This document shows positions 1 through 64,000 of a stretch of 64,000 bases of DNA, piece after piece. A program made the position numbers and the translations under genes. The notes below the pieces were generated by a model, which saw only the letters and a program-made list of their open reading frames with translations, searched no databases and was not told the DNA's origin. Each line of letters starts with the position of its first letter. The first letter of the stretch is position 1. Source of the DNA: a virus. The stretch is taken from positions 1 through 64,000 of IMG/VR virus record IMGVR_UViG_3300031787_000044. One strand, 5' to 3'.

Positions 1-2
1 AT

Positions 3-194
3 ACAACTTATCTACATAAGGGAATTGCAGCAAGAAGCTTTACTCGTAAGTTTACTCTCGCCGATACGATCGAGGTAAAGGGTGTATCTCTAGAAAAAGG
101 TATGCTAACGATTGAATTGCTCAATGTTGTTCCTGAAGAAAAGAAACCAAAGAAAATTTCAATTGTAAAGAGTAAAGAACTTCTTTTAGAGTGA
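3..194 (+). CDS. hsp20: Small heat-shock protein Hsp20/IbpA family, 3' part (5' end outside window)
   Basis: Manual translation, not in the ORF track: TTYLHKGIAARSFTRKFTLADTIEVKGVSLEKGMLTIELLNVVPEEKKPKKISI...*. This has the alpha-crystallin YLHKGIAxRxFxRxF and GxLxI motifs and the C-terminal IxI motif. Confidence 0.92.
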   Translation, partial: TTYLHKGIAARSFTRKFTLADTIEVKGVSLEKGMLTIELLNVVPEEKKPKKISIVKSKELLLE

Positions 195-197
195 ACG

Positions 198-226
198 AAA
201 AAGGGGAGCGAAAGCTCCCCTTTTTT
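198..226. terminator. Bidirectional rho-independent terminator
   Basis: AAAAA-GGGGAGC-GAAA-GCTCCCC-TTTTTT: a perfect stem with a GNRA loop and A/T tracts on both sides, between the convergent hsp20 and the ORF ending at 225. Confidence 0.93.
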
Positions 227-2033
227 AATACACGCCACCCGGTCTAGACATAGCATCTAAACTGCTGCTTCCTCCAAATGAATTTATGATAGTCGACATG
301 GATCCGCCACTCGAGCTCAGATTCGTTTGACTATTATTTGGGGCATTTATAACAATCGGTTGTGTAGATCTTTGGTTTGTATTCTCAAGCGTATTAAGCT
401 TCATTCTCCAAGAGTCATCAAAGTTTTTTTCTAAGAATTTACCAGCTTCGGTGTTTCTAGGAACCACAGCTTCTAACCCGTGAAGAGTTGCTCTCGTTCC
501 AGAGCCAAAGTTTTCAAAACCGCGAGTTCCTTTCGCATAACCAGCAAACTCGTCAGCAGGATTTGTATAGTCGCTACGAGGTAGAGATCCTCTTCGTGTG
601 TCTCCACCAATTAAATCCTGCATCCACGTAGGAAGCGCGCTGTACACCATGTCTCCTAATTCTGTCACTGAAGGAATGAATGAAAACATTCCTTTTATAG
701 AATCTATTATACTGTTGAACTTTTCGGATATCCAGTCTTGTAACTTAAAAGGTTCTTCAGTCTCTTCAAATCCAAATATGCCTCTTACAAAATTAATTGC
801 CATGTTCACCGGGGCATACACCAAATCTGTTAGTTTACCTAGAGCGCCAAGAAGAGTCATATCTTCTTCTCCAAAGGTAAATAAGTCGGTAACCACGCTT
901 ACGGCAGAAGAGACTCCATTAAATAACGATCCTACGATCTGCTTAAATAGGTCAGCGAAGCTAAATGAATCTAGGACTTCTGCTACTCTATCAAATCCAA
1001 ACACACCGGCGACCCAAGAGACTACATTCTTAAGTAAGTCTAAAGGGGCTGCGATTAGTGACGTAAAGAAACCAGTGATAGCTCCTTCAAACGCGCCGAG
1101 TATTCCTCCTTCAGCGTAACCGGCTATAGCACCCTTTATAGTGTCAAAGACTGTCATGATAATCGCGATTGGGGCAAAGATCTTTCCTACAACCGAACCA
1201 ATTTTACCAATCTGTTTTCCAAGATCTCCTAACCACCCGGTTATTTGTCCAAATGTTGTAGATATTTTTCCAAATATCGTAGATATTTTACTAGGAGAAC
1301 CGGAACTTCCTGACAGGCCTTGGATAGTTTTAAGAGCTTCACTAAACGGCTCAATAAAAGTTTTTAAGGCAGCCTGTATAGCCACAAAAACTTTTGGTAA
1401 ACTAGAAGAACCGCTGCCTGATGAAAATATGCCTTTTAATGTGCCCGCAAAGTTATCAAAGAGTTTTACAAATCCTGCGGTGATTGACGCAAACTTTGTT
1501 GATAAGTTAACTTTAAAATCGTCAAACGCTTTAAATAATCCTGTTCTAATTGACGCGAGCCTCGCCGATAAGTTAGATTTGAAATCGTCAAATATTTTTG
1601 TTAATCCAGGAGCGAATACTTTAAAAACATTTGCGAATGCTTTAAAAAAGGTTTTTATAGCAATGATTTGTCCTCGAATAAGACCAATGGTAACTCCTAT
1701 TGAGGCAGCAAGAGCCGTTGCGCCTGCGGCTAAAACAGCAAATCTCTTAAGAAGGCCGCCTCCAAACAGAGCCGCCAATCCACCAAGAAGACCGCTCAGA
1801 GTGTTGTTTTCACCAGAATTCTGTCTATCACCGTCTCTGCTTCTAGGTGCGGGTGGTGCAGGCGGTGTAGGTGGAACAACATCACGATCTGCACTGGACA
1901 ACTGCCATCTTCTTTCTGCGACCGCAGCCTCTTTTGTCTGCAGTAATAGAATAGACTTTAATATACCGGTCTGTTCTTTAATCGAAACATCAACCGATTC
2001 CATTAGGTTTGCTAGGTCATTAATATCTGCCAT
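225..2033 (-). CDS. Baseplate hub / tail length determinant (gp29-like tape measure protein)
   Basis: 602 aa with long amphipathic G/A/F/I-rich helices. C-terminal 'GYAKGTRG...ATLHGLEAVVP' motif is typical of tape measure proteins. Lies downstream of gp26-gp51 and is similar in size to T4 gp29. Confidence 0.65.
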   Translation of the reverse strand: MADINDLANLMESVDVSIKEQTGILKSILLLQTKEAAVAERRWQLSSADRDVVPPTPPAPPAPRSRDGDRQNSGENNTLSGLLGGLAALFGGGLLKRFAVLAAGATALAASIGVTIGLIRGQIIAIKTFFKAFANVFKVFAPGLTKIFDDFKSNLSARLASIRTGLFKAFDDFKVNLSTKFASITAGFVKLFDNFAGTLKGIFSSGSGSSSLPKVFVAIQAALKTFIEPFSEALKTIQGLSGSSGSPSKISTIFGKISTTFGQITGWLGDLGKQIGKIGSVVGKIFAPIAIIMTVFDTIKGAIAGYAEGGILGAFEGAITGFFTSLIAAPLDLLKNVVSWVAGVFGFDRVAEVLDSFSFADLFKQIVGSLFNGVSSAVSVVTDLFTFGEEDMTLLGALGKLTDLVYAPVNMAINFVRGIFGFEETEEPFKLQDWISEKFNSIIDSIKGMFSFIPSVTELGDMVYSALPTWMQDLIGGDTRRGSLPRSDYTNPADEFAGYAKGTRGFENFGSGTRATLHGLEAVVPRNTEAGKFLEKNFDDSWRMKLNTLENTNQRSTQPIVINAPNNSQTNLSSSGGSMSTIINSFGGSSSLDAMSRPGGVY

Positions 2034-2035
2034 TA

Positions 2036-2206
2036 CTATTTCCTGTTTTGCTCTTCCTGTTTCTTAATAAAGTCTACTATCAAATCAAAATAAAGATCTC
2101 TTTCATACGGCAACATATTTTCTACTTCTGCTATCGAGTAGTTATGGTGTTGAGCCATCCCAAATATTTTTTGGTAATACACATATAGATTAGTATGACT
2201 CAACAT
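2036..2206 (-). CDS. gp51: Baseplate hub assembly catalyst gp51-like (56 aa)
   Basis: Manual translation: MLSHTNLYVYYQKIFGMAQHHNYSIAEVENMLPYERDLYFDLIVDFIKKQEEQNRK. The HHxYSxxExENMxPxER motif is present, and its start overlaps the gp26 stop (TAATG). Confidence 0.85.
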   Translation of the reverse strand: MLSHTNLYVYYQKIFGMAQHHNYSIAEVENMLPYERDLYFDLIVDFIKKQEEQNRK

Positions 2207-2907
2207 TAGATAAAAAAAGACTGCAGCCCTTCAACTACGAAAGACTTCTCTTTTCCTTCAGAGTTAACATACGGTATCTCATGACGAATCTTTGGAATCG
2301 TATCAAAAAAATCTTTCATCTTTTTAACAACATCCCCGTGAAGACTTTCGATAAATTCATCAACTTCTTTTTTGGTGAAGTCTTTAAAGTTAAACACCTC
2401 TTCTTCTGTTACTAACTTATCTATGCAAGAAGTAAGGACTTCAAACGTCTTTTCAGGAGTTACTGTTTCTGGGTCCAACATATCAGACAACATATCTAAA
2501 GATGGGTATTTTAGAATGAGAGTATAATCAGCACCTATCTTAATCTTATTCGTATGTCTTTCATCTTTTATGACTTTTACGTTCGAAAGATTCATACTCA
2601 ACTTAATTCTTTCTTTTGTATCAGGATCCTCAATCTCAAACTCGAGGTTATTATCAACTGATTTAGATCTAATATTAATCAATACGTATTCTATATCGAA
2701 TACTGCTAGATCGTCAACGCTGTAATCAACAAGACAGTTGTTTATGATCTGCATAATAGAAATAATCATCTGTGGTGTGTCTTTTGACTCTTGGGCAGTC
2801 AATAATATTTTTTCTTCTTTTACAGTAAAAGGTCTATACTTGACCTTCTTATTGTTTGAAGGAAGAACGAGCTCATATAAAGGTATGTCAATCTTTGGTA
2901 GTGGCAT
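2206..2907 (-). CDS. gp26: Baseplate hub subunit gp26
   Basis: MPLPKIDIPLYELVLPS..KVKYRPFTVKEEKILL, IRSKSV, KYPS and C-terminal EGLQSFF are characteristic of the T4-like gp26 family. Confidence 0.9.
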   Translation of the reverse strand: MPLPKIDIPLYELVLPSNNKKVKYRPFTVKEEKILLTAQESKDTPQMIISIMQIINNCLVDYSVDDLAVFDIEYVLINIRSKSVDNNLEFEIEDPDTKERIKLSMNLSNVKVIKDERHTNKIKIGADYTLILKYPSLDMLSDMLDPETVTPEKTFEVLTSCIDKLVTEEEVFNFKDFTKKEVDEFIESLHGDVVKKMKDFFDTIPKIRHEIPYVNSEGKEKSFVVEGLQSFFI

Positions 2908-2921
2908 AATTTAGCATCTCC

Positions 2922-3731
2922 TTATCTAAATATATTTCCAATGTTAGTCAATCCAGTTTTAATCTGGCTAAATCCTGATCTTATTCCGGCTATCGCAAGG
3001 TTCGCCCTCGTGAACGCATTTACCGAATCTTGTATAGTGAGTGGAAGAGTCCCTTGTGATATGTACTGGCCTGTTAACCCAACACCGTTAATCAATTCGA
3101 GAAGGCCAGTTCCTCTTGAGAATCTTTCTGTTGGCGATCCCTTTATGGATCCAGAAAATACAATGTGTGAATAGGAAAAGTTTACTGTTGCAGTCGCAAA
3201 AGAATCGTTGTCAGACCAAGCAACATCAACACCACTTATCTGAGTAGGAAATACGTCAAACAAATCATATTGATAGTATCCTTCAAACTCACCATTACTA
3301 TTTGTACTAAAATGTTTTATCGTGATCTTTGCAGCATAGTCGCTCTTATATCCTATTTCAAATGGCAACTGATCTCCAACTTGAGATAACGGGCCATCCG
3401 CATAGTTATAGTTTATTACCGTTTGCATCCACTGATGAAAGAAGCGAAGAACCATATGATCCGAATCCAACATGAACACCGCATTAAACGAATCTGGTTG
3501 GTATGAGGCCGGAATGGATTGTCTTACACCGAAACCGTTTGGAAAATAATCCGTGACTGCATAATTAAGACCTGGGATTGCTGCGCTCTGACAAAAGAAA
3601 CGAAGGTCTCTTACAGACATACCATCGTTAGCAACAGGAAGAGAGGATATCTCTACCAGATACAAGTTCTTTCTGACGGGCCCGCCATACTTGTTCATCG
3701 TGCTTTTAAATTCATTTATATTAAAAGCCAT
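2922..3731 (-). CDS. gp54: Tail-tube-fold baseplate/tail tube initiator (gp54-like)
   Basis: Tail-tube (gp19) family features such as FFCQSAAIPG, FFHQWMQ, DVFPTQI and TVNFSY. Shares its N-terminus MAFNINEFKS with the gp19 at 63931. Confidence 0.7.
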   Translation of the reverse strand: MAFNINEFKSTMNKYGGPVRKNLYLVEISSLPVANDGMSVRDLRFFCQSAAIPGLNYAVTDYFPNGFGVRQSIPASYQPDSFNAVFMLDSDHMVLRFFHQWMQTVINYNYADGPLSQVGDQLPFEIGYKSDYAAKITIKHFSTNSNGEFEGYYQYDLFDVFPTQISGVDVAWSDNDSFATATVNFSYSHIVFSGSIKGSPTERFSRGTGLLELINGVGLTGQYISQGTLPLTIQDSVNAFTRANLAIAGIRSGFSQIKTGLTNIGNIFR

Positions 3732-4340
3732 TTATCTTCCTCTTATGATCTTTCTTGAATCTTGCCAAACTTTAGTCTTTGACGCGCCTTCAAATCTTTC
3801 GGTTGGGAGAAACAAAGCTATATCCCATTCCGTTGGATTTATGTACACCAACCTAGTTCTTACATGATCAGTTAAGTAGTGTTTCACAGTTGGTTTAAAC
3901 TCTTTATATTTTGTTGCGCTGTTTAAAATGTTGTAAGACGTTCTAACCTTCGTCGTTTCATCAAAATTATCATTAGTGGTAACATCATATAAAGCATCCA
4001 TTAATCTTGCTCTTAGCTGTAATGGTAAGTAGTGAAAGTTCATACCAAGAAAGCCACCCTTAGCTCTATTTATTGGAAATATTAACGGAAATCTATCATA
4101 ATATGGTAATGTATCTTTATGCTTAGGATCGTATAGAAACATATACATATGGCCCAGTCTAAAACGATTTTCGTATCTGTCAGTTCCCATTTGACGAATA
4201 AAGCTATCCTCTTGAATCTTTGAGCGAGCAACTCCACTTGCTTGCTCGCGATACCAATCCCTCGCGGCACTAGTTCTCGCCGGAATCTGGCCGGATCTAA
4301 TACCTTTTAAGAGTATGTCGTCAAATATCTTCGCGGCCAT
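3732..4340 (-). CDS. gp2: DNA end protector protein gp2
   Basis: MFLYDPKHKDTLPYYDRFPLIF, GFLGMNFHYLP and PTVKHYL motifs. Adjacent to gp4. Confidence 0.92.
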   Translation of the reverse strand: MAAKIFDDILLKGIRSGQIPARTSAARDWYREQASGVARSKIQEDSFIRQMGTDRYENRFRLGHMYMFLYDPKHKDTLPYYDRFPLIFPINRAKGGFLGMNFHYLPLQLRARLMDALYDVTTNDNFDETTKVRTSYNILNSATKYKEFKPTVKHYLTDHVRTRLVYINPTEWDIALFLPTERFEGASKTKVWQDSRKIIRGR

Positions 4341-4799
4341 TTATTTTATTCCTAACTGATCTTCCGTAAACACTTCAAATTTCCATCCTCTTTCTATACA
4401 ATACTTTCTCGCTGCTATCCATTTTGCTTCATTTATTCCATATGTCTTAACTTCGTTGATATATCTTCTAGAAATTCTTCCAGTAGGTGTAGCGTTCTTT
4501 TTTCTTATGTCAGGTGGTTTCGTTTGTGCTTTAGGCTTTATCTCAATCATGATTGTTTCTATCGTGCCATCCGGTATCTTTTTTCTCATGACCACGTCGG
4601 GGAAATATCTGTGCATTCTTCCATCAATCGGAGACATGTATGGTACTACGTATTCTTCAGAAGCCCACCATATTACATCGGGGTGATCATCGAGATATTT
4701 AAAGAACTTAAACTCCCACAGAGAACGATATATAATTTTACTAGGATCGCCCTTATACTTGTCTGGATTCTTTGGACGAAACCTCCCTTTATAAGACAT
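4341..4799 (-). CDS. gp4: Head completion nuclease gp4 (TnsA-like)
   Basis: YKGRFRPKNPDKYKGD, IIYRSLWE, HRYFPD, EIKP and NEAKW motifs. Start moved to ATG 4799, which has a GAGG RBS upstream. Confidence 0.93.
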   Translation of the reverse strand: MSYKGRFRPKNPDKYKGDPSKIIYRSLWEFKFFKYLDDHPDVIWWASEEYVVPYMSPIDGRMHRYFPDVVMRKKIPDGTIETIMIEIKPKAQTKPPDIRKKNATPTGRISRRYINEVKTYGINEAKWIAARKYCIERGWKFEVFTEDQLGIK

Positions 4800-4818
4800 T
4801 ATTTCCTCAATTTTTCGA

Positions 4819-4850
4819 TATAAATACAATCAAACTACAATCTATTTATA
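4819..4850. promoter_or_regulatory. Pair of face-to-face T4-type late promoters (gp55 sigma)
   Basis: TATAAATA at 4819-4826 (+) and at 4843-4850 (-), between the divergent gp4 and gp48. Confidence 0.88.
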
Positions 4851-4862
4851 AAGGAAATCGAT

Positions 4863-5816
4863 GTGGATAGAGCTCAAGACATAGTACGAGCGAGCAAGAG
4901 ACAGAGTGTAGCTGGAGTCACGCAGTTCCCTCGCGACCTTGGTGCTCACGCTACACTTTTGATTTTTGATAAGTATAAGTATTCACCTCCTGGAGAAAGA
5001 GCACTAAACAAAGTAGGAAGCACCGGTTTTAACTCGCAACTCGTTTCTGGAAGAGAAGCGATACTACTACCTCTTCCTTCGAACATAGAAGACTCTTACA
5101 ATATTAGAGTGCAGGGTTACGATGCGGAAATATCCGGCGAAGCTGTTTCTCGAGCTGCTTCAGGATTTGCTGGAGCTGGAGATTTAACTCTAGGTAATCT
5201 TGCATCCTCATTGAGCGCAGCTCTTCCAGGTTTTGATTTGGACTCCCTTCTTAATCCTGACACAGAAAATATTTCAAAGAATGTGGCATTTCTTGGTAGA
5301 AGAACGGCCGAAAAACTTCTTCCTGGATCCGCAAGAGCAATAAGTGCTGGTGTTGGAAACGCCGTAAACCCAAAGGCTTCTCTATATTTCGATGGAGTGA
5401 CTTTAAAGCAGCCCAACTTCGCGTGGAACCTCTCTCCACTGAACCCAGAGGATTCCGTATTACTAAAATCTATTATACAAACTATAAGAAAAAACATACT
5501 ACCTTCGTATAGTACTGCAGTAGGTCTTCCAAGGGCTCTCTTAAACTATCCTAGTACAGTTGATATTTTCTTTTTAGGCGTAGACCAATCTTATTTCTTA
5601 TATTACAAAACCTGCATGGTTCAAAGCTTTTCAACAAACTTCACACCAAATGGATTAACTATGTTAAGAGGCGGCAAGCCAGCTTCTATTACTATGAACA
5701 TGGGTCTGATTGAATCTGATATTCATACATCCGAAGATTATGGTGGGAGTTCAACCGAAAGTTTAGACGTAGCATCATTAACACAAGATACCAATGGACC
5801 TGGAGCTGGAAGATAA
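4863..5816 (+). CDS. gp48: Baseplate tail tube cap gp48
   Basis: ILLPLPSNIED, AVNPKASLYFDGV..FAWNLSP, YP and NFTPNG motifs. Lies upstream of gp53. Confidence 0.8.
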   Translation: MDRAQDIVRASKRQSVAGVTQFPRDLGAHATLLIFDKYKYSPPGERALNKVGSTGFNSQLVSGREAILLPLPSNIEDSYNIRVQGYDAEISGEAVSRAASGFAGAGDLTLGNLASSLSAALPGFDLDSLLNPDTENISKNVAFLGRRTAEKLLPGSARAISAGVGNAVNPKASLYFDGVTLKQPNFAWNLSPLNPEDSVLLKSIIQTIRKNILPSYSTAVGLPRALLNYPSTVDIFFLGVDQSYFLYYKTCMVQSFSTNFTPNGLTMLRGGKPASITMNMGLIESDIHTSEDYGGSSTESLDVASLTQDTNGPGAGR

Positions 5817-6199
5817 TGTCTGGAGAATATTTCGATAAAATTCCTGAGATAACATATAACAACGTCTTAGTAAGAGACGTATCTAGAAGAGTCGCGTTTC
5901 TTAAAAATTCTATACAAAATCCGTATGTATTTCTTCCTTATACTATCGAGGAAGGCGATCGCGCCGAAGACGTTGCTTTTCACTACTATGGTGATCCAAA
6001 CTATTCTTGGATGATATATCTCGCAAACGATATTATCGACCCATATAACGAATGGCCTATGGACGAATACACCTTCCATCAATATATTATTGAAAAGTAT
6101 AAAGATAGGGCTGGCGGAAGAACTGGATATGATGTTCTAGCTTGGGCACAAGACACTACTAGAACAGATAACGTAGCTTATTTTTATAAAGAGGTATAA
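5816..6199 (+). CDS. gp53: Baseplate wedge protein gp53, N-terminal (LysM-like) half
   Basis: YFDKIPEITY, YTIEEGDRAEDVAFHYYGDPNYSWMIYLANDIIDPYNEWP. Confidence 0.88.
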   Translation: MSGEYFDKIPEITYNNVLVRDVSRRVAFLKNSIQNPYVFLPYTIEEGDRAEDVAFHYYGDPNYSWMIYLANDIIDPYNEWPMDEYTFHQYIIEKYKDRAGGRTGYDVLAWAQDTTRTDNVAYFYKEV

Positions 6200-6201
6200 T
6201 C

Positions 6202-6450
6202 GTGGCAGATTTTATTAAGCTGGCACCGGATAGTTTTAGAACTCTCTTTCTTCGTAAAGAAGATAGAGTCATATTAAGAACGGAAGCTGGCAGGCGTATT
6301 ATTATAAAAAGAATCATTCCCGAAGAATGGGCGCCGTATCGTTTCTATGAGTACGAACAGGCATTGAATGATAATAAAAGAAACATACAACTCATCGATC
6401 GCACGTATGTTTCGCAGATAGAGAAAGAACTTAGAGACAAGTTTAAATGA
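6202..6450 (+). CDS. gp53 C-terminal segment encoded as a separate ORF
   Basis: YEYEQALNDNKRNIQLIDRTYVSQIEKEL resembles the C-terminus of T4-like gp53. Has its own GAGG RBS and a GTG start. Confidence 0.72.
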   Translation: MADFIKLAPDSFRTLFLRKEDRVILRTEAGRRIIIKRIIPEEWAPYRFYEYEQALNDNKRNIQLIDRTYVSQIEKELRDKFK

Positions 6451-7745
6451 GTGATGAATACATCATACCAGGGCACTATAAGTTACTATCCGCAGTTATA
6501 ACAACACTGACGGGTAAGCAGATCGATATTGTCAACATGATACCGGTGTTTTCAATCGAGGAATCTATAAACAAAGATTCTATACGAGGGTTTGCGACTA
6601 TCTATGATAATATTGGTTTTATAGAAGATCTTCCTCTAAGAGGAGAAGAGACTCTTACTATAGAAGTTGAAGATGCTCTTAAGAAAAAAATAACATACGA
6701 TCTTAGACTTTATAAGATATCTGATGTGGAGATTAAAAAGACAAACGACGGTTTGATATATAAGATATTTTTTATGTCAAATTCTAGTTATAACGCGATG
6801 TTCAATAAGATCATACAATCATTTAATAACTCTATTTCAACTATAGCCAAAGAAATTTTTGACAAAAATTATCTAGGTCAAAGCCGTATAGTTGTAGAAC
6901 CTACTGTTGGTATGTTTAGATGTGTAATGCCGAACTATAATCCTATGCAAGCTTTAAACTTTCTTGCACAGCGTGCTTATAGCCCTGGAAATCCGTCTTC
7001 TTCATTTAGGTTTTTTGAAACATCTAACTCTTACTATTTTGTCACCGACGAGTATTTAATTAAGGAAGCGCGCGAAAACATAGATTCTGTAAAAGAATTT
7101 ACATATAGTGATGCTATCGAAAAAACTGGAAGCAATCTTGTTAGTCAAATGCAGAATCTTATTGAGATAAGAAATACTGATCGCATTAACACGGTGGAAG
7201 ATATTCTTAATGGAGCTTATCGTTCAAGAACTATAGAGATAGACATAAATTATAGAAGAGTCAATCTTCCTGGAAAATCAAATGAAAATGAATACATTTA
7301 TGAAAATGAGAAAACTAAGTACGCCAAGATGACTGAAAATTCTGTAGTGGATGTAAGTCAAGAGCGTCACTCTCCAGAATTTGTTGACGCGTATTTCACC
7401 GAACAGAATGAAAAGAGATATATTGTTATTAAAGATTGGGATGAAGGAAGCGCAGGACAGATAAGAGGTGATCAATTTCTTCCTGAGATAGTTATGAATA
7501 GAACCGCGTACCGCCATCACCTAGGAACAGTCACGGTGCATGCAAAAGCAAACGGAAGACTCGATATTAACGCTGGCAATATCGTAAACTTGAAGATACC
7601 TGAATTTAAATCATCGTCAAGTGTAGACTTAAATAAACAGTTATCAGGATATTACATAGTTAGTGATCTTACACATTATTTTGAAAGGGACAATCATCAG
7701 ACGATTATGAAATTAATCAAGTATGATTGGGATACTCGCGAATGA
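6447..7745 (+). CDS. Baseplate hub protein (gp27-like)
   Basis: SIEESI..RG, LPLRGEE, FRFFET, and GNIVNLKIP...LSGYYIVSDLTHYF motifs. Lies between gp53 and gp5. Confidence 0.7.
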   Translation: MSDEYIIPGHYKLLSAVITTLTGKQIDIVNMIPVFSIEESINKDSIRGFATIYDNIGFIEDLPLRGEETLTIEVEDALKKKITYDLRLYKISDVEIKKTNDGLIYKIFFMSNSSYNAMFNKIIQSFNNSISTIAKEIFDKNYLGQSRIVVEPTVGMFRCVMPNYNPMQALNFLAQRAYSPGNPSSSFRFFETSNSYYFVTDEYLIKEARENIDSVKEFTYSDAIEKTGSNLVSQMQNLIEIRNTDRINTVEDILNGAYRSRTIEIDINYRRVNLPGKSNENEYIYENEKTKYAKMTENSVVDVSQERHSPEFVDAYFTEQNEKRYIVIKDWDEGSAGQIRGDQFLPEIVMNRTAYRHHLGTVTVHAKANGRLDINAGNIVNLKIPEFKSSSSVDLNKQLSGYYIVSDLTHYFERDNHQTIMKLIKYDWDTRE

Positions 7746-9541
7746 GAGAAACTGGTGTAGGTATATACGATCCTCTATTCTTTATTGGCGTTGTGGAAAA
7801 TAACGTTGATGAGCGTTTAGAAAAGAGAGTACAAGTTAGAGCATTTGGTGTACACGGAACCGTTGACCAAATTCCAACTGAAGATCTTCCATGGGCAATA
7901 TTAGTATATGGAAGCTTTGATCCAAACTCTCCGCTGCCACGCATAAATCAATTCGTCTTTGGGATGTTTCTTGACGGAAGGGACGCTCAGCAACCATTGG
8001 TATTAGGTATAATACCTACACAGATGACTGAGGTTGTAAATCCTCAAGTTACTGGGTGGGGATACATTCCCGAAAAGAATGCAAGAATATTATCTGTAGG
8101 GTCTAATCCGGAAGATATAGGCCAGCCAATGAATTCTAAATTGGAAAGAGGCGAGAATATAGAAGAAACGTATGTTCTTAATCAAGAGTTAAGTAGAATT
8201 AAGAACATCCCAATAGCGAACGACGGCGATACTTTTGAAGAACCTGCTCCGGCATATAATTCAGAGTACCCGTTCAATAGAGTGATAGAAACTTCCAGTC
8301 ACTCGATCGAGTTAGATGACACGCCTGGTGCAGAAAGAATAACTATCTTTCATAAATCTGGGTCGTACATATCAATAGACACAAATGGTACAACAGTAAA
8401 TAAATCTATTGGTGATAAGTATGAGATAAACGATACACATCAGCACATTTATGTTGGCGGGAAAAATATAGTTACGATTGAAGGCGATAGTAAAGTTCTT
8501 GTAAAAGGTAACAAGATAGAAGAGATAGAAGGTGACTATCAGCAAATCGTTCACGGAAATCATATTCTTTCTGTCGGCGGGCAATTAAATCTAAATGGTA
8601 GTGATGAAGTTCAACTGAGAGCGGCTAAAGTTAGAATACACGCAAACGTTGAGAACGTTAATATTAAAGCAGCCACAAACGTAAACATTCAGTCCGCGGC
8701 AGACATTAATATTAAATCCGAGGGAATGTACATCACCGCGTCAGGAGACCTCGACCTTAAAGGAGATCACGTAAAGGCTGGCAGTGGTGCGAAGGTAAGC
8801 ATAAATGCAGCTCTAGTCGCGATAGACGATAGAGTTCATATGGCGATGGGCGAGGCGGATGATCCTGAACCGGCAGGCCCTGCCGAAGGAGCCGATCTTC
8901 CAGAACCAACCGCAAAGGGTACGAGTTCTACTCAACACAGAAACAGCAGTTCTAGTGGCAGCGCTGGATACACATCGCAAGACGATGGCGAATCAGACAC
9001 CGCAGCGAATAACGAAGCACAGAATACAACAAATCAAAAACTCACGAGCGCGGATGTTCAAGAAATACTACAAGGCGAGGAACCTCTTCAAGCTAGATCT
9101 CAGGCCGAAGCATTTCTTGGAAGAAAGCTTTCTGATAGCGAATGGAATAATCTAGTGGCTGCTACAGTTGCAGAGTCGCTTCCGAACAGTCCTCAGGAAC
9201 AAGCCGGAATCATGGCCGTCATTCTAAATAGAGTAAAAAGTTCTCAGTATCCAAACACAGTTAATGAAGTTCTGTTGCAACCAGGACAGTTCCAAGCCGT
9301 GACTGGAACAAGGAACAATCCTGGCCCCGTTAGAAACTTTACGAGCCCAGATGAAAGACAGATGGCAAGTACAATACGTGGAGTAAATCAATATCTTGGA
9401 ACTATGAGTCCAAATTGGTTAAACTTTACTTCGAATATTTCTGCCGCATACGGCCCAGGAACAAACATTGGCTTTAGAGATACTGTTAGAAACTCGAAAG
9501 ATTCCAGAGTTATAGGCGGAACAGTGTTTGGAACCGTTTAA
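7742..9541 (+). CDS. gp5: Baseplate hub spike gp5 with C-terminal SleB-like cell-wall hydrolase (Hydrolase_2) domain
   Basis: Gp5 OB fold (FFIGVVENNVD..RVQVRAFGVH..LPWA, FGMFLDG..QQPLVLG), YPFNRVIET..HSIELDDTPGAERI and beta-helix repeats. C-terminal ATVAES...QAGIMAVILNRVKSSQYPNTVNEVLLQPGQFQAV. Start set at the ATGA overlap, 7742. Confidence 0.88.
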   Translation: MRETGVGIYDPLFFIGVVENNVDERLEKRVQVRAFGVHGTVDQIPTEDLPWAILVYGSFDPNSPLPRINQFVFGMFLDGRDAQQPLVLGIIPTQMTEVVNPQVTGWGYIPEKNARILSVGSNPEDIGQPMNSKLERGENIEETYVLNQELSRIKNIPIANDGDTFEEPAPAYNSEYPFNRVIETSSHSIELDDTPGAERITIFHKSGSYISIDTNGTTVNKSIGDKYEINDTHQHIYVGGKNIVTIEGDSKVLVKGNKIEEIEGDYQQIVHGNHILSVGGQLNLNGSDEVQLRAAKVRIHANVENVNIKAATNVNIQSAADINIKSEGMYITASGDLDLKGDHVKAGSGAKVSINAALVAIDDRVHMAMGEADDPEPAGPAEGADLPEPTAKGTSSTQHRNSSSSGSAGYTSQDDGESDTAANNEAQNTTNQKLTSADVQEILQGEEPLQARSQAEAFLGRKLSDSEWNNLVAATVAESLPNSPQEQAGIMAVILNRVKSSQYPNTVNEVLLQPGQFQAVTGTRNNPGPVRNFTSPDERQMASTIRGVNQYLGTMSPNWLNFTSNISAAYGPGTNIGFRDTVRNSKDSRVIGGTVFGTV

Positions 9542-9558
9542 TAAGGAGTTATTAAGAC

Positions 9559-11073
9559 ATGGCTATTACTAGTGGACTTTGTAAAGTAAGCGGAAGAGTT
9601 CTTAAAATAGGAACATCATCCGAAGTTCAAGAGATAGTTCTCCCAGATACAGTAGACTTCTCTCAGTTTGAGAGAGGAATTGTTGCGTTACCTAGTAACG
9701 ACCCGATTGCAAGACTTATTAAAGAATACGGTGAAACTCCCTTTTATTCGGCCGTAGCCGCAGTGAATTCGTTCTTTTTGCGCACTGAGGTTAGATCATT
9801 AATAAAAGAAGCGGATCAGCCTATACTTTATAACAGAATACAAACCGAAACGGTTTTTACTCCAATAGAAGTGGCAAACTTTATAATCGGAATAGGTTAT
9901 ACTCCATTTACGTTAAGCATAGCTACTACAGTTATTAGCATAAACCTTATAAATGAATTTGAGGGCTTTTACACTCAAAACTTTACAAAAAATACGATAG
10001 GAAGCTTTTGCTCGATACTTCCTAATATATTCGGAGCAGTGGGTGCGTTCTTTACAGCTTTACAAACTTTAGATACAACAATACAGAGTTTAAAAAACTT
10101 TGCGTTAAACTTTTCTCTAAGCTCATTATTGTCAACACTAAAGAATAGTATTTTAAGTATAATAGATAAAGTTGTATCTCAAGTAAAAAGCATTATTGAG
10201 AATTTTTCTTTAGCAAACGTGATTTCAAAAAGCATTCAACAGGTAGTAAAGATAAACGAAGCAGTATATGCAAATTTCCAAAAGTTAAAAACATCAGCTC
10301 TTGCTTTTTTTGACGAGCAGAACGTTGATAATTACAAATCCGGTATAGAAAAATTAATTGATTATGCAATGTCAATCTTCAAAAGCCCGACTATTCAAGA
10401 AGTGCAGTTTCTTTTATATCGCTTTTGCAGTTTTGCCGCTCTAATAGAAAATGCAATTTTCTCTCTTAAGAATCCACTAGAAGCATATGTTAATTCATAT
10501 ACGGAAACTGTTTCAATTCTTCAAAGTAATTCTTCAAGAAATACAACACGTGCAACTGCGGCGGGCGCTGTTCGTTATGATAACCAAGTTCGCCAAACCG
10601 GTATAAATACAGGTAACGAGTTATATGAGCAGGCTGGAAATCCACCACTCTTAAATGCTGAAGATTATGAAGATATCACTCCTTGGAACGATGGAAAAGG
10701 CGATAGCAGAATTACGTTTGATGGAAACAGTTTTAGAGATAAAAGACCTGGTCTTGGGCGAGCATGTTGGGATGAATTAAATCCTAAAGTAAAAGCTCAG
10801 CTAATGAGGGTTCAAAAACAATTTGAAAGACAACTGATACTAGTAAGTGCAGTCAGACCTAAATTTTATAATGATGAACTTAGAGCTAGAGGTGTTGGAG
10901 CGGCTAAGAATTCTCTTCATATAGCAAAGATAGCAGTTGATGTAAAGTGGAGCGGTTTTAATTATGACACTAAAGAAAAATTCATAAAAATAGCATTAAG
11001 CAACGGGTTTACTGGAATAGGAAGATACTCTAGTTTCGTTCACGTAGATATAGGGCCAAGAAGAGAATGGTAG
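9559..11073 (+). CDS. Virion-associated protein with C-terminal peptidase M15 (Zn) domain
   Basis: Helical N-terminal region. C-terminal SAVR...AKNSLH..IAVD...GFTGIGRY..FVHVDIGPRREW gives the M15A metal ligands (H, D, H). Confidence 0.8.
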   Translation: MAITSGLCKVSGRVLKIGTSSEVQEIVLPDTVDFSQFERGIVALPSNDPIARLIKEYGETPFYSAVAAVNSFFLRTEVRSLIKEADQPILYNRIQTETVFTPIEVANFIIGIGYTPFTLSIATTVISINLINEFEGFYTQNFTKNTIGSFCSILPNIFGAVGAFFTALQTLDTTIQSLKNFALNFSLSSLLSTLKNSILSIIDKVVSQVKSIIENFSLANVISKSIQQVVKINEAVYANFQKLKTSALAFFDEQNVDNYKSGIEKLIDYAMSIFKSPTIQEVQFLLYRFCSFAALIENAIFSLKNPLEAYVNSYTETVSILQSNSSRNTTRATAAGAVRYDNQVRQTGINTGNELYEQAGNPPLLNAEDYEDITPWNDGKGDSRITFDGNSFRDKRPGLGRACWDELNPKVKAQLMRVQKQFERQLILVSAVRPKFYNDELRARGVGAAKNSLHIAKIAVDVKWSGFNYDTKEKFIKIALSNGFTGIGRYSSFVHVDIGPRREW

Positions 11074-11483
11074 TACAGATTATAACACCAGTTAAGAAAA
11101 AGCTTAGCTTATTTTCTGACATTCATAAAGACATGACACAGAATCCGTTAACTGAGGATCTTTCTCTAAAGCGAGACGAAGAGGCTGTGAAGGAGTCTAT
11201 TAAGAACTTAATCCTAACGAATAGAGGCGAGCGATTAATGCAGCCGCTAATCGGTGGGAATGTTCAAGCTATGCTTTTTGAAAATAATACTCCGGCAATA
11301 ATTAAACTTATACAAGAACAGATTAAGACCGTAATTCGCGAATACGAGCCAAGGGCAACACTTATAGATGTATTAGTTCGTTCATCAATCGACGAAAGCA
11401 CAGTAGAAGTAGACGTGTACTTTTACATAAATAACGTTGCTGAGCCTATAGCAGTCACGGTATTCCTAGAGAGGATAAGATAA
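11067..11483 (+). CDS. gp25: Baseplate wedge subunit gp25
   Basis: AVKESIKNLILTNRGERLMQP..G and IREYEPRA motifs. Confidence 0.93.
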   Translation: MVVQIITPVKKKLSLFSDIHKDMTQNPLTEDLSLKRDEEAVKESIKNLILTNRGERLMQPLIGGNVQAMLFENNTPAIIKLIQEQIKTVIREYEPRATLIDVLVRSSIDESTVEVDVYFYINNVAEPIAVTVFLERIR

Positions 11484-11484
11484 A

Positions 11485-13269
11485 ATGGCTACAAGACCAA
11501 TAAACGAGCTAGATTTTGCCGCCGTAAAAGAACAGTTTATAGATTACTTAAAAGGCCAAACTCAATTCAAAGATTATAACTTTGCTGGCTCGAATATGAA
11601 CGTGCTGTTGGATGTCCTTTCTTATAACACGTATTTGAACAACTTCTATACGAACATGGCAATCAACGAGATGTTTCTTGACTCGGCAATTCTTAGAAAC
11701 TCTGTGGTATCTCATGCCAAAGAACTTAACTATCTTCCTAGATCAAGAGTTTCCGCAAAGGCAGTCGTGAACGTTAGTATAGTTAGTCCTTCAACTGTAG
11801 GAACTATCATTACGATACCTAAGTTTACGGAGTTTCAATCAAACTACGAGGGCACGTCATATACGTTTTTAACTAATCAAGCATACCTAGCAAAGAGAAC
11901 GAGTGGAAACACGTTTGTTGCTACTAACGTTGAAATTTTTGAAGGTGACATACTCACCGCGTTTGAAAAGGACGGTTTCTTTCTTGAAGAAAACAACAAC
12001 TTTAAGTGTACACTAACAAACGAAAACGTAGATACGAACTCTATAGAAGTGTATGTCGACGACGAAGCAACAGAAGGACAGAACCAATTCTTCTATACTC
12101 CGTCAGTGTATGGTGTCGAGCCAACGAGCAAGGTGTTTTATCTAGAGCCGTACTTTGATAATAAGTACTCGGTCTATTTTGGAAGAAACTTATTTGGTGA
12201 GCAGCCAGCAAGAGACATTGACATAAAGATACAGTATAGAGCTTGCAGTGGTACAGAACCAAATGGCGCAAGATCTTTTACTACAACTTTTATTCCAAAT
12301 ACTACAGTTACTACAGTAACACCCGCAAACGGTGGAGCTGAGAGAGAAAGTTTGTCGAGCATAAAATTTATCGCTCCTAAGTCTCTTCAAGTTCAAGAGA
12401 GAGCTATTACTGCCTCTGACTATGAAATACTACTAAAACAAAGATTTCCCGAGATAAGAAGTGTTTCTGCGTATGGCGGAGACGAGTTAGATCCGCCACA
12501 ATTCGGTAGAGTTGCAATTTCTGTTAACTTGCAAGGAGAAGGGTTCTTATCAGAAACGAGCAAAAGCTCGTATGTAAGATACTTATCAGATAAAACTCCA
12601 GTTACGATCGAACCTATTTTTATAGATCCAGAATTCATTTATGTTGAAACTGTAGTTGATGTAAAGTATTCAGCAAAACTAACGAATAAATCCGAGCAGG
12701 AACTCGAACAGTTAATAAGAGCTGCGATATCAACATATAATCAAAACTTCTTAGATGATTTTGGCGAAACTCTTAGATCTTCTAAGTTGTCGACTATAAT
12801 TGACGACGTTGATGGCGGTCTATTAGGCAACGAGCTATGCGTAAATCCAATCATTGAGTATAAGCCTACTCTAAATCTTGAGCTGAATCCAAAGTTTAAG
12901 TTTGAAACTCGTCTTGTAAAACCATATCCATACAAAGCCGTTAACGGGTTTACAGATTTTAAACCATCGGTCGTAAGTACAAACTTCGTGTACCGCGGAA
13001 TTACTTCTAAGCTTCAAGATGATGGAAGCGGCAATATGCAGGTTATAAGCTCAAACAACATTAGTATTGAAATTCTAAATCCAAGCATTGGAACTGTGAA
13101 TTATACTACCGGAGAAGTTAGACTAATCAACTTTGCCGTTGAATCATTTACCGGTAGCGCAATTAAAATATATGCTGCTTCTACATCAGCTGACGTAACC
13201 GCGCCAAAGAGCCGCATATTATCAATAAGAGATGAAGACATTTCAATTAACTTTATAGAGACAAACTAA
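11485..13269 (+). CDS. gp6: Baseplate wedge subunit gp6
   Basis: ELDFAAVK...FKDYNFAGSNMNVLLDVLSYNT, EMFLDSA.LRNSVVSHAKELNYLPRS and QERAITASDY motifs. Confidence 0.93.
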   Translation: MATRPINELDFAAVKEQFIDYLKGQTQFKDYNFAGSNMNVLLDVLSYNTYLNNFYTNMAINEMFLDSAILRNSVVSHAKELNYLPRSRVSAKAVVNVSIVSPSTVGTIITIPKFTEFQSNYEGTSYTFLTNQAYLAKRTSGNTFVATNVEIFEGDILTAFEKDGFFLEENNNFKCTLTNENVDTNSIEVYVDDEATEGQNQFFYTPSVYGVEPTSKVFYLEPYFDNKYSVYFGRNLFGEQPARDIDIKIQYRACSGTEPNGARSFTTTFIPNTTVTTVTPANGGAERESLSSIKFIAPKSLQVQERAITASDYEILLKQRFPEIRSVSAYGGDELDPPQFGRVAISVNLQGEGFLSETSKSSYVRYLSDKTPVTIEPIFIDPEFIYVETVVDVKYSAKLTNKSEQELEQLIRAAISTYNQNFLDDFGETLRSSKLSTIIDDVDGGLLGNELCVNPIIEYKPTLNLELNPKFKFETRLVKPYPYKAVNGFTDFKPSVVSTNFVYRGITSKLQDDGSGNMQVISSNNISIEILNPSIGTVNYTTGEVRLINFAVESFTGSAIKIYAASTSADVTAPKSRILSIRDEDISINFIETN

Positions 13270-13270
13270 T

Positions 13271-15397
13271 ATGTCTATAGATAGAATAATTTCCTTTCAT
13301 ATTGAAAAACAGTTCCCCGCGATATACAGAGAGCAGGGGCACGAGTTAGTCGACTTTGTAAAACAGTACTACAAATTCTTAGAAGAAAACTCAAGTCAGT
13401 CTATATACAATGGAAGAAGATTGTTTGAGTATAGGGATATAGATACTACTCTAGAAAGAATGTTAATCTTTTTTAAGAATAAGTATCTTGCAGACCTTCC
13501 GTTCAATGACGATACGGTCAGAATAATCGTTAAAAATATTCTTGCTCTCTATAGAAGAAAGGGTACTCCTGGTGGGCTGGAACTATTCTTTCGTCTATTC
13601 TATAATGAATCTATAAAAATATATTACCCAGCGCGAGATATTTTTAAACCATCAGACTCACAATGGAAGCAAGGTAGCTTTCTTCAGCTAGCACCGAATG
13701 CTGGAGTGTTTACATCAACAAAATTATCCGGCGAGTTTAGCTATAACGACATTGTGAATAGGCCAATCATCGGCGCAGCCTCAAGAGCTCGTGCTACCGT
13801 TGATAAAATTAACTTTATCATAATAAACAATTCTTTTACTCCAATCATATTCATTAACGATGTCACTGGAGTCTTTATTGGTCTCGAAAATATCATATGC
13901 GAGATAAACGGTGTACCAGTTAACTTTGGAATCATCAACGGTTCTCTTACGTCTATAGACATAGATTTCCCTGGACCTGGCGGTAACTCTCTTGGAGATT
14001 TGGTTACTATAAGTGGATCGCCCAATGGAATTGGCGCGACTGGTATCGTTACTGGTGTAACAGAAAGCACTACGGGTACGATAGAATATAACCTGTTAGA
14101 CGGCGGCTGGGGATACAGCATAGATAGCGGCAGGCTTCTAGTTTCGGATCAACTCATCTTCGTTGATAACGCTTCAAGAAACTTTAACCTTTTGGAAACC
14201 CTTGAAGACGACTCTGGAAACAGAGGGATTGTAGTCGCGCAGACCGATATTTTGGTTGCTGTGAAGATGGAAGCTAACTCTAGTTTTACAAACACTTCAA
14301 TCATAGAAACTGTAGATAGAAGCACAGTCATTGACATACAGACACTATCTTCGTTCCCTATAAGAGTGACTCCAAAGAATAGTACTTCTCCAGGGCCGCT
14401 ATACCCTGACACCGCGAATACAAGTAGCGTTATTGTGGGAGAGATTACAAATACTGAAAACGTAGCTCTCATATTTGATATCATTGGCGATTACGCAAAC
14501 GTGCATCTAGATTCTTCGAATTATAATGATGTTCCTCCTGCGTTATCACCCATGTCAGGAAATACGGATCCTGTAACCATTTCTACAACACTACAAGATG
14601 CGTTTAATCTGGAGAGGTTTGACATCGGAACGATCGTTAGATTTGAAAATATAGATCCTGGCATAAATTACGTAAACGACGCGTATGCTCTACCGTATGA
14701 CTCTAGAATTAATCTTCTTCAAAGAAAGAACCAGCTCGTAACTCTCCAGACAGTTCCTACGGCACTCAATATAGGTGACGAAATAACTCAGGGATCGTTT
14801 AGAGGAAAGGTTCTTGCAATTACCGATAAAACACTTACTGTAAGACCGTATAGGTATTATGGCTTTAACTCAACAACACCGATCACATTCGGCGGAACGA
14901 ATTTCAATGTAGTAGCAGTATCATATGATTTTTCAAGCAGTGATGTTGCCGGAAGAAATGCGGTGATGGAAGCTGAGACAGATTTTGCTGTTGGAAGAAT
15001 TAGCCGCGTAAACATTATTGATTCAGGCTACGGCTACGTTCATAACACGGTTGCGGATGTTTTAAAAAATGGTGAGCTCGTTTCTAGAGGAACTATTTCA
15101 GCAAGAGGGCAAGGATCCACTGGAGGATTCTGGTCCACGTATAATTCTCATTTAAGTGGATACGTTTCGAAAAATGAAAGTTTGGAATACTATTCACCTG
15201 GAAAATATATACAAGATAGCGATTACTATCAGGAATATTCTTACGAGATACAATCAAGACTTGATACACCAACTTATGAGCAATCGCTCAAAGAGACTGC
15301 TCACGTGGCTGGAACAAAAGTGTTCGGAAGATTTAATCTTGAAGAAGTTATTTCTACTCCAATATCTTCCAGAATAGAAATTATACCACCCGTGTGA
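13271..15397 (+). CDS. gp7: Baseplate wedge initiator (gp7-like)
   Basis: QFPAIYRE..FVKQYYKFLE, LYRRKGT..LFFRL and IQDSDYYQEYSYEI..AHVAGTKVFG motifs. Lies between gp6 and gp8. Confidence 0.75.
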   Translation: MSIDRIISFHIEKQFPAIYREQGHELVDFVKQYYKFLEENSSQSIYNGRRLFEYRDIDTTLERMLIFFKNKYLADLPFNDDTVRIIVKNILALYRRKGTPGGLELFFRLFYNESIKIYYPARDIFKPSDSQWKQGSFLQLAPNAGVFTSTKLSGEFSYNDIVNRPIIGAASRARATVDKINFIIINNSFTPIIFINDVTGVFIGLENIICEINGVPVNFGIINGSLTSIDIDFPGPGGNSLGDLVTISGSPNGIGATGIVTGVTESTTGTIEYNLLDGGWGYSIDSGRLLVSDQLIFVDNASRNFNLLETLEDDSGNRGIVVAQTDILVAVKMEANSSFTNTSIIETVDRSTVIDIQTLSSFPIRVTPKNSTSPGPLYPDTANTSSVIVGEITNTENVALIFDIIGDYANVHLDSSNYNDVPPALSPMSGNTDPVTISTTLQDAFNLERFDIGTIVRFENIDPGINYVNDAYALPYDSRINLLQRKNQLVTLQTVPTALNIGDEITQGSFRGKVLAITDKTLTVRPYRYYGFNSTTPITFGGTNFNVVAVSYDFSSSDVAGRNAVMEAETDFAVGRISRVNIIDSGYGYVHNTVADVLKNGELVSRGTISARGQGSTGGFWSTYNSHLSGYVSKNESLEYYSPGKYIQDSDYYQEYSYEIQSRLDTPTYEQSLKETAHVAGTKVFGRFNLEEVISTPISSRIEIIPPV

Positions 15398-15407
15398 CGA
15401 ACCTTAG

Positions 15408-15415
15408 TATAAATA
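15408..15415 (+). promoter_or_regulatory. T4-type late promoter
   Basis: TATAAATA 22 nt upstream of gp8, followed by a GAGGT RBS. Confidence 0.82.
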
Positions 15416-15437
15416 AAACAAAAATCTAGAGGTAGTA

Positions 15438-17105
15438 ATGACAATAATCACTAGTAAGTATAGGACGGACACAACTCGTCGTTTTGTAGACGACGTTTAT
15501 TCGAACGATTACTATCTTTTTATCTCTAGTGTTTCAAACACTACATTTTCAAACACAAATGACTCAAAGTTAACTTTTTTAGAAAAGACTTTGTTTGGAA
15601 AACAAATATTGCCAGAAAATGTTTTTTATATGATAAAGAATCATATATGGGTAACTGGTACAGTATACGAACAGTATGACGATAAGCAAGAAATATCGAA
15701 TAAAAAATATTACGCGGTCGTGTATCCGCAGAACAATGAAACCGGTGATTATAAGATATATAAGTGTTTGTTTAATAACTACGGAGAGCCTTCAACAAAT
15801 CCGCCGAACTATAATACCTCAACACCAAATCAAGTGTATGAAATGCCAGATGGATACGTTTGGAAATATCTATACACGATTAGCGTTTCTGACTTTGATA
15901 AGTATAATTCTAGAGGTTACATTCCGATATTTTTGTCTGAAGCAAACTCTTCTGTATCAGACACAAGCTCAGTAGATCAAATATTTGTAGAGAACCCAGC
16001 GGAAAATTCTGGATACGAAAAAGTTTTAGGAACGATAGATGAAGTTCTTGGTGGCACGCAAAATACCGTAACTATTATTCCTTCTGCAGCCGGAACTCTA
16101 AGCGCGATTGAAAACTACTATTCAGGTTACACATTCTATGTAACTAACGCAATAAATGAATCGCAAGTGTATGAAGTAGATAAGTATGTGTTTAATCCTT
16201 CTACTGGAAAGGCGATTATTACTTTAGTAGAAGGAATTCCTGTAGACGGTGTTCTAGTGAATTCGGCTGGTTTCATCTTACTTCCTAGAGTAGAAATAAG
16301 AGGGGATGGAACCGGCGCCGTCGCAATACCAAACGTTTCGACGAACGGAGTCATCACAAGTATTACTATTCTAAATAAAGGTTCTGGATATACAAGAGCT
16401 GTCGCAAGAGTTCCTGATCCATTTGCATTCGATCCAACAACTTTAAATTCTTTAGATGAAAGAGTGATACTAAGACCTGTTATATCTACACCTGGCGGAC
16501 ATGGATCTGATTTGGTTGATGAGTTATCATGCCGTCACGTTTTATTATACACAGAAATAACTCAAAACGATAATCTACTAATACCAACTACAAATGAGTA
16601 TCGTAGTGTAGGCGTGGTTAGAAACCCTGATTTTAAAGTTTTTCCTTATCCAACGGTGTTCGATAATCGTATAGAAGTTGCTTTGGATACTAATCCGTTT
16701 TTTGTAAATGAAACTGTGACGCAGATAGAAACAAGTAACACGAGCAGTATTTTCTTTAATGAAACTCGTTTTTCAGCAAAAGTTCACGCTGTTTCTGGAA
16801 ACTTTGCTTACCTAGCAGAATATTCCGGCCCGTTTCCGAACGACGTAGGAACATACGCAAATAATGATTTTAGTGATATATCTTTGGATGCTACTTTACC
16901 ACTAGTTTCTTCTCTGAACCAATTAGTCACGATAAATATAGATAATAACCCAAGCTATGGAAGTGGGTATAGTTCTACTTATCCTGGATTTAAATTATCG
17001 CCATATATTCAAAGAACCGGTGAAGTTTACTATATAAGTCAATTTCCTCCTATCACTAGAACAGCAAACGCAAGAGAACAGTATAAAATCGTTCTTGAAT
17101 TTTAA
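15438..17105 (+). CDS. gp8: Baseplate wedge subunit gp8
   Basis: WVTGTVYEQYDD, YKIYKCLFNN, DGYVWKYLYTI, PGGHGSDLVDEL and C-terminal ITR...EQYKIVLEF. Confidence 0.85.
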   Translation: MTIITSKYRTDTTRRFVDDVYSNDYYLFISSVSNTTFSNTNDSKLTFLEKTLFGKQILPENVFYMIKNHIWVTGTVYEQYDDKQEISNKKYYAVVYPQNNETGDYKIYKCLFNNYGEPSTNPPNYNTSTPNQVYEMPDGYVWKYLYTISVSDFDKYNSRGYIPIFLSEANSSVSDTSSVDQIFVENPAENSGYEKVLGTIDEVLGGTQNTVTIIPSAAGTLSAIENYYSGYTFYVTNAINESQVYEVDKYVFNPSTGKAIITLVEGIPVDGVLVNSAGFILLPRVEIRGDGTGAVAIPNVSTNGVITSITILNKGSGYTRAVARVPDPFAFDPTTLNSLDERVILRPVISTPGGHGSDLVDELSCRHVLLYTEITQNDNLLIPTTNEYRSVGVVRNPDFKVFPYPTVFDNRIEVALDTNPFFVNETVTQIETSNTSSIFFNETRFSAKVHAVSGNFAYLAEYSGPFPNDVGTYANNDFSDISLDATLPLVSSLNQLVTINIDNNPSYGSGYSSTYPGFKLSPYIQRTGEVYYISQFPPITRTANAREQYKIVLEF

Positions 17106-17116
17106 GAGAGAAGCAG

Positions 17117-20100
17117 ATGCCAATTAATACAGATCTTAATGTTGACCCATACTTTGACGATTTCAGAGTAGAAAAGCAATTCTACAAAGTGTTGTTTAAG
17201 CCATCTTTTGCAGTTCAGGCAAGAGAGCTTACGCAGATGCAGACTATTCTCCAAAATCAAATAGAACAGTTTGGCGACAACATCTTCAAAGAAGGGTCGA
17301 TCATAAAGGGATGTAACTTTTCAGAGCTAGGTGACTTGAACTTTGTTAAGTTAACAGATAAGCCAAATTTTAATGTTGAATCTTACGTAGGGTTTTCAGA
17401 TACGGTAACTATAACTGGGCAGACCTTTACGAGAGATAATACGTTTGAATTAAGAGGTGCGGTCTCTGGTGTTACTGCAAGTGTAATTGCTGCGACTAGA
17501 GGATTTGAAACAAGAAACCCAGATTTAAATACCTTCTACATCAACTATACAACAACTTCTGCAGGAAATAAGACGTTCCAAACCGGTGAGCTTCTTAATA
17601 TCTGGAAGATAAGCACAGTTGAAGTTGGCACGAATATTAACAGAACAGAACAACTTGTCGACTCAATAAACGTAACGTCATTCTCAGGCGCCTTAGGAAA
17701 CTCATTCGGCCTAAGATCTGCACCAGGCGTTATATTCCAAAAAGGACACTTCCTCTTTGCTGAAGAGCAGTTAGTTATCGTTTCAAAGTATACGAACATT
17801 CCGGACAATGTTTCTATTGGATACTTGGTTGAAGAAAGACTTATAAATTCGTTCCAAGACAGTTCACTTCTTGATAACGCAAACGGGTCGTTTAACCAAA
17901 ACGCGCCTGGAGCTGATCGTCTTAAACTCATACCAGTTCTTACTGCGCTTCCTACAGACGTAGCAGATGGAGACACTACGTTCTTCACACTTAGCCGCTA
18001 TACAAATGGCAACGCTGTTACTCTAAGAGACGTATCCCAATATAATGCTCTTGGCGAAGAGATGGCTCGCCGCACATATGAAGAGTCTGGCGATTACATA
18101 GTTCGTGACTTCAAAACGAAAATAGTTAGAAGAGATGACGGTCTAAAAGCTTCTGTCGGCACAGGTCTTGCTTACGTTAAAGGTTACAGAATTGAAAACT
18201 TAGGCGAAGTTCTTCTAAACATTGATGATATAGCAAATACTTCGTTTGACGAAAGAACGAACCAAGCAATATCATATAAGTACGGCGGATATCTAGATCT
18301 CCTTGACACTGCAACCTCAGGAACAATAACTCTTGGTGATTTTTCAACAGTTACACTTAAAGATGAGACTGGGTCTAATGCTGGTACCGCAAGAGTTAGA
18401 AACGTCACAAACGATAAGATCTTTCTCTTTGACACTCGTTTCGTTGGAAGCAACACGATTAGAGACGTAGAAAGAATAGTCGGAAATACTGGATATCTTA
18501 CTGTAGCGAACAACTCTTTAATTAAAGAGACCTCAAGTGCTTCAATGATATTTGATACTGGAATGATAAGTGTAAAATCAACTAGTGGACACGTAATACC
18601 AGTTAGAACATCCAGATCGTTGACTGGCCTTTCTGGAACAACTGTCACGATATCTCCAGCGTCAGGAGAAGATTTTAGTCTAAGTAACGATGACATACTA
18701 TTTGTAGACGGAACGAATGTTAAGATTGATGTTGTAAGCAGCACGATCGTCGGCGCCGATCTAGTCTTAACACTAGCAAGTGCTCCATCTTCAACGGCTA
18801 CAGTATATTTCAATAAGAGAGTAGTCAACGTAAATCCTTTCACGAAGATAAACGAAGATCTATATGTTAAGTGTACGTTTGCGAACAGTGATATCTCAAC
18901 GACGGCAAAATATAACCTAGGTTTCCCAGATGTTTACGAAGTGGTAAGTATTACGGACTCTGCAAATAACGATGTGACTACTAGCTTTAGATTAAGATCA
19001 AATCAAAAAGATAACTACTACGATCACTCATACATAGAATATATCCAGGGAAGACCCGCTCCTTCGGATGGGGATATGACTGTTCATATGAAGGCTTTTA
19101 AATTAAATGATACTTCAGGAAGTTATTTCTTTACTGTAGATAGTTACCCAGTATCGTTCCCTAGAAATAAGATACCTCTGTATGTTTCACCGTCAGGCGC
19201 ATCATACAATCTTAGGGACTCACTAGATTTCAGACCGCATGCAGAACCTCTATCTCCAGCAACATATGCTAACGCCGCTTCACTCGCGACAGCGCCAACG
19301 GTAAGCGATTCTTCAACTGGAGTTAACGTATCACCAACGTTCTCAGCGTCACACCAAATTATCACTCCGGCTCTAAATCAGTTCGGGTCACTAAACTATG
19401 AGTTTTTCTTTAACAGAACGGATCTTGTAACTGTAGACTCTTACGGATCTATAAGTATAGTAAAAGGCGTTGAAGCAGAAAAATCGCTTCCTCCAAGCGT
19501 GGTTAGCGACCAAATTGCTATAGCTGAAATATACGTGCCAGGAAATCCTGCACTAACTCCAGATGAAGCAGACTCAAGTAGTAAGCCACAGTATAGGGTT
19601 TCAACTCGTCTTAAAGGAACTAAATCCTATAAGATGAAAGATATCCAAAACATAGAAGAAAAATTAGATGCTCTAAAATACTACGTTCTTCTATCATCTC
19701 TCGAAGCTGAAACGAAAAATCTTAATGTAACTGATGAAAACGGCTTAACTAGATTTAAGAATGGAATTATAGTAGATCCGTTCAACGATCTTAATATTGC
19801 AAATCTTGAAGATACTGAATATAACGCAGCGTTGGACTTTACAGAAAAGTCTCTAATGCCGTCAGTGAAAACATTTCCTATTAATATGGTATATCATTCA
19901 TCGTCTTCGGCAACTCTCTTTCCATCAGAGTCAAATGTTAAGGTCGCGACTCTTCAGAGAAACGCAGATGTTTCGATCATAGCACAACCATACGCAACAG
20001 AATTTAGAAATTGCGTAAGTAACTTCTATAGTTACAAGGGTGTTGGTAATCTCGTTCCTGAGTTTGACACAGTGTATGATACGGTCACGAACCCTGTGAA

Positions 20101-22489
20101 TGCGGACATAGATCTTGTCACTCCATTCCAACAATTTTCTGATGCGATACAAGAGTTTATACCTTTAACATCTACAAGTAGTGAACTCATAGCTTCAGAA
20201 ACTTTAGATCCTGGTAGACGCGGATTCCTTGGAATCTTTGGCCGAAGAAATGCGGTAGTTGAAGACACCTTTAGAGACACAACTAGAACCGTCCAGGTTA
20301 CGGGTCAACAAGTAAACGAGCAGAGAGTTGGAGATTTTGTAACCAACTTTAGTTTCGAACCATATATGAGAGCAAGAGATGTTAACATATATGTCTCGGG
20401 TCTGAGACCAAACACACAACATTATTTCTTCTTTGATGAAAGAGATGTTAATATACACGTGTCTCCAGGAAGCGCGGTTGATGGCGCAGACAATGTTACT
20501 CGCCTTGGTGCTAAAGGCGACGCAGTATTATCTGATGCAAACGGTGTATTAAGAGCAGTGTTCAGCTTACCTGAAGCAACGTTCTTCGTCGGTGATAGAA
20601 AGCTAGAGATCGCTGACGTGGATCAATACGCATCTATCGAAAGTGGTGGAACCTCTTACTCTGTTTTAACATATAGAGCATATAACTTCTCTGTAGAAAA
20701 AGCATCGTTCACTCTAACGACTAGAACACCAGAATCCTTTGTAACCGAAGTTGTTACAGAGAGAAACGTGACTCGTAGAGGAAGACCTACTGGAGGAAAG
20801 GATCCAATTGCCCAAACATTCTTTACCAAAAAAGGTATGGGTCTAGGATCAAACACGGTGTTCATATCAAAAGTAGATCTGTACTTTAAGAGAAAGAGCA
20901 CTATCAACGGCGTCACCGTAGAACTTAGAGAAGTTGTAAATGGGTATCCATCATATACGGTTATACCTTTCTCAAAAGTACACCTTACTCCTGCTCAAGT
21001 TTCTACATCAGACGACGCTTCGGTCACAACTACAGTTACTTTCCCAGCACCAATAAGATTAGATGTAGAAAAAGAATACGCGCTTGTCATAATGCCAGAT
21101 GCATCGGATCCTGACTACCTAGTCTTTACTTCTAAGGTCGGCGGAACAAACCTAACACCTGGCGCAAACCTAGGTCTTCCTGTCGTTCAAGACTGGGGTG
21201 ACGGTGTTCTATTCACTTCTACAAATGGAACTGCATGGAAATCGTATCAAGATGAAGACCTTAAGTTTAATCTATACCGCCACAACTTTAATGCTCCTGC
21301 CGGATCAGTTACTTTTATAAATGACAATAACGAGTTTATTACAACGCAAAACAACATTGGAAGATTCCAAGTAGGTGAGGTGGTCTATAAGTTAGAGACC
21401 GCGGATGCGTCAACTTCAAATACTGTTAGTGTTGTAGCTGGCAATAATCAAATTACTGGAACTAACATGGACACCACGTACTCAAGCGGAGATTACATAC
21501 TGCTTGATAACGGATCTACGAACAAGCAGATCTTTAGAGTACAGAGCTCAAACACCACTGTTGTTGTATCTGATAGGCCGGCTGCGTTTACAGATTCTAT
21601 CGCCGCATACCCAATAACATTTGGAACTCTAACTCATTATGACTTCAGGTATCCGAATTTCATAATGCTTGAAAAATCAAGCGCGACATCCACTCGAAAG
21701 TTTGCCGCTGGAAATACTCTGTATGGGTTCGATAGCGGGACTGAGAGTACGGTCGTGTCTGTTGATAACGCAGAATATAGTTATATCCAGCCTATGATCA
21801 TGAGAACTGATGATAGTGTAACTAGAACTGCTCTAAGTGGAACATTCGTAGATCCAAACAATACTTCAAATATATACACAAAGAACATGCTGTTTAATGA
21901 TAAGGTCACGTTTGGCGAAAACGGCATGGTAGTATTTAGTAAGTCAAACGATCCTGATAGAAACAAAGGATTGAAACTTACGGTATCAATGACGAATGGC
22001 GGTAATACAACATCGTCGCCGTTCATAGATGTTGAAACCGCAACGTTACTTGCTTATCAGTGGAAGATAAGTAACAGCGCGGCTAATACTTCTAAGTATG
22101 TTTCAAAAACCGTTCAGCTGGCCGAAAATCTCGACGCAGAAGATTTTAAACTCTACGTTACTGGTTATAGACCAAACGGAACTAATATAAAAGCTTTTAT
22201 TAAAGTTCAGTCTCCAACAGACCCCGCTGTTTTTGAAACTAACGATTGGATAGAATTAGAACTCGTAAGTGGTGTTAATACATTCTCGTCGTTAAGCAAT
22301 ACTTCAGACTTTAGAGAGTTTGAATTTGGAGTTTCAGACGCGAATAAAACACTAGGAGTGCTAACTTATACCAATTCGTTTGGAACGTTTGAAGGATATA
22401 GAAAGTTTGCTATTAAGATAGAGCTATATTCAGAAAATATATTTAAAGCACCAAGACTTCTTGATTACAGAGGGATATCACTAACATGA
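17117..22489 (+). CDS. Large virion structural protein, VrlC-like / DUF4815 family
   Basis: TDLNVDPYFDDF..FYKVLFKPSFAVQARELTQMQTILQNQIEQFG, APGADRLK, MARRTYEESGDY, RFKNGIIVDPF, DPIAQTF and EDLKF motifs. This family is typically found after gp8 in environmental T4-like phages. Confidence 0.82.
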   Translation: MPINTDLNVDPYFDDFRVEKQFYKVLFKPSFAVQARELTQMQTILQNQIEQFGDNIFKEGSIIKGCNFSELGDLNFVKLTDKPNFNVESYVGFSDTVTITGQTFTRDNTFELRGAVSGVTASVIAATRGFETRNPDLNTFYINYTTTSAGNKTFQTGELLNIWKISTVEVGTNINRTEQLVDSINVTSFSGALGNSFGLRSAPGVIFQKGHFLFAEEQLVIVSKYTNIPDNVSIGYLVEERLINSFQDSSLLDNANGSFNQNAPGADRLKLIPVLTALPTDVADGDTTFFTLSRYTNGNAVTLRDVSQYNALGEEMARRTYEESGDYIVRDFKTKIVRRDDGLKASVGTGLAYVKGYRIENLGEVLLNIDDIANTSFDERTNQAISYKYGGYLDLLDTATSGTITLGDFSTVTLKDETGSNAGTARVRNVTNDKIFLFDTRFVGSNTIRDVERIVGNTGYLTVANNSLIKETSSASMIFDTGMISVKSTSGHVIPVRTSRSLTGLSGTTVTISPASGEDFSLSNDDILFVDGTNVKIDVVSSTIVGADLVLTLASAPSSTATVYFNKRVVNVNPFTKINEDLYVKCTFANSDISTTAKYNLGFPDVYEVVSITDSANNDVTTSFRLRSNQKDNYYDHSYIEYIQGRPAPSDGDMTVHMKAFKLNDTSGSYFFTVDSYPVSFPRNKIPLYVSPSGASYNLRDSLDFRPHAEPLSPATYANAASLATAPTVSDSSTGVNVSPTFSASHQIITPALNQFGSLNYEFFFNRTDLVTVDSYGSISIVKGVEAEKSLPPSVVSDQIAIAEIYVPGNPALTPDEADSSSKPQYRVSTRLKGTKSYKMKDIQNIEEKLDALKYYVLLSSLEAETKNLNVTDENGLTRFKNGIIVDPFNDLNIANLEDTEYNAALDFTEKSLMPSVKTFPINMVYHSSSSATLFPSESNVKVATLQRNADVSIIAQPYATEFRNCVSNFYSYKGVGNLVPEFDTVYDTVTNPVNADIDLVTPFQQFSDAIQEFIPLTSTSSELIASETLDPGRRGFLGIFGRRNAVVEDTFRDTTRTVQVTGQQVNEQRVGDFVTNFSFEPYMRARDVNIYVSGLRPNTQHYFFFDERDVNIHVSPGSAVDGADNVTRLGAKGDAVLSDANGVLRAVFSLPEATFFVGDRKLEIADVDQYASIESGGTSYSVLTYRAYNFSVEKASFTLTTRTPESFVTEVVTERNVTRRGRPTGGKDPIAQTFFTKKGMGLGSNTVFISKVDLYFKRKSTINGVTVELREVVNGYPSYTVIPFSKVHLTPAQVSTSDDASVTTTVTFPAPIRLDVEKEYALVIMPDASDPDYLVFTSKVGGTNLTPGANLGLPVVQDWGDGVLFTSTNGTAWKSYQDEDLKFNLYRHNFNAPAGSVTFINDNNEFITTQNNIGRFQVGEVVYKLETADASTSNTVSVVAGNNQITGTNMDTTYSSGDYILLDNGSTNKQIFRVQSSNTTVVVSDRPAAFTDSIAAYPITFGTLTHYDFRYPNFIMLEKSSATSTRKFAAGNTLYGFDSGTESTVVSVDNAEYSYIQPMIMRTDDSVTRTALSGTFVDPNNTSNIYTKNMLFNDKVTFGENGMVVFSKSNDPDRNKGLKLTVSMTNGGNTTSSPFIDVETATLLAYQWKISNSAANTSKYVSKTVQLAENLDAEDFKLYVTGYRPNGTNIKAFIKVQSPTDPAVFETNDWIELELVSGVNTFSSLSNTSDFREFEFGVSDANKTLGVLTYTNSFGTFEGYRKFAIKIELYSENIFKAPRLLDYRGISLT

Positions 22490-22668
22490 ATCTTGTAAGA
22501 GACGAAAAAACTGGAGCTCTCCTAAACAACGATGTTACATCTCTTAATAAATATAAATTAGAAAGAGATAGAATTCGAAAAATGGACTTACTTTCAAAAG
22601 AAGTTAAAGAGATAAGAAAAATTTTGAGTTCAGTTTGCGAAAGACTCGATAAGATAGAAAGCGTGTAA
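22486..22668 (+). CDS. Small coiled-coil protein (companion of the VrlC-like gene)
   Basis: 60 aa, LVRDEKTGALLN..., coupled by an ATGA overlap. Confidence 0.7.
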   Translation: MNLVRDEKTGALLNNDVTSLNKYKLERDRIRKMDLLSKEVKEIRKILSSVCERLDKIESV

Positions 22669-22671
22669 GAC

Positions 22672-23853
22672 ATGGCAAAACCAGGTTTAAGTAATATAGT
22701 AACTACGCAAACTTTTCAAACGTGGTTGGATACAACCAACGATATGGTTGACATAATGAAAGCAGACGCCATGACAGCGTCTGCTCTAGGCGATACCGCA
22801 TCAGGAAACTCAACGCTAATAGGAAGTTTTACCGCTAACAATATAATAGCATTCGACTTGCTGAGAGTTGATTCCATATCTCCAAAATTAGGATCTTCCA
22901 CTGTAGGTTTTAATAATCCAATTTCCGTCACATCTTCAACGCAGACCGCCGCAACTGTAATCAGTACAAACGGTGCCAGAATAAACTACTCTTCTGGTTC
23001 TTCAACGTGGAGAACTGGATTTGAAGATACAACTACGAATAATTTTATTATTGATAACGGTGCTGGTACTACAAAACTATCTTTAACTCCAACTGGAAAT
23101 CTTACAATCGCAGGAACCTTTAATGCGGTTGGCGGTATAGTTGCGGGAGCAGGAGGCCTAGTTGGAAATCTAACTGGCAACGTAACTGGAAACGTAACCG
23201 GTAATTTAACTGGCAACGTAACTGGAACTGTTAGCTCGCTAAGTAATCATACGACCGATAACTTGACTGAAGGAACAAACAGTTTATACTTCACAAACGC
23301 GCGCGCAAGAAATGCTATAAGCGCTAGTGGTATTCTATCTTATGATTCATCGACTGGCGTTATGACTCTAACGAATTCTACCGTGCGAGGGCTGCTGAGC
23401 GCAGGAACTGGCGTAACGTATGATAACACAACTGGAATCATATCCATAGGTCAGGCCGTAGCTACAACGAGCAACGTTACCTTTGCAAACCTAACCACGA
23501 CAGGTACTATTACATCTACTGGTGCTATATCTTCAAACGGCGACGTTACTGCATTTGCGTCTTCTTCTGATATACGTAAGAAAGAAAACATAAACAGAAT
23601 TGACAACGCATTAGAAAGAGTACTAAGCGTAGGCGGTTACACGTATAATTTTATTGGCGACGATAGACGCATAACCGGTGTCATAGCCCAAGAGATCGAA
23701 ACAATATTGCCTGAGGCGGTATATGAGATAGACGATCCAAAATTTGGTTCAAAAACAAAAGCAGTACGTTATGGAAACATAGTTGGTCTTCTAATAGAAG
23801 CAATAAAAGAACTTAAGAGTGAACTCGACAGTATAAAGGAAAGTTCCAAATGA
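22672..23853 (+). CDS. Tail fibre/appendage protein with C-terminal intramolecular chaperone (peptidase S74)
   Basis: TFQTWLDTTN N-terminus, GNLT/GNVT repeats, TDNLTEGTNSLYFT, and SDIRKKENI...GVIAQEIETILPEAV...VRYGNIVGLLIEAIKEL. Confidence 0.8.
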   Translation: MAKPGLSNIVTTQTFQTWLDTTNDMVDIMKADAMTASALGDTASGNSTLIGSFTANNIIAFDLLRVDSISPKLGSSTVGFNNPISVTSSTQTAATVISTNGARINYSSGSSTWRTGFEDTTTNNFIIDNGAGTTKLSLTPTGNLTIAGTFNAVGGIVAGAGGLVGNLTGNVTGNVTGNLTGNVTGTVSSLSNHTTDNLTEGTNSLYFTNARARNAISASGILSYDSSTGVMTLTNSTVRGLLSAGTGVTYDNTTGIISIGQAVATTSNVTFANLTTTGTITSTGAISSNGDVTAFASSSDIRKKENINRIDNALERVLSVGGYTYNFIGDDRRITGVIAQEIETILPEAVYEIDDPKFGSKTKAVRYGNIVGLLIEAIKELKSELDSIKESSK

Positions 23854-24031
23854 TGATTACTGCTACGATCTATTAGTACAATATGACAATTAGTTGGCTG
23901 AGTAAAAATAAAAAAGTGCATGATCGTAAATTTATGAAAAAAGTGTCTAAGAATCGGGTGTATCTTATAATTCATCAAGCTTTTCGTAATAGGGCTTAAA
24001 ATTATAACTCTTAAACCATCCTGCATCTTTT

Positions 24032-24039
24032 TATAAATA
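24032..24039 (+). promoter_or_regulatory. T4-type late promoter
   Basis: TATAAATA upstream of the GAGG RBS and ATG 24064. Confidence 0.82.
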
Positions 24040-24063
24040 GAAAGAAAAAGAGGTTAAACGAAT

Positions 24064-27000
24064 ATGACAAAAATTTCAGATCTTGATGGGATTTCAGGCG
24101 ATAAGACGAAATCAAGAGATCTCTTTGTCGTTGTTAACTTGGATCAAGGTGATGATGGCACAAAGAACATCACCCGCGCAGAACTCATAAATTCTTTAGA
24201 AGAAGAAGTATTTGATAATATCAAGATAGAAGGCGGTTATATTAGAGATATTCCTATAACCGATCCAAACATAACGGTTACCGAAACTCTATCTGGCGAT
24301 ATAGCTCCTACTGATTATTTCTACTTAAAGGACATATCTTCAGGAACTACTGTTGCGTTTTCTTACTCGCAGCTATACAACGAGATCGCAAAGTCTTCAA
24401 AGAAGGCTAGAAAGATATATGTAAGCGTTGAAGGTGATGACGATAACATAGGTAGTTATCTAGCTCCGGTAGCAACTCTTGAAAGAGCCGTTCGTATTGC
24501 TCAGGAAGCTTCCGAAGAAGTTGCACCAGGTTTATTAGGAAGACGAATAGTCAACATCACGGTTCATCCAGGAACGTATTATACAAACGGTGAGTTAGCG
24601 TTACCGGACTTCTGTTCAATAGTTTCATCGACTGGCCAGTACACTACAAATATTGTAATGAACCCTGGATACGAGTCAAAGAATTGCATTCTCTTAGGAT
24701 CTGGGTGCTATGCGCAAGGATTTTCTTTCTTTAATCTTAAAGTAGATAACTTTGATTATCCTAGTTCTGGTTTTGCGTATGCGTTTAGACCTGGCGCAAG
24801 AATTACTAGATCACCTTACGTTAGAGACTCAAGCCAGATCTCAAACTACTTTGAAAGAGAGATACCACCTCTCTTAAATCCGTTTAACAGCCGAGGAACG
24901 ATTGAAGACCTCGGATTCGAACTTACAGTTTCAAACGTTTCATCGAATACTGATTTCCAAGTTGGAGACTCGATAGAAACTAGCGATGGCGTAACTGGAT
25001 TTATTTCAAGAGTTGAAGAGATTGGAACTGGAACTATATATGTTAGAAATAATAATGTAGATTTCACGGCCAATACAACAATCACGACATCGTCGGGCGG
25101 CACCGCAACAATAACTGTCGTTGGAGAAGAAGACTTTCCAAACAAGAACGTAGGTCGTGGAGGTGGGACGATACTCGCCGACCGAGCAGTTGTTGACCCA
25201 GATTCTATATTTCCATATATACTATGCTTTGGCGCTACTCCTCGTACTCAGAACGGTCTAGGATACGTTGCAAAGAACGGCGCTGGCATTAATGGTATCT
25301 CTTCTCTATCTATATTTTCTAGATGCGCGTTCTATGCGTTAGACGGTGGACAGATAACACTTAACAACTCCGGAACTCAGTTCGGCGACATCTCTATGAG
25401 AGCAAAGGGAACCACTCCTGTGTTCAATCCTAGAGAGACATCAGTAACTAGAGTTGCGAACGTAGAGCTAGCCGATACAATTATAAACTCATCAAACACC
25501 GTGATAGACGACCTATGGGAGTATTTAACGGACACTCTAGGATTCCAGGGGTACGACTCCGAAAAATGTAAGAGAGACACCAGATACATTCTAGAGGGTG
25601 TAGGGAACGATCTCGTACTAGGAACAAACTATTGGGCGGTTGTAAATGGAATTTCTTATAGAAGAGCAAGTTCTAGCATTGTAATTAGCAGCCAGCTCAC
25701 AGAAACATCTGGAGCAATATCTTTTCTAAAATCTTCGGTTCAGAACCTTCTCGAGGATGCAACTAGCGTTTCTAGAACAAACGCTGCTTTTGATGAAATT
25801 ATAGATATCCTGACGAATGGAACCGGAAACGCGAATGCTCTTACATTCACGAATACCGGAGTCACAAACCACGCAATAGCCAGAGATCTGTTGGTAGCTA
25901 ATAAAACTAAAATACAAAACGATCTGATTACTTGGATAAACACAAATTATCCTTCTCTTGTGTATAACCAAACGACTTGCAGAAGAGACACCGGGTACGT
26001 AATAGACGCGTTAACACACGATTTAAACTATAACACAAACACTGCTACTATACTCAATGCTGAGGCTTATTTTGTTGGTACATCAAGCCAACTTCCTTTA
26101 AACCAAAGAGAACCAACCGCCGCGGCATGGAACAGACTTGGTGAGATATGCTCATCAATAATGTTGGGTACGTATACAGGACAGAGCACGGCCCCAGGTA
26201 TTGCTTCTCAGAACGAAGCAAACAGATGTATAGAACTAGCTAATATCTTAAGAAATGTTATAAAGTATAACTCTCTTACTTATTTACCAGCTGCTGAGGA
26301 ACCGGATCTGTCTTGGGTAAATAATACTTTCTCCAACAGCCGAGAAATAATAAACGATAATATCACAAATCTGCAGAAAACCACGATCGCATATGTAAAT
26401 TCTGAGTATGACTTTATCGATGAAAATCTTACAAGAAGAGACGCTCTGAACTTCTTACGTTCCATCACTAATGACTTTAGAGAAGGAACACAAACAGGTA
26501 CTCGCATCTTTACAGCTGGGCTCTTTAATTATAGAGGAAGACATGTTTTCTCTGTATTTAATCCAACTACCATTGGATTGAACTACATTGGAAGTGTGGC
26601 CGGGCCAAATACAACGAATTTACCGGCCGGATCTACAGTCGAGATTAATGACGCATATATCGTATATTCTAGCATAGCAAATATATACGATGGAACCATT
26701 TACTATTGGAACGGTTCTGCTTGGACTTCTGATGGTGCAAATGATATATCTCTCTTAAACGCTTTCACAAATTCGTGGGATCGTATGAGAGATACTATTA
26801 AGAGCCAGTTCTCTCTAACTGCTGGCGAAGAAGCGATGCTTGACGGTCTTATCGATGATGTTCTAATAGCAAGTGTAAGAAATCCTCTTATCATTAACTT
26901 TGGAAGCTTAGTAGAAAGTCTATCTCACCAGTTTAACCTTGCTAGCGCTGGTGTTAACGTAAACGCGCTTCCTCTAAACTTTAGAAGACTAGGACAGCCG

Positions 27001-27195
27001 ATATCTGCTGCTGCGTCCGTTCTCCAAGAAGACGGAGGACGAGTAAGATGGTCCGGCGCGGACGAGTTGAACAACCAGTATTTTGCAAGAGGTCTTAGAA
27101 TCAACGGTAGAACCGGAAGAATCGAAGGTCGCCCATTTACATCTTCAGTTAGGAAATTAGCTCGCAGAGCCGCAAATAGTAGGACATCAACATGA
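24064..27195 (+). CDS. Large virion fibre/appendage protein, module A subunit 1
   Basis: N-terminal 'TKISDL..DLFVVV..TKNIT' fibre motif. IYVSVEGDDDNIG and PGTY suggest a beta-helix start, followed by KCKRD/TCRRD helical repeats. Paralogous to 46658..48280. Confidence 0.65.
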   Translation: MTKISDLDGISGDKTKSRDLFVVVNLDQGDDGTKNITRAELINSLEEEVFDNIKIEGGYIRDIPITDPNITVTETLSGDIAPTDYFYLKDISSGTTVAFSYSQLYNEIAKSSKKARKIYVSVEGDDDNIGSYLAPVATLERAVRIAQEASEEVAPGLLGRRIVNITVHPGTYYTNGELALPDFCSIVSSTGQYTTNIVMNPGYESKNCILLGSGCYAQGFSFFNLKVDNFDYPSSGFAYAFRPGARITRSPYVRDSSQISNYFEREIPPLLNPFNSRGTIEDLGFELTVSNVSSNTDFQVGDSIETSDGVTGFISRVEEIGTGTIYVRNNNVDFTANTTITTSSGGTATITVVGEEDFPNKNVGRGGGTILADRAVVDPDSIFPYILCFGATPRTQNGLGYVAKNGAGINGISSLSIFSRCAFYALDGGQITLNNSGTQFGDISMRAKGTTPVFNPRETSVTRVANVELADTIINSSNTVIDDLWEYLTDTLGFQGYDSEKCKRDTRYILEGVGNDLVLGTNYWAVVNGISYRRASSSIVISSQLTETSGAISFLKSSVQNLLEDATSVSRTNAAFDEIIDILTNGTGNANALTFTNTGVTNHAIARDLLVANKTKIQNDLITWINTNYPSLVYNQTTCRRDTGYVIDALTHDLNYNTNTATILNAEAYFVGTSSQLPLNQREPTAAAWNRLGEICSSIMLGTYTGQSTAPGIASQNEANRCIELANILRNVIKYNSLTYLPAAEEPDLSWVNNTFSNSREIINDNITNLQKTTIAYVNSEYDFIDENLTRRDALNFLRSITNDFREGTQTGTRIFTAGLFNYRGRHVFSVFNPTTIGLNYIGSVAGPNTTNLPAGSTVEINDAYIVYSSIANIYDGTIYYWNGSAWTSDGANDISLLNAFTNSWDRMRDTIKSQFSLTAGEEAMLDGLIDDVLIASVRNPLIINFGSLVESLSHQFNLASAGVNVNALPLNFRRLGQPISAAASVLQEDGGRVRWSGADELNNQYFARGLRINGRTGRIEGRPFTSSVRKLARRAANSRTST

Positions 27196-27614
27196 CAACT
27201 ATCATATCAACAAGTCAAGCGCCTGACGCAAAACCAATAGGTCTTAGTGTTGCGTTGACAACGAACTGGCAACCAATTATAGAAGTTCCTAGTTATGAAA
27301 TACCAGAACTTGTCTTTGGAGGCAGCACGGTAGTAGTTCCAGGTGTTGCCGAGATCATAACTCCACTTCTTATTGCAAACAGAGACATACAGACTGTAGA
27401 CGTAAGTGTAAGGATATATCGCGCAAGTTCAAACACTACGTTCTGGCTAGCGAATGAAATTCCGGTGCCTAAATTCGATGTCATTGCGTATCCTATGAAT
27501 GGTCAGTTCATATATACTGGCGATATACTCGAAGTAAAAGCCACGACCAACAATACAGTCGATGTGACTATATCATATACGTTGGGTCAGGCGGAGGAAG
27601 ACGATGTCTCTTAA
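27192..27614 (+). CDS. Small beta-rich structural protein, module A subunit 2
   Basis: Translationally coupled. Paralogue of 48284..48748 (IIEVPSYEIP vs [23 protein letters not shown]). Confidence 0.6.
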   Translation: MTTIISTSQAPDAKPIGLSVALTTNWQPIIEVPSYEIPELVFGGSTVVVPGVAEIITPLLIANRDIQTVDVSVRIYRASSNTTFWLANEIPVPKFDVIAYPMNGQFIYTGDILEVKATTNNTVDVTISYTLGQAEEDDVS

Positions 27615-30303
27615 AAGTATACGCGGAGCACAATTAACTCCGACTCGTTTATTTGACACTCCAGTCCCTATCACACTGGATCCAGTTGCGTTCCAGTTTA
27701 CGGTAGTATATGGGCAGGATGGAAATCTTTATACTTCTGATGGAATTACCTGGAACATAGCTACAGCCACGCAAGGTATTCAGGGTATTCAGGGTAGCCA
27801 AGGTGTTCAGGGTAACTATGGCCCATCTCTCGTTGTGATTGGGACGATCGCTACTGTAGGTGCAACACCTCAGACCGCGCTAAATGCTGCGTTTCCAGGA
27901 GCTGCAGTCGGTGAAGGTGTTATTGATGAAACTACTCAAGATTTTTGGGTATACAACGGTACAAATTGGATTAATGCAGGCCCAATCGCTGGTGTTCAAG
28001 GTGTTCAAGGTGTTCAGGGTGTTCAGGGTACGCAGGGAACGCAAGGCCGCCAAGGTATTCAGGGTATTCAAGGTACAGTTGGGCAGGGTACACAGGGTTT
28101 CCAAGGTATTCAGGGAAATCAAGGCGTTCAGGGTATTCAAGGTACTGCTATCCAAGGTATTCAGGGTATCCAAGGTATTCAGGGTAGCCAAGGTGTTCAA
28201 GGTATCCAAGGTATAGATGGAACTCTTGGCGCAAAAGGCGATCAGGGTATTCAAGGTATTACAGGATCACAAGGTATCCAAGGTAGCCAAGGCATTCAAG
28301 GTATTCAGGGTACTTCTATCCAAGGTATTCAGGGTATTCAAGGTAACCAAGGCGTTCAGGGCATTCAGGGTACTGCCATCCAAGGTATTCAGGGTATCCA
28401 AGGTATTCAGGGTATCACTGGCGAACAAGGTATTCAGGGTGCGATGGCTGCTCGCGCATCTGTCGAAATTAGCGCTACTCCACCGTCTAGCCCAGGAATT
28501 GGTGACCTTTGGTGGGATCCGGAAAGCGGTGAACTCTATGTTTATTACGATGACGGCGATACTATTCAATGGGTAGAATCTACAAGCGTATTTGGCGTCC
28601 AAGGTAGTCAAGGTGTTCAGGGTATTCAGGGTACTGCCATCCAAGGTATTCAGGGTATAGCTGGAACTGGATCGCAGGGCGTTCAAGGTAACGCAGGTTC
28701 TCAGGGTGTTCAGGGTATTACTGGAGCGCAGGGTATCCAAGGTATTACCGGATCGCAAGGTGTTCAGGGTATCTCTGGATCGCAAGGTATCCAAGGTATC
28801 CAGGGTATTGAAGGAGAAGGTGTTCAGGGTATCCAAGGCATCGCTGGATCTCAAGGTGTTCAAGGTATTACTGGAGCACAGGGTATCCAAGGTATTGAAG
28901 GAGAAGGTGTTCAGGGTATCCAAGGCATCGCTGGATCACAAGGTGTTCAGGGTATCACTGGAGAAGGTACACAAGGTTCTCAAGGTATCACTGGATCGCA
29001 AGGTGTTCAGGGTATCTCTGGATCGCAAGGTATCCAAGGTATTGAAGGAGAAGGTGTTCAAGGTATTCAGGGTATCGTTGGCGAACAAGGTGTTCAGGGT
29101 ATCACTGGAGCAGGTACACAAGGTTCTCAAGGTATCACTGGATCGCAAGGTGTTCAAGGTATTCAGGGTATCGTTGGCGAACAAGGCGTTCAGGGTACTG
29201 GTGGCGCCGGTGAACAGGGCGTACAAGGTATTACCGGATCGCAAGGCATACAAGGTATCACTGGAGATCAAGGTGTTCAAGGTACAGGTGGCGCCGGCGA
29301 ACAAGGCGTTCAAGGTATCACTGGCGAACAGGGTATCCAAGGTATTACTGGCGAACAGGGTGTTCAGGGTATAACTGGATCTCAAGGCGTTCAAGGTATT
29401 ACTGGAGAACAGGGTATCCAAGGTATCGCTGGAACTGGTTCTCAAGGTGTTCAGGGTATATCTGGTGAACAGGGAATACAGGGTATCACTGGTGAACAGG
29501 GCATCCAAGGTATCACTGGAGCACAAGGTGTTCAGGGTATCCAAGGTATCACTGGTGAACAGGGAATACAGGGTATCACTGGAGATCAAGGTGTTCAAGG
29601 TACTGGGGGTGCTGGAGAGCAAGGTGTCCAAGGTATCACTGGATCTCAAGGCATTCAGGGTATTACTGGCGCAGGATCACAAGGTGTTCAGGGTATCACT
29701 GGTGAACAAGGCATTCAGGGTATCACTGGTGAACAAGGTGTTCAGGGTATCACTGGTGAACAAGGCGTACAGGGTATCACCGGATCTCAAGGTACGCAAG
29801 GAACCGGAGCTCAAGGTATTCAGGGTATCACAGGCTCTCAAGGAGTTCAGGGTATTCAAGGCCCGGAGTCTGCTTCTGCTTCAGCAACAGATCTTCAAGC
29901 AACAAATGATACTTCGACGAACGCAAGCTTCTATCCTGTGTTTGTAGCTAACGTTGGCTCCGTTCAGACTGTTAATGCGGCCGATAGTAAGTTATATTTC
30001 AATCCAAGCACTGGAACACTCAACGCGACAAACTTTAACTCTCTTTCTGATATTGCGCATAAGAAGAATCTCAACCCAATTTCTGAAAGCCTGGACATCT
30101 TAAGTAAGATAAACACGTACGAATTTAATTGGAAGAGCAACGATATAAAGAGTTACGGTGTAATCGCTCAAGAGTTTGAAAAGATTATGCCTGAACTCGT
30201 AGAAACAAATGGAAATGGAGATAAGACGGTGGCTTATATACCGCTCATTGCTATCATGATTGATGCAATAAAGAAATTAGGAGAGAGAAATGGCAGCATT
30301 TGA
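27604..30303 (+). CDS. Collagen-like fibre protein (Gly-X-Gln repeats) with C-terminal S74 chaperone
   Basis: Long GIQ/GVQ/GSQ/GIT/GEQ triplet tracts and a PPSSPGIGDLWWD linker domain. C-terminal SDIAHKKN..YGVIAQEFEKIMPELV. Confidence 0.88.
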   Translation: MSLKSIRGAQLTPTRLFDTPVPITLDPVAFQFTVVYGQDGNLYTSDGITWNIATATQGIQGIQGSQGVQGNYGPSLVVIGTIATVGATPQTALNAAFPGAAVGEGVIDETTQDFWVYNGTNWINAGPIAGVQGVQGVQGVQGTQGTQGRQGIQGIQGTVGQGTQGFQGIQGNQGVQGIQGTAIQGIQGIQGIQGSQGVQGIQGIDGTLGAKGDQGIQGITGSQGIQGSQGIQGIQGTSIQGIQGIQGNQGVQGIQGTAIQGIQGIQGIQGITGEQGIQGAMAARASVEISATPPSSPGIGDLWWDPESGELYVYYDDGDTIQWVESTSVFGVQGSQGVQGIQGTAIQGIQGIAGTGSQGVQGNAGSQGVQGITGAQGIQGITGSQGVQGISGSQGIQGIQGIEGEGVQGIQGIAGSQGVQGITGAQGIQGIEGEGVQGIQGIAGSQGVQGITGEGTQGSQGITGSQGVQGISGSQGIQGIEGEGVQGIQGIVGEQGVQGITGAGTQGSQGITGSQGVQGIQGIVGEQGVQGTGGAGEQGVQGITGSQGIQGITGDQGVQGTGGAGEQGVQGITGEQGIQGITGEQGVQGITGSQGVQGITGEQGIQGIAGTGSQGVQGISGEQGIQGITGEQGIQGITGAQGVQGIQGITGEQGIQGITGDQGVQGTGGAGEQGVQGITGSQGIQGITGAGSQGVQGITGEQGIQGITGEQGVQGITGEQGVQGITGSQGTQGTGAQGIQGITGSQGVQGIQGPESASASATDLQATNDTSTNASFYPVFVANVGSVQTVNAADSKLYFNPSTGTLNATNFNSLSDIAHKKNLNPISESLDILSKINTYEFNWKSNDIKSYGVIAQEFEKIMPELVETNGNGDKTVAYIPLIAIMIDAIKKLGERNGSI
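27772..29860 (+). repeat. 9-bp-periodic collagen-coding repeat (CAR GGT RTY) tract
   Basis: Many CAAGGTATT/CAGGGTATC/CAAGGTGTT units, interrupted by short non-collagenous domains. Confidence 0.9.
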
Positions 30304-31126
30304 TTTTCCTACGTCTCCAACGAACGGCCAGCTCTATGCTTTAAACGGTAGAACCTATCAATACAACGCAGCTAAGCAAAGATGGGATGGTTTTACAGTA
30401 AATGGCGCGCAAGGTATCCAAGGTATCACTGGTGAGCAAGGCATCCAAGGCATTTCCGGAAATCAGGGCGTCCAAGGTATTCAGGGTACCGGGGGTGCAG
30501 GTGAACAGGGTGTTCAAGGCATTACTGGATCTCAAGGTATCCAAGGTATCGCCGGTTCTATAGCTTCGCAAGGCGTGCAAGGCATTCAGGGTATCGAAGG
30601 CGCGGGCGGGCAGGGTGTTCAAGGTACTACTGGATCTCAAGGTATCCAAGGCATCGCGGGTGCCGTAGCTTCACAGGGTGTACAAGGTATTCAAGGAACC
30701 AGTGGGGCAGGATCTCAAGGCGTTCAGGGTATTACCGGATCTCAAGGTACGCAAGGAACCGGAGCTCAAGGTATTCAGGGTATCACCGGATCTCAAGGTA
30801 TAACTGGTGTATCCGGTGCAAACACGGTTCCTGCTGCAGGAACCAAGACGTCTTCTTACACATTAGCAGCTGGAGATGTAGGAGATTTTGTTGCTATAGG
30901 ATCCGGCGGTAGCATCGTAATACCAAGCGGTGTGTTTTCAACTGGCGATATAATTTCAATTTTCAATAATACTTCATCAAATGCGACAATTACTTCTTCT
31001 GCAGTAACTTCATATATTTCTGGTGCTGACACTGACGTTTCTAGTATCACCTTGTTTACAAGAGGTCTCTGCACGATCTTGTTCGTAGGTACAAACATCT
31101 GTGTAGTCTCTGGTGCAGTTTCGTAA
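30290..31126 (+). CDS. Short collagen-like fibre protein, module A subunit 4
   Basis: N-terminal 'FDFPTSPTNGQLY..TYQY..W' motif, GXQ triplets, and a C-terminal TSSYTLAAGD..GDIISIFN..VVSGAVS domain. Confidence 0.8.
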   Translation: MAAFDFPTSPTNGQLYALNGRTYQYNAAKQRWDGFTVNGAQGIQGITGEQGIQGISGNQGVQGIQGTGGAGEQGVQGITGSQGIQGIAGSIASQGVQGIQGIEGAGGQGVQGTTGSQGIQGIAGAVASQGVQGIQGTSGAGSQGVQGITGSQGTQGTGAQGIQGITGSQGITGVSGANTVPAAGTKTSSYTLAAGDVGDFVAIGSGGSIVIPSGVFSTGDIISIFNNTSSNATITSSAVTSYISGADTDVSSITLFTRGLCTILFVGTNICVVSGAVS

Positions 31127-33144
31127 TGTCAATTGGAAATCTAAATATGCTCTTGGGAACGACTGCTTATCTTAGTAGTTATAGTATTAGTTCCTCGGCC
31201 GCTTCTATCAATGAAGGAAATACCGTCACTGTTACCGTAAGCGCAAGGGTCCCGGATAGTACTACTGTAGGATATACGGTCACTGGAGTAAATGCAGAAG
31301 ATCTATCACGGAGTACAACAGGTACATTTACGCTTACAAGTAATCAAGGCATATTAGATTTCCCAACACTAATAAACGACGATATGGAAATATTCCTAGC
31401 CGTTGAGCCACTCAGTGGTTCTAATCTTAGTGTTGTTAAGTATAGAACAACGGCAGATCTGCAAAGCCCAGTACTTGAAGGGCAATACTTTTACCCGGTC
31501 GGTAGCAGTCAAAGAGCTAGTTCGATATTTTTTAAACCAGACGGTGAAAAATTTTGGTTACTAGACAATAATAATGATGAAATTGCTGAGTTCAGTATGA
31601 CACCCGAACCAAGCGTGGATCAATGGGATCTCAGCACGGTTGTTGCTGGACCAGTTGATCCCTACAGTACACTTGGAACGAATCACCAAGGTCTTTGGAT
31701 TTCGAGTAGCGGTACACAACTATTTCAAACTGATCGTGCTTTAAGCAGAATAATACAAGATACAATAACTGCGTGGAATCCAACCTTTTCACTTGGCCCA
31801 CAGAGTCCAGAGAGAACCTTGGACATATCGGCAACCGCAAGCCTTCCTACTGGAATACACGTAAAACCGGATGGAACGAAGGCATTCGTAGCAGACGTAT
31901 CAAATCCGACACTAGGTTCTCCTGGTGCAATTTTAGCATACTCTGGTACTGCGTTTCAGTGTAACACTTGGACATTTTCTACATCGTTAGCAGTAGGTTA
32001 TTTTCCGCTTGATGTGCGCGTGAATGATACTGGTACTAAAATGTACACGGTTGGAGACAATAGAATAATATATTACTATACGTTAAGTACTCCTTGGGAC
32101 TTAAGCACGGCGACGTTAGTATCGTCTCTAAATCTATCCGCATCGTATAGTCTAATTCAAGGAATTTATATTGCAAATCCTGCATCAGAAACATTTAGAC
32201 TTACACTCGACGCAACGGACAGTATAGGTAATCAAACCGGATCGAAGTTCGTAGATGTAGTCATAAATGATTATGTTACGCCAGGATTTCAACTTTTTTC
32301 TACTCCTGGTACCACAACATTTACTGTCCCTAATGACGTTACTAGTGTAAACGTGGTTGCTATCGGTGGGGGCGGTGGCGGACAGATTAGCCGAGGAACA
32401 TCTGGTGGTGGTGAAGTACCTGCTAGCGGCGGCGGCGGGGGCGGTCTCGGCTGGAAAAACAATATTGCTGTTACACCTGGAAGTACTTATACAGTCCTCG
32501 TTGGGCAAGGTGGTGCTGGGGCCACTATAGTTGGAGACCAGCTTTCGACTACCGTAAACGGTAGTCCTGGATTTGATAGTTATTTTATAAGCTCCGGCAC
32601 GGTTAAGGGTGGATTCGGTGGCGGCGGCGATTCTGATGGAGGATCTGCCGGGACGTTTACTGGCGATGGGGGCGGGAATGGCGGTGTAGGGCAGACTCGA
32701 TCTTCTGGTTATGATGGCGGGGGCGGCGGCGGGGCGGGCGGTTATTCTGGAAACGGCGGCGGCGCAACTAGCGGTCAAGGAAATAATCCAGCAACAAATT
32801 CTGGAGGAGGGGGTGCCGGTGCGAGTAGAGAATATAGCCCAGACATTTCCGGCGGATTTATTTCGGAAGGCGGTGACGGCGGCGGAGTAGGTGCTCACGG
32901 TAAGGGCTCTGACGGAGTAGGAGGCGGGGCGACACAGATTAGTGGAGGTACAACAGCTCCTAGCGGAACTGCCGGCAGTTTTGGTTCTAGTCAAACTTAT
33001 GGGGGCGGCGGCGGCGGAGCTATGTACGCTTACTTTGACAGTGGTGCTACACGAACTGCTTCTTCAGGAAGCCCTGGCGCTGTTCTTATAAGATGGGGCA
33101 CCGGCACGACGTTCCCTGATTATAAAAATCCTGCATCATACTAA
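31126..33144 (+). CDS. Putative receptor-binding/adhesin protein: Ig-like domain, beta-propeller and glycine-rich C-terminal domain
   Basis: SINEGNTVTVTV Ig/Calx-like start. Propeller blades FFKPDGEKF, ISSSGTQLF, VKPDGTKAF, VNDTGTKMY and PWDLSTA. Then FSTPGTTTFTVP..IGGGGGG..GAVLIRW Gly-rich domain. Confidence 0.68.
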   Translation: MSIGNLNMLLGTTAYLSSYSISSSAASINEGNTVTVTVSARVPDSTTVGYTVTGVNAEDLSRSTTGTFTLTSNQGILDFPTLINDDMEIFLAVEPLSGSNLSVVKYRTTADLQSPVLEGQYFYPVGSSQRASSIFFKPDGEKFWLLDNNNDEIAEFSMTPEPSVDQWDLSTVVAGPVDPYSTLGTNHQGLWISSSGTQLFQTDRALSRIIQDTITAWNPTFSLGPQSPERTLDISATASLPTGIHVKPDGTKAFVADVSNPTLGSPGAILAYSGTAFQCNTWTFSTSLAVGYFPLDVRVNDTGTKMYTVGDNRIIYYYTLSTPWDLSTATLVSSLNLSASYSLIQGIYIANPASETFRLTLDATDSIGNQTGSKFVDVVINDYVTPGFQLFSTPGTTTFTVPNDVTSVNVVAIGGGGGGQISRGTSGGGEVPASGGGGGGLGWKNNIAVTPGSTYTVLVGQGGAGATIVGDQLSTTVNGSPGFDSYFISSGTVKGGFGGGGDSDGGSAGTFTGDGGGNGGVGQTRSSGYDGGGGGGAGGYSGNGGGATSGQGNNPATNSGGGGAGASREYSPDISGGFISEGGDGGGVGAHGKGSDGVGGGATQISGGTTAPSGTAGSFGSSQTYGGGGGGAMYAYFDSGATRTASSGSPGAVLIRWGTGTTFPDYKNPASY

Positions 33145-33170
33145 ATGGATTTAAGTATTCGAGATCAATT

Positions 33171-33178
33171 TATAAATA
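33171..33178 (+). promoter_or_regulatory. T4-type late promoter
   Basis: TATAAATA at the head of the propeller gene array. Confidence 0.8.
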
Positions 33179-33206
33179 GTTAAGATACACAAGGGAGATC
33201 TTGAGA

Positions 33207-33296
33207 ATGTTGTTTAATACGAACGGATCTGTTAACAAAACGCGCTTGTGTGATCTTACTCAAATAATAGGACGCTCTGGCGAGCAACGGGTGTAA
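33207..33296 (+). pseudogene. Degenerate remnant (29-codon micro-ORF) of a Kelch-like propeller gene C-terminus
   Basis: MLFNTNGSVNKTRLCDLTQIIGRSGEQRV* aligns with the last blade F.ANGNATDVGDLTQARTGSAGQQV*. The junction GTGTAAACATGGCA is identical to that at 43923-43936. Confidence 0.6.
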
Positions 33297-33298
33297 AC

Positions 33299-34306
33299 AT
33301 GGCATACATAATAAAAGGCACTACTGTTATAAGTGATGCGGGCGCGATTGATTCCGCACAGAGTAAGATAATTGCAAACAGTTCGTTGGCGCTCGAAGAA
33401 GCTATAGTATATTCACCAGTGCAAGGTAGTACGAGTGGATATACATCAGGTGGAGAAATTGCAAGCCTTAACTATGTGAATACTATCGACAAGTTTCCGT
33501 TTGCGGCAGACGGAAATGCTACCGATGTTGGTGATCTAACAGCACCAGCTCGTCGAGCAGCAGCAGGTCAATCAAGCGCTGAGTCTGGGTATACTTCAGG
33601 CGGTCAATCGCCAATACTTAACACAATTGATAAGTTTCCGTTTGCAGCTAATGCTAATGCCACTGACGTCGGTGATCTTACACAAGCAAGAGCCGCCCCT
33701 GCCGGCCAATCTAGTGACGTAAGCGGTTATACATCTGGCGGAGTGACTGGGCCTACTTACGTTAACACTATAGATAAGTTTCCTTTTGCTGCAAATGCCA
33801 ACGCAACAGACGTTGGTGATCTTACACAAGAAAGAGTAAACGTTGCCGGCCAATCTAGTGACGTAAGCGGTTATACATCTGGGGGATTTAATCTTTCTAC
33901 TCTTGTTAACACTATATTCAAGTTTCCTTTTGCATCTAACGGTAATGCCACAGACGTTGGTGATCTTACACAAGCAAGACTAAGCTCTGCCGGCCAATCT
34001 AGTGACGTAAGCGGTTATACTTCTGGAGGACTTGACCCAGGAATTACTCCTCCTCCTACTCTTGTTAACACTATAGACAAGTTTCCCTTTGCGACAGACG
34101 CCAATGCTACTGACGTGGGTGATCTTACACAATCAAGGTTTGGCCCGGCAGGTCAATCAAGTACAGAATCTGGCTACAATTCAGGCGGGGTCTTGCCTGC
34201 GTACGCAAACACTATTGACAAATTTTCATTCGCGGCAAACGCCAATGCTACTGACGTAGGAGACCTTACACAAGCAAGACTTTACGCAGCAGGTCAACAG
34301 GTATAA
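33299..34306 (+). CDS. Six-bladed Kelch-like beta-propeller protein, paralogue 1
   Basis: Six repeats of SGYTSGG-x(n)-NTIDKFPFAxxANATDVGDLTQAR-xxx-AGQSS. Ends in AGQQV. Confidence 0.8.
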   Translation: MAYIIKGTTVISDAGAIDSAQSKIIANSSLALEEAIVYSPVQGSTSGYTSGGEIASLNYVNTIDKFPFAADGNATDVGDLTAPARRAAAGQSSAESGYTSGGQSPILNTIDKFPFAANANATDVGDLTQARAAPAGQSSDVSGYTSGGVTGPTYVNTIDKFPFAANANATDVGDLTQERVNVAGQSSDVSGYTSGGFNLSTLVNTIFKFPFASNGNATDVGDLTQARLSSAGQSSDVSGYTSGGLDPGITPPPTLVNTIDKFPFATDANATDVGDLTQSRFGPAGQSSTESGYNSGGVLPAYANTIDKFSFAANANATDVGDLTQARLYAAGQQV

Positions 34307-34309
34307 ATA
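34302..34309 (+). promoter_or_regulatory. Late promoter overlapping the stop codon of paralogue 1
   Basis: GTA TAA ATA contains TATAAATA. Confidence 0.75.
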
Positions 34310-34338
34310 AACTAGAGTAGAGTTGGAGAAAGTAAGTC

Positions 34339-35439
34339 ATGGCATTTAAGATAAACGGATCTGATGTTATAGGTGCTGCTAGATCGTATGCCAGTACCGC
34401 AAACGTATCCGTCACAGATTCCATCATCATCGCAAATAACGATTCGTTGGATGCCGTGAGTGGATCGGCTGCCGGATATACTTTCTCGGATGGTACCGTT
34501 GTGATTGGAGAAGACGGTCTAGCGTTAAATGATATTACTCTACGAGATGCTTCGATAGAGGTGACTGGGCCGCTGTTTCAAGGAACGATAAGCGGATATG
34601 CTTCTGGGGGAGGCGACGGTCCCCCGGCGGGTCTCACAATAGAGAAGTTTTCATTTACGTCAGATGGAAATGCCACAGATGTTGGAGACTTAACTGTCCA
34701 AAGAGGATACGCCTCAGGTCAAAGCAGTTCTGTTTCAGGATACACTTCTGGAGGACTCGCCGGCGGTGCTCTCAATACGATCGACAAGTTTCCATTTGCT
34801 TCAAATGCGAATGCCACAGATGTAGGAGACTTAACGCAAGCTAGAAGGAGTATCGGCGGCGGGGGCCAGACTTCTACTGTAAGCGGTTATACTTCAGGAG
34901 GCTTTGTTCCTGCAGCTGTTAATACCATAGATAAATTTCCGTTTGCTGTAAATGCAAACGCCACAGATGTTGGGGACTTAACTGTAGGAAGGTATAACAT
35001 TGCAGGACAATCGAGTACTGAATATGGTTATACCGCCGGTGGATCACCTTCGAATATAATTGACAAGTTTCCATTCGCTGCCGATGGCAATGCTACAGAT
35101 GTAGGCGATTTATCAATAGGAAAATTGGGGCCAGCTGGACAGTCTAGCACCGTGTCTGGCTATACTTCCGGATCATTCCCAGGTAGCAACGTAATAGATA
35201 AATTTCCATTTGCTTCAAATGCTAACGCGACGGACGTGGGTGACCTTAGCCAAGCAAGAGGGTCTAACGCTGGACAGAGTTCTACTACGAATGGTTATAC
35301 TTCTGGCGGGACGTACCAGTTCCTGCCTACTGCGGTCAAAAACACAATAGATAAGTTCCCATTTGCGGCGGATGCTAACGCTACGGACGTAGGTGATCTT
35401 ACGGTTACAAGATCCTCCCCGACAGGACAACAGGTATAA
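34339..35439 (+). CDS. Six-bladed Kelch-like beta-propeller protein, paralogue 2
   Basis: Six TDVGDL repeats after a ~80 aa leader. Ends in TGQQV. Confidence 0.8.
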   Translation: MAFKINGSDVIGAARSYASTANVSVTDSIIIANNDSLDAVSGSAAGYTFSDGTVVIGEDGLALNDITLRDASIEVTGPLFQGTISGYASGGGDGPPAGLTIEKFSFTSDGNATDVGDLTVQRGYASGQSSSVSGYTSGGLAGGALNTIDKFPFASNANATDVGDLTQARRSIGGGGQTSTVSGYTSGGFVPAAVNTIDKFPFAVNANATDVGDLTVGRYNIAGQSSTEYGYTAGGSPSNIIDKFPFAADGNATDVGDLSIGKLGPAGQSSTVSGYTSGSFPGSNVIDKFPFASNANATDVGDLSQARGSNAGQSSTTNGYTSGGTYQFLPTAVKNTIDKFPFAADANATDVGDLTVTRSSPTGQQV

Positions 35440-35442
35440 AAC

Positions 35443-36435
35443 ATGGCAAAAGTAATTACAGAAAATTTCGCGTTTACACAGTATGCTGATGGTATAGAAT
35501 TTAACGGTAAAGCCGTTGCGACTGCGTTTGATGTTCCACCAATATTTCAAGGAACTGTAAGCGGTTACGCAACGGGCGGGAGCTATCCTAGCGGAACAAC
35601 TGCAATTAGAAAATTTTCCTTTGCGTCAAATGGAAATTCTGTAAGTGTAGGCAACTTGACGAACGCCCTGAGTGGAGGTGCAGGACAATCTAGTTCTACA
35701 TCTGGTTATACAACAGGATCCGGCACCGGCTCTATCAATATGATTAATAAGTTTCCATTTTCTGTTGACGCAAACGCAACGGATGTTGGTGATCTTACAC
35801 AATTAAGGGTAAATCCGGCCGGTCAATCGAGTCCCGTATCTGGTTATGGTTATTCGTCTGGCGGCACGGGCGGCTCACCTTATTCAAATGTAATAGATAA
35901 GTTTCCTTTTTCAGCAGACGCCAATGCAACAGATGTAGGAGATCTTACGCAATTAAGAGAGTATCCGGCTGGACAATCTAGTGTTACATCAGGTTATTCT
36001 TCTGGTGGATATTCACCTCCATTTAGAAATACTATAGACAAGTTTCCGTTTGCTTCTGACGCAAACGCAACTGATGTTGGAGACCTTACTGTATCTAGGT
36101 CTAGAGCAGCAGGACAGTCTAGTGATGTGTCAGGATATTCGTCTGGAGGCAGAGAAATTCCTACTCTTCTAAATGTAATAGACAAGTTTCCATTTGCCTC
36201 AAACGCAAACGCAACTGATGTCGGAGATCTTACACAGAGCCGTAACGCGGCTTCAGGTCAATCTAGTACTGTTTCAGGTTATTCGTCTGGAGGCGATGGC
36301 ACCCCGTCCCCCGCCTTTTCAAATGTAATAGATAAGTTTCCTTTTGCCTCAAACGCAAACGCAACTGATGTAGGCGATTTAGCTCAAGGAAATGTAGGTG
36401 GGGTAACTGGACAAACCGCAGGCCAACAGGTATAA
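35443..36435 (+). CDS. Six-bladed Kelch-like beta-propeller protein, paralogue 3
   Basis: Six repeats, the first one divergent. Ends in AGQQV. Confidence 0.8.
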   Translation: MAKVITENFAFTQYADGIEFNGKAVATAFDVPPIFQGTVSGYATGGSYPSGTTAIRKFSFASNGNSVSVGNLTNALSGGAGQSSSTSGYTTGSGTGSINMINKFPFSVDANATDVGDLTQLRVNPAGQSSPVSGYGYSSGGTGGSPYSNVIDKFPFSADANATDVGDLTQLREYPAGQSSVTSGYSSGGYSPPFRNTIDKFPFASDANATDVGDLTVSRSRAAGQSSDVSGYSSGGREIPTLLNVIDKFPFASNANATDVGDLTQSRNAASGQSSTVSGYSSGGDGTPSPAFSNVIDKFPFASNANATDVGDLAQGNVGGVTGQTAGQQV

Positions 36436-36438
36436 ATA
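36431..36438 (+). promoter_or_regulatory. Late promoter overlapping the stop codon of paralogue 3
   Basis: GTA TAA ATA contains TATAAATA. Confidence 0.75.
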
Positions 36439-36461
36439 AATGAAAATGTCAAGGATTTAAT

Positions 36462-37427
36462 ATGCCTATTACGTTAAACAAAGACTCGATTAACTTCGGT
36501 AACTACAGCATATCTCTGCATCCTAACGGCATTGAGATCGACGGTAAGTTTAAGTATGCGTCGAGTGATATATACGTGAGACCATTTCAAGGTACGATAA
36601 GTGGATATACTTCTGGCGGAACAATACCACCAAATAATAGTACTAACACAATTGATAAGTTTCCATTCTCGTCCAATGCTAACGCAACTGACGTGGGTGA
36701 TTTGACGCAAGCAAGGCGCGAGAGCGCAGGCCAATCAAGTGCCGAATCTGGTTATACTTCTGGTGGTTATGGATCAGGAAACTCAAACGTAATAGATAAG
36801 TTTCCGTTTGCCGCGAATGGCAACGCAACGGATGTTGGCGATCTTACACAAGCAAGAAATTCGCTTTCCGGAACTTCTAGTTCCGCATCAGGCTATTCAG
36901 CTGGAGGTTTTGGTCCTCTAAATACTGTTGACAAGTTTCCGTTTGCCGCGAATGGCAACGCAACGGATGTTGGCGATCTTACACAATCAAGGTATGGCCC
37001 GGCAGGTCAATCAAGTACATCATCAGGTTATGCGTCTGGTGGTTTTACAACTGCAAACTCTAATGTAATTGATAAGTTTCCTTTTTCTTCTGATGCCAAC
37101 GCGACGGACGTCGGTGATTTGACTCTGGCAAGAAACCTTGTAACTGGTCAATCTAGTTCTGAATCAGGTTATGCGTCTGGAGGAGGAACCTCAAACGTAA
37201 TAGACAAGTTTCCATTTGCATCTAATGCAAACGCAACAGACGTCGGAGATCTTACACAAGCAAGAACTGGATCGGCGGGTCAAAGCTCTACAGAATCTGG
37301 TTACACTTCTGGTGGAAGCCCATTTCTTAACACAATCGACAAGTTTCCATTTGCTGCAAATGCTAACGCAACAGACGTGGGTGATTTAACTCAAGGTAGA
37401 CAATCTTCGGCTGGTCAACAGATATAA
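36462..37427 (+). CDS. Six-bladed Kelch-like beta-propeller protein, paralogue 4
   Basis: Six repeats. Ends in AGQQI. Confidence 0.8.
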   Translation: MPITLNKDSINFGNYSISLHPNGIEIDGKFKYASSDIYVRPFQGTISGYTSGGTIPPNNSTNTIDKFPFSSNANATDVGDLTQARRESAGQSSAESGYTSGGYGSGNSNVIDKFPFAANGNATDVGDLTQARNSLSGTSSSASGYSAGGFGPLNTVDKFPFAANGNATDVGDLTQSRYGPAGQSSTSSGYASGGFTTANSNVIDKFPFSSDANATDVGDLTLARNLVTGQSSSESGYASGGGTSNVIDKFPFASNANATDVGDLTQARTGSAGQSSTESGYTSGGSPFLNTIDKFPFAANANATDVGDLTQGRQSSAGQQI

Positions 37428-37430
37428 ATA
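37423..37430 (+). promoter_or_regulatory. Late promoter overlapping the stop codon of paralogue 4, upstream of the sulfotransferase
   Basis: ATA TAA ATA contains TATAAATA. Confidence 0.75.
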
Positions 37431-37457
37431 ATCTTGTGAAACAACGAGAGTTATATT

Positions 37458-38285
37458 ATGAAACAATTGAATTTTTGCGCAGGTCTTCCAAGAACCGGAT
37501 CGACCGTGCTTATGAATATCCTACAACAGAACCCAGAAATCTTTACAACCGCCACGGATCCCTTTCCTGAGATACTCAGCGAACAGATCCTCATTAAATC
37601 TCGTTATCGAGAATCCTTTCAGGCAATGAGCTGCGAACAAGCAGACGATGCCGTTTACGGAATGGCGATTGGTGCTACGAAGGGTTGGTACGAAGGACTC
37701 ACAAAGAAACCAGTCGTGATCTCAAAGTCAAGAACTTGGTCGAACCTTCATCATCTCTTTCCAAACAACAAGATACTCGTCACAGTAAGAGACCTTCGAG
37801 ACATCGTCGAGAGTTTTGATCGTGTCAACGATAAGATTAAAGCCCTTCATACCTTCGGTGATGGTAACATTCTCTACGGCTCTATGACTGAGACCGAGAA
37901 GTATCACTATCACTTTAAAGAATCAAACGCGTTTTCAGGCAATCTGAGACACGAGATACTCAAGTACATTGAACTCTTTAAGACCAATCCGGAAAGAGTT
38001 AAGTTTGTTCGATACGAGGATCTGCTTAAGGAACCAGTCTACATGCTTCGAAGAATATACGACTTCTTAGGTCTTGAATACTTTGAGCACGATTTGAACA
38101 ACATAGAGCAGTCTGCATTATTCGAACACGACAACGCGTACTTTCGTGAGAAGACGGATCATCATACGAAGCCTTCTCTTCTACCTTGGAAGGAACCAAA
38201 GAGAGTACTCTCAGAAAGTTTTCACGAAAAAGTCGTGAGCGAAAACACCTGGTTCTATAAATCCTTTTATCCTGACGCGATATAA
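37458..38285 (+). CDS. PAPS-dependent sulfotransferase family protein
   Basis: 5'-PSB loop GLPRTGSTVL, 3'-PB VRDLRDIVES, and VRYEDLLKEP..LRRIYDFLG. Confidence 0.88.
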   Translation: MKQLNFCAGLPRTGSTVLMNILQQNPEIFTTATDPFPEILSEQILIKSRYRESFQAMSCEQADDAVYGMAIGATKGWYEGLTKKPVVISKSRTWSNLHHLFPNNKILVTVRDLRDIVESFDRVNDKIKALHTFGDGNILYGSMTETEKYHYHFKESNAFSGNLRHEILKYIELFKTNPERVKFVRYEDLLKEPVYMLRRIYDFLGLEYFEHDLNNIEQSALFEHDNAYFREKTDHHTKPSLLPWKEPKRVLSESFHEKVVSENTWFYKSFYPDAI

Positions 38286-38288
38286 ATA
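38281..38288 (+). promoter_or_regulatory. Late promoter overlapping the sulfotransferase stop codon
   Basis: TATAAATA followed by a GGAG RBS before 38316. Confidence 0.75.
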
Positions 38289-38315
38289 ATACTATATGAT
38301 GATACGGAGTACATT

Positions 38316-38873
38316 ATGAACGAACACGCGACTAACATTTTTAATGTTCCAATATGGGGATACGTTCTTACGAACGAAAAGTATCAAGCAGAAGATTATC
38401 TCGACAGAGTTCTAGAACTATACGCTCAGGAACCGTCGGTATCAAAGAGTAACTCGGGCGGTGCCTGGCAGTCGAGAGACGATCTTCACGAGGATCCGAT
38501 CTTTCGAGAGTTTGTAAAAAACATTCTACTCAAATCGATCGCATCAAACATTCTCAAGGACTACGGCATCACCGAGTTCAAGCTACAGAGCATGTGGGCA
38601 AACGTAAACGGTAAGCACTCTTTCAATCACCATCACACGCACGAGGGTTATCTCTCGGGTGTATTCTATCTTAGAGTACCGCAGAACTCTGGTCGTCTCG
38701 TATTTACGAACCCAGCCATTCGCAGCGAGAGACATCCAATTCGTGATAAGAACTATCCAATTCAACCACAACCTCTTGCGTGTATTGTCTTTCCGAGTTG
38801 GCTCGAACACTATGTCGAACCAAATCAGTCGGACGATACGAGAGTAAGTATCAGCTTTAACATAGGTGTTTGA
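38316..38873 (+). CDS. 2OG-Fe(II) oxygenase (TIGR02466-like)
   Basis: SNSGGAWQS, WANVN..FNHHHTH..LSGVFY, FPSWLEHYVEPN and RVSISFN. Confidence 0.88.
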   Translation: MNEHATNIFNVPIWGYVLTNEKYQAEDYLDRVLELYAQEPSVSKSNSGGAWQSRDDLHEDPIFREFVKNILLKSIASNILKDYGITEFKLQSMWANVNGKHSFNHHHTHEGYLSGVFYLRVPQNSGRLVFTNPAIRSERHPIRDKNYPIQPQPLACIVFPSWLEHYVEPNQSDDTRVSISFNIGV

Positions 38874-38875
38874 TT

Positions 38876-39448
38876 ATGAACCATAAAAAGTTACACATTA
38901 ACGGCCGTGAAGTAGATATCTATGACGATCTGTTTACGTTTGAAGAGATCTCAAAGATGTTCATCGCGGTTCGTAATTTTCCCTACACAGCTACTAATTT
39001 TAGCGACGGGTTTAGATCGCACATCTACGGCGAAAAGCACAAGCTCAAGTACGTGTTTGGATCGCGTGAAGAAGCAACTAACTTTGGCATTATAAATAGA
39101 CTCAATCAGGTCAATCCACATTTTGCTAAGAATTATATCGTTCACCGACAATATGTAAATCTTGCTACGACGAGCGACTTCGATACGATTCACATAGACG
39201 ACAATCATCTAGAAAAGCCTAAGACGGCGCTATACTATCCTCACCCGGATTGGAACATTCATTGGGGAGGTCATACATTCTTCTTCAACGAAAAGTTGGA
39301 TAGTATAGAATACACAGCAGCGTATAAACCTGGAAGGCTTGTCATCTTTGATGGTTCGATACCTCACTGTGGTTCGCCGCCATACGCATCTGCTCAAGAT
39401 AAAAGATACGTTGTGACCTGCAAGTTTCAATATACGAATGGAGAATAA
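38876..39448 (+). CDS. 2OG-Fe(II) oxygenase (prolyl-hydroxylase-like)
   Basis: HxD (IHID), WNIHWGGHTFF, PGRLVIFDGSIPH and the R in KRYVVTCK. Confidence 0.85.
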   Translation: MNHKKLHINGREVDIYDDLFTFEEISKMFIAVRNFPYTATNFSDGFRSHIYGEKHKLKYVFGSREEATNFGIINRLNQVNPHFAKNYIVHRQYVNLATTSDFDTIHIDDNHLEKPKTALYYPHPDWNIHWGGHTFFFNEKLDSIEYTAAYKPGRLVIFDGSIPHCGSPPYASAQDKRYVVTCKFQYTNGE

Positions 39449-39451
39449 ATT

Positions 39452-46657: not shown

Positions 46658-48280
46658 GTGGCTACAATAAAGCACAAAAGATCTAGTGAACCAGGTAGAG
46701 TTCCTACGCTAAATCAACTCGAGTTTGGTGAACTTGCGATCAATACCTATGACGGTAATATCTACACCAAGATAGAGCGCGAAGGTGTAGCTGAAATAGT
46801 AAAGTACACCTCGACAAATCCAGTCGAAAACGTGTACTATGTTCAAAAGAACGGAAGCGACGCGAATAATGTAACTGGTACGACTTGGGATGACGCATTT
46901 CTTACGGTAGAAAGAGCTATTGAAGCTGCTAACGAAAGAGACGGAGCTTTAACTCTCATTGACGTTGGTCCAGGCGAGTACATAACTCAAGGTCATATCG
47001 ACGTTCCTGATAACTGCTTACTACGCACCGTTCACAGGGCTGCTATTTTTAAGCCAGCATCAGGATACGAAGAAAGAAACGTTCTCAGATTAGGATCTGG
47101 CTGTTTCATTGAAGGATTCGTCTTTGAAGGTTGGAGACTCAACAGCCTCGACAACCCAACTGAAGGATTTGCAGTATCATTTAGACCAGGTGCGGTCATT
47201 CGTAGAGCTCCATACGTCCATAAGTGCGTGGTTAGAACCACACCTTTCTGGGATACTGTAGCACCACCGTTGGATAGAGATAACGCTAACCCGCTCGTTG
47301 GAAGAGGAGCTGGAGTTATCCTAGCTGACGGTTCGGTTTGTTCTCAGTACAGCATATATCCAAACATCATGGCATGGGGTGCAACACCAGTTTCTCACAA
47401 CGGTATTGGATACTGTGCTAAAAATGGCGCGCTAATTAACGCGGTAAACGCGATTAGTCTCTGGGCTCATAAACATTTTCTCGCTCTTGCTGGCGGACAG
47501 ATCATTCTGTCTGCGTGCTCCACGCAGTTTGGTGATTATACGATGGTCGCAAGCGGAACTAGAAATATTGTAGTTCCAACTGAAGTAGCTGATGGAACTC
47601 TATCGATACAGACCGCTGCGTATCAAGCTATCGACGCTTCGGCTAATACTATCATTGATGCGATGTGGACAGATCTACAGTCAAACGGGTACACTACTGG
47701 GTGGAACGCAGAAGATGAAGTATTTACAAGAAGAGACGCGAGAAACGTTCTTCAATCTGTAGAGTGGGTTCTACAAACAGCAAACGAAAAGCCTATGCTC
47801 GACTTTGCTAAAGGATTATTTACAACAACTGGAACGAAAGCATATTCTATCGATAAAGAACCAGCATTCATACGTTCGTTTCAGTTCATGAGAGATGCAA
47901 TCATCGCACTTCCTAATGTGAATTCTACTGCGGATGGTATTGTTTCAGCATTGTTCGCAGCATTAATTAATACGATTCAAAATACCGTTACAATCGCAGA
48001 ACCTTCTACGATTACTGCGATAGGTCATACGTGGTCTGCTCTTATGTCCGGTGTTGCTTTGACTAAGATACCACCAGCAAGAAACGCAACTACGATAGAA
48101 GAAAGCATATTAGAATTAAATAACGGTCAAGTTATTGCATCGGGGCAAGACGACCAGGGTTCAGCATTGTTCGTTGGAGGAATGAGAATCGACGCAGACA
48201 CTGGAGAGCTATCGGGCCCGCCATTCGATCAAGCAGTAAATAGAATTGCCACAAGAGCAGCAATCGCAAGGAGTTTTTAA
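46658..48280 (+). CDS. Virion fibre/appendage protein, module B subunit 1
   Basis: N-terminal IKHKRSS..VP...LEFGELAINTYDG fibre motif. Core paralogous to 24064 (LGSGC, FRPGA.I.R.PYV, VGRG.G.ILAD, GATP..NG.GY.AKNGA, TQFGD). Confidence 0.65.
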   Translation: MATIKHKRSSEPGRVPTLNQLEFGELAINTYDGNIYTKIEREGVAEIVKYTSTNPVENVYYVQKNGSDANNVTGTTWDDAFLTVERAIEAANERDGALTLIDVGPGEYITQGHIDVPDNCLLRTVHRAAIFKPASGYEERNVLRLGSGCFIEGFVFEGWRLNSLDNPTEGFAVSFRPGAVIRRAPYVHKCVVRTTPFWDTVAPPLDRDNANPLVGRGAGVILADGSVCSQYSIYPNIMAWGATPVSHNGIGYCAKNGALINAVNAISLWAHKHFLALAGGQIILSACSTQFGDYTMVASGTRNIVVPTEVADGTLSIQTAAYQAIDASANTIIDAMWTDLQSNGYTTGWNAEDEVFTRRDARNVLQSVEWVLQTANEKPMLDFAKGLFTTTGTKAYSIDKEPAFIRSFQFMRDAIIALPNVNSTADGIVSALFAALINTIQNTVTIAEPSTITAIGHTWSALMSGVALTKIPPARNATTIEESILELNNGQVIASGQDDQGSALFVGGMRIDADTGELSGPPFDQAVNRIATRAAIARSF

Positions 48281-48283
48281 ATA

Positions 48284-48748
48284 ATGGCACGCATTACATG
48301 TAGAACACCGTCTACAGGAAAACCATTAAGAATTATTCAGAGTAACGTATCAAATACGTATATAACGATAGCCGAAGCACCCGACTTTTCAGTTCCAGAC
48401 GCTTCGAGTAAGTTTCCTGACCGCGACCCAACGAATGCAACACGAGCAATACGCCCAGGAGAAATATTTTTCTTAACGCCAATGGCCGCAAAAAATAAAG
48501 ACACCGAGGACAGATGGATCGAAACCATTCTTGTCACCGAGGATGACGAAACAATAGAAGTTGCAACGGTTACGGTTCCAGCTGGTGATACCGCTCTTAT
48601 TCCACTACAAGGTAGAAGCCTACTTAAAAGGACGGCAAACAACTCATCTGGTGATACACTGCAGATAAGAGCAGAGATCTCAGGCGTATTCGATATATGG
48701 ATATCTGCAGAAGAAAAACTATCAAACGAACACGTTGGGGTTGAATAA
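48284..48748 (+). CDS. Small beta-rich structural protein, module B subunit 2
   Basis: Paralogue of 27192..27614. Confidence 0.6.
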
Positions 48749-48750
48749 AA

Positions 48751-50733
48751 ATGGTAAAATTAGTATCCGATTATACCGTATCTAATAGGATAGTAAAAAC
48801 TCCTTCTACTGAAGTGTCTCCTGAAAGATATAGGTACGTTAATTTAGCTGAAACGGAGCCGGATCTTGGTGTTCCTCAGGCAAACGGATATATTCTTACA
48901 TCGAATACTATTGGAACCAGAGCTTGGATAGACGGTTCTACAATATTTGGGCAACAGGGTATTCAGGGTATACAGGGTATTCAAGGAAGCTTTGGTCAGC
49001 AAGGTATACAAGGTCTTCAGGGTACAAAGGGAGATCCATTTAAGGTTCTTGGATCCGTTCCTGACGTAAATGTGAATCCACCAAACAATCCTCAGACTAC
49101 ATTAAGCGCGGCCTTTCCAAGTCCATCTCTTGCAGATGGTGTTATTGATGAGGCGACATTTGATCTTTGGGTTTGGAATGGTACATCTTGGATAAACACA
49201 GGAGATATCGTTGGACCTCAGGGTATTCAAGGTATTCAGGGTCGTCAAGGTATCACCGGATCTCAAGGTGTACAAGGTATTCAGGGATCTCAGGGTGATC
49301 AGGGTATTCAAGGTACTACTGGTGACCAAGGTATTCAAGGTACTGGAGGACTCGGTACACAGGGTGTTCAGGGTATCACTGGATCTCAAGGTGTTCAGGG
49401 TATTACCGGCGAACAAGGTATACAAGGCACTCAAGGTGCTCAGGGCACTACTGGTGAACAAGGTATACAAGGTATTAGTGGTACTGGGAACCAAGGGCCA
49501 CAGGGCACTCAAGGCACTACTGGTGAACAGGGTATACAAGGTGTTCAGGGCGTCCAGGGTATTCAGGGTACTTCAATCCAGGGTATCCAGGGTATCGCTG
49601 GATCTCAAGGCGTTCAAGGTATCCAAGGTATAGACGGTACACTAGGATCTCAAGGCGAGCAGGGTATCCAGGGTATTCAGGGTATCACTGGTTCGCAAGG
49701 TATACAAGGTATTCAGGGTACTGCTATTCAGGGCATTCAAGGTATCCAGGGTATCACTGGATCTCAAGGCGTTCAAGGTATCCAAGGTATAGACGGTACA
49801 CTAGGATCTCAAGGCGAGCAGGGTATCCAGGGTATCACCGGATCTCAAGGTGTACAAGGTATCCAAGGTATAGACGGTACACTAGGATCTCAAGGTGTTC
49901 AAGGTATCCAAGGTATAGACGGTACACTAGGATCTCAAGGCGTTCAAGGTATTCAGGGTATTCAGGGTACTGCTATTCAAGGTATTCAGGGTATCCAGGG
50001 TATCACTGGATCTCAAGGTGTTCAAGGTATTCAAGGTATAGACGGTACGCTTGGTTCTCAAGGCATTCAAGGTATCCAGGGTATCACTGGATCTCAAGGC
50101 GAGCAGGGTATCCAGGGTATCACTGGATCTCAAGGCGTTCAAGGCATTCAAGGTATCCAGGGTATCACTGGATCTCAAGGTGTTCAAGGTATTCAAGGAA
50201 CCCAAGGTATCCAAGGTATTCAAGGTATTCAGGGTCGTCAAGGTATCACCGGATCTCAAGGCGTTCAAGGTATTCAAGGTATTCAAGGGCCGGCGTCTGC
50301 TTCTGCTTCAGCAACAGATCTTCAAGCAACAAATAATACTTCTACGAACGCAAGCTTCTACCCAGTCTTCGTTGCAAACGTTGGATCTGTTCAAACAGTC
50401 AATGCTGCCGATACAAAACTTTATTTCAATCCAAGTACCGGAACACTCAACGCGACAAACTTTAACTCTCTATCAGACATTACTTATAAAGAAAATATCG
50501 AAAAGATACCAAACAGTATAGAGATGCTAAATGCAATACAGACATATTCGTTCAACTGGAAAGATAATAAGAACAAGAGCTACGGGGTAATCGCGCAAGA
50601 GTTAGAAAAGGTTATGCCAGAACTCGTAGAAAAAAACGCTAACGGCGATAAGACAGTTTCTTATATGCCTTTGATCGCAATCGTTATTGAAGCAATAAAG
50701 AAGTTAGATGATAAGATCGAAGGTAAAATATAA
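48751..50733 (+). CDS. Collagen-like fibre protein (Gly-X-Gln) with C-terminal S74 chaperone, module B
   Basis: GXQ tracts, with a C-terminus highly similar to the 27604 protein ([58 protein letters not shown]). Confidence 0.88.
48952..50290 (+). repeat. 9-bp-periodic collagen-coding repeat tract
   Basis: CAR GGT RTY units with higher-order repeats such as GGTATAGACGGTACACTAGGATCTCAAGG (GIDGTLGSQ). Confidence 0.9.
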
Positions 50734-50864
50734 TGGCGCTTAACTTTTCAACATCTCAGAGTTTAGATCTAATACACCACCAAGATGGCACGTCCTATGA
50801 GTGGACCGGTTCAAAGTGGCGTAGAATCGATACTTTTGAAACGCGATATACAGACAAGCTCTGA
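50733..50864 (+). pseudogene. Truncated paralogue (43 aa) of the N-terminus of 30290..31126
   Basis: [31 protein letters not shown]... resembles MAAFDFPTSPTNGQLYALNGRTYQYNAAKQRW. It sits in the same syntenic slot and is coupled by TAATG. Confidence 0.55.
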
Positions 50865-50937
50865 GAGACGTTACAACTCAAGATGGATTTTCTTACACTG
50901 TTACTTGGCCTACGAAACCTTAACACTGTTCTAAACG

Positions 50938-50945
50938 TATAAATA
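50938..50945 (+). promoter_or_regulatory. T4-type late promoter heading the glyco-enzyme operon
   Basis: TATAAATA, then a GAGGTG RBS before 50992. Confidence 0.78.
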
Positions 50946-50991
50946 ATATTAAGAAAGATGATGATAATTTGAAGTGAGGTGAAACTATATA

Positions 50992-52062
50992 ATGTCTTTT
51001 TTTGAAAACACCAAGAACGGAACAGAAGTAGAAAATATATACAATTACGAAAACGATCGTAGTTTTGCAAAAACAGTACTAGAGGATGGTGGAGACATAC
51101 ATCCTCTTATAATTCCATCAAATCTTACGAATGGTACAGGGTTGATGAATCCGTCTATATTGAATATAGACGGCAAACTCATTGTCAACATTCGTCACGT
51201 GAACTATACGTTCTATCACTCAGAGAGAAAACTATTTCAGCACCCTTGGGGTCCTCTTACTTATCTGCATCCTGAAAACGATATGCATTTAAGAACTGAA
51301 AACTATTACTGCGAACTAAACGATTCCTTTGAGATCTCTCGGTTTAATAAGATAGACACAAGTAAGTTTGACACATACTCACCTATGTGGGACTTCGTTG
51401 GTCTTGAGGATGCTCGTCTAATGCATTGGAATGGTAAGATCTTTACTTCTGGAGTTCGTAGAGATACGACGACGAACGGCCAGGGTAGAATGGAACTCTG
51501 TGAGATAGAAGTTCGTAACGACTCAGTAGTAGAAGTAGCGCGCTGGAGAATTCATCCACCGAAGGATAGAAATTCTTATTGCGAAAAGAACTGGATGCCG
51601 GTTCTAGATCAACCTTACACATACGTAAAGTGGTGTAACCCAGTTGAGATCGTAAAGGTTGACGAAACGCCGTTGGACGATAAAGTATTCGAGTCAAATT
51701 GGGTAGACTCAAAAACGATCCACCTCGGAGAACGTTTAAACTTTTCTCACAAGGATCCACGCGGTGGATCGCAACTCATACCTTTCGGAGATAACTATCT
51801 CGCGCTTACTCACGAGGTCGATCTATTTAAGAGCGAAGTTGGTAGAAAGGATGGGGTGTATCGTCATAGATTCGTTCTGTTCGATAAAGATTGGAACGTG
51901 CTAAAATCTTCAAAAGACTTTTCATTAATGAATGGACATACGGAATTTGCATGCGGTATGTGCCACTATAAAGATAAGATACTTATTACATTTGGATTTC
52001 AGGACAATGCTGCGTACATACTCGAAGTAAATCCTAAATCTATTGAAGACCTATTACTGTGA
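50992..52062 (+). CDS. Five-bladed propeller glycosidase/phosphorylase-like protein (GH130/GH43-like)
   Basis: NPSI, GLEDARL, EKNWMP, RGGSQL and EFACG motifs. Confidence 0.65.
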   Translation: MSFFENTKNGTEVENIYNYENDRSFAKTVLEDGGDIHPLIIPSNLTNGTGLMNPSILNIDGKLIVNIRHVNYTFYHSERKLFQHPWGPLTYLHPENDMHLRTENYYCELNDSFEISRFNKIDTSKFDTYSPMWDFVGLEDARLMHWNGKIFTSGVRRDTTTNGQGRMELCEIEVRNDSVVEVARWRIHPPKDRNSYCEKNWMPVLDQPYTYVKWCNPVEIVKVDETPLDDKVFESNWVDSKTIHLGERLNFSHKDPRGGSQLIPFGDNYLALTHEVDLFKSEVGRKDGVYRHRFVLFDKDWNVLKSSKDFSLMNGHTEFACGMCHYKDKILITFGFQDNAAYILEVNPKSIEDLLL

Positions 52063-52077
52063 GAGGACGCATACATT

Positions 52078-53931
52078 ATGAACAGAACTGAAATTATTCA
52101 AACTCTCATCGATAAGATAGATGCGAAGAGCTATCTTGAAATTGGAATTTCCGCTGGAGACAACTGGAAAAAGATACGCTGCGATCGCAAGTTGAGCGTA
52201 GATCCAGAACCTCTATCAAAGGCAGATCGCGTTCTTACTTCAGACGAGTTCTTTGAAAAGAACGAAGAAACGTTTGACGTCATATTCATAGACGGCCTTC
52301 ATCACGCGGATCAAGTACACAGAGACATAAAGAACTCGCTAGATGTGTTAAACGATGGCGGTTACATCGTATGTCACGATTTAAATCCACAGAAGAAGGA
52401 ACATCAGGTCATACCGTTTACTGGCGGTACTTGGAACGGAGACTGTTGGAGATCCTTCGTAAGCTTGCGTCGAGATCGAGAAGATCTAGAAATGTTTACT
52501 ATTGACACCGACCACGGATGTGGCGTTATACGTAAGGGTACTCAAGAAACGTTGGATATACATCCTAGCACCGACGTAACATATGAAGACTTTGATAAGA
52601 ATCGTAAAGAATGGTTAAACCTAATTAGCCCAGGTCAATTTAGAAAGATGTTTGGTATGAAAGATCTCAAGTCTATGATTAAGACATACATCATGGATCC
52701 TAGCAATCCCGAGAATAACTGGGACCTTGCTCTACACTACGATGGTCTAGGACAGACAGCATCAGCAGTTTCATTCTATATTCGCACGGCCGAAAGAACG
52801 AAAGACGATCTGCTAAAGTACGAGTGTTTAATTCGCGCGGCAATGTGTTTTGAAAAGCAAGGGACGCGCAGGTTTACCGTGAAGGGTATCATACAGCACG
52901 CGATCGCAACGAAGCCGCATCGCCCAGAAGGGTACTACCTCCTGAGCCGTTTACACGAAAACGATCCTGGAGATGGAAAGTGGTTCGATTCGTTTACGAT
53001 GGCCTCTATCGGCTATTCATTTGCCGATGGCGAACTCGAACCTCTTAGAACTGAGATAGACTATCCTGGAAAATACGCGCTTCTTTTCCAAAAAGCTCAT
53101 TCTGCATGGTGGTGTGGCCTCGGCGAAGATTCAAGAAGTATTCTAATGGATCTATATCAAAACTATGATCTAAATGAATACTATCGCAATGCAGTATACC
53201 AAAATCTCCTAAGACTCGGTGCGTTTTCTTCTAAGAGTCTTACTCTATACAAGAAAGAGAAACATAAAGATCTTGCAGTTCAATTCGATGGTTCTGAAAA
53301 AATTAGCCAAAATTATTCCGAGGCGTATCAGGATATGTTCGTTCTTACTCTGTTAAAAGGTAAGAGAAACGGATCGTATGTTGAGGTTGGATCTGGCCAC
53401 CCAACTTATGGAAACAACACGTACCTCTTGGAAAAAGACTTTGGCTGGAACGGTGTATCGCTAGATATTAGTGAGGAGTTCGTAGCGGCGCATAATCAAG
53501 AAAGAAAGCATACTTGTGTACTTAAGGACGCAACGACTGTTAACTACGACAAGTTTTTAAACGGTCTTGGATTTGGTAAGGACATAGACTACCTTCAGAT
53601 AGATTGCGATCCTCCTGAGATAAGCTTTAAGGTTCTTCTTTCGATACCATTCGACTCAAGAAGATTTGGTGTCATTACGTTTGAACACGATCACTACGCG
53701 GATCCAACCGGTGGATATAGAGAGAAGGCTAGAAAATACTTAGAGTCATACGGCTACGTTTTGTTCGCGAGTAATATTTCTCCAGATGAAGATAGACCAT
53801 ATGAAGATTGGTTCGTTCACCCAGATATGATAAATATTAATGAATTTAGTATTCTAATGGATCAAACTGATTCTACGAAAAAAGCTGAAGATTATATAAT
53901 GGGTAAGATCAAGAATGGTGAAGCAGCTTAA
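52078..53931 (+). CDS. Methyltransferase - TPR - FkbM-like methyltransferase fusion
   Basis: N-terminal SYLEIG, DVIFIDGLH and GGYIVCHD. Central helical TPR-like region (P.RPEGYYLLS). C-terminal YSEAYQDMFV, GSYVEVGS..GNNTYLLEK..WNG, IDYLQIDCD and ITFEHD. Confidence 0.8.
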   Translation: MNRTEIIQTLIDKIDAKSYLEIGISAGDNWKKIRCDRKLSVDPEPLSKADRVLTSDEFFEKNEETFDVIFIDGLHHADQVHRDIKNSLDVLNDGGYIVCHDLNPQKKEHQVIPFTGGTWNGDCWRSFVSLRRDREDLEMFTIDTDHGCGVIRKGTQETLDIHPSTDVTYEDFDKNRKEWLNLISPGQFRKMFGMKDLKSMIKTYIMDPSNPENNWDLALHYDGLGQTASAVSFYIRTAERTKDDLLKYECLIRAAMCFEKQGTRRFTVKGIIQHAIATKPHRPEGYYLLSRLHENDPGDGKWFDSFTMASIGYSFADGELEPLRTEIDYPGKYALLFQKAHSAWWCGLGEDSRSILMDLYQNYDLNEYYRNAVYQNLLRLGAFSSKSLTLYKKEKHKDLAVQFDGSEKISQNYSEAYQDMFVLTLLKGKRNGSYVEVGSGHPTYGNNTYLLEKDFGWNGVSLDISEEFVAAHNQERKHTCVLKDATTVNYDKFLNGLGFGKDIDYLQIDCDPPEISFKVLLSIPFDSRRFGVITFEHDHYADPTGGYREKARKYLESYGYVLFASNISPDEDRPYEDWFVHPDMININEFSILMDQTDSTKKAEDYIMGKIKNGEAA

Positions 53932-55474
53932 TAACTTTCCTACTGTATACTACCTTTCTCTAAAGGATTCAACAGGTAGACAGCGCGACATTGAGTCTCA
54001 GCTCTGTGCGCGCGGCGTAAACTTTCGTATGATAGAAGGATACGACGGCAGAAGAGTTGATATTCGCGATCAGCTAAACATATCTGGGCCGCACATAGGA
54101 TCGAACCAAATTACGTCTGAAGTTCTTTCCGTTGCAGTATCTCACATAAATATGATACGCCAATGGTATAAAGACACAGACGAAGAGATTGGATTCTTTT
54201 GTGAGGACGATATCAATTTTTCTCTCGTTGATTATTGGAATTTTAACTTTCAAGATTTTATCTCAGAACTACCATCGGATTGGAAAGTAATTCAGCTATC
54301 TCTCATAAAAGAAACTCCTGTGAATTGGAGTGACATGAGAATGCGAAGAAAGAGATGGAACGATTGGTCGTGCTGTGCTTATATCGTTAATAGAAAGTAT
54401 GCAAAGCAGATAGTAGAAGATTACTATGATGAAGAAAAGAATGAATTCACACTAGACATTAAGGGTACCGTTCATCACCCATTACCAGAAAACGTTGTGT
54501 ATCCCTCAAATTATAAACAGTGTTATGTGTTTCCTTTCTTTACAGAAAACAGAGACCACGTTTCAACTCTTATGAGAGAAACGAATAAAGAAACGATAGA
54601 TAACATTCAGAATCAAAGCAGTAATTTCATAACAAATTGGTGGAAAGAAAATGGCCACAAAGTTAACATAAAGGAGTTAGTAAGTATGATAGATAAAATA
54701 CCAGTGATTGGAGCTCCAGTAGTAAATAGCACGTACTGGATATCCAGACTTATTATGAGTGTTGATTATCCAGTCGAGAACTTCGTCATTATTAATAACA
54801 ACGGGCGCGGAGAGTTGGACGAAGAACTGGACCGTCTTGCGAAAATGAATCACAAGTTCATTGATAACATCAAGGTAGTTCATATGCCAGCAAACATTGG
54901 TTGCGCCGGTGCATGGAACCTTATCATTAAGTGTTACATGTTAGCACCGTACTGGATTATCGCGAACGACGATGTTGCATTTGGTCCTGGCCTCTTAAAA
55001 GAGATGGCAGATAATATAAACTCAGATCCAATGCTTGGTATGATTCATCCAAACGCTGGTGACTTTGGAATCGGCGCGTGGGACTTATTCCTCATTCGCG
55101 AAAACGTAGTAAAGATCTTTGGTCTGTTTGACGAAAACACGTATCCAGCATACTGCGAAGATGCAGACTATATCATGAGAATGCATCATAGACCAATTCG
55201 CAAGATCATTGGTCTAGAGTCTAAGTATATGCATGGCCACGGTGATAGTACGATGTATTATGAAACCGGCAGTCAGACAGAGAAAAATGAAGCTGGTTTG
55301 AAAGTAAAATTGGATCATGCAAACAACCTAAATATAGAGTATCTTAGCAAAAAGTGGGGAGCTGGCTGGAGAAAAATTTCTCCGAATAAGGATCCCTTTG
55401 CAGGACAAGAAACACCAATTTCAATCACAACATATGATCTCGAATTCGTGAGACAGAAACACCTGGGGTTTTGA
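53915..55474 (+). CDS. Glycosyltransferase fusion: GT25-like plus GT2-like
   Basis: N-terminal YYLSL....R, GYDG, SH, FCEDD and AYIVN (GT25). C-terminal VIINN, NIGCAGAWN, IANDD and GLFDENTYPAYCEDADY (GT2/GT-A). Confidence 0.82.
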   Translation: MVKQLNNFPTVYYLSLKDSTGRQRDIESQLCARGVNFRMIEGYDGRRVDIRDQLNISGPHIGSNQITSEVLSVAVSHINMIRQWYKDTDEEIGFFCEDDINFSLVDYWNFNFQDFISELPSDWKVIQLSLIKETPVNWSDMRMRRKRWNDWSCCAYIVNRKYAKQIVEDYYDEEKNEFTLDIKGTVHHPLPENVVYPSNYKQCYVFPFFTENRDHVSTLMRETNKETIDNIQNQSSNFITNWWKENGHKVNIKELVSMIDKIPVIGAPVVNSTYWISRLIMSVDYPVENFVIINNNGRGELDEELDRLAKMNHKFIDNIKVVHMPANIGCAGAWNLIIKCYMLAPYWIIANDDVAFGPGLLKEMADNINSDPMLGMIHPNAGDFGIGAWDLFLIRENVVKIFGLFDENTYPAYCEDADYIMRMHHRPIRKIIGLESKYMHGHGDSTMYYETGSQTEKNEAGLKVKLDHANNLNIEYLSKKWGAGWRKISPNKDPFAGQETPISITTYDLEFVRQKHLGF

Positions 55475-55475
55475 T

Positions 55476-56168
55476 ATGAAGAACTGGATTGTAAATGAAG
55501 AAGAACACGTAGAACAAACCTACGTTCAGGATAAGATTGACGAAGGAAGAATTAGAATAAATCCTTCCTTACAAAAAAACAAGAGAGCATTCGTAATTGA
55601 TAATTTCTATGAGGATCCATATGCAGTGCGAGAATTCGCATTACAGCAAGAATTCTTTGACGATCCTGGATACATAGGAAGAAGAACGCGAACTCAGCAT
55701 CTCTTTCCTGGCCTAAAAGAAACTTTCGAAAGCATAATCGGAGAAAAGATAAGCGAGTGGGAAACCTACGGAATGAACGGAAGGTTTCAGCACAATTGGG
55801 CCGGAGAAAAATTAGTCTATCACTGCGATCAACAGAGATGGGCAGGCATGATTTATCTGTCTCCTGATGCACCACCTGAAACTGGAACAACGATGTATCG
55901 TCACAAAGAGACTAAAATACATCACAACACTCAGATTGATTGGAATTCCGGTCAAGGTATGAAGGTATTCAATCAAAAGACATTCCTTGATAGAACTCCA
56001 TACGAACCGGTTGATGTGTTTGGAAATATATTCAATAGACTCGTGATTTTTGACGGCGGCTGTATTCACGCAGCATCTGAATACTTTGGTAGCGACATTA
56101 ACGATTGCAGACTGTGGCAAATGTTCTTCTTTGACGGAGAAAAATCAAACATTCATCTTGGGAGTTAA
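55476..56168 (+). CDS. 2OG-Fe(II) oxygenase-like protein (DUF6445-like)
   Basis: VIDNFYEDPYAVREFAL, YHCD..WAGMIYL, GTTMY, FNRLVIFDG..IH and RLWQMFFF. Confidence 0.78.
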   Translation: MKNWIVNEEEHVEQTYVQDKIDEGRIRINPSLQKNKRAFVIDNFYEDPYAVREFALQQEFFDDPGYIGRRTRTQHLFPGLKETFESIIGEKISEWETYGMNGRFQHNWAGEKLVYHCDQQRWAGMIYLSPDAPPETGTTMYRHKETKIHHNTQIDWNSGQGMKVFNQKTFLDRTPYEPVDVFGNIFNRLVIFDGGCIHAASEYFGSDINDCRLWQMFFFDGEKSNIHLGS

Positions 56169-56169
56169 A

Positions 56170-56928
56170 ATGAAAATAGTTTTGGTTACTGGTGGTTTTG
56201 ATCCAATTCATTCTGGTCATATCGCATACTTTAAGGAAGCAAAGAAACTTGGAGATATGTTAGTCGTTGGAGTAAACAGCAACGAGTGGCTTACTCGTAA
56301 AAAAGGACAACCCTTTATGGATGTCAACGAGAGAGTAGAGATAGTGAAGAACTTATCCATGGTGGACTCAGTGATCGTGTTTGATGATAGTGATGGAGGG
56401 GCATCTCAGGCGATCTATCACTGCCTTAACGCGTATCCAGACTCGGAAGTTATTTTCGCGAATGGTGGCGATAGAACAAACGATAATATCCCTGAGATGT
56501 CAATCCAAAACGAAAGACTATCCTTTGTGTTCGGCGTTGGTGGTACTCATAAGATGAACTCAAGCAGTAAGATTCTTACAGAGTGGAAGACACCAAAGAC
56601 TGAGAGAAAATGGGGATACTATCGTATCCTCCATTCCGATGGACCTTCTACCAAAGTAAAGGAACTCGTAGTCGAACCAGGAAAGTCTCTTAGTCTACAA
56701 AGACACGAACTTCGTAGTGAGTACTGGATCGTAAGCTATGGTGTAGCAACTGTCAATCATGGAGACAGTATAGAAAACATTCAAACTTCAGTACTTGAAA
56801 AACACGAGGAGATTGATATTCCAGTCGGTACTTGGCATCAACTTGTAAATTACACGAGTGATGAGCTACGTATCGTAGAAGTACAATACGGTAAGAACTG
56901 CATTGAAGAGGATATTGAAAGAATCTAG
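56170..56928 (+). CDS. Cytidylyltransferase-like (HxGH) nucleotidyltransferase fused to a mannose-6-phosphate isomerase type II cupin
   Basis: TGGFDPIHSGH, VVGVNS.EWL.RKKG and FANGGDR, followed by R.WG.Y, LSLQRH..RSEYW, IPVGTWHQL and EVQYG..EEDIER. Start set at ATG 56170 with a GGAG RBS. Confidence 0.88.
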   Translation: MKIVLVTGGFDPIHSGHIAYFKEAKKLGDMLVVGVNSNEWLTRKKGQPFMDVNERVEIVKNLSMVDSVIVFDDSDGGASQAIYHCLNAYPDSEVIFANGGDRTNDNIPEMSIQNERLSFVFGVGGTHKMNSSSKILTEWKTPKTERKWGYYRILHSDGPSTKVKELVVEPGKSLSLQRHELRSEYWIVSYGVATVNHGDSIENIQTSVLEKHEEIDIPVGTWHQLVNYTSDELRIVEVQYGKNCIEEDIERI

Positions 56929-56957
56929 ATTCCACCACTGCAAGAATATTAATTCTT

Positions 56958-56985
56958 ATTATATCAGCGCTACAAGAAATGTCAA
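56958..56985 (-). promoter_or_regulatory. Consensus sigma70-type promoter oriented antisense to the late enzyme operon
   Basis: The minus strand reads TTGACA-N16-TATAAT, with an extended -10 (TGaTATAAT). Confidence 0.6.
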
Positions 56986-57010
56986 CAAAAAAATGATAGT
57001 TGCATGTTTT

Positions 57011-57018
57011 TATAAATA
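57011..57018 (+). promoter_or_regulatory. T4-type late promoter for the neck genes
   Basis: TATAAATA 24 nt upstream of gp13. Confidence 0.82.
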
Positions 57019-57042
57019 GAAATAAAAATAAAGGGTTTTCTT

Positions 57043-57786
57043 ATGGCGTTACCAACTACAAGAGAAGAGTTCAAAGATTATGTTCTTCGCAAGATAGGAG
57101 CCCCGGTTATCCAGATCAACGTCTCGGAAGAACAAGTGGATGACCGTATCGATGAAGCTATATCTTTTTGGCGAGACTATCACTATGATGGGAGCCAGAT
57201 GGTATATCTCAAGCACGCTCTAACTCAAGAAGAGATTGATGATGGGTACATAGAAGTACCAGACAGCCTTCTAGGTATCACTCGTATTTTTGATCTGAGT
57301 TCATCTATCTCTACCGGAACTGGTTTCTTTAACGTCCAGTATCAGTTCGTTCTCAACAACCTAGAGGACATTACTGGTTATAACATTCAACACTATTACA
57401 TGGCACTGTCACATCTTCAGTTTCTACAAGAGATCCTTGTAGGTCGACCTCTTATAAGATACAATCGTCATATAAACCGTCTCTATCTTGATGTTACGAA
57501 ATCAATTCTAAATCCTGGATCATACATTATCATCGAGGGATACGATATCATAGATGGTGAAACATACTCGGACGTGTGGCAGGATCGTTTTCTTCAGAAC
57601 TATGCATCCGCTCTCATTCGTGAGCAGTGGGGTATGAATCTTACGAAGTTTACAAATATGCAACTCGTTGGCGGGGTTCAATTCAATGGAGAACAGATCC
57701 TCTCTGAAGCTAAGAACGATCGTAAAGAGATGGAAGACACCGCAAAGACGTCTCTTCAACCGCTCGTATATAACTGGATTGGATAA
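57043..57786 (+). CDS. gp13: Neck protein gp13
   Basis: PTTREEFKDYVLRKIGAPVIQINV..QVDDRIDEA..YHYDG and QWGMNLTKF..QLVGGVQFNG. Confidence 0.93.
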   Translation: MALPTTREEFKDYVLRKIGAPVIQINVSEEQVDDRIDEAISFWRDYHYDGSQMVYLKHALTQEEIDDGYIEVPDSLLGITRIFDLSSSISTGTGFFNVQYQFVLNNLEDITGYNIQHYYMALSHLQFLQEILVGRPLIRYNRHINRLYLDVTKSILNPGSYIIIEGYDIIDGETYSDVWQDRFLQNYASALIREQWGMNLTKFTNMQLVGGVQFNGEQILSEAKNDRKEMEDTAKTSLQPLVYNWIG

Positions 57787-58455
57787 ATGTTTATAGAAAA
57801 CAAATATACTAGATGGTATTATTCTATAATCAATAATAGGATGAATAACCCGCACGATAAAGGGTCTTACACTGAAAGGCATCACATAATACCAAAATCG
57901 TTTGGCGGTCCTAATAAAAATGAAAACTTAGTAAGACTCAGCGCAAGAGAACATTTCTTAGTGCACTGGTTATTAACAAAAATGTGCAAATCTTTAGATC
58001 ATAAAATAAAAATGAATCACGCTCTGCTAAGATTAATGAGCGCTTCAGAGTCGTTAGAATTGTACAAATGGTCTAAATGGCAATATGAAATCGCAAAAAA
58101 CAAAAAAACAGTAGCACTTAAAGAAGCAAGAATGAATGGTAAAGATCCGAGATTGGGCAAAAAACATTCTTTAGAAGCAAAAGAAAAAATGAGAAAGGCA
58201 AAACTTGGAGTTAAAAGGGATCCTTCCAAAATAAGCTATCTAAAAGAAAGAAGACACACAGAAGAAACAAAACAAAAAATAAGTGCATCTTTATATGGAA
58301 GATTTTTTTCTGAAGAATCTAGAAAAAAATCTAGTGAAACACAAAAGGGAAAATCGCAAAATAAAACTGTATTAGTTTGTGATAAGTGTGGCCATGAAAA
58401 TTATGCAACACAAATAAAAAGATATCACAATGATAATTGCAGATTGGCAGGATGA
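57787..58455 (+). mobile_element. Free-standing HNH homing endonuclease gene with NUMOD3 repeats
   Basis: YTERHHIIPKSFGG.N..ENLVRLSAREHFLVHWLL HNH motif, NUMOD3-like KHSLEAKEKMRKAK and RHTEETKQKISAS, and a C-terminal CxxC..H...C. Visibly more A-rich than its neighbours. Confidence 0.88.
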
Positions 58456-58458
58456 TTG

Positions 58459-59133
58459 ATGGCGACAAATGTCTTCTTTAACAACTATGACTATATAAAC
58501 GAACAGCGACTGATTGACGATCTCGTCATTGAGTCCATTCAGATGTATGGTCTAGACACCTTTTATCTCACGCGTAGTTTACAAGCGGTGGATAACATAC
58601 TCAACGAGGATGATCTTTCGATCTTTAATACAGCGTATGAGATGGAAGTATATGTTAAGAGCGTGGATGGATTTCAAGGAGAGGGCGACTTTCTTAGCAG
58701 ATTCGGTCTTCAGATTCGTGATCAAGCTGTCTTTACAGTGGCTATTCGAACCTTTGAGAGAAACGTTACAAATATAAATCCAAGTATCTTAAGACCAAAA
58801 GAAGGCGATCTTATTTACTTTCCTTTAAACAACAAGTTCTTTAAGATAATGCACGTTGAACACGAGAGTGTTTTCTATCAAAGTGGTGCATTACAAGTAT
58901 TCGATCTTAAGACAGAACTATTTGAATACTCGAATGAAAGATTCAATACAGGAGTAATTGATATTGATACTTTCTTTGACTCATATAAAACTTCTAACGT
59001 AACATCTCTTACAACTCTTAAGGCTAGGGATCCTATTGCTAAGAACATAGACTTTGAAGATGAAAAGACCGACATTATAGACTTCACAGAGATAGATCCG
59101 TTTAGCGAGACTATCACGAACCCAACGGATTAA
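58459..59133 (+). CDS. gp14: Neck protein gp14
   Basis: EQRLIDDLVIESIQMYG, GFQGEGDFLSRFGLQIRD, RPKEGDLIYFP and ELFEYSNE. Confidence 0.93.
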   Translation: MATNVFFNNYDYINEQRLIDDLVIESIQMYGLDTFYLTRSLQAVDNILNEDDLSIFNTAYEMEVYVKSVDGFQGEGDFLSRFGLQIRDQAVFTVAIRTFERNVTNINPSILRPKEGDLIYFPLNNKFFKIMHVEHESVFYQSGALQVFDLKTELFEYSNERFNTGVIDIDTFFDSYKTSNVTSLTTLKARDPIAKNIDFEDEKTDIIDFTEIDPFSETITNPTD

Positions 59134-59135
59134 TC

Positions 59136-59954
59136 ATGGCATTTGTAAATCATTTTTATAACGCTAGCACTAGAAAATATGTTGCTCTCTTTGGCATGCT
59201 GTTTAATAAGATAAGAATTACACGCAACGCTAACAATGGAACTCAAGTTCAAAGTATCATTGTTCCAATAGCATACGGACCGTTTCAGAAATTCTTAGCT
59301 AGAATTACACAAGACCCAAACTTAAGTAATCCGTCAGCAATCACTCTTCCAAGAATGTCTTTTGAAATGACAAACATGGTATACGATGGCACCAGAAAAT
59401 TTTTGTCAAAACAAAAGGTTGTTAAGAATACAGATGAATCTAACGATCAAAGATTTTATGCTTGGTCTGCGGCACCGTATAATATAGACTTTTCTCTTTA
59501 CATCATGACAAAATATTCAGAAGATGCTACAAAAATTGTAGAACAAATTATTCCGTTCTTTAAACCAGAATGGACGTCTACTGTTAAGTTAATAGACGGC
59601 ATAGAACCAATAGACATACCGCTGATCCTAAATGGAATTACGAATGAAGAGTTATACGAAGGCGCTTTTGAAGAAAGAAGATCTGTCCTATGGACTCTTA
59701 ATTTTACAATGAAAGTATGGTACTTTGGGCCAGAGCAAGCAAAACCAGTGATTAAGCTTATTGACACCGACCTATGGACCAGTTCAGATACTTCAAAGGA
59801 TCCTGAAGTAGGTGTAAATGTATATCCAGGACTAAGCGCAAATGGTACGCCTGAAACTGACCCAGATCTAACTATCCCATACTCGGATATTGAATATAAC
59901 GATGATTGGGGAGTTGTAAAGGTAGTCACTGAAGATCCAGAGGCAGAAGTATGA
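59136..59954 (+). CDS. gp15: Tail sheath stabiliser/terminator gp15
   Basis: HFYNASTRKYVALFGMLFN, VPIAYGP.QKFLAR, TLPRMSFE and EQIIPFFKP. Confidence 0.93.
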   Translation: MAFVNHFYNASTRKYVALFGMLFNKIRITRNANNGTQVQSIIVPIAYGPFQKFLARITQDPNLSNPSAITLPRMSFEMTNMVYDGTRKFLSKQKVVKNTDESNDQRFYAWSAAPYNIDFSLYIMTKYSEDATKIVEQIIPFFKPEWTSTVKLIDGIEPIDIPLILNGITNEELYEGAFEERRSVLWTLNFTMKVWYFGPEQAKPVIKLIDTDLWTSSDTSKDPEVGVNVYPGLSANGTPETDPDLTIPYSDIEYNDDWGVVKVVTEDPEAEV

Positions 59955-60382
59955 ATGATGATAAATTATCAGAAGCTCTTGGCCTAAGGACATTGCTCGA
60001 AGCTAAAAAAGACGAACTCCCTGTGGTTGTCGAAGAAATAGAAGTTCTTCCTGTGCAAGTGACTGCTGAAGAAGATGATACTATACGCGACATAGAACAG
60101 GCTCGTGGAAACATTAAAAACATTATTGAACAAGGTGATGACGCTCTTAAAGAAATGATCTCTCTTGCAAAACAATCTGAGTCACCTCGAGCATTTGAGG
60201 TTGCTTCTACACTAATGAAGACTCTTCTTGACGCAAATAAAGATTTTGTTGAGATGTCGACTAAAAAGAAGTACGCGAAAGAAGAACTTATGGGTCCTAA
60301 AGAAGCGGCACAGACTAACATAACTAATAATAATCTAATACTTTCCACGGCAGATCTTCTTAAAATGATAAAGGGTGAATGA
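59951..60382 (+). CDS. gp16: Terminase small subunit gp16
   Basis: ARGNI..IIE.G..AL, AKQSESPRAFEV and NNNLILSTADLLKMI. Confidence 0.9.
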   Translation: MNDDKLSEALGLRTLLEAKKDELPVVVEEIEVLPVQVTAEEDDTIRDIEQARGNIKNIIEQGDDALKEMISLAKQSESPRAFEVASTLMKTLLDANKDFVEMSTKKKYAKEELMGPKEAAQTNITNNNLILSTADLLKMIKGE

Positions 60383-61980
60383 TGGGCGATGGGTATCTTG
60401 GTAATATTCATTTAAAGAAAACTGGAGAACCTATAGAGTGGAGTCCAGAACTCATTCGTGAGTATCTCAAGTGTGCAGAAGATCCTGTCTATTTTGCAAA
60501 GAAGTATATTAAGATCGTTCACGTCGATCATGGTCTTATACCTCTAGATATGTACGAGTATCAGAAAGAGATCGTTGAAAAGATAACGAACAACCGTCGA
60601 CTCGCTGTTCTGACCGCTCGCCAGTCCGGTAAGACTACGACTGCGGTTGCCGTGATCCTCCACTATATTCTCTTTAACGAGTTTAAGACTGTTGCGATCC
60701 TTGCAAATAAAGGTGATGCCGCAAGAGAAGTTCTTGCTCGTATAAAGCTAGCATACGAAGCTCTACCTAAGTGGCTTCAGCAGGGTATTGAGGAATGGAA
60801 CAAAGGTAACATTGCATTGGAAAATGGATGCAACGTTCTTGCTGGTACAACATCTTCTTCCGCTATTCGTGGTAAGTCTGTGAACTTCCTCTATCTAGAC
60901 GAAGTTGCGTTCATCGAGGGATACGACGAGTTCTTCGCGTCGGTATATCCTACCATCTCGTCGGGCGAGTCTACAAAGCTTCTCATGACCTCTACACCAA
61001 ACGGATTGAACCACTTTTGGAAGACGTGTAAGGGAGCCGAAGAACAAACTAACGGTTACGAATTTGTTAAGGTTATGTGGTATGACGTTCCTGGAAGAGA
61101 TGAAAAGTGGAGACAAGAAACTATCGAGTCGTTGGATCACGATGAAGAGAAGTTCAACCAGGAATATTGCTGTCAGTTCCTTGGTTCTTCAGGTACTCTC
61201 ATATCCGGCGCAAAACTAAAGGATCTTGCTTACTCAATACCACTATATGCAAACGAAGGTCTATATCAATACGAAAAGCCGATTGAAAACCACATATACA
61301 TAATGACGGTCGACGTATCGCGTGGTAAGGGTCTTGACTACTCTACGTTTAATATGATAGACGTTACATCCATGCCTTATAAACAGGTGTGTACCTTTAG
61401 AGATAACTATATATCTCCGGTTGACTTCGCTGCCGTCATATATAGAGTTGGAACTGCATATAACGGTGCGCTGTGTCTTACTGAAATTAATGACATCGGC
61501 GCTCAAGTATCTGACACGCTCGTCATGGATTTTGGTTATGAAAATATGCTATACACAGAGAATAATGGCCGTGAAGGAAAGAGAATTTCTAACGGCTTTG
61601 GAAAAGTAACCGACACCGGAATTAGAACTACAAAATCTGTAAAATCGGTTGGGTGTTCTATGCTTAAACTTTTAATTGAGCAGGATCAGTTACTCATTAG
61701 CGATTTCGAGACAATACAAGAGTTGTCGCGTTTCTCTAAGAAACGCAACTCATACGAAGCAGAACCTGGGGCTCACGACGACTTGGTTATGAACCTTGTT
61801 CTTTTTGCATGGTTAACGAGTCAGGGATACTTTAAAGAAGTCACAGATATAAATACACTGAGTAAGCTGAGAGATAAGACAGAAGAACAACTCAACGACG
61901 ATCTTCTTCCGTTCGGCTTTATTGACATCGGTGATGAACTGCAAACTTCTCAGTGGAACCCAGTGAAGAGTTGGATGTAA
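60379..61980 (+). CDS. gp17: Terminase large subunit gp17
   Basis: Walker A ARQSGKTT, Walker B LYLDEVAF, STPNG, nuclease VDVSRGKGLDYS and HDDLVM. Confidence 0.96.
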   Translation: MMGDGYLGNIHLKKTGEPIEWSPELIREYLKCAEDPVYFAKKYIKIVHVDHGLIPLDMYEYQKEIVEKITNNRRLAVLTARQSGKTTTAVAVILHYILFNEFKTVAILANKGDAAREVLARIKLAYEALPKWLQQGIEEWNKGNIALENGCNVLAGTTSSSAIRGKSVNFLYLDEVAFIEGYDEFFASVYPTISSGESTKLLMTSTPNGLNHFWKTCKGAEEQTNGYEFVKVMWYDVPGRDEKWRQETIESLDHDEEKFNQEYCCQFLGSSGTLISGAKLKDLAYSIPLYANEGLYQYEKPIENHIYIMTVDVSRGKGLDYSTFNMIDVTSMPYKQVCTFRDNYISPVDFAAVIYRVGTAYNGALCLTEINDIGAQVSDTLVMDFGYENMLYTENNGREGKRISNGFGKVTDTGIRTTKSVKSVGCSMLKLLIEQDQLLISDFETIQELSRFSKKRNSYEAEPGAHDDLVMNLVLFAWLTSQGYFKEVTDINTLSKLRDKTEEQLNDDLLPFGFIDIGDELQTSQWNPVKSWM

Positions 61981-61991
61981 ATCATTGTTTT

Positions 61992-61999
61992 TATAAATA
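61992..61999 (+). promoter_or_regulatory. T4-type late promoter for gp18-gp19
   Basis: TATAAATA upstream of the AAGGAG RBS. Confidence 0.82.
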
Positions 62000-62045
62000 G
62001 ACTAAGAACCTGATTGAAACATCTAATCACACAAAGGAGAAAAAT

Positions 62046-63905
62046 ATGGTTTTTTCTGTAAGTCCATCTGTCATAGTTAGAGAAGTGGACGCCACCGCAG
62101 TAATTCCAGCAGTTGCGACTCCTCCTGCCGCAATCGCTGGTGTATTTCGCTGGGGTCCAACTAACGAACGCATCTTAGTTACATCAGAAGACGAGCTTGC
62201 TGCTCGTTTTGGAAAACCTTTCGCAAACACAACGTGGCAGAACCACGAAACATTTTTTGCCGCAGCTGACTTCCTATCATATTCGAACGCGCTCTATGTG
62301 ACTCGCGTATCTTCGGTGTCAGCGGCCACAGCAACTGATACTTACTTCTCCGCGAAACACGCCGGCGAAATTGGTAACAGCATTGAAGTTGCTATTACTT
62401 CATCAGCTTCTTTTTCTGACGTGCTTGCAGAAGTTGGCGACGCAACTGGTACATTTGCGTTTAATTCGAACTCATTAAATCTATCACTCAATCTTGCAAT
62501 TACGACAGCTCCACAAATAAATGACATCATTCGTGTTGGTAATCCTACGATAGGTTATCAAGATCTCGTCGTGTCTAACTATGTGGACAACGCCGCGAAT
62601 AGCGCTCCATTTACTTACGATATAAGTTTTGAAAACAGATATACTCTAGCTGAAACTGATATGGAAGAACTTAGCTTTGAAAGAAGATGGGGATATTCTA
62701 ATCAAGTAAGCGCGGCACCTGCAAACAACACTCTTGTTCATATCGCAGTTGTTGATAGGCTAGGCGGGTTTAGCGGTACCGTAGGATCTATTCTTGAACT
62801 ATACGAGAACGTATCAATTTCTCCATCCGCAAAACTTCCAGACGGAACTACAAACTACTACGTTGACATATTGGCAAACCGTTCCGCATATATCAAAGCA
62901 ATTGGGACCGATGCTGCACTAGGTGATAACATCCCATCCGCTGCGCTCACAGGAACGTTTGCATCTCCAATATATGAAGAATTCGCTGGCGGTAATGACG
63001 GCGATGGAGAAGCAGCAATTTCTCTTGGAAGAATTAGCCAAGGTTATGATCTTTACAAGGATCCTAATGAAGTTGATATCTCCGCACTTATAACAGGTAA
63101 GTCAACAAGTTCTAACCTTGCAAACTATCTAACGCAGAACATAGCAGAGTCACGTAAAGACTGTGTCGTGTATGCATCTCCAACCTATGCCAACGTCGTA
63201 ACTCCTGCCAATCCAACGGATAAGATGAATAACGCTATTACATTTAGAAATAGCTGCACATCGTCATCCTATCTTGTGATTGATACTGGATATAAGTATC
63301 GTTACGACAAGTATAACGATACATACCGCTGGGTTCCGCTTAACGGTGACATCGCAGGTCTTTCAGCACGTATAGAATCTTGGGAATCTCCAGCAGGATA
63401 CAAACGTGGTGTTATCAAGAATGTTGTAAAGCTTGCGTTCAATCCAAATAAAGCACAGAGAGATCAGCTATACGGAAACGACATCAATCCAGTTATTTCT
63501 CAGGTTGGCCAAGGTGTTCTTCTATTCGGTGATAAGACTGCTCTTGGAACTGCAACAGGAAGCGCATTCACTCGCATCAACGTTCGTAGACTCTTTATCA
63601 CCGTTGAGAAAGCAATCGCAACTGTGGCTGCTTCGTTCCTCTTTGACTTCAACGACGAATTCACTCAGACTCAGTTTAAAAACTTGGTCGAGCCATTCCT
63701 TCGTGACATTCAAGGAAGAAGAGGTATCATAGACTTTAGAGTCGTCTCTGATGCTACAGTAAATACACCAGACGTAATCGACCGTAACATCTTTAGAGGC
63801 AACATCTTCATTAAGCCAGCGCGTTCAATCAACGTTATCGAGCTTACATTTGTTGCAACTAGAACTGGTGTAGAATTCGATGAAATCGTTGGTCAGCCAC
63901 TCTAA
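62046..63905 (+). CDS. gp18: Tail sheath protein gp18
   Basis: SPSVIVREVD, FRWGP, YRYDKYND.YRWVPLNGDIAGL, SPAG.KRG, FGDKT, RINVRRLF and IKPARSIN. Confidence 0.96.
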   Translation: MVFSVSPSVIVREVDATAVIPAVATPPAAIAGVFRWGPTNERILVTSEDELAARFGKPFANTTWQNHETFFAAADFLSYSNALYVTRVSSVSAATATDTYFSAKHAGEIGNSIEVAITSSASFSDVLAEVGDATGTFAFNSNSLNLSLNLAITTAPQINDIIRVGNPTIGYQDLVVSNYVDNAANSAPFTYDISFENRYTLAETDMEELSFERRWGYSNQVSAAPANNTLVHIAVVDRLGGFSGTVGSILELYENVSISPSAKLPDGTTNYYVDILANRSAYIKAIGTDAALGDNIPSAALTGTFASPIYEEFAGGNDGDGEAAISLGRISQGYDLYKDPNEVDISALITGKSTSSNLANYLTQNIAESRKDCVVYASPTYANVVTPANPTDKMNNAITFRNSCTSSSYLVIDTGYKYRYDKYNDTYRWVPLNGDIAGLSARIESWESPAGYKRGVIKNVVKLAFNPNKAQRDQLYGNDINPVISQVGQGVLLFGDKTALGTATGSAFTRINVRRLFITVEKAIATVAASFLFDFNDEFTQTQFKNLVEPFLRDIQGRRGIIDFRVVSDATVNTPDVIDRNIFRGNIFIKPARSINVIELTFVATRTGVEFDEIVGQPL

Positions 63906-63930
63906 TAAATAAAGAAAAAGGAGTATAAAC

Positions 63931-64000
63931 ATGGCCTTCAATATAAACGAATTCAAATCACAACTAGTAGGAGGAGGAGCGAGACCATCGCTCTTCCAAG
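63931..64000 (+). CDS. gp19: Tail tube protein gp19, 5' part (runs off the window)
   Basis: AAGGAG RBS, then MAFNINEFKSQLVGGGARPSLFQ directly after gp18. Confidence 0.88.
   Translation, partial: MAFNINEFKSQLVGGGARPSLFQ

Follow-up and report, generated by a model that had tools for sequence, protein, structure and literature searches.

Freeman et al. are said to have demonstrated, in 2023, that siphoviruses infecting Actinobacteria (mycobacteriophages) carry a glycan on their capsid and tail-tube proteins. In that system, glycosyltransferases encoded beside structural genes work in the cytoplasm and have the virion proteins of their own phage as targets, and we liken this arrangement to the two enzyme cassettes discussed here. 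The cassettes differ, however, in their enzymes (GH130-like, FkbM, and GT25 plus GT2), in belonging to a T4-like phage, in having fibres as presumed targets and in being known from genes only. Giant viruses encode the Mimivirus L230 lysyl hydroxylase/glucosyltransferase, 4,6-dehydratases, and the chlorovirus A064R rhamnosyltransferase-methyltransferase. The likeness to our locus lies in the combination of 2OG oxygenase, glycosyltransferases, sugar O-methyltransferase, and NDP-sugar 4,6-dehydratase near collagen-like or fibre proteins. Mimivirus acts on Lys in G-X-K triplets, whereas the Y position of the phage collagen triplets is about 0-1% Pro+Lys. Bacillus anthracis BclA is a collagen-like glycoprotein with rml genes. 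The phage resembles this system in its Thr-rich G-X-T collagen-like filament, a candidate for a 6-deoxyhexose-containing, O-methylated O-glycan, and in the 4,6-dehydratase gene nearby; in contrast to BclA, with its GPT triplets and rml genes, it has an RmlB-like enzyme alone and the triplets GIQ, GVQ, GIT, and GSQ.

The "LPS" clusters of P-SSM2-type cyanophages have SDR dehydratase/epimerase, cupin, HIGH nucleotidyltransferase, and GT25/GT2 families in common with the cassettes and, like these, also O-methyltransferases, 2OG oxygenases, and a sulfotransferase (PMC7824862; PMC12801897). Those clusters are polymorphic and lie among metabolic and replication genes, whereas the cassettes here have a fixed order, are preceded by late-promoter motifs, have fibre genes as neighbours, and surpass the core genes in conservation.

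Two late enzyme cassettes in the tail-fibre region

The window (the whole 64,000-nt stretch that was analysed) comes from a freshwater, T4-like phage whose tail-fibre genes hold two late enzyme gene sets. The original prediction had described one toolkit interleaved with fibre and propeller genes. Its enzyme gene and domain calls were all found again, the GH130 call being weak, and the interleaving is confirmed. The recovered domains include five 2OG-Fe(II) oxygenase domains in four genes (38316-38873, 38870-39448, 39452-40768 with two, and 55476-56168) and three methyltransferase domains (Methyltransf_24 at 41713-42456; Methyltransf_24 and FkbM at 52078-53931). However, rather than a single toolkit, the genes form two independent cassettes, each with its own partners: module A (37458-42817), with a sulfotransferase, three oxygenase genes, H332, a 110-aa protein, and a methyltransferase, and module B (50992-56928), with a GH130-like propeller, a double methyltransferase, a GT25+GT2 fusion, DUF6445, and a nucleotidyltransferase-cupin. 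Hydrophobic segments are absent from all 13 enzyme and accessory proteins (the highest Kyte-Doolittle mean over 19 residues is 1.28), and Pfam and NCBIfam scans of the island's genes revealed no Und-P priming transferase, flippase, or polymerase.

The late-promoter motif TATAAATA is enriched in the window, with 19 matches against 4.8 expected (0 of 100 shuffles reached 19), 18 of them on the + strand. It is positioned 19-47 nt 5′ of the enzyme units and likewise precedes gp8, gp13, gp18, and the head genes. The late promoters predicted at 37423, 38281, 44907, and 50938 were recovered 28-47 nt before start codons, with the geometry seen at gp8, gp13, and gp18. On the + strand, the motif is found at 37423..37430 (28 nt upstream of the sulfotransferase start), 38281..38288 (28 nt upstream of the oxygenase operon), 42452..42459 (26 nt upstream of the gene for the 110-aa protein), 44907..44914 (36 nt upstream of the dehydratase gene), 50938..50945 (47 nt upstream of module B), and 57011..57018 (before gp13, at the end of the island); two further late-promoter motifs, at 46026 and 46616, lie within the fibre module. 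Sigma-70-like sites are not enriched (37 versus 41.7 expected), and none that points towards these genes is strong. The cassette genes are co-oriented with the structural genes and promoter-matched to them. In distant relatives, TATAAATA is not generally kept 5′ of the homologues.

Module A and the Kelch-type propellers

Four paralogous genes for Kelch-type six-bladed propellers, recognized by their repeat structure (33299-34306, 34339-35439, 35443-36435, and 36462-37427, + strand), lie upstream of the region covered by the original prediction yet are part of the module A array; homologues are present in 66/66 related loci. Two more such genes (42951-43928 and 43931-44836, + strand) lie farther downstream. 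The AlphaFold2 model of the 43931-44833 propeller (pLDDT 93.3, pTM 0.90) matches the Kelch domains of KLHL3, KLHL12, and Keap1 in Foldseek (TM 0.80-0.84; E about 1e-19). The six-bladed Kelch fold is thus common to the phage propellers and these BTB-Kelch adaptors, but identity is 15-20%, the phage proteins are without the BTB/BACK region, and their blades have their own FPF...NAT-DVGDL...SGYTSGG motif. Every propeller blade has a near-invariant Tyr. Pro is found in loop 1 of 71% of the blades in the window and of 84% of those in relatives, and the Pro fraction of this loop is 12-15% compared with 4-5% overall, in keeping with the Pro-rich propeller loops originally proposed. The propellers are probably binding heads and would be virion components. 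In the phage CBB virion, a Kelch-domain protein (CBB_552) was detected by mass spectrometry; the propellers here, known from genes alone, are likened to it as a phage Kelch protein (PMC5259590).

The single sulfotransferase of the original prediction is the first gene of module A (37458..38285, + strand; Pfam Sulfotransfer_3, E 7.6e-19) and has the PAPS-binding motifs GLPRTGST and RDLRD. Among solved structures, its family profile matches TPST1/2 best (PDB 5wri, 3ap1; E 3e-9), with 5′-PSB and 3′-PB PAPS motifs present; the match covers the N-terminal PAPS-binding half only and leaves the acceptor site unaligned, and the scores of CurM and cytosolic sulfotransferases are nearly as good. Because the nearest solved relatives are protein-tyrosine sulfotransferases, the sulfate may sit on protein rather than on a glycan. 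The sulfated glycan originally envisaged is therefore not the best-supported product, as the sulfotransferase also goes with the propeller/oxygenase cassette and not with the sugar genes.

The remaining genes of module A are likewise on the + strand. The oxygenase gene at 38316..38873 is of the 2OG-FeII_Oxy_5/TIGR02466 type. The next (38870..39448; 2OG-FeII_Oxy_3) is FlmC-family-like (NF052475, E 3e-20, 73 bits, below the cut-off of 240) and occurs in close relatives only (3/66 propeller loci). The double oxygenase 2xOG (39452..40768) combines an N-terminal HxD...H domain, for which the sole basis of the oxygenase call is this invariant motif and PHROG matches, with a C-terminal PKHD/prolyl-4-hydroxylase-like domain (Oxy_3/PKHD, E 2.7e-10). 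H332 (40770..41723), a core member of the module, is an all-helical conserved protein with a His/Trp patch (IWNHSHTQWMWKH). Its start codon was placed by a stop codon in one relative (L104), 58 columns of its alignment are invariant, and its model (pLDDT 70) gave no fold match. The H332 family comprises 418 representative proteins, with distant members in phrog_1409, which has no annotated function. The class I SAM methyltransferase (Methyltransf_24; 41713..42456) is present in 17/66 propeller loci. The 110-aa protein s110 (42485..42817), also a core member, has no match in Pfam or PHROG.

Module A lies inside Kelch-type propeller gene arrays in dozens of divergent T4-like contigs. Among the 66 loci retrieved with propeller queries, 2xOG is present in 40, H332 in 36, s110 in 30 (and in 25/32 of a second locus set), the sulfotransferase in 22, and Oxy5 in 19. 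With H332 as the query (35 loci), 2xOG adjoins in 30 and propellers are found in 26; loci without those partners are mostly truncated contigs, and one (L096) has no recognisable propeller nearby. A minimal arrangement, gp13 - propeller - 2xOG - H332 - gp14, is seen in L045, L057, and L058. Synechococcus phage S-SKS1 has oxygenases and a sulfotransferase together with propeller homologues, and in the marine virus AG-345-E08 RCC1-type propellers are interleaved with module A's enzyme families. In relatives with neck, terminase, and sheath proteins ~41% identical, identity is 61% for H332, 60% for the propellers, 58% for the sulfotransferase, and 53% for 2xOG, and H332 identity is above that of the core proteins in 31/31 loci; retrieval of the loci by exact query peptide words biases identity upward for the query family, not for its neighbours.

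Module B, the dehydratase and the fibre genes

Between the modules, the + strand encodes an NDP-hexose 4,6-dehydratase (44950..45975) with STDE and YxxxK motifs. Its identification as RmlB-like agrees with the RmlB originally called: the nearest solved relatives are RmlB enzymes (E 3e-53), and against TIGR01181 the protein scores 259 bits, short of the equivalog cut-off (365). The AG-345-E08 copy shares 82% identity with it. Among rml-type enzymes, RmlA, RmlC, and RmlD were not found. The fibre module follows (46063..50733, + strand), encoding a 113-aa tail-fibre-assembly-like protein, a 540-aa fibre, a 154-aa protein, and a 660-aa collagen-like fibre with an S74 chaperone domain at its C-terminus. 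The predicted GIT and GSQ triplets are indeed present in the fibre collagens, and Thr occupies 22% of the Y positions and 40% of the X positions in the triplets near module B. Animal-type collagen hydroxylation followed by GT25 galactosylation, to which the original prediction had appealed, would have no substrate here since the triplets nearly lack Pro and Lys, and the fibres cannot be targets of classical collagen Pro/Lys chemistry.

The first gene of module B (50992..52062; this and the following genes on the + strand) encodes a GH130/GH43(DUF377)-like propeller enzyme of 356 aa. Its Pfam match is weak (E 0.008; 15.5 bits, with the cut-off at 26). Of its 5507 homologues in metagenomes, some are named GH43/DUF377 by JGI and one has PF04041. 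More than 590 stretches in IMG/VR match the gene. The double methyltransferase (52078..53931) consists of Methyltransf_24, a middle region without assignment, and FkbM. The GT25 and GT2 domains of the original prediction are both present in one fusion glycosyltransferase (53915..55474; EDD and DD motifs), which is followed by the 2OG-oxygenase-like DUF6445 protein (55476..56168; HCD...H, i.e., HxD...H, motif) and by the predicted nucleotidyltransferase-cupin (56170..56928), with a HIGH-superfamily nucleotidyltransferase and a cupin domain resembling the C-terminus of type II PMI. For the latter, a start at TTG 56050 was rejected; the true start is ATG 56170.

The GH130-like and double methyltransferase genes are adjacent in 78/79 viral loci, where fibre genes are usually close by, and in 12/12 "genome" loci. 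GT25+GT2 and DUF6445 are each present in 49 of the 79 module B loci, and a homologue of the window's fibre genes in 40. Synechococcus phage DSL-LC02, assembled from a metagenome, has the cassette flanked by a collagen-like protein on one side and a tail fibre of 1787 aa on the other. Only 14/50 loci have a recognisably collagen- or fibre-like gene directly upstream of the GH130-like one, compared with 12% of all ORFs. A search of 185,579 species genomes gave 12 hits to the GH130-like family, all of them MAG contigs on which the methyltransferase is again present and some of which carry collagen or T4 neck genes. Modules A and B are essentially phage-only. The nearest isolate homologues are in cyanophages (25-57% identity).

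Possible targets of the two cassettes

The reading that we favour, and to which we would give roughly an even chance, is that the late, soluble enzymes of both cassettes modify the phage's own fibre and propeller proteins, as suggested by linkage. The core of the original prediction, that virion proteins are decorated rather than DNA, stands in that phage proteins are favoured over DNA, while its one-toolkit, collagen-chemistry, and sulfated-glycan parts have been altered. Phage proteins are favoured because the genes form late-promoter units in the fibre island, the products are soluble and not of DNA-methylase or TET/JBP type, and the linkage extends across divergent phages.

DNA hypermodification, in which the oxygenases, glycosyltransferases, and methyltransferases would act on phage bases in the manner of T4 glucosyl-hmC or TET/JBP systems, appears very improbable. 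Phage TET/JBP-family 2OG oxygenases do act with glycosyltransferases on DNA, the top match of the 2xOG N-terminal domain is a Tet-like dioxygenase (non-significant, E 0.44), and some matched PHROGs are labelled "DNA methyltransferase" or "DNA endonuclease V"; these labels, however, are inherited names, not tests. Among the window enzymes there is no match to TET/JBP, DNA N6/N4/C5-methylase, or T4 alpha/beta-glucosyltransferase families, and the methyltransferases are of the Methyltransf_24 and FkbM (O-methyltransferase) types. Moreover, T4 DNA-modification genes are early or middle, whereas the promoter motifs here are late, and the sulfotransferase and Kelch linkage would be left unexplained. 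Equally improbable is the possibility that the GH130-like protein, instead of building a glycan, cleaves one on the host envelope, be it at lysis or as a depolymerase associated with the fibres. The GH130 and GH43 families are hydrolases or phosphorylases and the gene is directly 3′ of fibre genes, but the protein is small, without a fibre-attachment region, and its partner in nearly all loci is a double SAM methyltransferase, of which a depolymerase has no need.

Two other scenarios are less remote, though we doubt both. The module B sugar enzymes and the dehydratase might act in the cytoplasm of the infected cell on intermediates of host LPS, O-antigen, or capsule; as proposed for the P-SSM2-type cyanophage clusters, this would keep competitors from adsorbing, or progeny from adsorbing to cell debris. 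LPS synthesis is the best-known role of the families to which GT25, RmlB, and HldE-domain-II-like enzymes belong. Cyanophage clusters of epimerase, cupin, PfkB kinase, HIGH nucleotidyltransferase, and glycosyltransferase have been read as host-surface modification (Iyer et al. 2021, PMC7824862), and the S-SCSM2R paper counts the GH130-like "MGP" gene with cell-wall modification genes (PMC12801897). In cyanophage S-SCSM1, too, homologues of the sulfotransferase, oxygenase, and GT25 genes lie dispersed in the midst of replication and metabolic genes rather than with fibre genes. Superinfection exclusion, however, needs early action and the enzymes have late-promoter motifs only; no membrane-associated, priming, flippase, or polymerase component was found; and the cassette is phage-only and highly conserved across phages from lake and marine samples, whereas surface-diversifying genes are expected to be sporadic and polymorphic. 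Module A's tie to the propellers also goes unexplained. Alternatively, and with similarly low probability, the genes are cargo or have other intracellular targets such as host proteins or small molecules: oxygenases would act on translation factors or metabolites, Kelch propellers would recruit host proteins, sugar enzymes would act on soluble metabolites, and the position among fibre genes would mark only a site open to accessory genes. The plasticity of these genomes lies in the gp8-gp13 region (the nearest isolate, phiM12, has ~3.5 kb at the site where this phage holds 34.5 kb), and the cassette linkage may be a mere shared insertion hot-spot. Marine T4-like phages commonly hold several 2OG oxygenases without known target, also beyond structural regions, PKHD/PiuC-type hydroxylases have no established protein substrate, and the KLHL and Keap1 Kelch domains are substrate adaptors. 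Against this scenario, 2xOG-H332-s110 stay by the propellers and the GH130-like gene by the methyltransferase at ~41% core identity, the order is kept even where the set is relocated between gp13 and gp14, and all genes share orientation and promoter type with the structural genes.

Returning to modification of the phage's own proteins, we infer the targets and chemistry of the modules as follows. Both cassettes would act in the cytoplasm, either ahead of assembly or while it proceeds, on proteins associated with the tail fibres. Module A would be a maturation set for Kelch-type propellers, composed of 2xOG, H332, and s110, to which some phages add the TPST-like sulfotransferase, extra oxygenases, and the methyltransferase. 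It would most likely hydroxylate Pro residues in each blade's variable, Pro-enriched loop, and the conserved Tyr, or another hydroxyl, might be sulfated. Module B, comprising the GH130-like protein and the double methyltransferase, and in some phages GT25+GT2, DUF6445, and the nucleotidyltransferase-cupin, would together with the nearby 4,6-dehydratase build a short glycan and O-methylate it on Thr-rich collagen-like or other fibre proteins. Whole cassettes may be exchanged between phages, which would account for cassettes that are more conserved than the core genes.

An enlarged gp8–gp13 interval with two cassettes

The large terminase encoded on the 89.6-kb single contig, of which the window covers the first 64 kb, is 58–59% identical to those of the Sinorhizobium phages phiN3 and phiM12. 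The contig is a T4-superfamily myovirus with the gene order of phiM12: gp27, gp5, M15 peptidase, gp6, gp7, gp8, a 1790-aa VrlC-like protein, the island, gp13, gp14, gp15, gp16, gp17, and gp18. From the VrlC-like gene to gp13, however, the distance is 34.5 kb (22.6–57 kb) as compared to ~3.5 kb in phiM12, where the counterpart of the island consists of one fibre and one assembly protein. The contig was detected in freshwater/lake metagenome runs from 14 studies, with no RNA run among the public runs that contain it, and the whole region gave zero megablast matches to isolated phages. Between gp13 and gp14, a homing-endonuclease-like gene (57787–58455) carries a NUMOD3 motif and a weak HNH_5 match; a homologue at the same site is absent from all ~180 related loci compared. 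The protein encoded at 31126–33144, which separates the first propeller from the collagen fibres, has 672 aa and a C-terminal domain rich in glycine (Gly_rich_2, E 3e-9); it has few homologues among the related loci.

The original prediction placed a single modification toolkit in this island. All enzymes that it named were recovered, with qualifications for the GH130-like protein, the dehydratase, one oxygenase domain, and the nucleotidyltransferase. The gene set thus stands, but its unity does not. Related loci were retrieved from IMG/VR with three queries (a propeller, the helical protein H332, and the GH130-like protein), and the genomic context was taken from these loci. Because the three query sets show separate partners, the region is two independent cassettes: module A, tied to propellers, and module B, tied to the fibre/neck region.

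The propeller-associated cassette

Module A (37458–42817) comprises the sulfotransferase (37458), oxygenase genes at 38316, 38870, and 39452 (the last, 2xOG, with two domains), H332 (40770), a gene with one methyltransferase domain (MT24, 41713), and s110, encoding a 110-aa protein (42485). The propeller query gave 66 loci, or 54 once near-duplicates were removed; among the 66, 2xOG is present in 40, H332 in 36, s110 in 30, the sulfotransferase in 22, the oxygenase Oxy5 in 19, and MT24 in 17. The gene order recurs, and the set is embedded within arrays of 2–12 propeller genes. The reverse test with H332 gave 35 loci, in which 2xOG adjoins H332 in 30 and propellers are found in 26; the loci lacking these are mostly short contig ends. 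In one long locus (L096), the trio's neighbours are two fibres, one collagen/PKD and one Mtd-like, with no recognisable propeller. The smallest arrangements read gp13–propeller–2xOG–H332–gp14.

Among relatives with a mean identity of ~41% to the window in neck, terminase, and sheath proteins, identity reaches 61% for H332, 60% for the propellers, 58% for the sulfotransferase, 55% for Oxy5, and 53% for 2xOG; retrieval by exact peptide words raises these values for the query family and not for its neighbours. H332 exceeds the core identity in 31/31 loci. Two processes can account for this conservation of module A above the core: strong constraint, or phages trading cassettes with one another. 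On both accounts, the cassette genes travel as units.

Similar arrangements are found in named records. In Synechococcus phage S-SKS1, 5 kb of sequence combine propeller homologues with two oxygenase genes, a sulfotransferase, and an unannotated stretch. A gap in the RefSeq annotation (NC_020851.1, our locus L073, 201783–203158), between a 2OG oxygenase and a sulfotransferase, holds a Kelch propeller homologue, this being one of 12 places in the S-SKS1 genome that match. In the marine virus AG-345-E08, three RCC1-type propellers are interleaved with Oxy_3, Oxy_5, a sulfotransferase (34% identity), GT25, and DUF6445; the locus also encodes a dehydratase (82% identical), a HIGH nucleotidyltransferase, and a PfkB kinase, with a 2005-aa protein adjoining. 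In cyanophage S-SCSM1, by contrast, the homologous enzyme families are dispersed among replication and metabolic genes.

The modelled propeller (pLDDT 93.3) adopts a six-bladed Kelch fold that superimposes on the Kelch domains of KLHL and Keap1 with TM scores of 0.80–0.84 (rmsd 2–3 Å, ~290 residues), and a profile search matched KLHL12 at E 0.0035. On this structural modelling, the propellers are predicted to be Kelch-type six-bladed beta-propellers. The original prediction pointed to Pro-rich propeller loops as candidate acceptors, and such loops exist: the first variable loop of the blades (loop 1) has Pro in 71% of cases in the window and 84% in relatives, and the Pro fraction of the loop is three times the protein average. 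Each blade also carries a near-invariant Tyr in SGYTSGG. All blades (33299–37427 and 42951–44836) share the pattern F-[PS]-F-x-x-[D/N]-[A/G]-N-A-T-D-V-G-D-L, in which the N-x-S/T triplet is conserved: across 287 related propeller ORFs, 836 of ~970 blades keep it, and Asp usually stands at −2. The triplet could belong to an EF-hand-like Ca2+ loop or to a D-x-N-x-T glycosylation sequon. Since a Ca2+-binding loop fits equally and no N-glycosyltransferase family was found, we did not count it as evidence of N-glycosylation.

For the sulfotransferase, PAPS motifs are present and the best profile match is to the protein-tyrosine sulfotransferases (TPST; E 3e-9); this match spans residues 4–127, the PAPS-binding half, and leaves the acceptor-binding part unaligned. 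The C-terminal domain of 2xOG matches Oxy_3/PKHD and, weakly, the Bacillus anthracis prolyl-4-hydroxylase (P4H; E 0.05). The sole support for its N-terminal domain is an invariant HxD...H motif, and the profile of this domain gave nothing significant against the PDB (best, a Tet-like match at E 0.44).

H332 has 418 representative relatives that belong to no named family, and its distant members fall in phrog_1409 (no function). Its profile gave nothing significant against PDB sequences, and Foldseek searches of the PDB and BFVD found no match at E ≤ 0.001; a wide VIA search returned only generic long-helix matches with Z ≤ 9.1, inside the noise for helical models. The most conserved stretch, residues 76–88, is a His/Trp patch, IWNHSHTQWMWKH, in which W, H, W, W, and H are invariant; AlphaFold2 models no part of the protein worse (pLDDT < 50). 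A role in binding a metal, a ligand, or a partner is conceivable for this segment.

The fibre-associated cassette and its candidate acceptors

Module B (50992–56928) comprises the GH130-like gene (50992), a double methyltransferase with two domains (52078), the GT25+GT2 fusion (53915–55474; GT25 domain E 6.6e-7), the DUF6445 oxygenase gene (55476), and the nucleotidyltransferase-cupin (56170–56928), the real start of which is 56170. The GH130-like query gave >590 matching stretches, of which the best 80 loci were retained and 79 tallied, one (L070) being scored with the propeller-query loci. Among these best 80 of >590, the double methyltransferase adjoins the GH130-like gene in 78/79, GT25+GT2 and DUF6445 each occur in 49/79, a homologue of a window fibre gene is found in 40/79, and module A genes are rare. 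Both the GH130-like protein and the methyltransferase retain 55–68% identity over divergent phages. GT25+GT2 is placed between a collagen fibre gene and gp13, and the relatives show the same position. In DSL-LC02, a metagenome-assembled Synechococcus phage, a gene for a collagen-like protein and one for a 1787-aa tail fibre flank the GH130-like and FkbM genes. In a metagenome protein collection, 5507 homologues of the GH130-like family were counted, and a search of 185,579 species genomes gave only 12 matches, all on MAG contigs of unrelated phyla. All 12 again carry the methyltransferase and some also collagen or T4 neck genes; these contigs are phage DNA binned with cells.

Several enzyme assignments are narrower than the original prediction. 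The GH130-like protein is present, but its Pfam score of 15.5 bits falls under the gathering threshold of 26; its homologues bear the JGI name GH43/DUF377, and one (P0117) carries PF04041. Because of this score and these labels, we describe it as superfamily-like and as no more than a putative member of GH130 (Pfam PF04041/DUF377). The best solved relatives of the RmlB-like 4,6-dehydratase (44950), which lies between the modules, are all RmlB (E 3e-53) and the protein carries STDE and YSASK motifs, but it scores 258.9 bits against TIGR01181 with an equivalog cut-off of 365.1. Solved relatives of the nucleotidyltransferase span heptose, glycerol-phosphate, and ethanolamine-phosphate enzymes, and the attached cupin matches the PMI C-terminal domain, not RmlC. 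The methyltransferases belong to O-methyltransferase-type families. Sequence searches found no solved relatives of either the GT25+GT2 fusion or the double methyltransferase; a TPR label for the middle region of the latter was dropped because Pfam failed to detect it. In AG-345-E08 (MH319737.1, locus L006, 854–3011), genes for a PfkB-type sugar kinase, a HIGH nucleotidyltransferase, and an RmlB-like dehydratase stand in a row, which suggests that a 6-deoxy sugar, possibly a 6-deoxyheptose, is made by kinase, nucleotidyltransferase, and 4,6-dehydratase in succession.

The fibres are collagen-like, with triplets that include GEQ. In the window fibres and 19 relatives, the Y position is Q in ~65–70% and T in 14–22%, while Pro and Lys together account for ~0–1%. 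GIT triplets, predicted as candidate acceptors, do exist (26/185 in one fibre and 11/127 in the other), and in relatives' collagens next to module B, Thr occupies 22% of Y and 40% of X. As in animal or Mimivirus-type collagen modification, a P4H-type 2OG oxygenase and a GT25 enzyme are both encoded here; the Pro/Lys Y-position acceptor of that system, however, is missing. With next to no Pro or Lys in the triplets, such chemistry is excluded for the fibres. The G-X-T repeats likewise resemble the BclA-type filament, but its complete rmlACBD operon has no equivalent: only an RmlB-like protein is encoded in the island, and Pfam and NCBIfam scans of the island genes gave no family match for RmlA, RmlC, or RmlD. 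A sulfated glycan, as originally proposed, appears less likely than protein sulfation, because the best profile match of the sulfotransferase is TPST and its gene is part of the propeller cassette rather than the sugar cassette. The sulfate acceptor is more likely a protein, or whatever module A acts on.

Expression and targets of the cassettes

The proposed late-promoter motif TATAAATA is enriched, with 19 copies in the window versus 4.8 expected and 18/19 on the + strand; over the whole contig, 17/22 + strand copies sit 19–47 nt upstream of a start codon. It precedes gp8, gp13, gp18, and head genes as well as the sulfotransferase, the oxygenase operon, s110, the dehydratase, fibre genes, and the GH130-like gene; its spacing to the start is the same for the enzyme genes as for gp8, gp13, and gp18. 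The region shows no enrichment of sigma-70-like sites. TATAAATA is retained upstream of homologues in a minority of distant relatives, and therefore promoter conservation is not usable as evidence. In the 114-nt gap between the nucleotidyltransferase-cupin and gp13, the minus strand has a perfect leftward sigma-70 consensus (56958–56985; TTGACA, 16-nt spacer with TG, TATAAT), which would give an early antisense transcript over module B.

Virus-encoded modification of virion proteins is established in mycobacteriophages and giant viruses, and precedents are provided by mycobacteriophage virion glycosylation, giant-virus fibrils, and BclA. The kind of system, in which a virus modifies proteins of its own particle, is known; we know of no case in T4-like phages of aquatic bacteria. 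A further precedent is the Kelch protein in the virion of phage CBB (PMC5259590). Together with these precedents, the promoter motifs, conserved linkage, phage-only distribution, and solubility of the proteins (13/13 enzyme/accessory proteins have no hydrophobic segment; maximum 19-residue hydropathy 1.28) point to what we regard as the best reading, to which we give an even chance: late in infection, both cassettes may act in the cytoplasm to modify proteins associated with the phage fibres. A more specific and rather doubtful proposal is that module A is a maturation system for receptor-binding heads, in which 2xOG, one of whose domains would be prolyl-4-hydroxylase-like, the TPST-like sulfotransferase, and H332 would act together on the Kelch propellers, hydroxylating Pro and sulfating Tyr (or another hydroxyl), and so would tune binding or stability.

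In the literature, similar cyanophage clusters are read as remodelling the host surface (PMC7824862; PMC12801897), and LPS-type families (RmlB-like, HldE-domain-II-like, and GT25) are present here. We nevertheless consider such remodelling improbable for these cassettes. Membrane-associated or Und-P-linked components were not found: the proteins have no hydrophobic segments, and Pfam and NCBIfam matched no priming GT, flippase, polymerase, GtrA/B/C, or acetyltransferase among the island genes. Nor was a sporadic, polymorphic spread seen, since the GH130-like and methyltransferase genes are paired in 78/79 of the best 80 of >590 loci at 55–68% identity. That the genes serve unrelated intracellular targets, or are mere cargo, seems similarly unlikely; the gp8–gp13 interval is a plastic site that collects cargo, which weighs against modification of fibre-associated proteins. 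Modification of DNA is very improbable, with no TET/JBP, DNA-methylase, or T4 DNA-glucosyltransferase family matched among the island genes in Pfam and NCBIfam and a single trace, the non-significant Tet-like match of 2xOG, and we attach just as little weight to a glycan-cleaving role of the GH130-like protein.

The cassettes are abundant, with thousands of homologues on hundreds of viral contigs from lake and ocean, are almost phage-only, and are conserved beyond the terminase and neck proteins. Genome papers file their genes under "cell-wall" or "auxiliary metabolic," and in the literature searched, we found no functional account of the cassettes, of what they contain, of their link to Kelch propellers, or of how abundant they are in aquatic T4-like phages. 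If the propellers are indeed hydroxylated and sulfated, this would be the first example of virion proteins of a bacteriophage undergoing prolyl hydroxylation and tyrosine sulfation, and the propeller maturation system would be widespread among aquatic T4-like phages. Decoration of fibres and propeller heads would revise the view of host recognition, of particle stability, and of the unexplained 2OG oxygenases of marine phages.
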